IMG/VR virus record: IMGVR_UViG_3300037502_002077
Location: 1-41,911 of that record
Source: a virus
Direction: 5' to 3' (one strand)
Length of the DNA stretch: 41,911 bases
In this document: positions 1-41,911 of the stretch, piece after piece
Numbering within the stretch: position 1 is the first letter of the stretch
Layout of the letters: each line of letters opens with the position of its first letter
The notes under the pieces: model-generated
The model's input: only the letters and a program-made list of their open reading frames with translations
What the model was told of the DNA's origin: nothing
Database searches by the model: none
Made by a program: the position numbers and the translations under genes

Positions 1-127
1 CGGTCAGTTCTTTGTTTTGCTGCCACGCTCCGGGGTAAGGATCGCGCACAACCGGCCACCAGCCAGACGAGCCCGCCTCCTGTAGTGCCTTGGTGCGGCG
101 CTTGATCTCTAGCCCAAAGAGCTTCAT
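1..127. repeat. Terminal overlap, left copy: identical to 41785-41911 and duplicates the 5' end of the portal gene. Probably a circular-assembly overlap.
   Basis: Direct comparison of the first and last 127 nt shows a base-for-base match. The minus-strand translation of both copies begins MKLFGLEIKRRTKALQEAGSSGWWP. Confidence 0.95.
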
Positions 128-130
128 GTG

Positions 131-319
131 TTATTCCGCCTGCATGTGTCGGGTGTCGTATTCGCCTTTCTTGGGTTCCGGCTCTACATGCACGTCCGCC
201 TTGCCAAGGGCCACCAGAAGATTGCCTTCACGCTCACGCGCTCCGGTGATGACCTGGCCTTGCGCATAGAACTTGCCGCCAAACCGGAAACCACGAGGGT
301 CTTTTACTTTGAGATCCAT
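131..319 (-). CDS. hypothetical protein (62 aa) between the major capsid and portal genes
   Basis: ORF track. A GGAGG Shine-Dalgarno lies upstream of the ATG at 319. It is co-oriented and tightly packed within the head operon. Confidence 0.55.
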   Translation of the reverse strand: MDLKVKDPRGFRFGGKFYAQGQVITGAREREGNLLVALGKADVHVEPEPKKGEYDTRHMQAE

Positions 320-342
320 AGAACCTCCAGATGATTAAGGCA

Positions 343-362
343 GGGAGGGCCGGAGCCCTCCC
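343..362 (-). promoter_or_regulatory. GC-rich stem-loop just downstream of the major capsid gene, possibly an attenuator or RNA-stability element
   Basis: gggagggc-cgga-gccctccc gives an 8-bp perfect stem and 4-nt loop. It lies 8 nt after the MCP stop, and no T-tract follows it on the minus strand. Confidence 0.4.
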
Positions 363-369
363 TTATGAC

Positions 370-1788
370 TTACGCGCCCCAGTTGACGCCAGTCAGGTAG
401 GCTACCGCAGATGCGCGGCGAAGCTTCCAGTTAATGAAACGCTCCGCACGCATGGCGACGCTGTTGGTCTGCCAGAGGCTGACCAAGCTGGAGCCGGTCG
501 GGGTGTCGCTGTCGTGAGTTGGCGCGTTGTCCATCTCCAGAGACGCCTCGCGGCTCATGTCCACCATGACGCCACCTTCGTCACCCAGATAGATATCCCC
601 GGCGTTTGCCATTACAACGATGGAGCCGGTGGAATCGGTCGGGATGTGCTCGGAGACGATCACAGGTACGCCGTTCAGGGTGCCGCCGCTCATGGTGATG
701 TTCGGGAACTCCGGTTGGCCCAGAGCGTTCACCATCAGGGACAGTGCCAGCGCGGTAGTGCCGTTCATGATCAGAACCGCAGAGGACGGGGTATTGTTCG
801 CCGCGATGAATTTCTGATACACGCTGCGCAGGTCGGCACGCACGTCGTCCGCTGTGCCGGTGCCGCTGGCACTGATAGGCGTCAGGCCGTTGGTGATAGA
901 GGCCGGGGAGACTCCGGAAACCGCCGCCTTTGCCGGGTCGATGAAGTCCACGTCCATCCGCGCCGCCAGGGCTTGCGCCAGTTGGTCACGGATCAGCACG
1001 TCAGCCGCCGGGGAGCTATACATCAGCACCTCTTCGGACAGAACGGCGATGTTCGCAACCTTCAGCGGCTCAAGGGTAGTGCGGGTGAAGTCGAACTTGG
1101 TCAGCGGCTTGGCCTTGCCTTCGCCTACCCAGTAGCCGTCACCGCCAGATGTCTGGCCGATCAGGGGTACGCGGAAAGGCACGGTACGCAGGCTTGGCAC
1201 ACCGCCAGCGCCGAAGCGGCCAAGAATGGTCTGGGGACGCAGGAATTCCACGAAGTCCGCGAACACGGCAGACTCGTCGCCCACCAGATTGCCAGCCCAT
1301 GACGCGTTGCTGGTGGTGCCAGCGGCTACGGCGGCCTTGGCAACGTTCTGGATGCGCTGGTCATCCGGGTATTGCGCCTTGGCTACGTCAATCGGGTTGA
1401 CGTGGTTCATCTTCGAGGTCACCAGGATGCGGGCAAACTTGGCAAAGCCAACGCCTTTATCCTCTTTCGCCACTTCAACGCGGGGCTGCTTGCCTTCGCG
1501 GGACTGTGCGGCCTTTTCTTCGGTGTCACCTTCGATGGCCTTGGCGTTCGCAGCTTCGGCGGCTTTCGTTTCGGCTTCTTCGGCTTCACGCTCGGCTTGC
1601 AATGCCTCAAGGCGCTTCAGTTCAACCTTCAGACCTTTGATCTCGCCAACCGTATCATCATACTGCTTGGCTTCTTCGTCGGTCAGGGTGCGGGTTTCAC
1701 CCAGCGCCTTGTCGTTGATTTCGTCACGCTTCTCTTGCATGACCTCCAGCTTTTTGCGAAGTTTCGCAATCTGCTCTTTCAAGTTCAT
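370..1788 (-). CDS. major capsid protein, HK97 family, with an N-terminal coiled-coil delta/scaffold-like domain
   Basis: 472 aa. About 110 charged, Ala/Glu/Lys-rich residues at the N terminus are followed by an HK97-fold-like body (FLRPQTILGRFG...GYWVGEGKAKP...EASLEMDNAP...LWQTN). It sits directly after the prohead protease. Confidence 0.9.
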   Translation of the reverse strand: MNLKEQIAKLRKKLEVMQEKRDEINDKALGETRTLTDEEAKQYDDTVGEIKGLKVELKRLEALQAEREAEEAETKAAEAANAKAIEGDTEEKAAQSREGKQPRVEVAKEDKGVGFAKFARILVTSKMNHVNPIDVAKAQYPDDQRIQNVAKAAVAAGTTSNASWAGNLVGDESAVFADFVEFLRPQTILGRFGAGGVPSLRTVPFRVPLIGQTSGGDGYWVGEGKAKPLTKFDFTRTTLEPLKVANIAVLSEEVLMYSSPAADVLIRDQLAQALAARMDVDFIDPAKAAVSGVSPASITNGLTPISASGTGTADDVRADLRSVYQKFIAANNTPSSAVLIMNGTTALALSLMVNALGQPEFPNITMSGGTLNGVPVIVSEHIPTDSTGSIVVMANAGDIYLGDEGGVMVDMSREASLEMDNAPTHDSDTPTGSSLVSLWQTNSVAMRAERFINWKLRRASAVAYLTGVNWGA

Positions 1789-1808
1789 GGTAAATCTCCC
1801 ACTCAGGG

Positions 1809-2375
1809 TTAGTAGTAAAACGGGCCTTTCGGCACTTCACGGTTGCGCCCTGACGCGGGCTTTTCGACCTCGGCACCCTTGGCCCCTGACGCGGGTAGAT
1901 GCTTTTGGTCAAAACTTTTAACGGCAGTGATCACCGCTTCGGACTGGGCCGGGACAGATACCAGGCTCAGCTCCAGCCACTCCCATTCGGCAAAACGTAA
2001 GCCACCGTCGTCAAGGTGGCTGTATTCGATGGGAGAGAAGCCGATGGAAACTGCGTTCAGAAGGTTGTATTTGAGGCTGTGGATTGCCTCGTCTACCCGA
2101 TCCTTTACTCGCCCCGGCTCCGTCACCTTCGGGATGACCGCTTCAAACGGGATGCCATCGGCGGTCGGTTGCGCCATGGTGATGTTGCCCACCGGTAATT
2201 GGTGATCGTGGTAGAGCAGAAACGGCATGGGCGTTTTGAACTTCGCGCCCATTGGATCCACAATGTCGTTCATCCGGTCGGGGGTCGGGGTGCTGGCAAT
2301 GCCTTTGACCGTCACGAACTTCTCGTCGTTGTCGTCAAACTCTCGGCAATCCAGAATGGAGTATGCACGGTTCAT
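1809..2375 (-). CDS. HK97-family prohead protease
   Basis: 188 aa. Family-typical segments: GIASTPTPDRMNDIV, LLYHDHQLPVG, VSIGF, ELSLVSVPA. Located upstream of the MCP. Confidence 0.88.
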   Translation of the reverse strand: MNRAYSILDCREFDDNDEKFVTVKGIASTPTPDRMNDIVDPMGAKFKTPMPFLLYHDHQLPVGNITMAQPTADGIPFEAVIPKVTEPGRVKDRVDEAIHSLKYNLLNAVSIGFSPIEYSHLDDGGLRFAEWEWLELSLVSVPAQSEAVITAVKSFDQKHLPASGAKGAEVEKPASGRNREVPKGPFYY

Positions 2376-2434
2376 GGCAAAGCCTCTTAAAATCCTTCTG
2401 TCATATTATCAGTGATTGTAGCATGGGCAAAGGG

Positions 2435-3937
2435 TTAGACAAAAAAGAGGTTGTATTCTTTTTCCGGCTCCTGCTCATGCTTGGCAGAAATACCCGTCGC
2501 CATTGCCAGTGCAACCATGCCATCTATCCGGCCTGTCGCCTTATGTCGGTCTAGCTTGCGACCGCCCGCAGGATCTGACGATACTACAGCATTAGCGGCG
2601 CACATAGTCAAAACTGGGTGCATTCCGTGCCTGACGCGCTTGTTCAGCAGGTCCGCTTCCAGGTTGTCCAAGGCAGGCGCCATGTCCTTGAAGCCTTGCC
2701 CGAATTCAACCAGCGGGAAATCCACGCCGAGCCTGTCCATTTCCTTACGGAAGACGTCGATTCTCCAGCGGTCAAACCCTATTGCACGTAGGTCTAACCC
2801 CTCGCATATCTCCGCAATCTCCGACACAACGAACTCATAGTCAACCGTGGCGCCGGGGGTGGTGCGCAAGAACCCCTGCTGAACCCACACGTCATACGGC
2901 ACGCGGTCACGCTTCGACCGATCATATAGCCCTTCCTGTGGCGTCCAGAAATACGGGTAGACATGCTTGGTGCCTTGGGCGTCTATGGCCTCAATAACGA
3001 ATGCGGTCAAGTCGGTTCTGGCAGACAAGTCCAAACCGGCGTAACACTCCATGCCGTCAGGTGATTCCGGGCTTTCTCCGCAAGAATCCCATACTGACTT
3101 GCTGACAAACGGGTTCACCACCGATATGCGCTGGTTGAGCACCAGGTTCCTGAACGTGGCCTCACTGGTCGGCATTCGCATGGCGCGCTCCGCTTGGCGC
3201 TTCAGGTCATCCATTGAGCGGAAGATACCGAGAGCAGGGTTGGACGCCCGCCATGCTTCCTCGTCGTCTAGCTCGCAATCCTTTGGAGCCTCATAGATAT
3301 GGCTCACGATGTGGGGATCATTGGAGCGCCGTGCATCATCAAGCCAGATAGAAAACAAGTCGTTATCGGTCGCCGCCTGGGTGCTGATCGCAATCAGCAA
3401 GGGGCTTCCATGCGCGCCCTGCGCAGTGGTAATGGCGTCGATGAAATCCGACTGCGGGCCGCGTACCTGTCCGACTTCATCCAGAATCGCCAAAACAGGT
3501 GACAGGCCGTGGGCGGTTTTGCCGTCCGCTGCCAGCGCCTTGAACTCTACGTTCATCGGCTTTCCAATAAGCCGCTTGCCGCTCGGTATGATGTGGATGA
3601 TTTCCGCCAGCTTCGGGTTAAGCTGTATCATCTTGCAGGCCAAGGCGAAAACGAGCGAAGCCTGATCCCGGCTCATGGCACCGGAGACGATCTGGCTGTT
3701 TTGCACGGCCTCTGGGCCAACCAAGTGCGCCAGCAGAATACCGGCAATGAGGGCTGACTTGCCGTTCTTCCGGGAAACAGAAAGGTAAGCCGTGGTGGTG
3801 CCTTCCGGGTTATCGTAGATATCCAGAATGAACCGGCGCTGGAATTCCACCAGCTTTATCGGCTTGCCAACCTGGGCGCCTTCGGGAATCTTTAGATACT
3901 GCTCAATGAAGGCTATCACCTTTTCGCCACGGGTCAT
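2435..3937 (-). CDS. terL: terminase large subunit
   Basis: 500 aa. The Walker A-like region is VSRKNGKSAL. It has ILDEVG and a C-terminal RNaseH-like nuclease region (AGLDLS...D). Its start overlaps the TerS stop. Confidence 0.9.
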   Translation of the reverse strand: MTRGEKVIAFIEQYLKIPEGAQVGKPIKLVEFQRRFILDIYDNPEGTTTAYLSVSRKNGKSALIAGILLAHLVGPEAVQNSQIVSGAMSRDQASLVFALACKMIQLNPKLAEIIHIIPSGKRLIGKPMNVEFKALAADGKTAHGLSPVLAILDEVGQVRGPQSDFIDAITTAQGAHGSPLLIAISTQAATDNDLFSIWLDDARRSNDPHIVSHIYEAPKDCELDDEEAWRASNPALGIFRSMDDLKRQAERAMRMPTSEATFRNLVLNQRISVVNPFVSKSVWDSCGESPESPDGMECYAGLDLSARTDLTAFVIEAIDAQGTKHVYPYFWTPQEGLYDRSKRDRVPYDVWVQQGFLRTTPGATVDYEFVVSEIAEICEGLDLRAIGFDRWRIDVFRKEMDRLGVDFPLVEFGQGFKDMAPALDNLEADLLNKRVRHGMHPVLTMCAANAVVSSDPAGGRKLDRHKATGRIDGMVALAMATGISAKHEQEPEKEYNLFFV

Positions 3938-4392
3938 TAGTGCATCGGCCTCGCCAGAAGGTTGTCGGATTCTGACTCCATGCTGTCAGCCGCCCGCTTG
4001 TGGTCTTCGTTCTGCTTGACCTGCTCCCTCGATTTCCCTTGTGTCGCCTCCGGGTGGATCTGCAAATGGGCATTCAGCAGCCTGACGCGCTTGGCCAGCA
4101 GGTCTGCCCGCTTCTCGATTTCCTTCACCGCTTCCGAGGGTGCCGTGATGTTTTGTTCCAGCTCTTCCGACACCCGCTCAAGCCGGTACATGCAGCGGGC
4201 GACTTCGGCGGCCAGCACCAGGTCGCTTTTAGTCCACGCGCGTTTTGCCTTGGCAGTCGTGACCATCTCCCAGAACGGCTGTACGGCCTCACTGATCTTG
4301 ACCCCGGCTGGCGGGTTAGGAGCGCCGGAAAGTGCCCCTCTGGTGATCTCTGTGCGCCCTGCGGCGCTGTCTGATCTCTGTCGCTTGCTCAT
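3937..4392 (-). CDS. terS: terminase small subunit (P27-like)
   Basis: 151 aa, immediately upstream of and overlapping TerL by 1 nt. The sequence is helical and charged, typical of P27-family small terminases. Confidence 0.7.
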   Translation of the reverse strand: MSKRQRSDSAAGRTEITRGALSGAPNPPAGVKISEAVQPFWEMVTTAKAKRAWTKSDLVLAAEVARCMYRLERVSEELEQNITAPSEAVKEIEKRADLLAKRVRLLNAHLQIHPEATQGKSREQVKQNEDHKRAADSMESESDNLLARPMH

Positions 4393-4479
4393 AGTTTGTC
4401 CAAGTGAGTTACCAAAAAAGCTAGACTTTGGGCGCGGTCAGGGAGCAAACCGCCAGGACAATCTGAGCACCCCCGCCAA

Positions 4480-4513
4480 CCTATTGATTCCAATGGTGTT
4501 TTCCATCAATAGG
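4480..4513. promoter_or_regulatory. 9-bp perfect inverted repeat (cctattgat N16 atcaatagg) spanning the HNH stop codon, next to a G-rich tract; candidate packaging (cos-region) element
   Basis: Read directly from the sequence. It lies at the HNH/TerS junction, where HK97-like cos phages usually carry cos. Confidence 0.25.
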
Positions 4514-4822
4514 AACGCCTGACGAGTCGCAACCGATCTCCTGACCTTGCTTCTCTTCGCGCTGCTTAGTTGAGTTGTGGTGGGTCTGGCATAGCGCGGC
4601 CCAGTTAGACCTATCCCAGAACAGCGCCTGATCACCTTGATGCGGCACCCTATGATCGACAACGGTTGCCGCAGTAACTCGTGGAGGCGTCATGTTCTGA
4701 CACATCTCGCATAATGGGTGAGACTTTAGAAAGGTCAAGCGCGCCTTCTGCCATCGGCTTCCGTACCCTCGCTGGGCGGTAGTCCTCTTGTCGTGACGCC
4801 AACTGTTAGACTTTGGTCCCAT
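4481..4822 (-). CDS. HNH endonuclease (terminase-associated)
   Basis: 113 aa. HNH core: CEMC...VDHRVPH...NWAALCQTHHNSTK. Positioned directly upstream of TerS/TerL. Confidence 0.9.
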   Translation of the reverse strand: MGPKSNSWRHDKRTTAQRGYGSRWQKARLTFLKSHPLCEMCQNMTPPRVTAATVVDHRVPHQGDQALFWDRSNWAALCQTHHNSTKQREEKQGQEIGCDSSGVPIDGKHHWNQ

Positions 4823-4955
4823 CCAAATAAACCCCAGGCTCTGATTCTGACTCGTCCGCTTCCTCAGCCAGCGTCTCCACTAGCAGCATCAGCAGTTGAT
4901 TGGTCTTTCGTTGTTCTTGCAGAATGCTTTGCAGTAACTCGCTTTGCTCTGTCAC
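4806..4955 (-). CDS. possible small acidic protein (49 aa, GTG start), absent from the ORF track
   Basis: Own translation: VTEQSELLQSILQEQRKTNQLLMLLVETLAEEADESESEPGVYLDGTKV. GAGG lies 7 nt upstream of the GTG, and the 3' end overlaps the HNH start. Confidence 0.3.
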   Translation of the reverse strand: MTEQSELLQSILQEQRKTNQLLMLLVETLAEEADESESEPGVYLDGTKV

Positions 4956-5012
4956 GCGCTAACCTCACGTATCGTTTGATCCATTCTCGTCTACGGGCGC
5001 AGCCGGTGCAAC

Positions 5013-5294
5013 TCATGGCTCGCCTCGCAGTGCGTCCACCAACCCGTTATGCCGGGTGGCGCAGTCGTGGTAGGTGGTTGACCAGTCGCGCATGGTCAGC
5101 ACGACATCTTGCCCTGTCCCGTCAGTCAGCAGCGTCAGGCTTTTCGGGCACTTGACCATCAGATTCTCTGGCGGGTTGTCCTTGTGCTGCCAGGTTAAGC
5201 AGCCGGAAAGACTCACTGTCAGCGGGAATGCACACGTTATGAAAAACAGGCTTCTGAATCTCACGGATGATGCCCCTGTCGATAACACGTTCAT
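5013..5294 (-). CDS. o-spanin (Rz1-like outer-membrane lipoprotein)
   Basis: 93 aa with a signal peptide ending in the lipobox LSGC. It starts inside the i-spanin gene in another frame and extends past its end (overlapped architecture). Confidence 0.8.
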   Translation of the reverse strand: MNVLSTGASSVRFRSLFFITCAFPLTVSLSGCLTWQHKDNPPENLMVKCPKSLTLLTDGTGQDVVLTMRDWSTTYHDCATRHNGLVDALRGEP

Positions 5295-5496
5295 TGGCTC
5301 TTAGCTCGCTCAGGCGCTTTTCTACTTGCGCCGATACCTCGGCCTGCCCTTTGCGGATTTCAGCCGCTAGGGCGTGCTGGGCCTCCACAGCTGCCAGGTC
5401 CTTGCTGTCCTCAAACCATCCTCTAGCTAACCAGCCGCCTGTACCGATGGCGGTGGCAGCGACGGCAATCAGGGCGGGCTTGGCGTAGGGGATCAT
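5122..5496 (-). CDS. i-spanin (Rz-like)
   Basis: Start refined to MIPYAKPALIAVAATAIG, where the ATG at 5496 forms an ATGA overlap with the upstream stop. It has an N-terminal TM segment and a coiled-coil periplasmic domain, and the o-spanin is embedded in it. Confidence 0.8.
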   Translation of the reverse strand: MIPYAKPALIAVAATAIGTGGWLARGWFEDSKDLAAVEAQHALAAEIRKGQAEVSAQVEKRLSELRANERVIDRGIIREIQKPVFHNVCIPADSESFRLLNLAAQGQPARESDGQVPEKPDAAD

Positions 5497-5717
5497 TTCT
5501 TGCTCCGGCTGAATGCTTCGATGGCGTTGTTGCCGTAGTAGCCGATGACAATCACCGCAAACGCCCATGCCAGCGTCTCAATCAGCGGGATAGTCGCTTC
5601 GCGTACCGGCGCAAACAAAGCGCAGGCCAACGTAAAGAGCAATGCAGCCATGGCGGTGTACGCCAGTCTCCGGCGGTGTCGCCAGTAGCGCTCGGGGTCT
5701 GGATGGTTATCGCTCAC
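5493..5717 (-). CDS. holin candidate (74 aa, two predicted TM helices)
   Basis: Hydrophobic segments are LAYTAMAALLFTLACALFAPV and LAWAFAVIVIGYYG. It lies between the endolysin and the spanins. Confidence 0.6.
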   Translation of the reverse strand: MSDNHPDPERYWRHRRRLAYTAMAALLFTLACALFAPVREATIPLIETLAWAFAVIVIGYYGNNAIEAFSRSKK

Positions 5718-5985
5718 GGCCCTGAGTCTCGATTAAGCGGTCAAGCTTGTTGTTTATCATCCGCAGATCCACGCGCAGCTCGTCGAACTTCTTTTCCGTC
5801 CGACTCTGGTCAGACACCCGCTCTGTCTGCAAATGCTTGATGTTCAGCTCCAGATTGCTGATTCGGGTGTCTTGTCCTGCAAAAAACCAGAGGGCTCCAA
5901 CGATAAGGCCGATGGTGGTGCCTATGTGGGCCACCGACACGCTCTTATCCAAGTGCCACCCTCTGCGATCTGGCATATCTGTCAC
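5707..5985 (-). CDS. membrane protein (92 aa, one TM helix plus coiled coil); holin/antiholin or lysis-regulator candidate
   Basis: TM segment IGTTIGLIVGALWFFAG. ATGA-type overlap with the endolysin stop. Lysis-cassette context. Confidence 0.55.
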   Translation of the reverse strand: MTDMPDRRGWHLDKSVSVAHIGTTIGLIVGALWFFAGQDTRISNLELNIKHLQTERVSDQSRTEKKFDELRVDLRMINNKLDRLIETQGRER

Positions 5986-6401
5986 CGCTCAACCTCACCC
6001 GTCCGCATGATCTCTGCGAGCTCAGTCGCTCTCCGGCCTACCTGCTTCGCCCACTTTGAATCAAGCATTTCAGCAGCGGCAGCCGCGTAGTCGCGCTTAG
6101 CCAAAGCACGCCACATACGCTTAAACCCAATAATCCCCTTAAAACCTACGTTAAAGCAGAGGTTGGCGAGTACCGTCTGACGTATCTCGTCAAGCGCTTG
6201 GTATTCGTCCACCTGCTCCAGCTGGCGGACTACCTCAGCAATGTCGTTATCCAGCAGGGTGAACGCCTCTTCCCGGCTAATGCCCTTATCGTCAAGGTTA
6301 CGCCCGATGCCGATGGTCAGTTTGCCCACGGTGTCCTTGTATGGTTTCAGCCGCAGCCCTTCATGCCGCTCCAGCTGTTCGCGCAGTTGTTGGGTGTCCA
6401 T
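5982..6401 (-). CDS. endolysin, GH24 (T4-type) lysozyme
   Basis: Start refined to MDTQQLREQLERHEGLRLKPYKDTVGKLTIGIGRNL, the Glu-Asp-Thr lysozyme signature region. AGGAG lies upstream of the ATG at 6401. The longer 192-aa ORF-track version adds a non-protein-like leader. Confidence 0.9.
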   Translation of the reverse strand: MDTQQLREQLERHEGLRLKPYKDTVGKLTIGIGRNLDDKGISREEAFTLLDNDIAEVVRQLEQVDEYQALDEIRQTVLANLCFNVGFKGIIGFKRMWRALAKRDYAAAAAEMLDSKWAKQVGRRATELAEIMRTGEVER

Positions 6402-6459
6402 GGTTGGCTCCTGGTTAATGGCCCCAGCGTACCAAGGCAGAGGCCAGGGAGTTGCCGGC

Positions 6460-6759
6460 TTACTTGCCGGCCAGCTTATCACGCAACAGGTAGCCCTCAA
6501 GCGCCCAAATTTTGTTTCGGGCGTTATCGCGGGCAATCTTTCGCCCGATAGCCTCATCAAAGTTTTCAGGGCTTGCGGCTGCGCTTTCGCCAGTAACGAT
6601 GTAGCCGTTGCGCAGAGTTAGCGCGCACACAGTCATGGTTGTACCGGGAAACACATGATACTGCTCAGAGTGGATGCACTCGTTGATTGCATCCGGGGTC
6701 AGTCGTGGAGCGTTAAGCCCTTTCGACTGGATTTCTTTCTCGATCTCTTGCTCTCTCAT
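6460..6759 (-). CDS. Gp49-like protein (N4 gp49 / Sf6 gp66 family)
   Basis: 99 aa. CALTLRNGYIVTGESAAASPENFDEAIGRKIARDNARNKIWALEGYLLR matches the conserved core of this family as I remember it. Confidence 0.8.
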   Translation of the reverse strand: MREQEIEKEIQSKGLNAPRLTPDAINECIHSEQYHVFPGTTMTVCALTLRNGYIVTGESAAASPENFDEAIGRKIARDNARNKIWALEGYLLRDKLAGK

Positions 6760-6879
6760 ATCGTCTACCTCAATGTCAGTCTATGGTTTTGCCCACCAGG
6801 GCGACCGCTGTCTCGCAATCCGTTAGGCGGGCAGTGTGGCAGCCGACCCGGAGCGACCAGCCTGGCGCGTGCCACGGGG

Positions 6880-7301
6880 TTAGTATAACCGCATCCGCAC
6901 AATAAAGACCACTGCATCACCAAGCAAACCACCTGCGGCTGCACCCGGTATCGGGTATACGTCAGGGCCGGGTAGGCCATGGGGCAAACCTTGGTGTTAT
7001 CGCCATCACGCCCTGCACCATAGCAGCGCTCATAGCCGCGCATAACGCCAGCGTGTAACGACCCGCGCCAATGCCCCCACTGTCTCTGCCAGCCATACCC
7101 CGCCACCCATGTCTCCCGGCCATAGGAGTTGGTGAACGTCCCGGCCATTTAGTTTTTATACTCGACAATCGTGGCCTTGTGGGTCTCGTTGTAGTCGCCT
7201 GAGCTTAGATGGGTTGACCAGCCGCCGGCCAGTAGTGCTAGCTCGGCATGGGCTGGCGTGCAGGTGGCTAGGAGGAGGGCTAGGAGGATCGCGAGTTTCA
7301 T
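6880..7301 (-). pseudogene. PagP-like small beta-barrel outer-membrane protein (lipid A palmitoyltransferase-like), disrupted by an in-frame TAA and a -1 frameshift
   Basis: Own translation. A signal peptide and first strands (MKLAILLALLLATCTPAHAELALLAGGWSTHLSSGDYNETHKATIVEYKN) run to a TAA at 7149-7151. The same frame continues MAGTFTNSYGRETWVAGYGWQ...YPALTYTRY. The family-typical C terminus PGAAAGGLLGDAVVFIVRMRLY* lies in the -1 frame from about 6944-6950. Compare E. coli PagP ...AGYGWE...TYIPG...VYFAWMRFQF*. Confidence 0.5.
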
Positions 7302-7867
7302 GGTTTTGGTTCCTTCTTCCAGCCTTCGGCGATGAGGTGGTCTGCAATATCGTAGCCGTCGATCTCTTTGAGTGTTTTTCTCGGGGTCGCTGCGATGGCT
7401 CTTACCAACTCATCCCGCTGGCGCTGTTGCTTGGTGAGGAGGGGTCGAATAGACAGGCCATTCATGATAGTCCAGAACTCACCGTTCTGATTTGCCTTAA
7501 ACCATACGGCCTCGGTTGTTGAGGCGATCACAGTCCCTGGATACCAGAAGCTGCCCATCTGCACTTCACACTTTGCGCCAGCGGGTATCGGAAAAGCCGA
7601 ACCATCCCACTCAGCCTCATGCGCCCTTTTGGGTGGGCGGGGGATGACCGGAGTGTGGCACGGCTCACCATCTGCGCAAGGACACCATGCCTGGCATTCA
7701 GGGTAAAAAAAGTAAGCTCCATTTCCCAGCCTGTACCAGCACGGCTTAAATCCGAACTCAGACCCTTCTCCCCACCTGTTACCGACATGAGTCGCGTCTT
7801 CAGGCGCTCCGCACTCATCCCAATACTCCCGATCCACTGCCAATCGTTCCAGGTCGATGTCAGTCAT
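7298..7867 (-). CDS. hypothetical protein (189 aa)
   Basis: ORF track, with ATGA overlaps to both neighbours. Confidence 0.65.
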   Translation of the reverse strand: MTDIDLERLAVDREYWDECGAPEDATHVGNRWGEGSEFGFKPCWYRLGNGAYFFYPECQAWCPCADGEPCHTPVIPRPPKRAHEAEWDGSAFPIPAGAKCEVQMGSFWYPGTVIASTTEAVWFKANQNGEFWTIMNGLSIRPLLTKQQRQRDELVRAIAATPRKTLKEIDGYDIADHLIAEGWKKEPKP

Positions 7868-8220
7868 TGTTGTTTCTCCAGGTTGTCGAGTTCGGCTAGG
7901 AGGGCGCGGGCGTCAGCCACTATGTCTCCAATGTCGTCAGGACCGGGCTCGTCGTTCTGCCAATGCTCGTAGTCGGCAACAATCCGCTTTGCTATACCCC
8001 GCAAGCGGTCGTGGTAGTTTACCGCCTTGACAATGTGGCGAGCGTTGGCCTCGGCCTTTTCGATGCCCATGTCTGGCAGCTCATAGCAACCGTTGCACTG
8101 GATCATGTCGCGCCAGTCAACATGCTTGAGATCCGGGTCTTGGTGCATGGCGTCGATAAAGGCGGTCTGGCTGCGCTTGCTGATCCGGCCTGGCGTCCAT
8201 GGTGTTGGTGTTGGTCTCAC
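7864..8220 (-). CDS. hypothetical protein (118 aa, GTG start) with an EANARHIVKAVN motif common in small phage proteins
   Basis: ORF track. GTGA overlap with the upstream stop. Confidence 0.6.
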   Translation of the reverse strand: MRPTPTPWTPGRISKRSQTAFIDAMHQDPDLKHVDWRDMIQCNGCYELPDMGIEKAEANARHIVKAVNYHDRLRGIAKRIVADYEHWQNDEPGPDDIGDIVADARALLAELDNLEKQQ

Positions 8221-8429
8221 TTCACCACCTCCACTTCCCGCAACAACAGCCGGGCTTCCAGTTCGTTCATTTCGCCGTTCACCGCCAGCGTCAACTGCTC
8301 TACCAGCCGGGCGTGAAACTCCGCTGCGGTGCGGATGCCCAGGCTGCGGTTTCCGTTGCCGATGTCGTACAGCTGGTCTCGGGTGCGGTCGGTGATGCTG
8401 ACGTTTCGGTTTTTGGGTTGGTTGGTCAT
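8217..8429 (-). CDS. hypothetical protein (70 aa)
   Basis: Start refined to MTNQPKNRNVSITD, where the ATG at 8429 forms a TAATG overlap with the upstream stop. Confidence 0.55.
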   Translation of the reverse strand: MTNQPKNRNVSITDRTRDQLYDIGNGNRSLGIRTAAEFHARLVEQLTLAVNGEMNELEARLLLREVEVVK

Positions 8430-8587
8430 TACTTCCGGCCCTCCTTGCGTGCCAGCCACTTCTCCGCGCCCTTGCGAGTCTTGAAGTCCTTAGACTGCGT
8501 GAACGTCATGACGGTGAAGGTGCCGTTGCCGTTATCGAATACGCCTTTGCTGATCTGCTCGTTGTTGCCAAGGTCTAGAGTTTTCAT
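8429..8587 (-). CDS. hypothetical protein (52 aa)
   Basis: Start refined to MKTLDLGNNEQISKGVF, preceded by GGAGAGGGAAGGGAA. It is the first gene after the promoter at 8624-8651. Confidence 0.55.
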   Translation of the reverse strand: MKTLDLGNNEQISKGVFDNGNGTFTVMTFTQSKDFKTRKGAEKWLARKEGRK

Positions 8588-8623
8588 TTCCCTTCCCTCT
8601 CCGTTGTCGTCTCTATGGTTATC

Positions 8624-8651
8624 ATTATACACAGTCTGCATGGTGTGTAAA
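8624..8651 (-). promoter_or_regulatory. sigma70-like promoter (TTTACA N16 TATAAT) reading leftward
   Basis: On the minus strand, -35 TTTACA is the complement of 8646-8651 and -10 TATAAT is the complement of 8624-8629. The spacer is 16 nt, and the promoter lies about 35 nt upstream of the ATG at 8587. Confidence 0.5.
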
Positions 8652-8689
8652 GGGGTGTTTATGGGTTTGCGTGAAATCCGGCCAGTCAG

Positions 8690-8985
8690 CAGGCGACTAC
8701 GTTGTCTACGTTAGCCTGCTAACTAAAATCAATTTGTAGTCGCCTCAAACCCGCATGGTTGAGCCGTTTGTCTACAATGTCTACAAATGGACTATAAAAT
8801 ATATAATATATAAGGGGCTTTGTTCCTTTTGTACCCGCTATGTCTATCTAATCCCTTACGTGTCTTTCGCGCGAAAAAAACGTCCCAAACGTAGTCACCT
8901 GCGTAACTCTTTGACCATAAACGAAAAAAGCCGCCACAAGGGCGACTACGCAGCGACTACAGCGACTACAAAAACGTAGACACTA
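8690..8985. repeat. iteron- and AT-rich non-coding region; candidate origin of replication
   Basis: GCGACTAC occurs at 8693, 8942, 8953 and 8962, and inverted at 8736 (a degenerate copy is at 8891). GTCTAC occurs at 8704, 8770 and 8779, inverted at 8976, with a variant GTCTAT at 8842. These flank a pure A/T run, actataaaatatataatatataa (8791-8813). The region lies immediately 3' of the primase/NTPase gene. Confidence 0.5.
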
Positions 8986-11664
8986 GCCGAAAAAGGCAAG
9001 CGGGATGCGAACCGCTCTCGTTTTGACGCCAGCAAACCGAACAGCGTACTCCGTAGACGTTGCGCCCTCGATTCTTCCAAGAATCCGACGCCATCCAGCA
9101 CCCCAAGGCGTATCCCTGAGCAACTTTTCCAGTTCCGCATGCTTGTTTGAGACGAGTAAAAACGATCCATCAACGGCCAATCCGTAGCGCTTCAGCACGT
9201 CGTTTGCGTCCGCTGCCATGATGCCCCCGATATGCTCCTGACCACTGGCAGCGTCGACAACCTCGCCGATAGACCGACTGAGCTGGCCGCGCTCAGACTC
9301 AAATCGGATCTGACTTTGCAGAATGCGCTGCAAGCATGACTCCTCGTCGCTGACTTGCTCCTGCTCCTTGGCGTCTGAGAAATCCATGCGCTTCACCCAC
9401 TCCCTGGCGTCTTCCAGCGCGATCTCGTCGCTTCGGTAGTAAGCACAAGCGCCCGCAATAAGAGTGCCGACCTGATCCCCGATACGTTGGCTACCCAGAG
9501 TCTCAGCAACCGCCCTGGAGAAGGTTTTAGCGTTCTTCCGTATGGCAGGCATCAAATGGTAGGCGCGGGCACGCAGAGAGGCGCACATAGCGTCAGACAA
9601 GGTGTTGTCTACGCGCTTACTGAACGCGTCCCACCGTTCGGCTTCTTCGGGGTTCTTGTCTGGGCTGGCCAGAGACAGAACAGAAAACCGGCTTTCGTCC
9701 GCCGCTTGGGATAGCGAGACGTTGACTGACCCCAGCAGAAACATGGATCGCATGCGGAAGGCCATCCCATGACCGCTTACCGTGCCCTTGATGATCTCTG
9801 CCGTTGAGTCGCTTGAGGATTGGCGCGCTAGCTCAATCACCGTCTGCATGCGGTGCTGGCTGCGGTGGTCTTCGCTCTCAGCCTCGTCAAACACGATAGG
9901 TCGGGCGTCCTGCTTCAGCTTCTGGCGAATGCCGGCCTCCGTGGTGCTCCCCTGCACCATCAGAGCAGACGGGCCTAGCAGCGGCTGCACCATGTGGTCC
10001 TGAATCCACGACTTGCCCGCCCCTCGCTGTGCTGTGATCCAGACGTGAGGCCGCCAAGAAAGCGCCCCGCAGATCGGGGCCAGAAGGCACCAGCCGGCCA
10101 GCATTTGGGCGTAAACCGGCTTGTGCCAGTTCAGGTTCTCGAACATCTCAGCAATCCCGGCAGCGGTGTTGTCGTCAGCCGGTTTCGCGTCTGCCCCGTG
10201 CTCAAGCGCCGGCTGACGGGTGTAGATGTAGCTTGAGTCGTGTTCGGCAATCGTGCGCTGCTGTCCGTCAACCAGCAGTCTGTCGCCCAGGTGCAGCACA
10301 GCGCTGCCCTTGTCGTACCAAGCGCCACGACCACGCTCACGGTCAGAACTGTAGATCCCCCGGCGCTCACAGCCGCGCATGCAGTCGTTCGCCGCTGCAT
10401 GCCAGTCTGTGCCGCCTTGCTTACCCTTGGGGTAGGCCATCTCCCACCACTCAAGCGGTGCAAGGCTCAGCAGTTCGGCAGGGCTTGTGTGGCTTCCTCG
10501 CTTTATCTCGCTCACCTGTTCGGTGCCACGGGGCAGGTAGTAATAGGCGTTGCCGTTGTAACCCAGGAAGCGGAACGGAAGGCCGGCCGGCTGATGCTCA
10601 GGGGTTGGCTGTGGCTGTTCCGGAACAGGCTCCGCAGCCATGGCCTTGGCCTGTTCGGTTCGCTGGCGTTCCGGCTTGAGCCCCAAAAGTTCAGCCGCCG
10701 ACTTAACCGCCTTGCTCACGTCCCCCGCGTGCTCGTAATGGCAGAACAGGTCAAAGGCGTTAACTGGTTGGCCGTTTTCCTCGCTGCACAGCGGATCTGA
10801 TGCGTGGTGAATAAAGCATGACTGCTCATCGGGGAACAAGACAACACCCGGCAGGTTGGTGCCGCTGTGGGGGCTCAAATACCTAGATCTGCCCTTGCGA
10901 ACATAGCCATATTGCTCAAGAGTCAACCTTAGATCATGCGCATCTATGAACGATTGAATTACGTTTTGATCTTTCGGTTCCTGCTTTTTCTGTTTAGCTT
11001 TGGCCGATAACGGGGATTGATCTTCAAGCCACGGGCAAAAACCTACCAATTGTGGCTTAAAGTTGTCCCATGCCGTCCACATAGAAATCAGCCAGTCAGG
11101 AGGCTCCGGCCAAATACTTCCTTGTTTTGGCGGCTGAACTATCCATTTGTATGGCTCTTTCGTGTCTGGATGAATTGATGGGGGGAGCATATCGAATCGG
11201 CTTTTTCCATCACAAGATGCTCTAAGCTCAAAAACCGTGTAAGACTTTGATTTATCGCTTTCTTTTTTCCAGTTAAGCTTCGTGTACGGAAGGGCTTTAT
11301 CTTCAGGGACACGGAAAACTATCCTTCTACCCTTTGATGACCCCTGGATTGTTGGGTATTTCCAAAGATCATTAGGATCAATACCGAACTCGGCGAGGAT
11401 ATGCTGGAAAGATTCCTCACAGTCAATATCCAAGCTGCATAGACCTGAATCGCCAAGAGAGACCCCGATATTTTGATCGCTGTGATCAGAGAAGTATTGC
11501 TCTGCGATATCTGGATCAGGCATTGCGTGGCTACCCCAATCGTTCATCAGGGGGAGCTTGCTTGATGGCTTAATTGGGATTACGTGCATCCCGTACCTTT
11601 CTGTATATCTACGCGCGTACCACGAAATACTTTTCACAGAAGCCTCCCATTCTCGTTTGCCCAT
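8983..11664 (-). CDS. bifunctional primase-polymerase (AEP/PrimPol N-terminal domain) fused to a P-loop NTPase (helicase-like) domain
   Basis: 893 aa. AEP motifs are LCSLDIDCEE (DxD) and PPSIHPDT (sxH). Walker A is AQRGAGKSW and Walker B is IVFDEAE. Confidence 0.85.
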   Translation of the reverse strand: MGKREWEASVKSISWYARRYTERYGMHVIPIKPSSKLPLMNDWGSHAMPDPDIAEQYFSDHSDQNIGVSLGDSGLCSLDIDCEESFQHILAEFGIDPNDLWKYPTIQGSSKGRRIVFRVPEDKALPYTKLNWKKESDKSKSYTVFELRASCDGKSRFDMLPPSIHPDTKEPYKWIVQPPKQGSIWPEPPDWLISMWTAWDNFKPQLVGFCPWLEDQSPLSAKAKQKKQEPKDQNVIQSFIDAHDLRLTLEQYGYVRKGRSRYLSPHSGTNLPGVVLFPDEQSCFIHHASDPLCSEENGQPVNAFDLFCHYEHAGDVSKAVKSAAELLGLKPERQRTEQAKAMAAEPVPEQPQPTPEHQPAGLPFRFLGYNGNAYYYLPRGTEQVSEIKRGSHTSPAELLSLAPLEWWEMAYPKGKQGGTDWHAAANDCMRGCERRGIYSSDRERGRGAWYDKGSAVLHLGDRLLVDGQQRTIAEHDSSYIYTRQPALEHGADAKPADDNTAAGIAEMFENLNWHKPVYAQMLAGWCLLAPICGALSWRPHVWITAQRGAGKSWIQDHMVQPLLGPSALMVQGSTTEAGIRQKLKQDARPIVFDEAESEDHRSQHRMQTVIELARQSSSDSTAEIIKGTVSGHGMAFRMRSMFLLGSVNVSLSQAADESRFSVLSLASPDKNPEEAERWDAFSKRVDNTLSDAMCASLRARAYHLMPAIRKNAKTFSRAVAETLGSQRIGDQVGTLIAGACAYYRSDEIALEDAREWVKRMDFSDAKEQEQVSDEESCLQRILQSQIRFESERGQLSRSIGEVVDAASGQEHIGGIMAADANDVLKRYGLAVDGSFLLVSNKHAELEKLLRDTPWGAGWRRILGRIEGATSTEYAVRFAGVKTRAVRIPLAFFG

Positions 11665-12248
11665 TCAATGGGATCTTTAGCCGACTTCCGTAAGTTGCAC
11701 TCTACGCAAAGAATTTGCAGGTTTGTCGATTCGTTCGACCCTCCCCTTGAAAGAGGCACTATGTGATCAACGTGATATTTTTTGTTTGCCCCGCCGACCT
11801 TATCTTGACAACTTGCGCATCTGCCCCTTTGCATCCTAAGAGCCTTCTCTTCGCAAAAATCTAAACCAAGGCCATCGGTCCCGGCTTTCTGCGCCCGCCT
11901 CTTTCTTTCGTGCTTGCGCTTCACCTCCGGGTTCTCCTTGAAGTAATTTCTTGTTTTCTCTCTGAGTTGCTCAGAGTTTTTTTCATAGTAATCTCTTTGC
12001 CTAGACAAAACCCTTTCTCTGTTCCTTTGGTGATAATCCCTTAGCCTTGAAAGGTATTTCTCTCGGTTATTCTTTCTATATTTATCTAAATAAATGGCTT
12101 GGCAGTCGGTACACTTTCCGCAGCCGACGTATCTTTCTGCAATATGCCCGCGCAGGCACGGCTTTCCTGTAAAATACTTGGTCAGGCCAGCCTCTTTAGC
12201 ATCTTTTCGGGTGATAACTTTGGTGGTCATTCTGAATTCCTCAGTCAA
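11634..12248 (-). CDS. HNH endonuclease (homing-type), in a low-GC block
   Basis: 204 aa. C-terminal HNH core: YHVDHIVPLSRGGSNESTNLQILCVECNLRK. An N-terminal Cys cluster is present. Visibly AT-richer than its neighbours, and the 3' end overlaps the primase start by 31 nt. Confidence 0.88.
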   Translation of the reverse strand: MTEEFRMTTKVITRKDAKEAGLTKYFTGKPCLRGHIAERYVGCGKCTDCQAIYLDKYRKNNREKYLSRLRDYHQRNRERVLSRQRDYYEKNSEQLREKTRNYFKENPEVKRKHERKRRAQKAGTDGLGLDFCEEKALRMQRGRCASCQDKVGGANKKYHVDHIVPLSRGGSNESTNLQILCVECNLRKSAKDPIEWANENGRLL

Positions 12249-12305
12249 AGGTAGTCAAAGAAATGGCGCGGCAGGCAGTGACTAGCTGCTTTTCATCTGG
12301 CCGGA

Positions 12306-12659
12306 CTAGCCGCGCACTATCAATTGTAGCGCCTCGTCTACAGATCGGGCAATGCCGGCGATTCCGCCAGCGTTGCGGACGGCCGCTATGAAGCGTAGTT
12401 GTTCTTTGGTTGGGCGGCCCGTAGGCGTCTTGACTTCGATGGCCAAGAACCGTCCGTCAGGCGCTATGCCCACGATGTCGGAGCTGCCTACGCAGAGCCC
12501 GAACGTCATCATGCGGGCATCAGTGAGCGTGACTTGATCGCCCGCCCTGTGTATCTGCTTACCGATCCACGCTCCGGCAGTCTCGTTCCGCCAAACCGTG
12601 CAGCCGGCCTCAGATAATGCCAGCATGATTAGACGCTGGATTTTCGTTTCTTTGTTCAT
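12306..12659 (-). CDS. VRR-NUC domain nuclease
   Basis: 117 aa. PD-(D/E)XK core: SSDIVGIAPDGRFLAIEVKTPTGRPTKEQLRFI. Confidence 0.85.
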   Translation of the reverse strand: MNKETKIQRLIMLALSEAGCTVWRNETAGAWIGKQIHRAGDQVTLTDARMMTFGLCVGSSDIVGIAPDGRFLAIEVKTPTGRPTKEQLRFIAAVRNAGGIAGIARSVDEALQLIVRG

Positions 12660-14095
12660 GCCGCCCTCACCTCAGCCAGCAACCGCTTGGCCTGTTGATA
12701 ATCCGATGCAGTAGGCTTGCGCCCCTCTCTCGCACAGTGAACGTGTACCGCCCAGCCGCTGGGGTTTTTCATGCCGCGACGGACGCCTAACTGAATCAGA
12801 TCTTGCAGGTTTCTGGCTGCGCCTTGGTTGCGTTTGCGCTGGCGTTTTTCTGCCTCAATATCAATGCGCTCAAGTTCGCCGTCAACCACTTGGATCTCGG
12901 CTTTCTTTCGCACTTCTACAGGCTTTCCGCAAGATGGACACACAGAAGGCCCTGGCCGAAAAATGTGAAAGCAATGCTTGCACTGCTGCACGTTTACGTC
13001 GGCTTCGTCGTCTGTTTTTCGCTTGCGCTTCTTTCGGCCTTCCAGCGACCATTCGCGGTCTTCGTCTGGGAGTCCGAACCCTGGTCTTGCCCAGTTTCCG
13101 ACCTGATCGAGAATCAGCAACCGATCCTTGCTATCTGACGGCCTGAGTCCACGGCCATTCCCCTGCATCCAAATTATCAGGGATTGCGTAGGTCGCAACC
13201 ACTGCACAACTTCGATTGACGGAATATCAACGCCCTCGATAAGCAGCTGCACATTGGTAATTACAAGCGTCTCTCCGCGCCTGAACCGATTTAGCACGGC
13301 CTCGCGCTCAGGATTCGTCATGCTTCCCTCGATCATTTCCGCAGGCACGCCAGCCGCCCTGTATGACTCCATGACATGCTCCGCGTGACGAATAGATACG
13401 CACATAACAACGCATCGCTTGCCGTACGCGTGCTTCTTGTAAGTGGCCACGGCATCCCCGGTAATCGTCGGCTTATCCATGGTCTGCTCAAGCTCGCGCT
13501 TGTCGTAGTCACCCATGCGCGTTTTAACTGCGGAGAGATCAACCGTGGATGGCGGCGCGAATATCTCATAGTCGGACAGGTAGCCAGCATCAATAAGCTG
13601 CCGAATAGATGGCCCCTGAACGATGGCGCTGTAGGTGCCATCTAGCCCCTTGCCGTCCGTACGCTGCGGCGTGGCTGTAAGCCCAATAACCTTGGCGTTC
13701 GGATAGGCTTCCAGGATCTTCTGGTAAGTGGTAGAGGCGCTACGGTGGCACTCGTCAATAATGATCAGGTCGGGCTCTGGGTATTGGTCCGTTCTGCGCA
13801 CCCACGTTTGAACGCTGGCCACTTGAGCGGGCAGCTTGCTCAAGCGCTTGCCGGCAGCAATCATGCCGTGCTCTAGTTTCTGCTGCCACAGGGCCTTGCT
13901 TGTCTGGCTCAGTAGCTCGTTTTGGTGAACACAGAAGACGCTACGCTTTCCAGCCTCGGCAGCTCGGCCCATCATGTATACCGTAATGGCGGTCTTGCCT
14001 GCGCCCGTTGGAGCCTGCATCAATACGCGCTGGTGACGGCGTAGCTTTTCCCGCGTCTCATCTATCAGTCGCTCTTGGTAGGGGCGCAGTTTCAT
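12656..14095 (-). CDS. SF2 DEAD/DEAH-box (DECH) helicase with a C-terminal zinc ribbon
   Basis: 479 aa. Motifs: APTGAGKT, IIIDECHRS, LTATP and CKHC...CPSC. Confidence 0.9.
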   Translation of the reverse strand: MKLRPYQERLIDETREKLRRHQRVLMQAPTGAGKTAITVYMMGRAAEAGKRSVFCVHQNELLSQTSKALWQQKLEHGMIAAGKRLSKLPAQVASVQTWVRRTDQYPEPDLIIIDECHRSASTTYQKILEAYPNAKVIGLTATPQRTDGKGLDGTYSAIVQGPSIRQLIDAGYLSDYEIFAPPSTVDLSAVKTRMGDYDKRELEQTMDKPTITGDAVATYKKHAYGKRCVVMCVSIRHAEHVMESYRAAGVPAEMIEGSMTNPEREAVLNRFRRGETLVITNVQLLIEGVDIPSIEVVQWLRPTQSLIIWMQGNGRGLRPSDSKDRLLILDQVGNWARPGFGLPDEDREWSLEGRKKRKRKTDDEADVNVQQCKHCFHIFRPGPSVCPSCGKPVEVRKKAEIQVVDGELERIDIEAEKRQRKRNQGAARNLQDLIQLGVRRGMKNPSGWAVHVHCAREGRKPTASDYQQAKRLLAEVRAA

Positions 14096-14262
14096 GCCTT
14101 GCCCTCCAGATAATCAGACAACGCCTTAACCGTTTCGTATAGTGGTTTGCTGTCCTCTTTCATGAGACGGTAAACGCTGGCAGAGCTAATCCCTGCGTCA
14201 TACGCGACCTTTCTTAAGTTCCTGTCTGACAAAGCAGACCTGATCTCTTCAACCGTTTTCAT
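14092..14262 (-). CDS. small HTH DNA-binding protein (56 aa, Cro-like position), absent from the ORF track
   Basis: Own translation: MKTVEEIRSALSDRNLRKVAYDAGISSASVYRLMKEDSKPLYETVKALSDYLEGKA. ATGA overlap with the helicase start. It is the first gene of the leftward operon at the divergent control region. Confidence 0.6.
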   Translation of the reverse strand: MKTVEEIRSALSDRNLRKVAYDAGISSASVYRLMKEDSKPLYETVKALSDYLEGKA

Positions 14263-14291
14263 CTATCGCCCTCGTTAATAATTTTTCGATC

Positions 14292-14332
14292 ACGTTGACA
14301 ATCCTAGCGCCTGCGACTAATCTAGTCAACGT
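14292..14332. promoter_or_regulatory. fully overlapping divergent sigma70-like promoters framed by an 8-bp inverted repeat
   Basis: Rightward promoter: TTGACA (14295-14300), N17, TAATCT (14318-14323). Leftward promoter: TTGACT (complement of 14324-14329), N17, TAGGAT (complement of 14301-14306). The inverted repeat is ACGTTGAC (14292-14299) and GTCAACGT (14325-14332). A direct repeat ACCGACCAA occurs twice (14336, 14349) just before the ATG at 14360. Confidence 0.5.
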
Positions 14333-14359
14333 CAAACCGACCAAAAGGACCGACCAACC

Positions 14360-15226
14360 ATGATAGAAGTTATCGAATACACCCCCGGCATGACGATTGA
14401 GCCGCCGTGCTTTATCGAAGGCATGCCGAATGATGTTTATCACTCACACCCGGGAGGTGTTAGCTCGTCTGGCTTGAAGCTGGTAGAGCGAAGCCCCGCC
14501 CACTATCGCTACCAGGCGGCACGCGCCCCGTCCCGTGCAATGGAAATTGGCACAGCTATACACACAGCCTTGCTAGAGCCTGAGCGATTCGCGACCGACT
14601 ACGTTTTACTCAAAGACGTAAAAGACCGCCGCGCAAGTGAATACAAGGCAGCAACGAAAGTTCACGGCACCGAGTGCGTTCTGGTCGCCAGCGAGGCAGA
14701 TCAGGTGGCCGGCATGCAGGAAGCTGTACTGTCAAATCCGGCCATGTCTGAACGGCTAAACGCGGAAGGCTGGCGGGAGCTATCCTTGTTCGTGCGTGAC
14801 CCAGAAACCGGCGTGCTGATCCGGGTACGCTATGACCTGCTGACGGTCAGCGGCATTGCAGTGGATCTCAAGAGCTGCCAGGACGTTAGACCTGACGAGT
14901 TCAGTAAGTCGATATTCAACTACGGCTATGACCTGCAAGCGGCACTGTACGCAGACGCTTTTGAGTGGGCAACTGGCGCCCCCCTCGGCGCGTTTGAGTT
15001 TGCAGCTGTAGAGAAGGAAATGCCTCACGGGCACAAACTGTACCTGCCAGACGAAACCATGATGCAAGAAGGTCGCCGCCGCTACCGAGAAGCACTGAAC
15101 CTGTTTGCCGAGTGCGAGCGCTCCGGCGAGTGGCCCGGCATTACATGCGACGGCCCGGAGCTGATCAGCTTGCCAAGTTGGCGCGTTGCTCAGATTGAAA
15201 ACGAGATTGAACAGGAGATTTTTTGA
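14360..15226 (+). CDS. PD-(D/E)XK recombination exonuclease (exodeoxyribonuclease VIII / Cas4-like fold)
   Basis: 288 aa. Segments: YHSHPGGVSSSGLK, RVRYDLL...IAVDLKSCQD, YDLQAALY. Confidence 0.75.
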   Translation: MIEVIEYTPGMTIEPPCFIEGMPNDVYHSHPGGVSSSGLKLVERSPAHYRYQAARAPSRAMEIGTAIHTALLEPERFATDYVLLKDVKDRRASEYKAATKVHGTECVLVASEADQVAGMQEAVLSNPAMSERLNAEGWRELSLFVRDPETGVLIRVRYDLLTVSGIAVDLKSCQDVRPDEFSKSIFNYGYDLQAALYADAFEWATGAPLGAFEFAAVEKEMPHGHKLYLPDETMMQEGRRRYREALNLFAECERSGEWPGITCDGPELISLPSWRVAQIENEIEQEIF

Positions 15227-15735
15227 TGAAGCCTGCACCGCTGCCTAGCGCAGAGAGACTAAGCCAGCTTTTTGTTCTCGATAGCAAAAGAGGCGTTTTG
15301 TTGCATAGAAAAAAGTGCGGCATAAAGTCTGGCAGCATTGCAGGTAATGTTATGCCGCAAGGGTATAGACGCGTGAAAGTTGACGGAAAGCTGTACCTGT
15401 CGCACAGGCTTATTTACGCAATGGCCTATGGAGATTGCCCTCAGCATATGGAAGTTGATCACATAAACGGCAACAAGTCAGACAGCAGGCCGGAAAATTT
15501 GAGGCTTGCGACTAGAAGCCAGAACAGGCACAACGTCGACACTTACGCGAATAACAGCACAAATAAAAAAGGAACTTGGTACGACAAACGAAGAAAAGCG
15601 TTTTTCTGCGCAGTTCAGTGTAACGGCCTCAGAGAGCAATTTGGGCCTTTTGAAACCCTTCTGGAAGCAAGCAATACCTATTGCAGAGAGGCGAAAGAAA
15701 GGTTCGGCAATTTTTACAGGAGTGAATCCGTATGA
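15226..15735 (+). CDS. HNH homing endonuclease with an AP2-like DNA-binding domain
   Basis: SHRLIYAMAYG...EVDHINGNKSDSRPENLRLATRSQNRHN, followed by GTWYDKRRKAFFCAVQCNGLREQFGPFETLLEASNTY. Lower GC than its neighbours. TGATG and ATGA overlaps with the flanking genes. Confidence 0.85.
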   Translation: MKPAPLPSAERLSQLFVLDSKRGVLLHRKKCGIKSGSIAGNVMPQGYRRVKVDGKLYLSHRLIYAMAYGDCPQHMEVDHINGNKSDSRPENLRLATRSQNRHNVDTYANNSTNKKGTWYDKRRKAFFCAVQCNGLREQFGPFETLLEASNTYCREAKERFGNFYRSESV

Positions 15736-16328
15736 CCGATGTAACATTTGCATTACAGGCAAAATCCGATCAGTTAAATGGTGTTGATATCATGGGCGTC
15801 GAGCCCGTAATCAGAATCCGCGAAGTGAAGGTGCGCCAGGGCGATCAGCCGGTAAGCGTCTACTTTGATGGCGACCACGGCAGACCATGGAAGCCCAGCA
15901 AGGGTATGCTGCGGATCTTGGCAGGCGCGTGGGGTCGAGATAGTTCTGCGTGGGTCGGCAAGTACGTGCAGGTGTACTTTGAGCCGAGCGTTAAATATGC
16001 AGGCAAGGAAGTAGGCGGCATCCGAATCCGCGCCCTGTCTGATATCGATCAGCGCGGCCTATCGTTTGCCTTGCGCATCAACCAGAAGCAAACGGAGCCG
16101 TACCATGTGCCATTGCTCCAGGTGCAGTCGAACGAGTACCCGGCTGACAAGTTTGCCAAGGCGTTGCCGGTGATGGCCGAAAAGATGAAAAACGGCGAGA
16201 TGACGCTACAGCAGGTGATCGCGCAATGCCAGAAGACCGGGCAACTTTCCAGTGAGCAACTGAAACAACTGGAAGAAGTCGCGCCGGTTGAGATCCATGA
16301 AGACGAAAATGACGATGAGGTGATGTAA
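15732..16328 (+). CDS. hypothetical protein (198 aa) with an acidic C-terminal tail, in the position expected for a single-strand annealing protein
   Basis: ORF track. It lies between the exonuclease/HNH and SSB, and the C terminus is [11 protein letters not shown] see no recognisable RecT, ERF or Rad52 motif. Confidence 0.65.
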
Positions 16329-16330
16329 CC

Positions 16331-16801
16331 ATGGCACGCGGACTGAACAAAGTAATGATTATTGGCCGTCTGGGCCAGGACCCAGAAACCCGATACATGC
16401 CGAGTGGCGACGCTGTATGTAACCTGTCTGTGGCAACCGATGAAAGCTACAAGAACAAAGAGGGACAGAAAGTAGAAAAAACCGAGTGGCACCGAGTTAG
16501 CATGTTCGGAAAACTGGCTGAAATTGCCGGACAATATCTGACCAAAGGTTCCCAGGTATACATCGAGGGCAAGCTGGAAACCCGCAAGTGGCAGGCTCAA
16601 GACGGCAGCGACCGGTATACAACTGAGATAAAGGCGTTTTCTATGCAGATGCTGGACAGCAAGGGCTCTGGTCAACCGCAACAGTCAGCGCCACCGACGA
16701 CGCAACGAAGCCAGACACAGCCAGCTGCTGGCGGACCAGGCCCAGAAAACGACTTCGACGACGACATCCCATTCGCCCCACTTAACGCCCTAATGGCGTG
16801 A
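16331..16801 (+). CDS. ssb: single-stranded DNA-binding protein
   Basis: 156 aa. N terminus [26 protein letters not shown], then WHRV, a Gly/Gln/Pro-rich linker, and the C-terminal DFDDDIPF. Confidence 0.95.
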
Positions 16802-16807
16802 TACCAT

Positions 16808-16830
16808 AGCCCTCTACGGAGGGCTTTTTA
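16808..16830 (+). terminator. rho-independent terminator after ssb
   Basis: agccctc-tacg-gagggct followed by ttttta. The stem also contains the only GGAGG in front of the ATG at 16831. Confidence 0.65.
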
Positions 16831-17067
16831 ATGACCGCTTACACCAAACCATCCGAATACCTAACCGCCATACTGTCAGGCGAACTGCACCCATCAGACA
16901 CCCCTCCCGCCATCCAATCCTGGCTACAATTCATCTGCTACCGTATCGCGGTAGACATGCAAGGCCAGCCCCGCGAGCAACAGCGAGAACGCGCCAGAGA
17001 GTACCCTGACGCCGTTTTAGAGATTGTCCGGAAGTGGTATCAGGTGGCACAGAAAAAAGGGGCCTAA
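16831..17067 (+). CDS. hypothetical protein (78 aa)
   Basis: ORF track; last gene of the rightward recombination block. Confidence 0.5.
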   Translation: MTAYTKPSEYLTAILSGELHPSDTPPAIQSWLQFICYRIAVDMQGQPREQQRERAREYPDAVLEIVRKWYQVAQKKGA

Positions 17068-17070
17068 GCT

Positions 17071-17238
17071 CTAATCCTCCACCTCCTCCGGCGTCGTCGT
17101 CGTCTCCAGCTCAATCTCGCCGCCGCACAGCATCCCGTCCGAGGCAATCTCCCCGCAAAGCCACCGGTCATAATCCCAGCCGCAACCGTACATCATGATC
17201 ATGTAACCGCCACAGATGGGGCATTCTGGCCCTTTCAT
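17071..17238 (-). CDS. small Cys-rich (zinc-ribbon-like) protein (55 aa), absent from the ORF track
   Basis: Own translation: MKGPECPICGGYMIMMYGCGWDYDRWLCGEIASDGMLCGGEIELETTTTPEEVED. ATGA overlap with the upstream ORF. Confidence 0.45.
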   Translation of the reverse strand: MKGPECPICGGYMIMMYGCGWDYDRWLCGEIASDGMLCGGEIELETTTTPEEVED

Positions 17239-17420
17239 GGTTCAGACCTCCACTTGCACCCGCTACAACTGGGGTCTGTCGTGCGCCATGTGTGGCCGCA
17301 GGAATTCGACTCCTCCAGCGGCAACCAAGGCTCTCCAGGGCGCGGCCTGTCCTTGCAGGCGTAGCGGTGGTTTTGGTGTACGTGGTTGTGGTTTAGGTCT
17401 GATTCGGGTTTGTAGGTCAT
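17235..17420 (-). CDS. small Cys/His-rich protein (61 aa)
   Basis: ORF track, with ATGA overlaps on both sides. Confidence 0.45.
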   Translation of the reverse strand: MTYKPESDLNHNHVHQNHRYACKDRPRPGEPWLPLEESNSCGHTWRTTDPSCSGCKWRSEP

Positions 17421-17569
17421 GCGATAGCCTTAATTGCTTCAGGTATGAAAGGCGCAAAAGCGAACAGTAAGAAAATCACTGAAAACCAATGCGCCTTTTG
17501 GCAAAAAGCATGGCCAGCCAAAAAAGATGCGACAATAACGTGTAGAATTATATCCCATGTTACAGTCAT
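17417..17569 (-). CDS. small membrane protein (50 aa, two hydrophobic segments), absent from the ORF track
   Basis: Own translation: MTVTWDIILHVIVASFLAGHAFCQKAHWFSVIFLLFAFAPFIPEAIKAIA. GGAGAGGAAGAG precedes the ATG. Confidence 0.45.
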   Translation of the reverse strand: MTVTWDIILHVIVASFLAGHAFCQKAHWFSVIFLLFAFAPFIPEAIKAIA

Positions 17570-17689
17570 CTCTTCCTCTCCTTCCGCTCATGCGGACAAT
17601 ACGAACAATACCCATACCGCCCGCATGGATTGCTGCCGTCTGGGCAGAGGTATGGGGGTTTGGTGTGGCGGCCTTTGGTGTTTTCGGGC

Positions 17690-17878
17690 TTAGCGTTTGG
17701 CATTATCCCACTCCCTGCAACCCTCTGACTCACTGGGTGATGGTTTGGTTTTGTAGCCGCAAGACTTGCAGTAAGCGCCGTAGTGCCGAATGAAGTACGT
17801 CGTTATCCCGAGTCGGAACTCAGACTTGCCGCATTTTGGACATTGCCTTGATGGTGCTGCTGGGTTCCTGTCGATCAT
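17690..17878 (-). CDS. zinc-ribbon protein (62 aa)
   Basis: CPKCG...CKSCG. ATGA overlap with the TraR-like gene. Confidence 0.55.
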   Translation of the reverse strand: MIDRNPAAPSRQCPKCGKSEFRLGITTYFIRHYGAYCKSCGYKTKPSPSESEGCREWDNAKR

Positions 17879-18072
17879 CTCCTAAACGCCTCCCGCTTCT
17901 GCGCATCTGTCGCACACTCAGCGCTGCAATAAGCGCCCTGCTCGATAGGTTCATCGCACCACCGGCAGCGCCCGCAATAAGCCATCTCAGGCCGCGTCGT
18001 AATCGCACGGATGGCTGAGACTCTTTCGAGTTCTGCCAGGTCGTTTGCTTTGTCGATGTCATCGGCCATCAT
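17875..18072 (-). CDS. TraR/DksA-family C4 zinc-finger protein
   Basis: Start refined to MMADDIDKANDLAELERVSAIRAI. The C4 finger is CGRCRWC...YCSAEC. Confidence 0.7.
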   Translation of the reverse strand: MMADDIDKANDLAELERVSAIRAITTRPEMAYCGRCRWCDEPIEQGAYCSAECATDAQKREAFRR

Positions 18073-18256
18073 TAACCATCCCCCTCTGTCGCTTATTAGG
18101 CTCCATCGCCCGATGTACGGCAATCGCCATATCGGCCACGCCCTGCTGATAATCCTCAGAGCCGCCCGTGGGCAGCTCTATTTGCTTGATGCGGTCTAGC
18201 TTGGCCTGTAGGGCTTTTATCTCGCGCTTGGCGTGGGCTAGTTTGTCATTTGGCAT
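18059..18256 (-). CDS. hypothetical protein (65 aa)
   Basis: ORF track; helical N terminus; operon context. Confidence 0.45.
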   Translation of the reverse strand: MPNDKLAHAKREIKALQAKLDRIKQIELPTGGSEDYQQGVADMAIAVHRAMEPNKRQRGMVNDGR

Positions 18257-18404
18257 ACTTCAGCGCCTCCCGGTAAATCTTCGTCAGCGCCGTCTCATAT
18301 TCCACGGCCTTTTCTTGCCATTCGACGGCTTGCTGGGTCAGGTCTCTGACCATGGATTTCAGTTCGTACACTTCGGCTCTTAGTTGGCGTTCGGTTTGGG
18401 TCAT
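18246..18404 (-). CDS. small coiled-coil protein (52 aa), absent from the ORF track
   Basis: Own translation: MTQTERQLRAEVYELKSMVRDLTQQAVEWQEKAVEYETALTKIYREALKYAK. ATGA overlap with the methyltransferase stop. Confidence 0.45.
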   Translation of the reverse strand: MTQTERQLRAEVYELKSMVRDLTQQAVEWQEKAVEYETALTKIYREALKYAK

Positions 18405-19978
18405 TTTTCAGCCCTCATGATAACAACATCGACAGATGCCCCGCGGAACTGGTTTTCGTAGACCTTCGACCATGTGAGGCTCATCCCAGGGAGCACATCT
18501 TTGCCTTTGGCGCCGGCTGGAAGAATCGCCACCAGAACGCCATCGGGGCGAAGCATGGTTGCCGCGTGCTCGATGTGGGCTTGCCAGCGGCCCTGGCTGT
18601 ACGGCGGGTTCATCAAGATGCGGTCAAACTTTAGGTTTGGCAGGCTGCCCGACCATTGCAGAAAGTCTGCCTGGATGACCTCGTGACCTTTCTCGCGCAA
18701 CACAGCACAGTGCAGCGGGCTGACCTCCACACAATGCAAGGGCGCGTCTATAAGGTCGGCAATGCTGCCTGTTCCGGCGCTTGGCTCCAGGCAGTTGTGT
18801 GCGGGGCGGATCTCCGCCAGCTCCACCGCATCCCGGGCAATATGCTCAGGTGTCGGATAGAACTGGTGGCTTTTCTGGTCAGGGATAACGCCGGTGCACA
18901 CAATCTCCTTGATGACCGGGTCCGGGTCGTAGTCGAACCGATACCAGTTGTATGCGCTGGTGTTCTGCTTCACGCCACCGAGTAGCCCCAGCACCTGCTC
19001 AACCTCGGCGATTACATGCTTGTCCTTTTCGTGGGATTCGATGCGGACGGCGTTCGGAATCAATCGGCGGCTGCGCTCTGCCGTGTCATAGGCCCGGCCA
19101 AGGCGGTGAAGTACGTCCAGCACCGCGAACGGTAACGGTCTTTCCATCAAGGTAAATTCTTTTACCTTGCGCTTTGGCTTCTGCCGGAACCGTGACGGAA
19201 TGGCCGTCGGGTACAAGTGGTGCACGATCTCGTTCAAGCGCCACGCCATATCCGGGTGTACTTCCAGGTGGGCATTACCGTTCATGTAGCACCGAATCCG
19301 GAGAGCCCCGCCATCTACTGGTACCCACTCGCCTCGATGATTGGCCCGGCAAATCTCGACCATCCGATTGCTGGCGTTCCAGTCCGGCTCGTCCCGCCCC
19401 ATCAGCTTGGCGATAACTTGCCGCAGGTCGTTAATGTGGCCGGTCTGGCTCCGGGAATAGCTGCCCCAGTCATTGGTCACACCGGTCAGGATCATCCGCT
19501 TGCCGAAGCCTTCCGGTTGATTGGTAACGTGTGTCTTGCTCAGAGCCCGGAAAATGCCGTCTACCTTCTCGGCCAGAAAGTCCATGCGGGCAGCTAGTAA
19601 TTCGCGCAAGGTGGCCCGTACCGTGGACTCCTCAAAATCCGGCGTTTCCATTTTCTGGATCTGCTCGAACCATTCTTCCCGGCGCTTGCTGGGCATAAAG
19701 TCCAACACATCCGTAAGGTTCAGTGCTTGCTGCCAATAATGGGCATTCAGTGCGGCTATGCCCTGACCCAGATCAAAGCTAGGAGTTGAGCCTGCCCGAT
19801 GATCCCTGCGCCTGGCAGCATCCTCAAAGTACCCGACAACGCTTTTGAAGTCGTCGCCGGACACATAATCAACTACGCGCTCCATGCGATCACGCTCGGA
19901 GCGATAGCGCCCAACTAGGCCATCTACCATGTCTGTGCTGGCAGGCGCGAAAAACTGAGATTCGGCCAGGGCATTCAC
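18401..19978 (-). CDS. DNA methyltransferase: DUF4942-like N-terminal region plus a class I SAM-dependent N6-adenine (NPPY) methyltransferase domain
   Basis: 525 aa with a GTG start. SAM motif LEPSAGTGSI and catalytic motif LMNPPYS. No adjacent restriction endonuclease. Confidence 0.8.
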   Translation of the reverse strand: MNALAESQFFAPASTDMVDGLVGRYRSERDRMERVVDYVSGDDFKSVVGYFEDAARRRDHRAGSTPSFDLGQGIAALNAHYWQQALNLTDVLDFMPSKRREEWFEQIQKMETPDFEESTVRATLRELLAARMDFLAEKVDGIFRALSKTHVTNQPEGFGKRMILTGVTNDWGSYSRSQTGHINDLRQVIAKLMGRDEPDWNASNRMVEICRANHRGEWVPVDGGALRIRCYMNGNAHLEVHPDMAWRLNEIVHHLYPTAIPSRFRQKPKRKVKEFTLMERPLPFAVLDVLHRLGRAYDTAERSRRLIPNAVRIESHEKDKHVIAEVEQVLGLLGGVKQNTSAYNWYRFDYDPDPVIKEIVCTGVIPDQKSHQFYPTPEHIARDAVELAEIRPAHNCLEPSAGTGSIADLIDAPLHCVEVSPLHCAVLREKGHEVIQADFLQWSGSLPNLKFDRILMNPPYSQGRWQAHIEHAATMLRPDGVLVAILPAGAKGKDVLPGMSLTWSKVYENQFRGASVDVVIMRAEK

Positions 19979-20445
19979 TCCCCCAACTCCCCCGCCCGCA
20001 ATGCGGACGCGACAATGTCTTTCATGTCCTGTTCACGCGTCTTATGGCCACGCTCGCCAGGCTGCAAAGACTTTTTAATCAGATGCTGCAAGGCCGGATT
20101 CTGTACGCGCCATGCGTGCAGGACATCATAAACATCGACCCAGATGCCGGGCTTTATTTCGCGGTGGTATTTGCTGCGCTTAGCCGCCTGCCTCACCTCA
20201 ATCCGATCCAGCTCCTCTTTTTCTTCTTGGGTTTCGGTGCTGTCGAGGCGGTAGCGGTAGGCGATGACATCTTGCGCCTCTGGATCAGCGCCAAGATCCC
20301 AATTAAAGTGCCCAGCAGCCCCCCTGCGAATCTTGCTAACTGCATCTGAGCAGTATCGCATTTCAACTTCTACTACAGCGTCTTCGCTCAGAGGCATAGA
20401 GTCTCCACCCCACTCGATCCACTCTGACCACTGTTCGTTGCTCAT
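19975..20445 (-). CDS. hypothetical protein, DUF3310-like C-terminal region
   Basis: Start refined to MSNEQW (ATGA overlap). VDVYDVLHAWRVQNPALQHLIKKSLQPGERGHKTREQDMKDIVASALRA resembles the DUF3310 core as I remember it. Confidence 0.5.
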   Translation of the reverse strand: MSNEQWSEWIEWGGDSMPLSEDAVVEVEMRYCSDAVSKIRRGAAGHFNWDLGADPEAQDVIAYRYRLDSTETQEEKEELDRIEVRQAAKRSKYHREIKPGIWVDVYDVLHAWRVQNPALQHLIKKSLQPGERGHKTREQDMKDIVASALRAGELGE

Positions 20446-20714
20446 ACCCGCCACCCCTTAGCCAATTCAATCAACTCCAATACCGTCCTATCGTGCGCGC
20501 CCTGCGGCAGCCTGCCCCGCTCTACACCCAGGTCGATCACCGCCGCCCGAAACTTGCTGAACTTGGACAGCGTTGGGCTCATGCCCAGGTTGAACCACCG
20601 GCTCCAATTAGACGGGGCCATGTTGCCCGCCCGCCGTGCAGCCTCCGCCGCCGATACGCTGGTTAGCCGCATTAACAGCTCCAGCTCCGCTACTTCTTTA
20701 TCTGGTTTTGCCAT
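20442..20714 (-). CDS. putative HTH DNA-binding regulator (90 aa)
   Basis: It is the first leftward gene at the second divergent control region. The HTH-like segment is TSVSAAEAARRAGNMAPSNWSRWFN. Confidence 0.55.
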   Translation of the reverse strand: MAKPDKEVAELELLMRLTSVSAAEAARRAGNMAPSNWSRWFNLGMSPTLSKFSKFRAAVIDLGVERGRLPQGAHDRTVLELIELAKGWRV

Positions 20715-20743
20715 GTCATTGCCTCGTTGGTTGGTTGACGGTT

Positions 20744-20829
20744 TGCATTATTGCACTGTTTCGGCCTGTTGCGCAAGTGTAAATTAATTGCTTAAAGGTG
20801 TTGCACTTGTGCATTTGTGCAATTAAACT
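20744..20829. promoter_or_regulatory. second divergent control region with TTGCAC-type operator-like repeats and a rightward promoter
   Basis: Rightward promoter: TTGCAC (20801-20806), N17, TAAACT (20824-20829). The inverted repeat TTGCAC N10 GTGCAA (20801-20822) covers the spacer. Further copies are TTGCATTATTGCAC (about 20744-20757) and the palindrome TTGCGCAA (20769-20776). A possible leftward promoter is TTGCGC N18 AATAAT. Confidence 0.45.
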
Positions 20830-20868
20830 AGCTTCAACGGTTAAGGAAACAACGACGGAGATTTAGAG

Positions 20869-21105
20869 ATGTACAACAACGGCGAACTTGAAGAAGTAAT
20901 GACCCGCTTTGAAAAATCAATTGCCGATATGCCGGTATACGTTGGCGGGTCAATGGACCGGGCAGACAAAGTAGAGATCGAGTCTGATGAAGGCCGCATC
21001 CAAAAGCGCTACATGAACAACAACTACTACAACAACGGAAGCGTGAATCAAATGTTCCTTATGTGCCTGCACGGTTACGCATTCGGAAAGGCAACCGCCC
21101 TCTAA
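20869..21105 (+). CDS. hypothetical protein (78 aa)
   Basis: ORF track. GGAG lies upstream of the ATG. First gene of the rightward early block. Confidence 0.55.
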   Translation: MYNNGELEEVMTRFEKSIADMPVYVGGSMDRADKVEIESDEGRIQKRYMNNNYYNNGSVNQMFLMCLHGYAFGKATAL

Positions 21106-21135
21106 GGGCGGCAAAAACCAACAAGGAGCCAACCC

Positions 21136-21357
21136 ATGAACCACCAACCCTACCACCTAGAGCAAGCCCAGCAGCTACTGGAAACCGGTAAATGCCATTT
21201 CCCGCTGACCTGGGACGACATCGCCGCCCGCGTGGCCCGGCACGACACCTTTGGCTATGCGCTCAAGCAGGCGCACCAAGGCAACCCCCGCTGGCTGGAG
21301 ATGCTGGTTGTAACCGCCGCCAACAACATCTGCAAGGAGCAGGACAATGCAAGCTGA
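21136..21357 (+). CDS. hypothetical protein (73 aa)
   Basis: ORF track. AAGGAG lies upstream of the ATG. Confidence 0.55.
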   Translation: MNHQPYHLEQAQQLLETGKCHFPLTWDDIAARVARHDTFGYALKQAHQGNPRWLEMLVVTAANNICKEQDNAS

Positions 21358-21541
21358 CTACAACATCTGGGCAGACGCCCTAATCATGGGCCTTACCGTT
21401 TTCGCCCTGACCATCGCCACGTTTTGCTTGCCGCATGAGCGCAAGCGCCGCGGCGCAACACCGGAGCCGAGCCGGCGCAAATTGAAAGAGCATCAGGCGG
21501 TTCGGCGGATTTTGATGGAAGATGGGGAGTTTAAGAGATGA
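21347..21541 (+). CDS. small membrane protein (64 aa)
   Basis: TM segment ALIMGLTVFALTIATFCL followed by a basic tail. Confidence 0.5.
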   Translation: MQADYNIWADALIMGLTVFALTIATFCLPHERKRRGATPEPSRRKLKEHQAVRRILMEDGEFKR

Positions 21542-22023
21542 GCATTGATCAAAGAGCCTTCAAGGTCGATAAAATTGAGCCGCCCCACCCCTTGCCATTT
21601 GTCAGCAGGAAGGCGCTCAAGCGAGTCAAGAACCCGTTGCCAGCGCCTGAGACGTGCAGATACTGCGGCCCAAACACTCCGGTATTTCTCGGCCATCACG
21701 ACGAGATTTACGGACGCGCTTATGGTGAGTGGCCATACCTGTACTTGTGCGAAAACTGCGAAGCATACGTTGGCCTGCATCCGTTTACAGATATACCGCT
21801 GGGAACTCTGGCTAACGCTGAGTTGCGACAAGCCAGAAAGGCCAACAAGGCGAAATTTATCACCCTACAGCGAGCCAAAAGCTGGAGCCGATCAAGGGCC
21901 TACCAGTGGCTTGCAGATCAGATGGGCATAAAGGTTGAAGAGTGCCACTGGGGCTGGTTTGAGATTGGGCAATGCGAGCAGGCCGGAGATATTTGCAACT
22001 TAGAACTGGAGCGAACCAAATGA
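21538..22023 (+). CDS. zinc-finger-containing domain protein (DUF3268-like)
   Basis: CRYCG...LYLCENCEAYVGLHPFTDIPLGTLANAELRQARK...AYQWLADQMGI...CHWGWF matches that phage family as I remember it. Confidence 0.7.
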   Translation: MSIDQRAFKVDKIEPPHPLPFVSRKALKRVKNPLPAPETCRYCGPNTPVFLGHHDEIYGRAYGEWPYLYLCENCEAYVGLHPFTDIPLGTLANAELRQARKANKAKFITLQRAKSWSRSRAYQWLADQMGIKVEECHWGWFEIGQCEQAGDICNLELERTK

Positions 22024-22346
22024 CCCACAACACCGACGGAAACCTGGCCGCCCTCCGCTCTTATGAGCGCGAGCAAGACGCACTGGCAGCAGCCGACCAA
22101 GCGCATGAAGATGCCATCTCAGAGCTGGCGGATGAATTGTTTGACGCCTACATAACCGGAGACGCGGATGTGATCGACGAGGTAGACGACTGGCTGCGTG
22201 ACTACCCATGGACGGATCGCGTCCGAGCGGCCATGGTCAAAGAGCGTGAGCTACTGGTGATGGGCCGGGGCGGGGCTATGTACAAGATGGGGCAGGCGGC
22301 GATTTCAGAGGCTTGCGAGGCGATAGCGAAGGGGAGGATGGGATGA
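22020..22346 (+). CDS. hypothetical protein (108 aa)
   Basis: Start refined to MTHNTDGNLAAL (ATGA overlap). Confidence 0.55.
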   Translation: MTHNTDGNLAALRSYEREQDALAAADQAHEDAISELADELFDAYITGDADVIDEVDDWLRDYPWTDRVRAAMVKERELLVMGRGGAMYKMGQAAISEACEAIAKGRMG

Positions 22347-22981
22347 GTGATAGAGCGGAGTTTGAGAAGCAGTTCCCGATGCCGTATGGCGTGTTTTGGG
22401 ATGTAGAGCTTAGCCAGTATGAGCCGAGGCAAATGGATTCTGGGCCTAACGCCGATGAATACCATCGAATGTGGCAGGTATGGAAAGCCGCCCGCGCCAA
22501 TGGCACCACCGTGCCCATGAAGCGAATCGCAGAATCCAAAGTCCGCCAGCTGGGCGGCGATGTTTGCGGGGTGCTGGTGCGGAAGGATGGCCGACTGGCC
22601 GCTGTGGATGAGCATGGGCGGGTGCAGTGGTTGCAAAGTGGGCAGGGTGCGGAGATGGACGAAGTATATCTTCCCTTTGGGGCAGCGTCCGCGTATGCCG
22701 ATGCAAAGGGAGCCGGCAAAGATAATATGACGATTTCCTGCGAGCTGGTTGTGGAATTAATCGACGAGATTTACCGGCTAAATGCCCACCCCCGGCCCGC
22801 CCAGCAAGGGAGTGTGCCGGAGGGGTGGAAGTTGGTGCCGGTTGAGCCGACAGCGACAATGATAAGCGCATTCGAGCACGCGCCCTGTGCCGAAAACTAC
22901 ACAGATGCCGCAACGTGGGCATGGGAGGCGATGCTCGATGCCACCCCACAACCACCACAGGAGGGCTCAGGCGATGAGTGA
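22343..22981 (+). CDS. hypothetical protein (212 aa)
   Basis: Start refined to MSDRAEFEKQF (ATGA overlap). Confidence 0.6.
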   Translation: MSDRAEFEKQFPMPYGVFWDVELSQYEPRQMDSGPNADEYHRMWQVWKAARANGTTVPMKRIAESKVRQLGGDVCGVLVRKDGRLAAVDEHGRVQWLQSGQGAEMDEVYLPFGAASAYADAKGAGKDNMTISCELVVELIDEIYRLNAHPRPAQQGSVPEGWKLVPVEPTATMISAFEHAPCAENYTDAATWAWEAMLDATPQPPQEGSGDE

Positions 22982-23444
22982 CATCGACGAAATCGCACTG
23001 GAAACCGTTAAGGCCATTGGCAACATAGATCCAGACAAACTGCCGGGAGGACGAACGCAAGCGACTGCACAGGCGCAGATACTGGTGCGTGATGCCATTG
23101 GAAAGCAGCTCAAACAGGCTCGGGCGAGGGTTGCGGAGTTGGAGGACGCTTTGGTTTGGTCGCTCGGCAAGCTATCTATCGAGGTGCCGGTAAGCGGCGG
23201 AAACGTCTCATACATTCGGGCATTCGAAAAAGCGGGCGCGGTACTTGGAAGAGCGTCGTCTGAGTCTTGGCTACTGCGCAAGCAGGCCGAGGCGGTGGAG
23301 AAGTTTGGGCAAGAGATTGGGGTTTTTGATCCCGAATATGACGACCAAGAATATGTGGAGGTTCCACGTCGCGAAGTTAAGCGATACGCCCAACGCCTCC
23401 GACAACAAGCCGACGAGATCGAGAAAGCGGGAGGTGAGAAGTGA
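22974..23444 (+). CDS. hypothetical protein (156 aa)
   Basis: Start refined to MSDIDEIALETVK, which overlaps the upstream stop. Confidence 0.6.
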   Translation: MSDIDEIALETVKAIGNIDPDKLPGGRTQATAQAQILVRDAIGKQLKQARARVAELEDALVWSLGKLSIEVPVSGGNVSYIRAFEKAGAVLGRASSESWLLRKQAEAVEKFGQEIGVFDPEYDDQEYVEVPRREVKRYAQRLRQQADEIEKAGGEK

Positions 23445-23671
23445 CTGACTACAAAATCCGAACCACCCAGATCATGGTACACCCGGCAGACAACAGTACG
23501 ATCCTGAGCGAGATGGCAACCCGCGTCAGCATCGATGACGAGGGCGGCGGCGAGTACGTCAAGGCCGAGCAGACAAATACCGGATCGATACTGATTAACC
23601 CGGACGAGTGGCCGGCTATCCGTGAGGCCATAGATCGGATGGTGAGCGAATGCAGGAGCGAAGCCCAATGA
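23441..23671 (+). CDS. hypothetical protein (76 aa)
   Basis: ORF track; ATGA overlap. Confidence 0.55.
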   Translation: MTDYKIRTTQIMVHPADNSTILSEMATRVSIDDEGGGEYVKAEQTNTGSILINPDEWPAIREAIDRMVSECRSEAQ

Positions 23672-23928
23672 CACCCCAACAATACCAACGCGAGCAAGCC
23701 CGAAGCCAAGCGGCACTGACCATAGCAAAAGGCCGCAGGCTGCTTGAGCAGTCTTACCAAGCCCGCGCCATCATGACTAACTACACCAACAAGGCTATCG
23801 CCGAGCGCCACCGGCAGACGGCAGGCATGGTCAGCGATATGCGCAACGGCTATGAGCCGATCAAGATGCCTGCCATGGTCAAGCGAAGCATCCGGATGGA
23901 TTTCATGCGCCACACCGATGCGGGTTAG
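23668..23928 (+). CDS. hypothetical protein (86 aa); its 3' end is antisense to the out-of-frame C-terminal remnant of the M15 peptidase
   Basis: Start refined to MTPQQYQREQ (ATGA overlap). Convergent 4-nt overlap with the annotated M15 ORF. Confidence 0.5.
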   Translation: MTPQQYQREQARSQAALTIAKGRRLLEQSYQARAIMTNYTNKAIAERHRQTAGMVSDMRNGYEPIKMPAMVKRSIRMDFMRHTDAG

Positions 23929-24161
23929 GCCGCGTGCCATAAGCGCCTGAGCGATGACAACCGCTGCCTGCTGCCATGCGCGGCTAAGTCCACCGCAAGC
24001 CCATTGGTGTGCGCCGACCCCGGCACGCCACCCACCTTGGCGTTGTGTTTTTCGCACCGGTAGGCGGAGTTGATCACAAACGGGACGCCAGCCATGTGCC
24101 GGGCTGCCACGAGGCGGTTCAGCGCAAGTAAGGCTGAATTAGACTGCTCGTGGCCAGTCAT
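23925..24161 (-). CDS. peptidase M15A (M15_3)-like protein, short and apparently frameshifted or truncated at the C terminus
   Basis: The 78-aa ORF carries VINSAYRCEKHNAKVGGVPGSAHTNGLAVDL (SxYRxxxHNxxVGGxxxSxHxxGxAxD). The expected C-terminal block ...ARGLTRIGVAHEIHPD is encoded in the -1 frame from about 23970 downward. Confidence 0.6.
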   Translation of the reverse strand: MTGHEQSNSALLALNRLVAARHMAGVPFVINSAYRCEKHNAKVGGVPGSAHTNGLAVDLAAHGSRQRLSSLRRLWHAA

Positions 24162-24166
24162 TATAG

Positions 24167-26179
24167 CTATAGATCAATATTGTTAAGATCAATATCCTCA
24201 ATACTGTAATTTGGCGGAGTAACGATTCTTACAACTTCGTTATCTGAATAACCAAAAGCCCTTATAATCATTTTTCCACCGTGCGAGGATATAGCTTCTG
24301 CTACCCCCGAATTGCTCGGATAAGAGGTATGGTAATCGTAATCCGATAGCGGTATCTTTACTCCTGACGTGTTTCCATTGAATTTTATCTGTCCAAATAT
24401 TTCTTGCGTCTGTCCTGTGGCGTTAATTGACACGCTACCTCTTTCAATTATTGCAACCATTGGACATTGTGCAGAAGAATATCCAGACCCCGGCGTGTCA
24501 ACCGTTATATCTACGATCTTTCCGCCCTCTATTACAGGAGTCAACGTGGCACCTGATCCAGAAGTCGATGATATCTCTGCTGTTGCTGAAGTGTACCCTA
24601 TTCCGGGATGTTCTACATAACACCCAACAATTTCTCCGGCTTTATTAACAGTAACCGTTGCTCTTGCTGGATACGTACTGCTGCCACTGATAGTCACGCG
24701 AGGATAAGATGAGTGGTTCGTTGAAGTGCCTACAAATCCGACACTGTTTATAACCACACCGCTTGCGTTGTGTATTTCAAATAAAGCACCTGCAAGGTCT
24801 TTATCTGGGTTTGCGTTAGTAGGCCCGCTGAGCGACCCTCCGTTAAAAACAACCCCTTTAACACCGCCTGCTAAAGGGTTATCTTTGTTACCCAGCACCA
24901 CCGGCTTGACTACGTTTTCCGTATACAGCGAGTTAAATGTCAGCGTGCCGACTAGAACGGAATCTTTATAATAAACACCAATCTTCCCGCCCTGGGCAGT
25001 AAAGTTTGTAAAAGTAGTGCCGTGGGAATTTCCATCTATGTATAGGTTAGCATCGCAAGAATTAGAAGTATAAATGTTATCAAAATGGCAAGCGTTGACT
25101 TCGTCTCCGATCTTGAAGCAATATCCGGAAATGTTTGTTCCGTTCGTTCTTATGTTTCTGAATGTTCCGGGGTAGCAATTATCAAACAACGCTCCGTGTG
25201 TAAATGTGCCAGAAAATCTAACAGAATCAATAAATGGCTCGCCACACAACCTTGCCTCCATGCCTAGGTAGCACCCATTAGCTCCACGGATGGAAATGCT
25301 TTCAATCCTGTTGTTTGTTGAAAACCCTGATTGAGCCCCTACGCGCAAGACTGGCCCAGAAGCAATGGCGTCCCCAAAAATAATTGAGTCTTTGCCATCT
25401 CCCAGAATGCAACCACCGGAATTTGTATACAAAGTTGATGTTATACGATACTCGCCGGACGGGAGATACAGAAGTTTGAACGAATCTATTACGCCTTGTA
25501 GGATCGCCGTATTGTCAAACGCCCCGTCTCCCTTTGCTCCGAACCATAGGGCGTTTACATAGCCCGAGTAAGATCGGACCCACGCACCAGATGCGCCTGT
25601 TGGATCGCTGGCCGGAGGCACAAACAAGCCGCTTTTTGGGTCACTTGATACTTTCGCGGAAAGGTCTGAGCTATCCCACAGAAACTCTCCCTCGCCGCCA
25701 TCACCAGTAGTTGTACGGCCCGTCATGTAGGCAACATCGCCAGCAAAGCGCCCCGACACGGATTTCAGTGCCTGTAAATTGCTAACCCTGCGGACACCTT
25801 GTCCTAACTCCTGCCTCAGCACCGCATCCCCAGCCGCCACAAACGCCCCGCCCTCCGGCAGCCCCGCGCCAGTGGTCGTATACGGCAATTCAGTGGAGCC
25901 GGACACGCGCCAGAACTCACCGGAGCTATCGCGCACAACTTGGTTGTACTGCGTGACCTCGATGCCGGCAGCGTAGTCGCCTGCGAATTGGTAGCCACTG
26001 GCGGCAATGAAGGCGGCAAACTCGTCTTCAATGCTCTGCCAGCTGCGCCGCGATTTTCCCAGCCGGTCGTTATACGCCGCCTGATCGCCGTTAACGAGGT
26101 TATCCAGGTTCTCCGCGTTGTCGTAAAGATCACGCGGATCGGTAGAACCAAGCGGGTTCCCGGTGCTGTATGTGGTCAT
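24167..26179 (-). CDS. tailspike / tail fiber with a pectate-lyase-like beta-helix (putative depolymerase)
   Basis: 670 aa. Conserved N-terminal anchor: NPLGSTDPRDLYDNAENLDNLVNG. Beta-helix entry motif: NALWFGAKGDGAFDNTAILQGVI. The C-terminal two-thirds is visibly AT-rich. Confidence 0.85.
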   Translation of the reverse strand: MTTYSTGNPLGSTDPRDLYDNAENLDNLVNGDQAAYNDRLGKSRRSWQSIEDEFAAFIAASGYQFAGDYAAGIEVTQYNQVVRDSSGEFWRVSGSTELPYTTTGAGLPEGGAFVAAGDAVLRQELGQGVRRVSNLQALKSVSGRFAGDVAYMTGRTTTGDGGEGEFLWDSSDLSAKVSSDPKSGLFVPPASDPTGASGAWVRSYSGYVNALWFGAKGDGAFDNTAILQGVIDSFKLLYLPSGEYRITSTLYTNSGGCILGDGKDSIIFGDAIASGPVLRVGAQSGFSTNNRIESISIRGANGCYLGMEARLCGEPFIDSVRFSGTFTHGALFDNCYPGTFRNIRTNGTNISGYCFKIGDEVNACHFDNIYTSNSCDANLYIDGNSHGTTFTNFTAQGGKIGVYYKDSVLVGTLTFNSLYTENVVKPVVLGNKDNPLAGGVKGVVFNGGSLSGPTNANPDKDLAGALFEIHNASGVVINSVGFVGTSTNHSSYPRVTISGSSTYPARATVTVNKAGEIVGCYVEHPGIGYTSATAEISSTSGSGATLTPVIEGGKIVDITVDTPGSGYSSAQCPMVAIIERGSVSINATGQTQEIFGQIKFNGNTSGVKIPLSDYDYHTSYPSNSGVAEAISSHGGKMIIRAFGYSDNEVVRIVTPPNYSIEDIDLNNIDL

Positions 26180-26239
26180 GTACTGCCTCCAATTCTGGAC
26201 GGTGCCGCCATCTCGGCGGGGTATGTTCTCATTGTAGCC

Positions 26240-28933
26240 TTATGGCGCGGAATCGTCATCCGCGTATACGCGCTCGTCGTAATTCGTGGCGGTCACGCCC
26301 ACCTGCAACGGGCCGCTTGGGCTAATCTCAGTGATCAGTGCTGGGAAGCACCACCGATCGGTGGTGCCAAAGTAAACGTGCGTCTGCTCCCGGTCACTTG
26401 GAAGCACAGCAGGCCACGGCTCCGGAATCTCCACCATCACGGTATACGCATCAGCCCCCTGAGCCGCCGGGAACGGGCCGACGGTTTCTCCGCTCTCATC
26501 CCGATAGGCGACAACGTGACTCTTGCCAGCTTCCCACTCCAGCGGCTCAGACACGGTAATGCGGTCGGCCTGAATGCCGGTCAGAATCGCCACCTTGCCG
26601 TAACCTGGAATGTCATCCAACAGCGGCACATACGACAGGTATTGACTGTTCAGCGCATCCAGCTCGGTGTTAAACGTGTACGTCCAACGGCGATAGCGTT
26701 GCGCCCTGCGTCGTCTCATCCCGATGCGCCATGCGCGGGTGCGGTCTGTCACGCCGTCCAGCTTGATCTTGTCCACCTTGATCTGCTGATCGCCGGGCAG
26801 AGTACACATGACCGTCTCGGTCGTCCATGTGTCCGCGTTGGTGTACTCCACCTCGACACCATCCGCCTCGTCCGGCTGTTTGCCAGTGAACTGCCGTTGT
26901 AGTGGTGCGGTCATGTTCTCCGGGCTGTAGCCGTCTTCCAGTTGCGTGCGCGGCTCGTCCCTGACCGGGGTAATGACGCCGTTATCCAGCGTCACGTCCG
27001 CAAAGCCGGCGCGCAACATCATCTTCATGGCGTCCAGCGCGGTGCCGTCGCTAATGACAAAATCAAAAGTATCACCACGCGCCTGCCAGATGCCGTCCAG
27101 CCGCTCAAGCTCAGCTATGTTGATCTGGTCATCACCATATCCAAGCGATCTCGCAACGTAAGCCGTTGCTGCTGCAATGGATCGTGTGGGCGCTTCTGCG
27201 CCTCCGGCAACCGGCGGCAACCGGCGAGTGGCAACAAGGTTGATCTGGTTATTGGACTGGCTACCAATCTGGTCGGTACCCTCCAGCGTCACGGCCATGG
27301 TGGTCAGGCCGGCGTAACTGGTGACCGTGGGCAGTCTGGCCTTCAGACCCAGCCATTCGATGCGGTCAAGGTGGGCAATCTCGTTGCTTTCGGCTTGCAC
27401 GCGCCGTACTCGCACCTCTGGCCGGATGGCGCTGCCGAGGCTCAGGCGGTACGTAAAGCCAAGCTGGTCGCGGGTGGCGTTGTCGATGGTGTAGGTTTGG
27501 CTGTTCCAGGTGGTAGCGCCAATTTCGCGCCACTGGACTTCGACCTGCCGTTTTGTGTCAAACGGCACCACGGTATCCCCGTCGATCTTGCCCTGGCCTT
27601 GCGGCAGAAAGAAATCAACTTCGATGGTTGATGTGGTTTCGCCGTTAGGGGCGGCGATAAACGGCCCGGCCCAGCCTTCGGACTCAGACCGCTCTGACAA
27701 CAACACGTCGGCGTACCCGGTGCCGCCAGAAAAGCCCGACCACGCGGTGTCTTCTGCGCCGTTCAGGTAGCGTGACAGGCTGAAACCGTCTACCAGTTCG
27801 GGGTAGGTGGTATCGTAAATGATGCTGTCGATGCGGTATTCTTCGTCTTCCCTGCGAGTGAACATGAGATAGGTGCCGGGCGTCCAGCCGCTCACAGGCG
27901 AGCCATCAGACAGCAGCGTGATGTCGTTGCCCGCCTTGGTGTCGATCAGGAAGACGCCGTTGGCCCCGGCAAGCTCTGTTGAGCGAAGCCTGATCTGGTC
28001 GCCAACGCCAGTATCGCCCCAATCACCGGTTAGCGTCACCACATTGCTCGAATCTACCGATACTGCGACAGACTGCCGCTGCGAGATGGCGATAAAGTCA
28101 CCCGTTCCCCAATCGCCGGGAAAATACACGGACGCACTGGTAGTCCTGATTTCAGTGCCGCTGTAGGTTAGCTGCACATCACTCAGGCCAGAGGACAGGG
28201 ATTGGCCGCGATAGAGCCGGATACCGGCAGAACTGGACGTGCCGCCCACCTCGCTGGAAGTGTACCAGTTTTCGTGGTTCTGCCAGCCGGTCACGGATGC
28301 GCCTGGCTCGAAAATCTCATATCTCACAGCGGTAGACAGCTGGTCAAACGGCGTATCGCCCAACTTGATCAGCGCCGGCTCCACCAGGCACTCGCCAGAC
28401 GTGATGCACAGCATCAAATCAAGGCACTGAGTCCGTGCGTCTTTGTAGTACCGCCGCGGCTGGTTGACGTAATCCGGATATCGGATATACCGGCCAAACA
28501 GCTCCGGGATGCCTTGGCCTAGTCGGGCGGTGTTGGCGCGGGCGTCTGCGGGGGTGATGCGGGAGCCTTGTTGGCCCATGCTGTCAGAGCCGCTGGGTAT
28601 GTTTGGTATGAGGGAGTCTATGACCGCCTGACCTGCCGCGACGGAGCCGCCCCAAAAGGGCAGCGCTACAGAGATGATGTCGCCAACCGTGCCGCCCAAA
28701 GGCACAGGCCGAAACTCCACCACGTCCGGCTCGGAAATGACCGCATCCCGCCAGTCTTCCGGCTTGACGATAGCGCCATTGATCATGCAGCTAATCGGCT
28801 GCACAGAGCCGCGCTGATAGCCCTCTGCCCGTGCTGCAACCCACGCCTCCACGGTCATGCCGTGGTCGTCGTAGACCTCGACAGGCTCTCCTGGCATGAT
28901 GCTGGAATAGACTTTAATCGTCATAGTAGACAA
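26240..28933 (-). CDS. host-specificity / central tail tip protein (lambda gpJ-like, with a gpI-like N-terminal region)
   Basis: 897 aa. Its size and position follow the K-like and L-like genes. Segment ARLGQGIPELFGRYIRYPDY... Confidence 0.8.
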   Translation of the reverse strand: MSTMTIKVYSSIMPGEPVEVYDDHGMTVEAWVAARAEGYQRGSVQPISCMINGAIVKPEDWRDAVISEPDVVEFRPVPLGGTVGDIISVALPFWGGSVAAGQAVIDSLIPNIPSGSDSMGQQGSRITPADARANTARLGQGIPELFGRYIRYPDYVNQPRRYYKDARTQCLDLMLCITSGECLVEPALIKLGDTPFDQLSTAVRYEIFEPGASVTGWQNHENWYTSSEVGGTSSSAGIRLYRGQSLSSGLSDVQLTYSGTEIRTTSASVYFPGDWGTGDFIAISQRQSVAVSVDSSNVVTLTGDWGDTGVGDQIRLRSTELAGANGVFLIDTKAGNDITLLSDGSPVSGWTPGTYLMFTRREDEEYRIDSIIYDTTYPELVDGFSLSRYLNGAEDTAWSGFSGGTGYADVLLSERSESEGWAGPFIAAPNGETTSTIEVDFFLPQGQGKIDGDTVVPFDTKRQVEVQWREIGATTWNSQTYTIDNATRDQLGFTYRLSLGSAIRPEVRVRRVQAESNEIAHLDRIEWLGLKARLPTVTSYAGLTTMAVTLEGTDQIGSQSNNQINLVATRRLPPVAGGAEAPTRSIAAATAYVARSLGYGDDQINIAELERLDGIWQARGDTFDFVISDGTALDAMKMMLRAGFADVTLDNGVITPVRDEPRTQLEDGYSPENMTAPLQRQFTGKQPDEADGVEVEYTNADTWTTETVMCTLPGDQQIKVDKIKLDGVTDRTRAWRIGMRRRRAQRYRRWTYTFNTELDALNSQYLSYVPLLDDIPGYGKVAILTGIQADRITVSEPLEWEAGKSHVVAYRDESGETVGPFPAAQGADAYTVMVEIPEPWPAVLPSDREQTHVYFGTTDRWCFPALITEISPSGPLQVGVTATNYDERVYADDDSAP

Positions 28934-29312
28934 CCTTCAAAAATCGCCGCTCGAATGCCTGCAAGTGTACCAGTCGCGGGCCGTGCTTGCCTTGTCCGGG
29001 TTCGTCGGTTTCCAGAATCATCGGCTTGCCGTCCACTTCAACCACAATGGCGATATGAGTGCACAGCCTACCGCGGTAGCAACAAGCGATAGCGCCGGGG
29101 TGCGGTCGGCACTCTTGATAGTTTCGGGACTCCGCCAGCATGGCGCGAGTGAGCGCCTTCTTGTCGCTGCCTTCCACTGCTCCGTGCTCCGGCATCCACG
29201 CTTTACCAAACAAATGCACCCGAGCCAGCCGCACCAAGCCGTAACAGTCTGCGCCGGTTGGTAGCCTGCCGTTGGGTACGTACGGCACTTGGAGTAGGTC
29301 GTCTAGGGTCAT
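28914..29312 (-). CDS. tail tip assembly protein, NlpC/P60 (gpK-like)
   Basis: Start refined to MTLDDLLQVPYVPNGR (ATGA overlap). Cys-His core: GADCYGLVR...THIAIV. Confidence 0.75.
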   Translation of the reverse strand: MTLDDLLQVPYVPNGRLPTGADCYGLVRLARVHLFGKAWMPEHGAVEGSDKKALTRAMLAESRNYQECRPHPGAIACCYRGRLCTHIAIVVEVDGKPMILETDEPGQGKHGPRLVHLQAFERRFLKVVYYDD

Positions 29313-29794
29313 AGGTAGCGCAGCCCCGGAAACTCGCTTGCCAGATACCTGCGACGAGGCCACGCGGTGTTCAGCAAATCGTAATAGCCAGCCTCAACCA
29401 TAACCATCATCCCCTCAAACGTGCCGCCGCGCAGGATCATCTTGTACGGCTGCTTGGCCGGGGCTGAGAGGTCGCCAGAGAGAAACACGCGGTAATTGAC
29501 CGGCACCTGTGCGTCTGATGCCAGCGCTGCGTCTATGGCCTTCTGTGCCTCGCCTGTGGCGTTGGCAATGGCGAAAGTTAGCGTTTGCTGTCCGTTGGTG
29601 TTTTTGCCGGGCTCCTTATACTCAAACGGGCCAGCCTGAAACGTCACGGTCTCCGAGGTTTCGAGTGTGGCGGTCAGGTCTTCGTAGGCTGCTACCACCC
29701 GGATAGGCTCTTCGCCCGGCACCAGGATTTCCAGTGTCGGCAATATGACCTGATCTGATGGCGCGCTGGCGTAGACGGTTTCTATCAGGCTCAT
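29309..29794 (-). CDS. minor tail protein L-like (DUF1833-like)
   Basis: Start refined to MSLIETVYASAPSD...LPTLEI (ATGA overlap). The C terminus is ...EFPGLRYL. Confidence 0.7.
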   Translation of the reverse strand: MSLIETVYASAPSDQVILPTLEILVPGEEPIRVVAAYEDLTATLETSETVTFQAGPFEYKEPGKNTNGQQTLTFAIANATGEAQKAIDAALASDAQVPVNYRVFLSGDLSAPAKQPYKMILRGGTFEGMMVMVEAGYYDLLNTAWPRRRYLASEFPGLRYL

Positions 29795-30255
29795 GGTTCG
29801 GGCCACTCCCGATTGACTGCAAGGTCAATGATACTAGAGCCCAGAATAAACTCTCGACCAAACTCGTACCACTCAGGAGGCGTAATCGGGCGCTCAAATA
29901 TTTCCAGCCGGCACTCTACACGCCATTGGTTCTGACCGGTCAGTTGCGGGCCGTTGTACATCTCAATGAACCGGCAGGCGTAGGGCTTCAGCCCTTGCGG
30001 CGTTTTGACTCTGGCGTTAAACCACTTTGCCCCGTCGTCTGCGTCGTAGGCAAACCAAGCCTCAAACAGTTGCGCCTCGATATCGGACAGCAACAAGCTG
30101 GCGGTGATCTCGCTCGGTACGCTCTGGAACGTGCGCCGTTGCCTTGCCCGCCCTGTGGCCATCTCTGTGCGGGCGAACGGTTGCGTGTGGTTCAGGCTGT
30201 AGCCCTCGCGCAAGAAGCACGGCAGGCTGGCCGGGAAGTCTAGCTCTGGCGTCAT
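29791..30255 (-). CDS. minor tail protein (gpM-like position)
   Basis: 154 aa. Lies between the tape measure and the L-like gene, with overlaps on both sides. Confidence 0.6.
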   Translation of the reverse strand: MTPELDFPASLPCFLREGYSLNHTQPFARTEMATGRARQRRTFQSVPSEITASLLLSDIEAQLFEAWFAYDADDGAKWFNARVKTPQGLKPYACRFIEMYNGPQLTGQNQWRVECRLEIFERPITPPEWYEFGREFILGSSIIDLAVNREWPEP

Positions 30256-32354
30256 GTGCCTTGCCTCCTGAGTCCGTAGGCGCGCTGCATAGCCTTGGCC
30301 CTTGGCCCGTTACTCATAATGTCAGACACAAACACGTTCACCTCTGTGGTTCCGTCGTCTCGCTGGCCTTGCTGTACCTGGCCCGCCTTGCTGGCGTCTT
30401 CATACAAGTTGACCACCACGCCACTGCCGCCGTCCAGCTTGGCGTCCAGCTTCTTGCTGGTCTCACTGGTCATGACCCGCTCGCCTTTTTCGAGCAGCCA
30501 TGTGCCTGTCTGGGGCACAGAGTCTATGCCGTCGTGAGCCATGCCTGTCAGCGTGACCGCCTGGATGTTGCCGATAATGCCAGCGGTTGCCCCGGCTACG
30601 GTTGCCATGGCTCCCAGGTTAGCCGGGAACGGCAAGGCAGCCGCCTGCGCGATGCCGGTGTTGATTGCTACGATGGACTGCGCGATAGACGCCGCTTTCT
30701 GAAAGGCGAATAGCGTTTTGTAGAGCGCGTTTTGCTCGCCGGTAAACTGGCTGGTCATCTCTGCTAGGCTGCCGAAAAGCTGCTCGGAGCCCCCGAGAAT
30801 CAGCATTTGCCGTTGCGCTTCCAGTTGCCGCTGGTCTTCCAGATCCTGCTGGCGCATCTCCTTGAGCTTGTTGAACATTTCCTGCTCGTTCTGGAGCCGC
30901 ATGTTCTGCGTCTCCATTTCGCTCATGAGACCGGCTTCTTCCAGTGCCCGGATTTCTTCTTCGCGCTCCTTGAAGGCCCGCTGGATGACCTGCTTTTCGG
31001 TTTCGAAGGATTGCCGAAGGGTTTCGAGTCGCTTGGCCATAGCGTCGTCAGTGGATGATCCGTTGCCGCCACCGGTGCCGTCCCCCTCTGTGCCGTCCCC
31101 CTCTGCGCCGTCTAACAGCCCCTCCCTGAACTTGATAGCCTCTCTAGCCGCCCTCTCTGAGGCTTCACGCGCCTCGAAAACGAACCTCTCGAACTGGTCG
31201 CCCGGCAACGGCTTGGATAGCCGGTCACGCATTTCGGAGTCAATCTGCTCGATTTCCCTGCGGGAGCTTTCGATCACGTTCTGAATGTTCCGCCCGAAGT
31301 CCGACATGCCCAGCGCGTCTATATTGACTCCGGGGATGTTGTTGATCAGGCGGATCATCTCGTTTACGGCGGCGGTCGGGATCTCCACGATTTCCCGCGC
31401 AATTTCCAGTAGACCAATACGCACACTAATGGCGAAAACGTCAACCGCTGCCTGCGTACCGAGGAACCCACGATCCAGCTTTTCCAGGCCGTTTAGCGCC
31501 CTTGCCGCACCTTCAATGAACACGTTGAACGTATCCGCCGTGGCCTCGCCTAATCCGCCGGCCTCCTTGGCGTTCTCAATTAGCAGGTCACTAACCGCGC
31601 TCAAGATAGGGGCCACGTTCACCGCAAGCTGTTGGCTGATCGCGTCAAACAGTCTGCCGGCACGGGCAAAGTCATCGTTGGCCTTCTCAACCTTGGCGGT
31701 GTCCAGCTCTGACAGTGAAAGCCCAAACTCGTCTACCTGTTGCCGGTAGGCCCGGATGGCGTCACCGCCTTGCAGGAATAGCTGTGTGGCCTCTTTCTGC
31801 TCAAACCCTAAGTCTTGGACAAACCGGGCCGCACGCTGCGCCGATACACCGGAGTCCACAATGGCATCCGCAATCCTGGCAATGCGCTCATCCGCCTCAA
31901 GCCCGGAAAGCTCCGCCAGATTCAAGCCAAGCTCTTCGACGGTTTTTGCTGCGGCTCCGGTGCCTGCTTCAGCCGCGCCCAGCCGGCGGTTAAGTCGGTT
32001 CAGGGATCGCTCGAAACCGTCAACGCCGCCTTCCTCAAAGGCAATCTGGAGGGCCGTCACAGAGTCGTAGGTGGTGTTCAGGGAGCGGGCAAGTTTTGCC
32101 TGTGCGTCTACGTTGGCAAGGCCCGCCCGCGTCTGCTGGATGGTGGCGGCGGTTAGCGCGCCGATAGCGGCGGCGGCAGCGGCGGCGGAGACTTTCAGCC
32201 CGCTCTGTAACTGTTCGCTGGTTTGCTTGAGGTTCTTCCGGATTTCCTTGCGGAACTTCTCTGTCTGGCGTTCAGCCTTGTCCATGCCTTGAACAAAACC
32301 GGCGACCTCCGCAACGAGCGAAATCGAAAGTGTTCCCAGACCACGACTAGCCAT
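30252..32354 (-). CDS. tape measure protein
   Basis: About 700 aa from the ATG at 32354 (MASRGLGTL). The protein is long, helical and Ala/Glu/Gln-rich, and the gene follows the G/G-T chaperones. Confidence 0.9.
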   Translation of the reverse strand: MASRGLGTLSISLVAEVAGFVQGMDKAERQTEKFRKEIRKNLKQTSEQLQSGLKVSAAAAAAAIGALTAATIQQTRAGLANVDAQAKLARSLNTTYDSVTALQIAFEEGGVDGFERSLNRLNRRLGAAEAGTGAAAKTVEELGLNLAELSGLEADERIARIADAIVDSGVSAQRAARFVQDLGFEQKEATQLFLQGGDAIRAYRQQVDEFGLSLSELDTAKVEKANDDFARAGRLFDAISQQLAVNVAPILSAVSDLLIENAKEAGGLGEATADTFNVFIEGAARALNGLEKLDRGFLGTQAAVDVFAISVRIGLLEIAREIVEIPTAAVNEMIRLINNIPGVNIDALGMSDFGRNIQNVIESSRREIEQIDSEMRDRLSKPLPGDQFERFVFEAREASERAAREAIKFREGLLDGAEGDGTEGDGTGGGNGSSTDDAMAKRLETLRQSFETEKQVIQRAFKEREEEIRALEEAGLMSEMETQNMRLQNEQEMFNKLKEMRQQDLEDQRQLEAQRQMLILGGSEQLFGSLAEMTSQFTGEQNALYKTLFAFQKAASIAQSIVAINTGIAQAAALPFPANLGAMATVAGATAGIIGNIQAVTLTGMAHDGIDSVPQTGTWLLEKGERVMTSETSKKLDAKLDGGSGVVVNLYEDASKAGQVQQGQRDDGTTEVNVFVSDIMSNGPRAKAMQRAYGLRRQGT
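31075..31112. repeat. 15-bp tandem repeat (about 2.5 copies) inside the tape measure gene, encoding EGDGT repeats
   Basis: gtgccgtccccctct occurs twice, followed by gcgccgtc. Confidence 0.8.
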
Positions 32355-32991
32355 TACTTCCAAACCTCCATAGCTGACTCCAAGCTAACCGGCGGCTCGT
32401 TGATGTGTGGTGCAAAGTCGTAGAGCTTCATACCGCCTCGCTTGCTATGGCTGTTGGCGTACAGGCTGGCTAACAGTGCGCCGGCCCATTCCGTGCGGAG
32501 TCCGGGGTTTAAGCTGCCCCGCTGGTTGCGATACCTGAGCCATGCGCAGAACTCTTGATAAGATAGCCGTTCCTTGGCTTCTGCAATCGTCCGGCCACCG
32601 ATTCCGCACAGTACCAGCTCATGCCAGACTTCTTCCTCTAGGCTCAGGTCTTCTTCTTTTTTTCCGAAAAGCCGTTCACCTCACCGATCACCCGGAGCAG
32701 TTCCAGCGTCAGATCCCGGCACAGCGGGCCGCGATCGGGGTCTGCTTCGCCGGTTACGTCCGCCACCGTGAACACGGGCTTGCCGGTCTCATCCACGATA
32801 GATGAGGCAATCCGGCCCGCGATAGCGTCCTTGCTGGTGATGTCCGACACGGCGGCGGCGTAGGAGAGTTTGCGGACAAAGACGGTAGCGGTGTTCTCGC
32901 TGCCGCCGCTTGTCCAGGTGATCTCCTTCTCCACCGGGGCGCCTGCGAACGCGCCTTGTTTGGTCAGGCTTTCAAGGCTTAGTGTGGTCAT
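32354..32991 (-). CDS. tail assembly chaperone G-T fusion produced by a -1 programmed frameshift
   Basis: After GGAAAAAAAG, the -1 frame stays open for about 100 codons ([42 protein letters not shown]...ESAMEVWK*). It ends in a TAATG overlap with the tape measure start. The +1 frame stops quickly. Confidence 0.8.
32644..32991 (-). CDS. tail assembly chaperone (gpG-like)
   Basis: 115 aa. Lies between the tail tube and tape measure genes and ends at the slippery A-run. Confidence 0.85.
32656..32663 (-). promoter_or_regulatory. slippery sequence A AAA AAG (A7 run) for the G/G-T -1 frameshift
   Basis: Seven consecutive T on the plus strand at 32657-32663. The position is canonical, near the end of gpG. 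Confidence 0.8.
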
Positions 32992-33473
32992 ACGACAACC
33001 TTCGGAATCCAGCTAGAGCCGCCAGAGCGCTGAATGGATACCTCGCTGGTCACTACCGTGTTCTGCGCAAAGTCGAACGGGAAGTCTGACACATAGCCTT
33101 CGAACACAAACCATGTGCGGGTGGTCGGCAGGTCGAAATCACCGGAGCTATCCAGAGTCGGGGCGTCGGTGCCGTCTGACCAGCCCACTGCCCATTTCAC
33201 GATGGGGCTGGGGTCAGTCTCTGCCAGTTCGTGCAACTTCAGGTGACTGGCGTTCTCCGGGTCGGAGTTCAGGCCGAGCGTTGCCGTTCCGGGGGTGCGT
33301 AGGCCGGGGCGGTAGCTGCGGTCGGTGTCTTCGAGACAGGTATCTTCAATCTGATCAGCGGGATTGCCGCCGGGGCTGAAGGTGGTGGCGCATTCTACTC
33401 GGGCGACCGCAGGGCCGCCGGAAGCGGTCGGGTCGATGAAAAATACGTGGGTGCCTTGTGCGAGCTTGCTCAC
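32988..33473 (-). CDS. major tail (tube) protein
   Basis: Directly precedes G/G-T/TMP. The preferred start is the GTG at 33473, with GGAGG 9 nt upstream. The alternative ATG at 33506 adds 11 residues. Confidence 0.75.
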
Positions 33474-33551
33474 GATAAAATTCCTCCGTAACGGAAATAA
33501 CGTCATCACGACGTGTTATTGCATGCTATCACAGTATAACCGATACGGGGA

Positions 33552-33584
33552 TGGAAGCAAAAGAAAGCCCTCACGGGGAGGGCT
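33552..33584 (-). terminator. rho-independent terminator closing the cargo cassette
   Basis: On the minus strand, AGCCCTC-cccgt-GAGGGCT is followed by TTCTTTTGCTT. The stem includes the stop codon of the 49-aa gene. Confidence 0.7.
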
Positions 33585-33720
33585 TGGTGGATATCCTTAC
33601 GGCTTCTCTAATCCCCGCGCTCGCGTTGCCCTTGCCCAGCTTGCGGAGCGCTTCGTGGTCTTCTTCCGTGACGGTGTAGGTGCGTTTTTTGGTGTTGGTG
33701 GCGTAGGGGCGTTTAGTCAT
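33571..33720 (-). CDS. small ribbon-helix-helix-like protein (49 aa)
   Basis: Start refined to MTKRPYATNTKKRTYTVTEEDHEALRKLGKGNASAGIREAVR, which shows a basic N terminus followed by a beta-strand and two helices. 8-nt overlap with the IbrB-like gene. Confidence 0.5.
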   Translation of the reverse strand: MTKRPYATNTKKRTYTVTEEDHEALRKLGKGNASAGIREAVRISTKPSP

Positions 33721-34222
33721 TGTCTGGCTCCCATGCTTCGCTAAACTCTTCATCTTTAAAAAGTTCTGCCAAGCCGCTGATTTGTTTCAGCCTCAAAACT
33801 TCGTCTGCATCCATTCCAAGCTCTTTTGATATTTTTTCAGCCGACCAGTTTCTCCTTGATAGTTCAACTACTATCTCGCTCATGCTGTCTATTCGGTGCT
33901 TGCCTCTGGCCCTGTTATGCCTGATCGTAGATGCGATCCGATCGTTTCTGTCTTGCGATTCGGGGTTTACTACAACAACAGGCAAGTGAGTCAAGCCCAT
34001 TTCTTTGCCAACCAGGTGTCGGTGAAACCCATCAACGACTTCATAAATTCCGTCGTGTTTCCATGTCACAATTGGCTGAGTGTAACCGTCAGCCTCAATG
34101 CTTCGCCTCAAAAGCTCCATTTCGGGCTTTGCCACTGAGTTAGGGTTGTAGTCATTCGCAACCACCAATTCCGATTCAACCCACACTACATTGCTTACAG
34201 GGTGGCGATTTATCCAGTTCAT
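33713..34222 (-). CDS. ParB-like nuclease-domain protein (IbrB-like / DndB-like DGxHR motif)
   Basis: 169 aa. Segments: NDYNPNSV, GYTQPIVT and EVVDGFHRH (ParB/Srx box). ATGA overlap with the IbrA-like gene. Confidence 0.75.
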   Translation of the reverse strand: MNWINRHPVSNVVWVESELVVANDYNPNSVAKPEMELLRRSIEADGYTQPIVTWKHDGIYEVVDGFHRHLVGKEMGLTHLPVVVVNPESQDRNDRIASTIRHNRARGKHRIDSMSEIVVELSRRNWSAEKISKELGMDADEVLRLKQISGLAELFKDEEFSEAWEPDND

Positions 34223-35415
34223 AAACCATACCTATGTTTTTTGAGCCTTAAATAAGCCTCGTACGCTCCCGTTTTGTGCTGTGTGAAGCTCAAGCCCTTG
34301 CACCAATAATCGTTCCTGAGAAGTGTTTTACATATCCTTCTCCAGCTTGGTATTTTTTTACTGTTTTCCAGCTTAGGGTCTGCTTCGTCAGGTATTCCTT
34401 TTGGATATTCTTCATTCCACCAATCAAGAAAAGTGTTTATTTTTATCTGATAGTGATCTCTTGTTGCTTTTGGCATTGAATTGAGAAGCATTTTTGCAAA
34501 GCTTTGCCACGTATGTCCTTCTGGCTTTTTGACCTTGATCGTTCCGTTTATGTTTCCGGAGTCCTTTGCGTACAGCGCTCCGCTATTTGCCCCGTTTACC
34601 CTTGCGACGACTTTTGCCCAGGTCTCCGGCTCGATGATCTGGTAAAGCCACAATCCTTTTCTCTGATCATCTCCGTAAGGTTGGCAGATTCTCTGCTGAT
34701 GGATTGATAGCCCAGCCTGGTTCATTAGGTCGTATAGCCTGTTGTACGGCAACGCTGTCTTTGCGTGATAAATCCATATGTCTCGCGTGCGCCAATCGTA
34801 TATCGGATAAACATTAACGCACGTTCCGGATTTCCACGTTGTCCAAGGGTGTCCCTCAAATCGGCTGTATTGATTATTCGCTATCGCCCTGTACCTGTTA
34901 AGGCTTTCGTCGGTTCTTATGCCAACAAGCGTGGCCATAAGGTCTCCACCGGCCAGCCATTCTGAGTACTTGTCGACAAAATCTTCAAACTCCATGCCCT
35001 TACTGAACCAATGCGGGGCGTCATTTTCTGTTATTGCCTTGCCAGGCATATCTCTGACCCATCGGTCCTTTTGGTTTTGGTCCCAGCAAATCCATTGTGG
35101 CTCGTAAGCGCTGACTGCGTTTCTTAGGCTTAGTGGTAAACAGATCCAGTGAAATTCACAGCAGTCACTGTACTGCCGACGCAGACTCTCGATATGATCA
35201 ATTGTCAGCCTGTACTGCGCCTCCAAATCCACAACCATAACAATGATGCTGCGCCCATGAGCCCTTGCCGCCTCGGCTGCCAAATGGAGCATCACAGTTG
35301 AGTCCTTGCCGCCAGAAACCGACACCATTACCTTCGGAAAGTTTTTCATTACATAAGATATTCTAAACCTTGCTGCATCAAGCACATTTACGCCGATTGG
35401 GTTTTTTGAAGCCAT
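34219..35415 (-). CDS. PAPS-reductase-family PP-loop ATP pyrophosphatase with a DUF3440-like C-terminal region (IbrA-like)
   Basis: 398 aa. PP-loop VSVSGGKDSTVML. GIRTDESLNRY. The long C-terminal extension is typical of IbrA. AGGAGG lies 8 nt before the ATG. Confidence 0.8.
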   Translation of the reverse strand: MASKNPIGVNVLDAARFRISYVMKNFPKVMVSVSGGKDSTVMLHLAAEAARAHGRSIIVMVVDLEAQYRLTIDHIESLRRQYSDCCEFHWICLPLSLRNAVSAYEPQWICWDQNQKDRWVRDMPGKAITENDAPHWFSKGMEFEDFVDKYSEWLAGGDLMATLVGIRTDESLNRYRAIANNQYSRFEGHPWTTWKSGTCVNVYPIYDWRTRDIWIYHAKTALPYNRLYDLMNQAGLSIHQQRICQPYGDDQRKGLWLYQIIEPETWAKVVARVNGANSGALYAKDSGNINGTIKVKKPEGHTWQSFAKMLLNSMPKATRDHYQIKINTFLDWWNEEYPKGIPDEADPKLENSKKIPSWRRICKTLLRNDYWCKGLSFTQHKTGAYEAYLRLKKHRYGL

Positions 35416-35786
35416 TCCACGGCCTCCTGTTTTGTTAGCTTTGTCATTTCTCCATTATCAAAAACAAAAAAGAACCTTTCAGATGATCGCCAGCTAGTTC
35501 TCCTTTTAACCTCATAAAGTACACCCGAATCAACCACGAATCTTAGATAGATCCCACGGTTGCCACTTCCGCTGCTCTTTGCCAAATCTTTTTTTCCATG
35601 CAAAAACTCCCTGACAAAACCATACTTCTTCGAAAGGCCGATTATTTTTGCCACCCATGGTTTTGTTGATGGCATGCTTAGATACTGCCCAGTTCCTGGA
35701 ATAAGATAATCCGAGATGGAAGACCAAAGTTTGTTCTCCTGCTCGTTGGTCTGCCCTATGCACTCGCAAACAACAACATGCTTCAT
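35388..35786 (-). CDS. hypothetical protein (132 aa), cargo cassette gene 2
   Basis: ORF track. ATGA overlap upstream and a 28-nt overlap downstream. Low GC. Confidence 0.6.
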   Translation of the reverse strand: MKHVVVCECIGQTNEQENKLWSSISDYLIPGTGQYLSMPSTKPWVAKIIGLSKKYGFVREFLHGKKDLAKSSGSGNRGIYLRFVVDSGVLYEVKRRTSWRSSERFFFVFDNGEMTKLTKQEAVEWLQKTQSA

Positions 35787-36031
35787 ACGATAGTTGCCTC
35801 AATACCGTATTTTGAAACGTATTCATCCTTTTCTTTCTGCTCAGCAACGTTAACAAACGCAAGCCGCAAACTTTCTCTTTTTTGAGCAACAAATTGATCC
35901 TTTGCTTCTTCGCGTGTTTCTGGAACATCGTTGAAGAAACTTTCGGCCCGAGCAACGAAGCTGCTAAGCGGACGGTTGATAGCTTCATCAAGCTCAATTT
36001 GCGCTTTTTTGATATCGTTGATTGTATACAT
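35783..36031 (-). CDS. hypothetical protein (82 aa), cargo cassette gene 1
   Basis: ORF track. GGAGAG precedes the ATG. First gene after the promoter at 36071-36098. Confidence 0.6.
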   Translation of the reverse strand: MYTINDIKKAQIELDEAINRPLSSFVARAESFFNDVPETREEAKDQFVAQKRESLRLAFVNVAEQKEKDEYVSKYGIEATIV

Positions 36032-36070
36032 TTTGGCTCTCCGTCTCTGTGTTGTCTCTCTATGATTCTA

Positions 36071-36098
36071 ATTATACATACTTTCAGAGGGAGTGCAA
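36071..36098 (-). promoter_or_regulatory. strong sigma70-like promoter (TTGCAC N16 TATAAT) driving the cargo cassette
   Basis: On the minus strand, -35 is the complement of 36093-36098 and the perfect -10 TATAAT is the complement of 36071-36076. Confidence 0.6.
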
Positions 36099-36129
36099 GA
36101 ATATATTTACCTTTTTTCGATCAGGCATT

Positions 36130-36152
36130 AAAAACCCCGCAACAAGGCGGGG
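36130..36152 (-). terminator. rho-independent terminator after the DUF3168-like gene
   Basis: On the minus strand, CCCCGC-cttgtt-GCGGGG is followed by TTTTTAATG. Confidence 0.7.
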
Positions 36153-36200
36153 CTTAACAACAACGGAGCAGGGCGTCTCTCGACGGGCTGCAACTCAACC

Positions 36201-36581
36201 TTACTCCCTCTTCACCCAAAAATCAAAATCAAACCCATACCGATACAGCCCGGTATCCTCTTCGCGCTCTTCGTTCCCCCATCGGGTGATGTAGCCGTGC
36301 GGCTCCAGGGCATCCCGAAGCGCCTTCACGGCATCCTTGACGCTGGCAACTGACTGACCGTACACGTCAATCTGTAAGCTGTAAGAATCAATGTCAGGCG
36401 GGCAGTCCAGATAGTTCTCAGGCAGGCCGGTCACGACTTGCCACACGGCATAGGGCACAGCATAGGCTGTAGTTCCCGGTTGCGGGGCGAAGTCGAACGG
36501 GTAGAAGCGCACGGGGTTGGTGCCGAGGGCGGATTGTACGGCGGTGTTGGTTGAGACTAGGGGGAATAGGGGGATGTTCAT
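36201..36581 (-). CDS. tail completion / tail terminator protein (DUF3168-like)
   Basis: 126 aa. Its position follows the HK97 gp10-like gene. Segments RFYPFDFAPQ...AYAVPYAVWQVV... Confidence 0.6.
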   Translation of the reverse strand: MNIPLFPLVSTNTAVQSALGTNPVRFYPFDFAPQPGTTAYAVPYAVWQVVTGLPENYLDCPPDIDSYSLQIDVYGQSVASVKDAVKALRDALEPHGYITRWGNEEREEDTGLYRYGFDFDFWVKRE

Positions 36582-37075
36582 TTTGCCGCCTTCTTCTTGG
36601 CGCGCCTTAGAGCTCGGTCCAATGCACGTGAATACTCGTTGATAAACGTATCAACCGCTTGCTGCCCTGCCTGATCCACCGCCGGGCGCATGAATGGCTG
36701 TGCGGCATGATTGGAGTTGCCGAACTCCTGTTGCCGGAAGGCTTGCCGAGTATCGCCGCCGGGCAGCCCAGAAAAGGCGCTGGCGGGCTTGTTACCACCG
36801 GCCCCGCCCATGACACCAATGCGGAAGCCGAGTCGCCCGGTACGCTTAAACAGCCTGCCATTCCAGCGCTCGACAATGTTTTTCTCGATACTCTCGGCAG
36901 TCTTCGGGTCGTCAATCTTGGCCGCATTGGCCTTGGCTTGATCGCGTATCACCTGAGCAGCGCGCCGCAACGCAAACCGCCCGCCCTTGTACTTGATATC
37001 ATCGGTCACGGTGTCCAGCTTGCCGAGCAGTTCGGGCAAGCCTTCCATGGTGTAGGTGATGCCGTCAGTTGCCAT
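36578..37075 (-). CDS. HK97 gp10-family head-tail joining protein
   Basis: Start refined to MATDGITYTMEGLPELLGKL. QEFGNSNHAAQPFMRPA is the family signature. Confidence 0.8.
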   Translation of the reverse strand: MATDGITYTMEGLPELLGKLDTVTDDIKYKGGRFALRRAAQVIRDQAKANAAKIDDPKTAESIEKNIVERWNGRLFKRTGRLGFRIGVMGGAGGNKPASAFSGLPGGDTRQAFRQQEFGNSNHAAQPFMRPAVDQAGQQAVDTFINEYSRALDRALRRAKKKAAK

Positions 37076-37670
37076 AATCCGGAACCCAATCAGCCTTAAC
37101 GTCTTGCGGTCTGGGCTTGCCGTGGAAGCACACAACTGCTGCATCCTCCGGCAATCCATGCTTACAGTGTACCTTATAGCTTACCACCTTGCCCGGCGCT
37201 ATGTCTTGCCAGCGTTGCGGCTCCCAGCAATCCGCGAAAAACGCCTGATCGCCGATGCGGCCACGAGTCGCGGGGCGCTTCATATACGCCTCTGGGTTCG
37301 TGATCCACCTATCCCATACAGCGGCCTTGTCGGCCTGGGAGATGTGCATAAACCCGCTGGCGGGATGCTCCGGCCAGTAGAAGTCGGAAAGCATGGTGGT
37401 TTTGCCGTTGGCCGCCTTGATCAGCGGGGCAAGGTCGCCGGGTACTACGGTGTCCAGGTCCAAGTACAGCAGGTCGCCTTTAATGTCAGGGCGGCACAGT
37501 TCTATTTTAGACCACCATCCGGGCCAGTTTTGGGTTAGCGGGATGGTTTCGACTCCGGGCACGGCGGTATCGGACAGGCACACAAGGCCCGGCACCTGGC
37601 TGGCCAGTACCTGAACATGGCGTGGGGTGAAGTCGCCGCCGGAGCGGAGGACGCAGATTATCTTGACCAT
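37065..37670 (-). CDS. putative glycosyltransferase (GT-A-like, DxD motif)
   Basis: Begins MVKIICVLRSGGDF and carries LLYLDLDTVVPGD (DxD). It resembles the small glycosyltransferases found in phage structural operons. Confidence 0.6.
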   Translation of the reverse strand: MVKIICVLRSGGDFTPRHVQVLASQVPGLVCLSDTAVPGVETIPLTQNWPGWWSKIELCRPDIKGDLLYLDLDTVVPGDLAPLIKAANGKTTMLSDFYWPEHPASGFMHISQADKAAVWDRWITNPEAYMKRPATRGRIGDQAFFADCWEPQRWQDIAPGKVVSYKVHCKHGLPEDAAVVCFHGKPRPQDVKADWVPDYGN

Positions 37671-38266
37671 ATCACGTTCCACTCATCTGCCGGGGCCGGG
37701 GCGTACCCCAGTGGTTTCAGGATAGCCGCCTGATCCTGCAAAGCCACATCGGTCAGGGCTTCGGTTATAATCAGCGGGGAGCACCTGCGGATGGTGGCTA
37801 GGGCGCCACGTAGAACAGCACACTCGTGCCCCTCTACGTCGATCTTAATGGCGGTTACGTTGCCGAAGTCGAATCCGTCAACCGTTGCCAGCACTGTGTC
37901 GGTGCCTTCGGTGATCTTGCCGCCACTGGTTAGCCGGGTTGATTTGCTCAGGGCCATGGATGCGCGGCCTTCATGGTCAGACAGTGCGATGAGGTAGGGC
38001 GCGACGGGCAGTTGGTTGACCTCGATGTTCTGTTGCAACCGCTCATATACTGCGGGGTTCGGCTCAAACGCATACGCATCAGCCCCGGCCTTAGCCGCCA
38101 CAAGCGCATACAGGCCCGTATACGCGCCAATGTCCAGCGCCGTGCCGTGGGTGCAGGCTGCCTGCCAAGCGGCGATAGACTCAGCTTCAAACGGCTTGCC
38201 GGTCTGCTTTTGGTGGCGAATGACCATATCGCCATCTGGGTTTAGGTGGATGCCGTGGATTATCAT
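37658..38266 (-). CDS. FkbM-family SAM-dependent methyltransferase
   Basis: 202 aa. Segments: ALDIGAYTGLYAL, AFEPNP, ALSDHEG, IKIDVEGHECAVLRG. Confidence 0.8.
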   Translation of the reverse strand: MIIHGIHLNPDGDMVIRHQKQTGKPFEAESIAAWQAACTHGTALDIGAYTGLYALVAAKAGADAYAFEPNPAVYERLQQNIEVNQLPVAPYLIALSDHEGRASMALSKSTRLTSGGKITEGTDTVLATVDGFDFGNVTAIKIDVEGHECAVLRGALATIRRCSPLIITEALTDVALQDQAAILKPLGYAPAPADEWNVIWSR

Positions 38267-38276
38267 TAGAGGTTCC

Positions 38277-38301
38277 TTAAAAAGCCCTCGCGGGGAGGGC
38301 T
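38277..38301 (-). terminator. rho-independent terminator between the 111-aa gene and the FkbM gene
   Basis: On the minus strand, AGCCCTC-cccgc-GAGGGCT is followed by TTTTTAAGG. The stem is identical to the terminator stems at 33566-33584 and 16808-16825. Confidence 0.65.
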
Positions 38302-38308
38302 GTTGGGG

Positions 38309-38644
38309 TTATTTTTCGATGGCTTCGATCAACTCCCTCTCTATTCTCTTTTCAGTGTTAACCTTGAGCCACTGACGGAGAACCTCATGGGCGTATTCGT
38401 TCGCCTTTGTGCCTGCATTGCCTATGATATCAAGAATGAACTTTCCGTCGTCACTGTATTGAACAACAACGGCAGCCCTGTGGTCAGACCTTTGCTCCAA
38501 AGCCCACTGCATAAGTCTGGTGGCGTATTGGGTATCGGTCATCTTCATCATGGCCGCATCTTCAGCGCGGGCCTTTGCGTCCTCAAACTCAAGAATGGTT
38601 GACGCGGGCAGTGTTACCCTGATTTGTTTTCTTGCTTCGCTCAT
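38309..38644 (-). CDS. hypothetical protein (111 aa) with an RHH-like N terminus
   Basis: KQIRVTLPASTILEFEDAKARAE. ATGA overlap with the upstream gene. Lower GC. Confidence 0.55.
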   Translation of the reverse strand: MSEARKQIRVTLPASTILEFEDAKARAEDAAMMKMTDTQYATRLMQWALEQRSDHRAAVVVQYSDDGKFILDIIGNAGTKANEYAHEVLRQWLKVNTEKRIERELIEAIEK

Positions 38645-38949
38645 CGCGCCAAGTCCTCATTAAATATCTCAATGCAGTCACTCTCTGTTAGGTCGAACCT
38701 GTCACCCGGAATTTCATAAGCTCCAGATGGAAGCTTTAGTCCATAAAGCTCAGGCAAAATGTCTTCGGCGATTACAGGGATTGCCATAGACCTTCCTTCC
38801 AGTGCATCCGTTTCGCTGTCCGTATACACGCTCCAAGCTACCACCATAGATTCATGTAGGCTGTCACATTTTCCATCTGTCCCGATAATTGGAGTCACAA
38901 CAAAAAAGCCCGGCGAAGCCGCTATTACTTGAACTAATCCTCGTCCCAT
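38641..38949 (-). CDS. hypothetical protein (102 aa)
   Basis: Start refined to MGRGLVQVIAASPGFFVV, with GAGGA 7 nt upstream. The ORF-track start at 38997 lacks an SD. Confidence 0.55.
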   Translation of the reverse strand: MGRGLVQVIAASPGFFVVTPIIGTDGKCDSLHESMVVAWSVYTDSETDALEGRSMAIPVIAEDILPELYGLKLPSGAYEIPGDRFDLTESDCIEIFNEDLAR

Positions 38950-39026
38950 GTTAAATCCTCTAATCAGTAATTGGTTAAGCGTCTCTCCCAACGCCATTAC
39001 AGATTAGACTCTAAAGGCCGCATTTG

Positions 39027-39605
39027 TCAACAAGTGTGGCCTTTATTTTTAAGTGTGCCCTCAAGATCAACCACCGCCCAAAAATCCAAAGCCGTCCGCC
39101 TTGTCGCATTCACGATTTCAACGCCGCCATAGTGCCTCGCCGCTTCCTGAAACTGCCCGTAGAACTTTGGCATAGACACGCAGTTACCCAGGCCCGCTAT
39201 GTGGTCGCCGTGCCAATGCCGCTTACCGTCCGCCGCATACTGGCAGTCGTAGCCGAGCAGTATCACGCGGGACGCACCTCGTGTGACAGCTAGGGTGATC
39301 GCGCCTACGCCGGAGTTGCCAGAAGGGTGTACGTCTTGCCGGGTGGCTATCGGCGCGTTGTGCCCTCTGGTAATCTTCTCGCCTTTGAAGTATCGCGCAT
39401 CTTGCCCGTATCGCCGCCACCATGCCGAGTCCATGGCATAGAGAGTGTCCGCCCACGGGCACAGCTCATAGGTGTTATTGGTGACGATCACGCGCCGGTC
39501 ATTGCCAGACACGCGCCACTGGCGGACACGTTCAACGTCTTCTCGGGTAAGCGAGGGGCCGGAAGCGATGCAGACAACCGTAAAATCAGCCCACGGTTTC
39601 GCCAT
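39027..39605 (-). CDS. DUF115/MptE-like (Maf- or sialyltransferase-like) putative glycosyltransferase
   Basis: 192 aa. Segments: VVCIASGPSL..., VTNN...ADTLYAMD and HPSGNSGVGAITLAVTRGASRVILLGYD. This is the pattern of the GPSL/SG Rossmann-like family that contains flagellin-glycosylating Maf proteins. Confidence 0.45.
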   Translation of the reverse strand: MAKPWADFTVVCIASGPSLTREDVERVRQWRVSGNDRRVIVTNNTYELCPWADTLYAMDSAWWRRYGQDARYFKGEKITRGHNAPIATRQDVHPSGNSGVGAITLAVTRGASRVILLGYDCQYAADGKRHWHGDHIAGLGNCVSMPKFYGQFQEAARHYGGVEIVNATRRTALDFWAVVDLEGTLKNKGHTC

Positions 39606-39963
39606 CGTTCACTCCGGTTGTGCAGTCGGTGGTCAGGTACTCAGTGCCGTAATCCGGGTCTGGCCTAAAGCCTGTCGGGTTAAAAATCACGCCTTTGTGA
39701 ATGATCCTCATAGACGAGTTCAAGCCCTCTCGGTAGCGAATCACAATCCTCGCTGTTGCCTCAGACTGCGCCGCCTTTGCCGCCATCATTTCGCGAGTGG
39801 AATAGTAGTGAACTTCGGCATGGACATTCGACCACACATTCACCCAACTAACCACAAGCTGCCCGGTATTCGGGTCCTGTACTTGCTGCTGTTCCTGAAT
39901 GTCGATTCTGTGCCGCAAGCGGCCTGCTGACAGTGCCATAGTGTTACGCCATTGCCGGATCAC
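39586..39963 (-). CDS. head closure / head-tail adaptor protein (SPP1 gp16-like)
   Basis: 125 aa. LRHRIDIQEQQQVQDPNTGQ...WSNVHAEV...ARIVIRYREGL...RIIHKG. Confidence 0.85.
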   Translation of the reverse strand: MIRQWRNTMALSAGRLRHRIDIQEQQQVQDPNTGQLVVSWVNVWSNVHAEVHYYSTREMMAAKAAQSEATARIVIRYREGLNSSMRIIHKGVIFNPTGFRPDPDYGTEYLTTDCTTGVNDGETVG

Positions 39964-40294
39964 GGAGCGGGTACAAAAGACTGATCACAGTCTGTGGCAA
40001 ATACCCAAAACCCCACTGTGCATCAACCTTGCCATCTTGCTCCGCCTCCCGGTGCTTGTACCACTCCGCCACCAGAATCAGCGTTGCAACCTTCACTTGC
40101 CACGGCACGCCCTCGGGGTTTCCGGAGCTGTCCACCGGCACCTCGCCGGAGCTATTCAGAAAGGTTGCGCCGGATTTCAGGTATTCCACCACAGCGGCGG
40201 ATGCGCCTTGGATCAGAAGCTCGATATACGGATCATCCTGGTCGTGATCCATCATCAGCTGATACTTGGCTTCGGTTAGGGTGACAAGTTTCAT
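39944..40294 (-). CDS. gp6-like head-tail connector protein
   Basis: 116 aa. VTLTEAKYQLMMDHDQDDPYIELLIQGASAAVVEYL. Confidence 0.85.
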   Translation of the reverse strand: MKLVTLTEAKYQLMMDHDQDDPYIELLIQGASAAVVEYLKSGATFLNSSGEVPVDSSGNPEGVPWQVKVATLILVAEWYKHREAEQDGKVDAQWGFGYLPQTVISLLYPLRDPAMA

Positions 40295-40620
40295 TGTGCG
40301 TCCCTCCCGCGCTTAACCGCCAGTCGCCATCCGTCGCCGTCTCCCGGCTTGTGGTCTGGGCTGTCTTTCTGTGCGATCCACAGGGAGCCGCCAGAGCTAA
40401 CCGCGTCGCCCCGGTCGTAGTTCTTTTCGGCGTCGTACACGCCACGGTCAATGATCACCGGCAACGTGAACACCTGCTGAGACTCGCCAGACTTCACGGT
40501 AAAGCTACGCTCTCCATCATAGGCGAACTCCACCTGCCGGGACTCCAGCGCCTTCAGCCGTGGCTCAAACCGCTCGGCAATGAACTTGCCTACAAGCCGG
40601 AGCATGTCTTTATTCATCAT
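40291..40620 (-). CDS. hypothetical head-module protein (109 aa); possible decoration or accessory protein
   Basis: ORF track. It lies between the portal and connector genes, and the C terminus is GSLWIAQKDSPDHKPGDGDGWRLAVKRG. Confidence 0.6.
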   Translation of the reverse strand: MMNKDMLRLVGKFIAERFEPRLKALESRQVEFAYDGERSFTVKSGESQQVFTLPVIIDRGVYDAEKNYDRGDAVSSGGSLWIAQKDSPDHKPGDGDGWRLAVKRGRDAQ

Positions 40621-41911
40621 CCGCTCCTTCTGCCATGGCGGCCAGTGCTTCGTCGTCGTCCATCGGTTCAGGCTCGTCAGCTACCGGCTCCGCGTTATCA
40701 CGGCGGCTCAGTGCGGCCAAGCTGTAATTCTGCTGCTGCATGTACGGCGTATCACCGCCCGGCACAGGTGGCAGGTTACGGCGACGGCGCGCCTCGTCGG
40801 GTGCCAGGTAGCCCGCGCCCATTTCAGCGGCGGCAACCTCGGCTTGCGTCTTGGTGTCCATCCGTAGCAGGCTATCCAGATCAAGCTCCACGGTCAGGCG
40901 GTCAGGCAGGCCAAGCCCCTCATCCAGCACCGTCTCAAACTGCTCGATGTGGCTTTGCAGGCACTGCGCGTAATATTGCAGGTTCAGCGCCTGAATGTTG
41001 TTGTAGTTCGGCTCCTGCCCGGCAATCGCCATGTGGCTCGGGACGTGGAACACAGAACACACGGTTTCGGCGCTCATCTTGAGCTGTTCGACCATCTGGG
41101 CGTCGTGGGCGGTCATCACCATAGGCTCATACTTGAGCCCATCGCCTACCACCGCCACCTTGCCGGCATTGTCTCCGGTGTAGTTGGCGTCCCACTGCTG
41201 CTTAAGTCTTGCCGCTGTTTCGTCTGAGATTGCGCCGGGGGCGGACAGTACGCCGCCAGGGCGTGAGCCGTTGGCAAAGAACTTTCGGCTGTTTTGCTGG
41301 ATCTCCAGCCCCATACCGGCAGACAGGCTGCAAGCATACAGCGGGCTGATGCCGATGAGCGGATGGAACAGACAGTTGATGCGGTCGTGGATCACCTCGG
41401 ATGCCGGGACGGTTACAACCTCTTCCTGCTGCTTGCTGATCGCGTCCTTCTTCAGCTCGTAGAACACTTCGCCAGAATCCGACACCAGGATCTTAACGCG
41501 GCTGTAGTCAAGAATATACAGCGCCGTGATCATGCCGCGATTGTCCCGAACCTTGAGCGCAACGGTATTGCCCCGCGTCAGTTTCGAGATCATCCACGTT
41601 TCTTTGAATTGGATATGGTTCTGGTAGTGGTTCGGCTTTTTCAGGACGCGGGCGTACGGGCTGTTATCAACGGGTACTTTGATGCCATCTTGATAGGCCA
41701 TGAGGCGCGGACGTAACTTGCCCACGTCGTTTGAAATCAGGGTGATGCAGGAGAACACAGCAAAAAACGCCAGTTGTTCGCCGGCGGTCAGTTCTTTGTT
41801 TTGCTGCCACGCTCCGGGGTAAGGATCGCGCACAACCGGCCACCAGCCAGACGAGCCCGCCTCCTGTAGTGCCTTGGTGCGGCGCTTGATCTCTAGCCCA
41901 AAGAGCTTCAT
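40610..41911 (-). CDS. portal protein, HK97 family
   Basis: 433 aa. FANGSRPGGVLSAPGAISDETAARLKQQWDANYTGDNAGKVAVVGDGLKYEP...DAQMVEQLK. The ATG is at 41911, equivalent to position 127 in the duplicated end. Confidence 0.9.
   Translation of the reverse strand: MKLFGLEIKRRTKALQEAGSSGWWPVVRDPYPGAWQQNKELTAGEQLAFFAVFSCITLISNDVGKLRPRLMAYQDGIKVPVDNSPYARVLKKPNHYQNHIQFKETWMISKLTRGNTVALKVRDNRGMITALYILDYSRVKILVSDSGEVFYELKKDAISKQQEEVVTVPASEVIHDRINCLFHPLIGISPLYACSLSAGMGLEIQQNSRKFFANGSRPGGVLSAPGAISDETAARLKQQWDANYTGDNAGKVAVVGDGLKYEPMVMTAHDAQMVEQLKMSAETVCSVFHVPSHMAIAGQEPNYNNIQALNLQYYAQCLQSHIEQFETVLDEGLGLPDRLTVELDLDSLLRMDTKTQAEVAAAEMGAGYLAPDEARRRRNLPPVPGGDTPYMQQQNYSLAALSRRDNAEPVADEPEPMDDDEALAAMAEGADDE
41785..41911. 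repeat. Terminal overlap, right copy (identical to 1-127)
   Basis: Direct comparison of the two ends. Confidence 0.95.

Follow-up and report, generated by a model that had tools for sequence, protein, structure and literature searches.

The phage sequence analysed here, a stretch of 41,911 nucleotides (the window), has five ORFs, all on the minus strand, in the space that separates the genes for the tail terminator and the major tail protein. The locus raises the question of whether these genes form a single imported cassette with its own promoter, as proposed in an earlier note, and of what they would do for the phage. Two of them encode an IbrA/IbrB pair, known but biochemically unsolved, which is accompanied here by an apparently linked third protein and placed in an expression frame that recurs around other cargo in other phages. 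The window is a metagenomic contig, for which host and life style are inferred only.

Gene layout and insertion site

The flanking genes were identified as a tail terminator (PF11367, 8e-13; phrog_78) and the major tail tube (PF16460, 3e-69), in agreement with the placement in the tail operon that the earlier note had given. All five same-strand ORFs of that note were recovered together with their ATGA, 8-nt and 28-nt overlaps (Table 1); for the last gene, the JGI call gives 49 aa, whereas the ORF lister starts at an upstream ATG and gives 60 aa. The low GC content ascribed to the whole block holds for p82 (41.0%), p132 (42.9%), IbrA (46.4%) and IbrB (46.3%) but not for the 49-aa gene, which at 58.7% GC (GC3 74%) is comparable to the flanking tail genes (57-61%). 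The low-GC unit comprises four genes, rather than being one five-gene cassette.

Table 1. Features of the gene block, its borders and the second frame copy, in window positions
Feature	Position	Strand	Remarks
p82 (82 aa)	35783-36031	minus	low-GC cargo; ATGA-coupled to p132
p132 (132 aa)	35388-35786	minus	low-GC cargo; 28 nt shared with ibrA
ibrA (398 aa)	34219-35415	minus	low-GC cargo; PAPS_reduct + DUF3440
ibrB (169 aa)	33713-34222	minus	low-GC cargo; ParB/Srx domain; ATGA-coupled to ibrA
49-aa regulator (RHH-like)	33571-33720	minus	final gene of operon; 8 nt shared with ibrB; resident frame, not cargo
Upstream terminator	36130-36152	minus	GCCCCGC-CTTGTT-GCGGGG + T5; dG -15.1 kcal/mol, z -3.5
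Downstream terminator	33555-33585	minus	AAGCCCTC CCCGT GAGGGCTT + T-rich tail TCTTTTGCTT; dG -12.7 kcal/mol, z -3.5
Sigma-70-type promoter	36071-36098	minus	TTGCAC-N16-TATAAT; -35 at 36098-36093, TATAAT at 36076-36071
5' leader	36032-36070	minus	purine/CA-rich, TAGAATCATAGAGAGACAACACAGAGACGGAGAGCCAAA; conserved; Shine-Dalgarno sequence inside
Putative backbone promoter for major tail gene	33533-33560	minus	TTGCTT-N16-TATACT; read from sequence
Second frame copy	8217-8650	minus	promoter TTTACA-N16-TATAAT, leader, 52-aa DUF1391 gene, 70-aa paralogue

Comparison with relatives established the block as a genuine insertion in the tail operon. Of 127 related (pro)phages, about 110 have a gap of just 19-125 nt separating the tail-terminator and major tail genes; here it is about 2.7 kb. 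A close relative, L083, has an empty site, in which window position 36131 is joined straight to 33570, and two others, L081 and L082, carry other cargo at the same nucleotide junction, that of L082 being Rha and Mom (PF25680, 1.4e-30). These comparisons support the moron-style reading of the locus that had been put forward from the sequence.

The two flanking terminators described earlier were both located, as stable hairpins. Terminator-like matches are not enriched across the 5-kb region (5 found, 6.2 expected); the two hairpins are distinguished singly, by their stability and by their location at the insertion junctions. The upstream hairpin is also present in L081, L082 and the empty site of L083, which identifies this predicted terminator as ancestral phage backbone and as the left junction of the insertion. 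Its downstream counterpart is the right junction, of which the T-tract, retained in the L083 joint, is ancestral. The putative major-tail promoter beyond it, for which the consensus scan made no call, is kept as TTGCAC-N16-TATACT at the L083 empty site.

The IbrA/IbrB pair and its upstream neighbours

Profile searches bore out the IbrA/IbrB assignment. The 398-aa protein combines an N-terminal PAPS_reduct domain (PF01507, 2.8e-19) with a C-terminal DUF3440 (PF11922, 5.2e-37) and matches phrog_2302 (2e-89), while scoring far under the cut-offs for CysH, CysD and DndC. Its PP-loop, SGGKDS, was found as expected, at residues 34-39; across 68 IbrA homologues SxSGGKDS is invariant, and 93-94% of them retain Cys110 and Cys244. 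The 169-aa protein matches ParB_N (PF02195, 2.1e-7) and phrog_2159 (1.5e-64), and the predicted ParB/Srx box, VVDGFHRH, lies at residues 62-69, with DGFHR and TIRHNRARG as conserved motifs. Residues 12-148 align to ParB 4umk, and an HTH-like C-terminal part follows the ParB/Srx domain. The two proteins are 46% (IbrA) and 55% (IbrB) identical to those annotated as IbrA/IbrB in Escherichia phage PhiR5_2. Both were found together in 74 of 80 loci, the remaining 6 being truncated contigs, so that the pair appears to be strictly linked; in related IMG/VR loci it is found among DnaB, NinG and SNF2 genes.

Both proteins encoded upstream had been proposed as partners of the pair, and a neighbourhood survey upheld this for p132 but not for p82. 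A p132 homologue lies directly 5' of IbrA in 15 of 15 other loci examined, including 7 of 7 family members looked up, and by this conserved order p132 is identified as a genuine third partner of IbrA/IbrB. The family is uncharacterised and large (895 representative clusters at E<=1e-3), with E8, R59 and R77 invariant and a GSRG loop. The AF2 model of p132 is of high confidence (pLDDT 96.9), has no fold match in the PDB (best E 0.06) and in BFVD matches uncharacterised viral proteins only. Weak matches to PF07410 (Phage_Gp111) were seen for 17 of 53 aligned family sequences (best E 1.1e-4, all under the gathering score), and none for p132 itself in Pfam. For p82, no match was obtained in Pfam, NCBIfam, PHROG or PADLOC; its sole homologue, in one other locus (L073, 62% identity), is likewise followed by a p132 homologue and IbrA.

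A reusable expression frame

The promoter reported for the block was found, although the description "near-consensus" does not fit its -35 hexamer, which has just 3 of its 6 bases in common with TTGACA; for this reason a generic promoter scan missed it. It was accepted as real because the whole promoter/leader is conserved in 9 loci and has a second copy in the window. Across these 9 instances, from different phages with unrelated cargo, T-TTG and GTATAAT are invariant in the promoter and CAT.AGA.A...CA in the leader, and the L081 version is nearly identical to that of the window, with one substitution, in the spacer. The leader RNA is unstructured (dG -0.5 kcal/mol). It may hold an operator to which the small regulator binds; in the promoter, a search for inverted repeats revealed no clear operator.

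The 49-aa protein, termed RHH-like, was modelled by AF2 as an extended N-terminus and two helices (pLDDT 82.9), and no significant RHH match was returned by Foldseek, Pfam or PDB searches. Its homologues form 16 clusters and are encoded by the final gene in variable small-ORF operons; the family is present in L081, P22-like and other phages without IbrAB. Because of this occurrence and the backbone GC content of its gene, the protein is not an IbrAB partner, contrary to the earlier proposal. The claim that the cassette brought its own promoter fell in the same way: promoter/leader and RHH-like gene travel together around variable cargo as a reusable frame, and the promoter was therefore not imported by the cassette.

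The second frame copy was detected by a motif match at 8607-8629 (chance expectation 0.05). Its 52-aa cargo is a DUF1391 protein (7.2e-26), and its 70-aa protein is a paralogue of the RHH-like protein (38% identity, E 4e-7). The frame, consisting of promoter, leader, cargo slot and regulator gene with terminator, is thus phage-resident and recurs in the early region and in unrelated phages. Into its slot the foreign low-GC block p82-p132-ibrA-ibrB, translationally coupled throughout, has been swapped, most likely by recombination via the conserved leader on one side and the start of the regulator gene on the other. Relative to L081 the left recombination junction falls at window position 36038, and the 49-aa gene is 92.6% identical in nucleotides to its L081 counterpart despite the different cargo there.

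Possible functions and comparison with known systems

We tentatively read the locus as a moron in an acr-aca-like operon that carries an ATP-dependent, DNA-targeted modification or counter-defence system, which we put at a little under an even chance. The frame occupies the gap between the terminator ending the head/connector transcript and the putative promoter restarting the major tail gene, and its small regulator would probably repress its own promoter in the manner of the Aca proteins of acr-aca operons. IbrB, with its ParB/Srx NTP-binding domain and HTH, would bind DNA and place IbrA there, whose PP-loop would adenylate the target with ATP, as in DndC and other PP-loop enzymes, before nucleic-acid modification, most likely of phage DNA. 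The role of p132 may be that of an obligatory accessory subunit, for instance for substrate or specificity; a persulfide carrier was ruled out because it has no conserved cysteine. Modified progeny DNA could then, like DNA modified by Mu Mom, escape restriction-type host defences when it enters a new host. PMC13551039 describes Aca-regulated operons with Mom and PAPS reductases as cargo, as well as an RHH-type regulator, Aca14, and states, with reference to Piel et al. 2022, that evasion of Dnd is promoted by a PAPS reductase of a phage; DNA-modifying enzymes can have a ParB-like NTPase as helper, e.g. DpdA with DpdB (PMC12839542). Against modification, neither an enzyme for sulfur mobilisation nor a partner resembling DndD/DndE was found in the cassette. 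It also counts against it that, to our knowledge, no IbrA/IbrB protein has a demonstrated modification chemistry.

The only experimental phenotype known to us for the family, reportedly described by Sandt, Hopper & Hill in 2002, is activation of prophage eib genes by the founding pair, not DNA modification. It would fit a gene-expression switch, in which ParB-clamp-like binding and spreading of IbrB and an enzymatic step by IbrA, with p132, relieve silencing or activate phage or host promoters. The HTH-like part of IbrB, the annotation "co-activator of prophage gene expression" on H4, H7 and H31 and the proximity of the pair to the cro/antirepressor region in S. thermophilus phages point the same way. 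We nevertheless consider a switch unlikely: the invariant PP-loop and conserved cysteines argue for catalysis rather than simple DNA binding, the pair is accessory, and its place varies between phages from replication modules to lysis-proximal regions to tail operons, which is atypical for a core regulator, and DNA modification could itself switch on silent genes as a side effect. Genes for defence are common among the morons of structural operons, which favours a prophage-borne defence or superinfection exclusion system that marks resident DNA or senses infection and acts on incoming phages, like Dnd, Ssp and type-4 BREX. Weak PADLOC matches to BrxP (3.4e-8) and DndC (1.4e-6) are consistent with this, as is a preprint listing candidate operons of a YejK-like nucleoid protein and a PAPS reductase, some with Arc and ParBc proteins. 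Profile and PADLOC searches revealed no nuclease, other effector or YejK-like gene in the cassette, however, and no integrase was seen among the scanned ORFs, which are part of the total. The frame resembles anti-defence acr-aca operons, a relative has Mom at the same site, and the pair occurs in S. thermophilus CHPC phages. These dairy phages are commonly taken to be virulent. Defence is held to be improbable, much as the switch is.

By far the least probable is an auxiliary metabolic role, with IbrA a true PAPS reductase boosting host sulfate assimilation in infection. PHROG and many GenBank records do name it "phosphoadenosine phosphosulfate reductase", and a recent preprint reads prophage PAPS reductases in this way, but CysH models give 31-36 bits where the cut-offs are 154-254, the C-terminal ECGLH-type motif is missing from the sequence, the PP-loop is of the canonical ATP type with DUF3440 as an extra domain, and IbrA comes obligatorily with a ParB-like, DNA-binding partner and with p132.

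The closest known systems are the IbrAB island of E. coli ECOR-9, PhiR5_2 and the S. thermophilus CHPC phages, which have the same architecture of PAPS_reduct and DUF3440 followed by a ParB-like protein, with the same gene order and translational coupling. Unlike in these systems, the insertion here is in a tail operon under the RHH-associated frame; the E. coli phage pair is without p132 and p82, which are here the conserved third and a lineage-specific fourth gene, both upstream. Gp111, the namesake of PF07410, is an S. thermophilus phage protein, and phages of this host also have IbrA/IbrB; the p132-family HMM gave no match to two of their IbrA/IbrB loci.

The likeness to DndC/SspD and the DGQHR-type ParB protein DndB, noted earlier, stood at superfamily level and no further. 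Dnd, SspD and BrxP systems also pair a PP-loop/PAPS-reductase-superfamily enzyme with a ParB/Srx protein, and DndC, SspD and BrxP have conserved cysteines in common with IbrA, but the DndC model scores 22.9 bits against a cut-off of 290.4, SspD is also far under its cut-off, and DndA, DndD, DndE and SspB/SspC partners are absent, DUF3440 being present instead. In DpdA/DpdB (7-deazaguanine DNA modification), the DNA-modifying enzyme likewise has a ParB-like NTPase as partner (PMC12839542); DpdA belongs to the transglycosylases and not to the PP-loop enzymes, and homology is limited to the ParB fold. Mom of phage Mu (DNA adenine modification, anti-restriction) is a GNAT-like single enzyme without sequence or fold relation to the cassette; the proposed likeness is that of an accessory DNA-modification function among late genes, and a Mom-family gene occupies the identical insertion point in L082. 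Acr-aca operons (Aca14, PMC13551039) differ in that here no inverted-repeat operator and no known Acr in the cargo was found, and the 49-aa protein is a candidate RHH-type regulator only. As here, a strong conserved promoter precedes swappable cargo, with PAPS reductases and Mom among the reported examples, and the operon closes with the gene of a small DNA-binding regulator, whose family is linked to two or more promoters in a genome.

A foreign four-gene insertion in the tail operon

The window phage is siphovirus-like, with genes for terminase, portal, major head, tail, primase, helicase and DNA methyltransferase, and relatives of its tail module were found in prophages of Halomonas, Pseudomonas, Alcanivorax and Enterobacterales. 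Using ORF listing, folding and sequence reading, all of the elements that the earlier note had placed between two tail genes were recovered: five co-directional ORFs, bounded by the tail-terminator and major tail tube genes and overlapping in gene order by ATGA, 28 nt, ATGA and 8 nt, together with two hairpins and a predicted promoter. This promoter escaped a generic promoter scan because three of the six positions of its -35 hexamer, TTGCAC, depart from the consensus. No match came from Rfam or from a tRNA scan run on the window, and none of 50,697 phage records was hit when the cassette and the surrounding 12 kb were used as megablast queries.

Coordinates of the cassette, its boundaries and other features of the window
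Feature	Position	Strand	Basis or details
Second frame unit	8217-8650	-	TTTACA-N16-TATAAT, CATAGAGAC leader, 52-aa DUF1391 gene, 70-aa regulator paralogue
Low-GC patch	11001-12000		43-48% range
HNH endonuclease gene	11634-12248		PF01844
Large DNA methyltransferase gene	18401-19978	-	phrog_6263, 2.4e-189
Low-GC patch	24001-25500		43-48% range
Tail-fibre-like gene	24167-26179		
Major tail tube gene	32988-33470/33509	-	PF16460, 3e-69
Second hairpin, T-rich tail	33585-33555	-	dG -12.7 kcal/mol, z about -3.5
49-aa protein (regulator)	33571-33720	-	ORF, last of five
IbrB-type, 169 aa	33713-34222	-	PF02195
IbrA-type, 398 aa	34219-35415	-	PF01507 + PF11922
p132	35388-35786	-	ORF, 132 aa
p82	35783-36031	-	ORF, 82 aa
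Promoter TTGCAC-N16-TATAAT	36098-36071	-	read from sequence; conserved
GC-rich hairpin + T5	36152-36130	-	dG -15.1 kcal/mol, z about -3.5
Tail-terminator gene	36201-36581	-	PF11367, 8e-13; phrog_78
Glycosyltransferase-like and FkbM-type methyltransferase genes	37065-38266	-	phrog_1962, 9.6e-63; PF05050, phrog_8156

Overall, 33571-36130 has a GC content of 45.8%. The whole block had been described as AT-rich, which holds for the four cargo genes p82, p132, ibrA and ibrB (41-46% GC, against 57-61% in the flanking tail genes) but not for the 49-aa gene, which at 58.7% GC and 74% GC3 is non-deviant and resembles the flanking tail genes.

For comparison of the insertion site, 130 related loci were used, in 127 of which both flanking tail genes could be located. 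In about 110 of the 127 these genes are separated by 19-125 nt, as against about 2.7 kb in the window phage. Junctions were defined from the three closest relatives, L081, L082 and L083. L083 represents an empty site, with window position 36131 joined to 33570; it keeps one hairpin, after which come TTGCAC-N16-TATACT and the major tail gene. At exactly the same insertion point, L082 carries Rha (PF09669) and a Mom-family protein (PF25680, 1.4e-30) at its positions 4595-5874. L081, the closest relative (unit at its positions 2825-3994), has the promoter and leader in common with the window, down to window position 36038, and a 49-aa gene of 92.6% nucleotide identity; between its leader and the RHH-like gene lie four or five small unrelated ORFs of 51-121 aa, none with family matches, and a 75-aa ORF is found 3' of the regulator gene. 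With empty, Rha plus Mom, and other-cargo relatives all at one junction, the insertion falls in the inter-operon gap, from the terminator to a probable restart promoter. The four-gene block is thus of foreign origin and inserted at a hot spot, and the moron-style origin proposed earlier is supported by the empty site, the short gap in most relatives and the deviant GC of the four cargo genes.

Other features of the window were also noted. A glycosyltransferase-like gene and an FkbM-type methyltransferase gene lie in the head-tail connector block and may have entered the structural operon as a further accessory insertion. The large DNA methyltransferase gene gives the window phage at least one further DNA-modification function. 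Two further low-GC patches overlap the HNH endonuclease gene and the C-terminal part of the tail-fibre-like gene, respectively.

The promoter-leader-regulator frame

Homologues of the 49-aa regulator form 16 clusters. In P22-like and other phages their genes close short operons, which usually sit just before the terminase genes and whose upstream ORFs are mutually unrelated. Ahead of these operons lie the promoter and 5' leader seen in the window. Nine promoter/leader instances could be aligned, with T-TTG at the -35 position, GTATAAT and a leader CAT.AGA.A...CA invariant; in some instances only, an imperfect TCTCT..ATG / CAT..AGAGA symmetry was seen. When the strict promoter-leader pattern was searched against IMG/VR, only six stretches were returned, including L081, already known, a true new instance (L220) and a distant one (L219); the other three were dismissed as chance matches in AT-rich phages. 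In a P22-like phage (L213), a tRNA-Pro(TGG) gene occupies positions 4449-4525, directly upstream of the conserved terminator-promoter-leader frame.

The window itself holds a second frame unit, which closely follows the primase gene where GC content dips locally; the chance expectation of its motif match in the window is 0.05. Its 52-aa cargo protein belongs to DUF1391 (about 7e-26), and the 70-aa paralogue that follows is 38% identical to the 49-aa regulator (E 4e-7). The four-gene block sits inside a resident promoter-regulator frame. The earlier note had treated the cassette as a single five-gene unit with the RHH-like protein as one of its partners; both views are set aside, since regulator and promoter recur around unrelated cargo, in L081 among others, and the regulator gene has the GC content of the phage backbone.

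The AF2 model of the regulator (pLDDT 82.9) has an extended N-terminus and two helices with a GxGNAS turn between them, and as a model is compatible with an RHH fold. Its best RHH match by Foldseek was FitA, at a non-significant TM of 0.50 and E of 8.9, and neither Pfam nor PDB profiles gave a significant RHH match. No leader RNA structure was found by folding, and no inverted or direct repeat was detected in the promoter as a candidate operator at a 6-nt seed.

The linked core genes p132, ibrA and ibrB

IbrA matches PF01507 (PAPS_reduct, 2.8e-19) followed by PF11922 (DUF3440, 5.2e-37), both above the gathering score, and phrog_2302 (2e-89). All 68 aligned homologues share the SxSGGKDS PP-loop, and 93-94% keep Cys110 and Cys244; the PP-loop of IbrA is intact and of the ATP type. 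The protein falls far under the cut-offs of curated CysH, CysD and DndC models: DndC equivalog TIGR03183 scored 22.9 bits (cut-off 290.4), and the CysH models NF002537 and TIGR02057 scored 35.9 (cut-off 154) and 30.9 bits (cut-off 254.2). PADLOC gave only weak matches, to BrxP, DndC (1.4e-6, over a partial stretch) and SspD (0.011).

IbrB matches PF02195 (ParB_N, 31.4 bits against a cut-off of 26.3, E 2.1e-7) and phrog_2159 (1.5e-64). DGFHR and TIRHNRARG are invariant among its homologues, and its alignment to ParB 4umk extends through the HTH region. IbrB comprises a ParB/Srx domain and an HTH-like part. No close solved structural relative of IbrA or IbrB was found. The two genes are joined by an ATGA overlap (34219-34222) and occur together in 74 of 80 loci, the remaining 6 being truncated contigs. 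Identities to the annotated proteins of Escherichia phage PhiR5_2, used here in place of the original ECOR-9 sequences, are 46% over 399 aa for IbrA and 55% over 164 aa for IbrB. The IbrA/IbrB architecture recognised in the earlier note is thereby confirmed at the level of domains, adjacency and coupling.

p132 had no match in Pfam, NCBIfam or PADLOC and matched, weakly, only a PHROG of unknown function. A word-indexed protein search with p132 returned just two close relatives, and an exhaustive search was needed to recover the family, which comprises 895 representative clusters at E<=1e-3, 360 of them at E<=1e-10. E8, R59 and R77 are invariant and a GSRG loop is conserved, with no conserved cysteine in the family alignment. 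The AF2 model (pLDDT 96.9) found no counterpart in the PDB by Foldseek (best E 0.06, TM <=0.3) and in BFVD matched nothing but uncharacterised viral proteins; a PDB profile search also returned nothing. Weak matches to PF07410 (Phage_Gp111) came from 17 of 53 aligned family sequences (best E 1.1e-4), and p132 itself did not match this family, the gathering threshold not being reached.

All seven family members that were looked up lie directly 5' of a PAPS_reduct+DUF3440 gene, usually overlapping it, as do members in L001 (Chlorobiaceae phage CV-1-33), L016 and L062. Linkage of p132 to IbrA was found in 15 of 15 loci, with a ParB-like gene next wherever the contig continues. Both proteins upstream of IbrA had been named as cassette partners, which stands for p132 and fails for p82 as a general component: the one homologue of p82 is in L073 (62% identity), and genes upstream of p132-family genes show no mutual homology, so that a fourth general component was rejected. 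The conserved core is therefore p132-IbrA-IbrB, and these three genes are strictly linked.

In about 44 of 63 IMG/VR loci with IbrA homologues of 44-61% identity, the slot of p132 is filled by an unrelated protein, c2, which is about 130 aa long. Gene order across loci is either partner-IbrA-IbrB or IbrB-partner-IbrA. The c2 proteins (loci L008-L061) have about 121-155 aa, conserved H, WE, W.S and N..A..G positions and a partly conserved SCEHNLTN/ACC; the family has no Pfam match and no similarity to p132, homology of the two being rejected by an hhalign probability of 0.1%. c2 looks like an alternative third subunit.

Several variants of these loci were also observed. Some p132-family proteins (P0009, P0021, P0042, P0151 and others) carry fused N- or C-terminal extensions, 60-230 aa long and without a Pfam match, and a repeated 'W..(D/E)..K.W.VP'-like motif was seen by eye both in the P0151 extension and in a 319-aa ORF upstream of p132 in L062. 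In two p132-IbrA-IbrB loci, a GNAT-type acetyltransferase gene (weak Acetyltransf_7 match) lies between IbrA and IbrB (L222 2565-2981, L224 1968-2360). L064 and L065 have two adjoining IbrA-like ORFs (227 and 437 aa) upstream of IbrA, possibly an ORF-calling artefact, and a 278-aa neighbour of these ORFs resembles, by eye, a CRISPR RAMP protein.

Possible function and relation to known systems

As a tentative possibility, p132, IbrA and IbrB may be the three components of a machine that modifies nucleic acid at the expense of ATP. p132, with a fold lacking a solved relative, would be obligatory and alternate with c2; the genes would be exchangeable counter-defence cargo, and the widespread promoter-leader-RHH frame a recombination-ready landing pad. 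We infer a mechanism whereby IbrB would target IbrA to DNA, IbrA would adenylate and then modify nucleic acid with p132 as accessory subunit, the modified progeny DNA would escape restriction-type defence, and the regulator would auto-repress the cassette promoter. Such a role is supported by Mom at the identical site in L082, by the location of IbrAB among DnaB, NinG and SNF2 genes in other phages, and by the literature on Aca and Dnd. Counting against it, a literature search found no biochemical function for IbrA/IbrB, and the cassette has no sulfur-mobilising partner. IbrA/IbrB is not known to have a phenotype other than gene activation, reportedly described by Sandt et al. in 2002, and this likewise speaks against modification. 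That the pair is a gene-expression switch is given a low probability.

A similarly low probability is given to the cassette being a prophage defence system, in favour of which a preprint lists candidate defence operons in which a YejK-like protein is combined with a PAPS reductase and with Arc and ParBc proteins. That IbrA serves sulfur metabolism as an auxiliary metabolic gene is highly improbable and was rejected, being contradicted by the CysH family scores and by the obligatory ParB-like partner.

Modification of nucleic acid that lets progeny DNA evade defence is the favoured if tentative reading. The earlier interpretation of an IbrA/IbrB moron is supported in part and refined to a three-gene core in a reusable frame. 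This three-gene, frame-embedded form is new here, the IbrA/IbrB pair itself being already known. Homologues of IbrA occur in 224 GenBank phage records from many phyla, placing IbrA/IbrB among the commonest phage accessory gene pairs, and the pair is routinely mislabelled as sulfur metabolism. Attempts at reconstitution may have missed a third subunit, for which p132 and the alternative c2 are candidates. Near-isogenic relatives with an empty site, Mom or other cargo at the same nucleotide position provide a natural experiment, and the conserved frame is a possible search handle for further phage accessory or anti-defence cargo.

Compared with Dnd and Ssp systems, IbrA is without an equivalog-level match to DndC or SspD, and DndA, DndD, DndE, SspB and SspC partners are absent among the five cassette proteins. 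From CysH it differs both in falling under the equivalog cut-offs and in lacking the C-terminal catalytic motif ECG[LI]H. PMC13551039 (NAR, 2026) refers to evidence for a phage PAPS reductase aiding evasion of Dnd; the same paper describes the RHH-type regulator Aca14 and names Mom and PAPS reductases as cargo under Aca control. The arrangement seen here resembles acr-aca operons, in having a small putative DNA-binding regulator as the last gene and in the recurrence of the same regulator and promoter with different cargo.

Follow-up and report, generated by a model that had tools for sequence, protein, structure and literature searches.

Three genes for sugar-handling enzymes lie inside the head-to-tail assembly operon of this phage, on the minus strand between the head closure gene (39963-39586) and the HK97 gp10-like gene (37075-36578). 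The gene order in the window (the whole analysed stretch of 41,911 nucleotides) confirms the claim of an earlier sequence-only reading that non-structural genes interrupt the run of connector, head closure, gp10-like and tail completion genes. We favour, tentatively, a role of these enzymes in glycosylation of virion proteins, with modification of host LPS as a serious rival.

Enzyme genes within the neck operon

The locus is laid out as follows.

40294-39944, minus strand: Ad1 connector (PF05135)
39586..39963, minus strand: head closure protein Hc1, upstream flank (PF05521, 2.8e-26; PHROG 25)
39027..39605, minus strand: 192-aa protein of predicted MptE/DUF115 fold (PHROG 4603)
38641..38997, minus strand: 118-aa ORF, first gene of a low-GC insert
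38309..38644, minus strand: 111-aa ORF, second gene of the insert
38277..38301, minus strand: terminator-like hairpin, read from the sequence
37658..38266, minus strand: putative FkbM methyltransferase, 202 aa (PF05050, TIGR01444, PHROG 8156)
37065..37682 (GTG start) or 37670 (ATG start), minus strand: predicted GT8-like glycosyltransferase, 205 or 201 aa (PHROG 1962)
36578..37159, likely start 37075, minus strand: HK97 gp10-like neck protein, downstream flank (PF04883; PHROG 5)
36581-36201, minus strand: tail terminator (PF11367)

The enzyme genes overlap their neighbours, by 20, 13 and 11 nt. The 20-nt overlap between the 3' end of Hc1 and the start of the 192-aa gene (39586-39605) is as first reported, and so is the overlap of the glycosyltransferase end with gp10, which measures 11 nt from the MATDG start (37075) or 95 nt from the upstream ATG. 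The MATDG start is the one used in the close relative L004, whose 163-aa gp10 orthologue also overlaps the glycosyltransferase gene by 11 nt; in L004/L005, Hc1, the 192-aa homologue, the methyltransferase, the glycosyltransferase and gp10 are all contiguous. The GC content of the three enzyme genes (0.585–0.594; GC3 0.66–0.71) is that of the adjacent structural genes (0.545–0.606; GC3 0.64–0.74), and a search for promoters or terminators of their own revealed none, promoter-like sites not being in excess. Their native GC, the overlaps of start and stop codons with those of neighbours and the absence of such signals support the view, already taken from composition, that these genes have long been part of the late structural operon. 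Given co-transcription and translational coupling with the neck genes, the module would be made late, together with the virion proteins.

The extent first given for the locus (37065-39605) holds for the three enzyme genes; that reading had omitted two ORFs of 118 and 111 aa and a terminator hairpin, which split the enzyme locus and are lacking in the 93%-identical relative L004/L005. The 118-aa ORF (GC 0.46, GC3 0.42) has no match in Pfam, PHROG, NCBIfam or PADLOC and lies outside the ancestral enzyme module; the 111-aa ORF (GC 0.49) likewise matched no family. The N-terminal ~50 aa of the latter are conserved in a 51-aa ORF of the equivalent insert in L006 (58% identity over the segment at L006 7219-7371). 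The insert is closed by the hairpin AGCCCTCCCCGCGAGGGCT (38283-38301) followed by TTTTAA. The same element recurs in L006, where the stem has changed in a compensatory way (CCCGC/GCGGG). At 33585-33565 a hairpin that is nearly identical ends the window's other low-GC block, an unrelated IbrAB-like insert, so that both inserts are hairpin-terminated.

Predicted folds and families of the three enzymes

The motifs on which the sequence-only reading was based are all present in the translations. The 202-aa protein, which carries DIGAYTG and IKIDVEGHE, is assigned by profile to the FkbM-family SAM-dependent methyltransferases, as proposed, since it passes the curated cut-offs of both PF05050 (57.3 bits; cut-off 22.7) and TIGR01444 (85.3 bits; cut-off 37.7).

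The DxD protein was also placed as anticipated. It displays YLDLDTVV (DxD = D75-L-D77), GDQ and FHGxPRPW motifs and belongs to PHROG 1962 (9.6e-63), with no Pfam match, PF01501 included. Its AF2 model (pLDDT 95.8) has a predicted GT-A fold that appears closest to the GT8 enzymes glycogenin, Skp1 alpha-galactosyltransferase and GlyE. Indeed, the family profile matches Skp1 alpha-GalT and glycogenin at 4e-4, with the DxD, GDQ and H..G..KPW motifs aligned, and Foldseek retrieves glycogenin-1 at 1.2e-7, as well as 6mw5, 3tzt and GlyE; the family, whose assignment had been left to profile and structure searches, thus comes out as GT8/glycogenin-like. D75, D77, D100, D118, G144 and D145 are invariant.

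The 192-aa protein had been called DUF115/Maf-like on the strength of its GPSL (here ASGPSL) and SGNSG...ILLGYD motifs. Its score against the Pfam DUF115/MptE family PF01973 (18.8 bits) falls below the 34.6 cut-off, and the assignment therefore rests on PHROG 4603 (1.2e-48) and on the AF2 model (pLDDT 94.5), which suggests an MptE/Maf-like fold. Foldseek matches the model best to the archaeal MptE 6-hydroxymethylpterin pyrophosphokinase (HPPK) 8sd5 (2.3e-4, TMq 0.53) and also to the Maf flagellin glycosyltransferase 5mu5 (8.2e-4, TMq 0.62), the GT29 sialyltransferase ST6GALNAC2 and many phage and giant-virus DUF115 models. Residues D23, N43, D59, G99, D120, H130, N166 and R169 are invariant in the family, hereafter called ST-like (MptE/sialyltransferase-like), for which a search returned 1429 homologues.

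The MptE match, together with the fact that PF01973 spans both activities and that alignment of the ST-like family to the GT42 sialyltransferase Cst-II by hhalign is not significant (probability 3%), would be consistent with a (pyro)phosphokinase or some other enzyme that depends on a nucleotide, in which case the module would produce or alter a small molecule or phospho-sugar instead of a protein-linked glycan. We consider this quite unlikely, given that Maf covers more of the model, that GT29 also scores, that a true GT29 domain replaces the MptE-like partner in one fusion, that all recurrent neighbours are sugar-handling enzymes and that the window holds no pterin or folate genes.

Pairing, distribution and possible acceptors

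Judging from its homologues, the enzyme pair is a very widespread phage module, present in hundreds of phages, with known copies in P1 (pmgO/P/Q), D3 (orf7) and PAJU2 (ORF010-012). A fused ST-like partner, or one no more than 6 kb away, goes with the glycosyltransferase in 64 of 80 viral loci and 27 of 51 genomic loci, and FkbM homologues lie immediately upstream of the glycosyltransferase in 13 viral and 6 genomic loci. At least 12 loci encode the two transferases as a single fusion protein, and these include the GT8-like::MptE-like chains of L020, L022, L026-29, L033, L034 and L045. The C-terminal halves of the fusions align to the ST family by hhalign (probability 97.7%, E 2.5e-12), and L045 scores against it directly (6e-33). 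In one locus the glycosyltransferase is fused to a genuine GT29 sialyltransferase domain (4.7e-14); other fusions join it to a polysaccharide pyruvyl transferase and an MptE-like domain, or to TPR repeats. Co-occurrence and fusion show that the two transferases are functionally linked.

The pair is generally housed among head-neck genes. Where structural markers are recognisable (24 loci have them on either side), the module sits on the same strand between portal/capsid and tail tube, in slots that vary: behind the capsid gene or Ad1, or next to Hc1 on one side or the other. The capsid-Hc1 interval of 'Tetraselmis viridis virus S20' holds two ST-like genes, one GT8-like and one FkbM-like gene, as well as other glycosyltransferase and methyltransferase genes, and in the strictly lytic jumbo phage CcrColossus ST-like, NDP-sugar transferase, methyltransferase and GT9 genes directly follow the tail genes. 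In P1 and phiNP the genes lie outside the head module, in phiNP between lysis genes and terS. Hosts include gamma-, beta- and alphaproteobacteria, a Flavobacteriaceae MAG and Verrucomicrobia.

Enzyme families, folds and operon wiring are observed; the pathway that we propose from them would be as follows. Three soluble cytoplasmic enzymes, expressed from one transcript with the head-completion and neck genes and coupled to them in translation, would build a glycan. The GT8-like enzyme, of the retaining DxD/Mn type, would transfer a hexose, probably from a UDP-sugar; the MptE/Maf/sialyltransferase-like enzyme may then add a second sugar, possibly an ulosonic or nonulosonic acid from a CMP-sugar. 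CMP-Kdo is a candidate donor and is, to our knowledge, supplied by every Gram-negative host. The FkbM enzyme would finally O-methylate the glycan. The likeliest acceptor would be the capsid, the tube or a neck/decoration protein of the phage itself, or more than one of these, and the modification would take place in the cytoplasm, as virions are assembled or earlier.

This virion reading is supported by the nearest solved structures, which modify proteins (glycogenin, Skp1 GalT, GlyE, Maf), by the position of the module among the portal/capsid-tail tube genes with larger sugar-enzyme islands there, and by the annotation of PAJU2 ORF010 as 'structural protein', a label not traceable to data. 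It is weakened by the fact that the head-neck junction is an insertion hot spot anyway, as the two low-GC inserts illustrate, by the location of P1 and phiNP genes outside the head module and the dispensability of P1 pmgO-Q, and by the capsid and tube C-termini of this phage, which are not Ser/Thr-rich. In addition, a GT8 enzyme with a sialyltransferase-like enzyme is the pair of lipooligosaccharide outer-core synthesis (LgtC with Cst/Lst).

The sequence-only reading had named host surface glycans as its alternative, and this has gained real support from bacterial homologues, 42–49% identical to the glycosyltransferase, encoded directly upstream of waaL in LPS-core waa clusters of Klebsiella, Raoultella, Morganella, Erwinia, Pectobacterium and Martelella, with GT9 heptosyltransferase genes and a GT4 gene on their flanks. 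These homologues group with P1 PmgQ and phiNP in a neighbour-joining (NJ) tree, which also weighs against the virion reading. The enzymes might modify a host envelope glycoconjugate during infection. They would act on the cytoplasmic side of the inner membrane, where they could extend or cap the LPS core, or a different lipid-linked glycan, as it is made; the altered receptor would spare progeny from debris and vesicles, or block superinfection. Fusion of verrucomicrobial homologues to polysaccharide pyruvyl transferase, the added GT9 in CcrColossus, the status of P1 pmgO-Q as non-essential accessory genes and the pectate-lyase-like depolymerase domain of the phage tailspike, which implies that surface glycans matter to this phage, point the same way, and the P1 receptor is the LPS core. 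We nevertheless rate LPS modification somewhat below the virion reading. The waa-located homologues have no ST-like partner, and the tree places the window's glycosyltransferase on its other branch, among head-module and fusion proteins. Late translational coupling and native GC would leave little time for LPS remodelling and preclude expression in a lysogen, the module travels with head genes across hosts whose LPS cores differ widely, and the three proteins all lack membrane segments.

A moron or lysogenic-conversion cassette, expressed from the prophage to alter host serotype and only incidentally located in the structural operon, seems very unlikely to us. PHROG 1962 is categorised under 'moron, auxiliary metabolic gene and host takeover', the phiNP copy occupies a typical moron site and many homologues reside in prophages; against this stand the structural-gene composition, the overlaps with neighbours and the lack of own signals, unlike the true inserts of the window (118/111 aa and the IbrAB-like block), which are low in GC and hairpin-ended. 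Strictly lytic jumbo phages carry these families as well, which disfavours a lysogen-only role, and P1 copies have a late promoter as well as C1 operators upstream.

Glycosylation and methylation of the phage DNA against restriction has a precedent in virus-encoded glycosyltransferases that hypermodify DNA (Pyle 2024, as cited in PMC12619734), and the window does encode a DUF4942 methyltransferase and a DndC/BrxP-like PAPS reductase with ParB_N. We judge it highly improbable here: genes for a hydroxymethylase, a dNMP kinase or base exchange are absent from the window, the enzyme genes are in the virion-assembly operon, away from replication genes, and the closest structures belong to enzymes whose substrates are proteins or glycans and not DNA. 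The module also occurs in P1, whose DNA is not known to be glycosylated.

Comparison with known systems

P1 PmgQ is 41% identical to the window's glycosyltransferase and PmgO 34–35% identical to the 192-aa protein, while PmgP is a second, divergent MptE-like protein; HdmB-D are the P7 counterparts of PmgO/PmgP/PmgQ, 'putative morphogenetic function' genes. The pmg genes are transcribed from a late promoter, in keeping with the late-operon setting of the window. In P1, however, the operon includes a phosphatase (ppp), lacks an FkbM methyltransferase and is not placed between head closure and gp10, and PmgQ groups with the waa-located enzymes. Plaque formation by P1 does not require pmgO, pmgP or pmgQ (PMC10695390).

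In D3 (orf7, orf12, orf13), PAJU2 (ORF010-012) and the Klebsiella jumbo phage Eowyn, an ST-like gene lies in the head-neck operon, with a methyltransferase directly before the gp10-like gene; the D3 and PAJU2 proteins are 48% and 35% identical to the 192-aa protein, and in PAJU2 the capsid genes precede the portal gene, as in the window. These phages differ in the partner, a 275-296-aa protein (PHROG 6804) with no similarity to the GT8-like family, and in the methyltransferase, which is of Methyltransf_23 and not FkbM type.

The mechanism proposed here resembles that of mycobacteriophages (Che8, Corndog, Myrna), where glycosyltransferases, sometimes with methyltransferases, decorate capsid and tail-tube C-termini (Freeman 2023, as cited in PMC12619734 and PMC10877033). 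Experimental demonstration of that system is confined to actinobacteriophages.

GT8 retaining enzymes (glycogenin, Skp1 alpha-GalT, GlyE; for LPS/LOS, LgtC and WaaI/J) have the predicted GT-A fold and the DxD/GDQ/H..G..(K/R)PW motifs in common with the window's enzyme, which is ~60 residues shorter than the glycogenin catalytic domain and whose family, unlike the described GT8 enzymes, is often fused to or paired with an MptE-like domain. Maf (DUF115/PF01973; 5mu5), of about 630 aa, has extra substrate-binding domains where the 192-aa protein would be a bare core, but the two appear to share the MptE-like core fold, and the substrate of Maf is a structural protein that self-assembles and that Maf glycosylates in the cytoplasm.

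Gene order and inserts in the late region

Nucleotides 1-127 of the window are identical to nucleotides 41785-41911, which indicates the overlap of a circular assembly and therefore a complete siphophage genome with a true length of 41,784 bp; as a result, the first 127 nt of the portal gene are present at both window ends. The minus strand carries all late genes.

Features of the late region (coordinates; strand; feature)
3937-2435; minus; TerL
2375-1809; minus; prohead protease
1788-370; minus; major capsid protein
between major capsid protein and portal; minus; 68-aa ORF
41911-40610; minus; portal
40291-40620; minus; 109-aa ORF, after the portal
40294-39944; minus; Ad1 connector
39963-39586; minus; head closure Hc1
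39605-39027; minus; 192-aa ORF (ST-like, PHROG 4603 family)
38997-38641; minus; 118-aa ORF
38644-38309; minus; 111-aa ORF
38266-37658; minus; FkbM methyltransferase
37682/37670-37065; minus; glycosyltransferase
37159/37075-36578; minus; HK97 gp10-like
36581-36201; minus; tail terminator
36031-33571; low-GC block between tail terminator and tail tube
33509-32988; minus; tail tube

As the sequence-only reading had proposed, the run of connector, head closure, gp10 and tail terminator genes is split by non-structural genes. The 20-nt overlap of Hc1 with the 192-aa gene is real, as is that between the glycosyltransferase end and the gp10 start, and all motifs quoted in that reading were found in the translations of the three enzyme genes, whose GC content (0.585-0.594) is like that of the structural genes (0.545-0.606). 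The interval that it had described as a glycosylation locus does hold the three enzyme genes, but also the 118- and 111-aa ORFs, which it had missed. By their arrangement, the three genes are evidently translationally coupled to late structural genes.

The two small ORFs differ in composition (GC 0.46 and 0.49) and are followed by a terminator-like hairpin (38283-38301). In the related loci L004 and L005 (glycosyltransferase 93% identical), Hc1, the ST-like gene, the methyltransferase, the glycosyltransferase and gp10 are contiguous, with overlaps of 20, 7, 13 and 11 nt, and in a further locus, L006, the same slot (6365-7374) holds different cargo, namely a 51-aa product homologous to the N-terminal end of the 111-aa protein, and a 285-aa protein in which a DGQHR motif (ParB/Srx-like) was recognised. 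Contiguity in the former and other cargo in the latter indicate that the three enzyme genes are resident and the two small ORFs a later insert. The L006 insert ends in the same hairpin as the window insert, with a compensatory change in the stem. The boundary between the ST-like and methyltransferase genes is a hot spot for insertions. Neither the 118-aa nor the 111-aa protein received a defence-system assignment in a PADLOC search or matched a family.

These data bear on the possibility that the enzyme genes form a lysogenic-conversion moron, for which atypical composition and an own promoter or terminator would be expected. The three genes have native GC and GC3 values and overlapping codons, and promoter-like sites at them show no excess (five found, 5.6 expected). 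Moron-type features are confined to the 118/111-aa insert, and we regard this explanation of the enzyme genes as highly unlikely.

Several other properties of the genome were recorded. The head genes follow an unusual order, with TerL, protease, major capsid protein and the 68-aa ORF ahead of portal, 109-aa ORF and connector; the capsid genes thus precede the portal, an order that is conserved in L004-L006, L047/L048 and L118 and is similar in phage PAJU2, where a protease-capsid fusion precedes the portal. The 109-aa protein (40291-40620) aligns with the C-terminal portion of PHROG 1289, 'portal protein' (6e-23), and weakly with CBM_5_12; its homologues recur 3' of the portal in module loci L007, L018, L031, L036, L047 and L048, and it could have a decoration or carbohydrate-binding role. 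The second low-GC block (33571-36031, GC 0.41-0.46) encodes three small products, of 82, 132 and 60 aa, and an IbrA/IbrB-like pair made up of a PAPS-reductase/DUF3440 protein, which PADLOC scores as DndC/BrxP-like, and a ParB_N protein. It is closed by a hairpin (33585-33565) almost identical to that at 38283-38301, and L004 carries a 306-aa gene in its place. A pectate-lyase-like domain (PF12708) is present in the 670-aa tailspike (24167-26179), whose gene falls in a stretch of 45-47% GC; this suggests that a polysaccharide-depolymerase module for receptor binding was exchanged recently. Elsewhere, the C-terminal region of a 525-aa DUF4942 protein (18401-19978) resembles a type II methyltransferase (PADLOC mad2/MTase_II), and the region of replication and recombination genes contains two HNH endonuclease genes (11634-12248 and 15223-15735).

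Predicted activities of the three enzymes

Profile and structure searches bear out the earlier assignment of the DxD protein as a glycosyltransferase. It matches PHROG 1962 (9.6e-63), and its AF2 model (pLDDT 95.8) adopts a GT-A fold, with 117 PDB matches at E<=1e-3 in Foldseek, including glycogenin-1 (1.2e-7, TM 0.62), Skp1 alpha-GalT (6mw5), a GT8 enzyme (3tzt) and GlyE. The family alignment shows no variation at D75 and D77 (DxD), G144 or D145, and conserves FHGxPRPW. A profile of 116 sequences retrieves Skp1 alpha-galactosyltransferase and glycogenin at approximately 4e-4, in an alignment that spans the DxD, GDQ and H-x2-G-x2-(K/R)-P-W motifs. The protein matched no Pfam family at E<=0.1, including PF01501, and no NCBIfam model; since the gathering score of the curated PF01501 model is not reached, we call it GT8-like and not a member of GT8.

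The 192-aa protein had been described as DUF115/Maf-like, a description that holds for its predicted fold and for its PHROG 4603 match (1.2e-48) but not at the level of Pfam, where PF01973 scores 18.8 bits against a cut-off of 34.6, over residues 91-124 only; a precomputed PF01973 match exists for 6 of 120 listed homologues. The AF2 model (pLDDT 94.5) shows the MptE/Maf core fold, matching the archaeal MptE pyrophosphokinase 8sd5 (2.3e-4, TM 0.53), Maf 5mu5, which glycosylates flagellin (8.2e-4, TMq 0.62), and a GT29 sialyltransferase. Thirty viral models, from phages and giant viruses, match it at E<=1e-3, several of them named MptE-like or DUF115. That this MptE-like protein serves in a role other than glycosyl transfer appears quite unlikely. 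The PHROG and RefSeq label 'alpha-2,3-sialyltransferase' (GT42) was not adopted, because the hhalign comparison of the ST-family profile with Cst-II, whose sequence had been checked against 1RO7, was not significant (probability 3%, E 0.015); the only similarity is a local match of 35 columns, NSG..LLGYD to TSG..LSGID, and Cst-II is absent from the top 50 Foldseek matches of the model.

The methyltransferase is of the FkbM type, as first read, and passes both PF05050 (57.3 bits, cut-off 22.7) and TIGR01444 (85.3 bits, cut-off 37.7); its SAM-binding DxGxxxG motif reads DIGAYTG. No hydrophobic segment was found in any of the three proteins, and PDB sequence searches with the three single sequences, or with the ST-family profile, gave nothing significant. 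Sequences and models together establish the three as predicted soluble enzymes of sugar-transfer and methyl-transfer families. With a UDP-sugar as donor, the GT8-like enzyme would add a hexose; the MptE/Maf-like enzyme would add a second sugar, possibly ulosonic, and FkbM would O-methylate the glycan.

Spread of the module and its candidate acceptors

At the DNA level, no GenBank phage matched the locus at near-identity. At the protein level (tblastn, GenBank phages), the glycosyltransferase has relatives in P1 and P7 (PmgQ/HdmD, 41%), phiNP, and jumbo Xanthomonas and Stenotrophomonas phages. Those of the 192-aa protein are D3 orf7 (48%), PMG1, PAJU2 ORF010, P1/P7 PmgO/HdmB (35%), and proteins of Klebsiella and Serratia jumbo phages and of giant Caulobacter and Brevundimonas phages; P1 encodes another MptE-like protein, the divergent PmgP. 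In a large protein database (90% identity clusters, E<=1e-5) we counted 1429 ST-like and 871 glycosyltransferase clusters.

The glycosyltransferase profile recovered 80 viral contigs, approximately 27 of them redundant and P1-like; of the 80, 64 carry an ST-like gene within 6 kb of the glycosyltransferase or fused to it, and in 13 an FkbM methyltransferase lies directly upstream of it. Nine viral loci encode single polypeptides of 418-483 aa in which the N-terminal half is GT8-like and the C-terminal half MptE-like, the latter matching the ST family directly in one case (L045, 6e-33) and, for the others together, by hhalign (probability 97.7%, E 2.5e-12); three verrucomicrobial genomic loci encode even larger fusions. 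Fusion and co-occurrence show that the two transferases are functionally linked and work together. Further fusions join the glycosyltransferase to a GT29 sialyltransferase domain (4.7e-14), to a polysaccharide pyruvyl transferase and an MptE-like domain, or to TPR repeats, and partner domains of this kind tie the predicted chemistry of the module to glycans.

Wherever recognisable structural genes flank the module, it lies between portal/capsid and tail tube on the same strand, in varying slots; in the window, PHROG 4603 and PHROG 1962 genes occur together in a phage late operon, in the manner of PmgO and PmgQ. Much larger islands take up this position in the structural operon of other phages. 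In the 39-kb 'Tetraselmis viridis virus S20' (NC_020840, 5564-11833; L142), ten genes between the capsid gene and Hc1 include two ST-like, two glycosyltransferase (one GT8-like) and two methyltransferase genes (one FkbM-like), and in lytic CcrColossus (6959-11512; L141) a six-gene island right after the tail genes encodes a GT9, an NDP-sugar transferase and a methyltransferase besides an ST-like protein.

We favour a virion protein as the acceptor, as a tentative preference. This reading is based on the tie of the module to head and neck genes across many host lineages, strictly lytic phages included, on its lack of any of the moron hallmarks that neighbouring true inserts display, on the action of the nearest solved enzymes (glycogenin, Skp1 GalT, GlyE, Maf) on proteins, and on the mycobacteriophage precedent for phage-encoded virion glycosylation (Freeman 2023, as cited in PMC12619734 and PMC10877033). 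The capsid, tube, 109-aa and neck proteins have no Ser/Thr-rich C-terminal acceptor tails, a finding that weighs neither for nor against this reading. The tail tube (32988-33509) matches that of the P. aeruginosa F-type pyocin (PDB 25vd/25vf, E 8e-60; PMC13455828); when solved structures were sought among relatives for glycan density, the tube matched only this pyocin tube (25vd), which comes without such a module, and the sole match of the capsid protein was a weak one, 9d9w.

The earlier proposal of a virion glycan thus gains from the enzyme families and from residency in the late operon, but its host-surface alternative gains as well. Modification of the host LPS core is the main rival, and somewhat unlikely in our estimate. 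In nine species-level genomes a homologue 42-49% identical to the glycosyltransferase sits among heptosyltransferase genes and immediately upstream of waaL, for example the 221-aa homologue of Klebsiella sp. I138 (L103, 7977-9872); the same arrangement is seen in L104, L106-108, L133, L102, L101 and L127 (Enterobacterales, Martelella). Such waaL-adjacent, phage-type enzymes point to exchange between phage modules and waa loci. In a neighbour-joining tree the waa-located homologues group with P1 PmgQ and phiNP, whereas the window enzyme groups with head-module and fusion proteins, and the window copy itself lies in a phage neck operon and not in a waa cluster. A GT8 enzyme and a sialyltransferase-like enzyme also form the pair of lipooligosaccharide outer-core synthesis, and the LPS core is the receptor of P1, both of which favour this rival. 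Ranges of pI and net charge, used as a proxy for membrane association, overlap between head-module and waa-located glycosyltransferases. The enterobacterial loci of the L124 type are not LPS clusters, their neighbours being large PHROG 7803 proteins. P1 pmgO, pmgP and pmgQ are non-essential (PMC10695390), which fits an accessory role under either the virion or the LPS reading.

Returning to the virion as acceptor, we put forward, more tentatively still, that the module may represent an unrecognised virion O-glycosylation system, common in phages of Gram-negative bacteria, P1 and D3 among them. In such a system, a glycogenin-like GT8 enzyme, a minimal Maf/sialyltransferase-like enzyme (often fused to it) and an optional O-methyltransferase would decorate capsid, tube or neck proteins with a short, capped, methylated glycan made from host pools of UDP-hexose and CMP-ulosonic acid.

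Implications and comparison with known systems

If the module does glycosylate virions, glycan-coated particles would be common among phages of Proteobacteria, the two transferases being represented by >800 and >1400 clusters at 90% identity, and this would bear on immunogenicity in phage therapy, environmental stability, adsorption and unexplained cryo-EM densities. If instead the LPS core is remodelled late, structural-operon genes would provide a new kind of receptor masking. Either reading offers a testable function for pmgO, pmgP and pmgQ, the 20-year-old 'putative morphogenetic' genes of P1, and either P1 or D3 would be a convenient phage for experiments on the module.

Catalogue entries for the gene families exist (PHROGs 4603, 1962 and 8156, and RefSeq names), but our literature search found no functional study of any module member. 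To our knowledge, virion glycosylation by phage-encoded enzymes is documented so far only in mycobacteriophages, where it shields the particles from antibodies. As far as the citing papers describe that system, the module differs from it in enzymes and in setting, as it does from gtr-type serotype conversion and from DNA glucosylation; DNA hypermodification is, in our view, an extremely unlikely function for it.

In D3, capsid, orf6.5, orf7 (ST-like), Ad1, Hc1, orf11, orf12, orf13 (methyltransferase), gp10, terminator and tube follow one another, and PAJU2 is similar. The partners in these two phages, a 275-aa protein of PHROG 6804 and a Methyltransf_23 enzyme, are not orthologues of the window's genes. 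PAJU2 ORF011 showed no relationship to the glycosyltransferase family by hhalign, nor did the PAJU2 methyltransferase to the window FkbM by BLASTP, from which we conclude that the D3/PAJU2 variant uses non-orthologous partners. The pairing or fusion of a GT8-like with an MptE-like enzyme is characteristic of the module.
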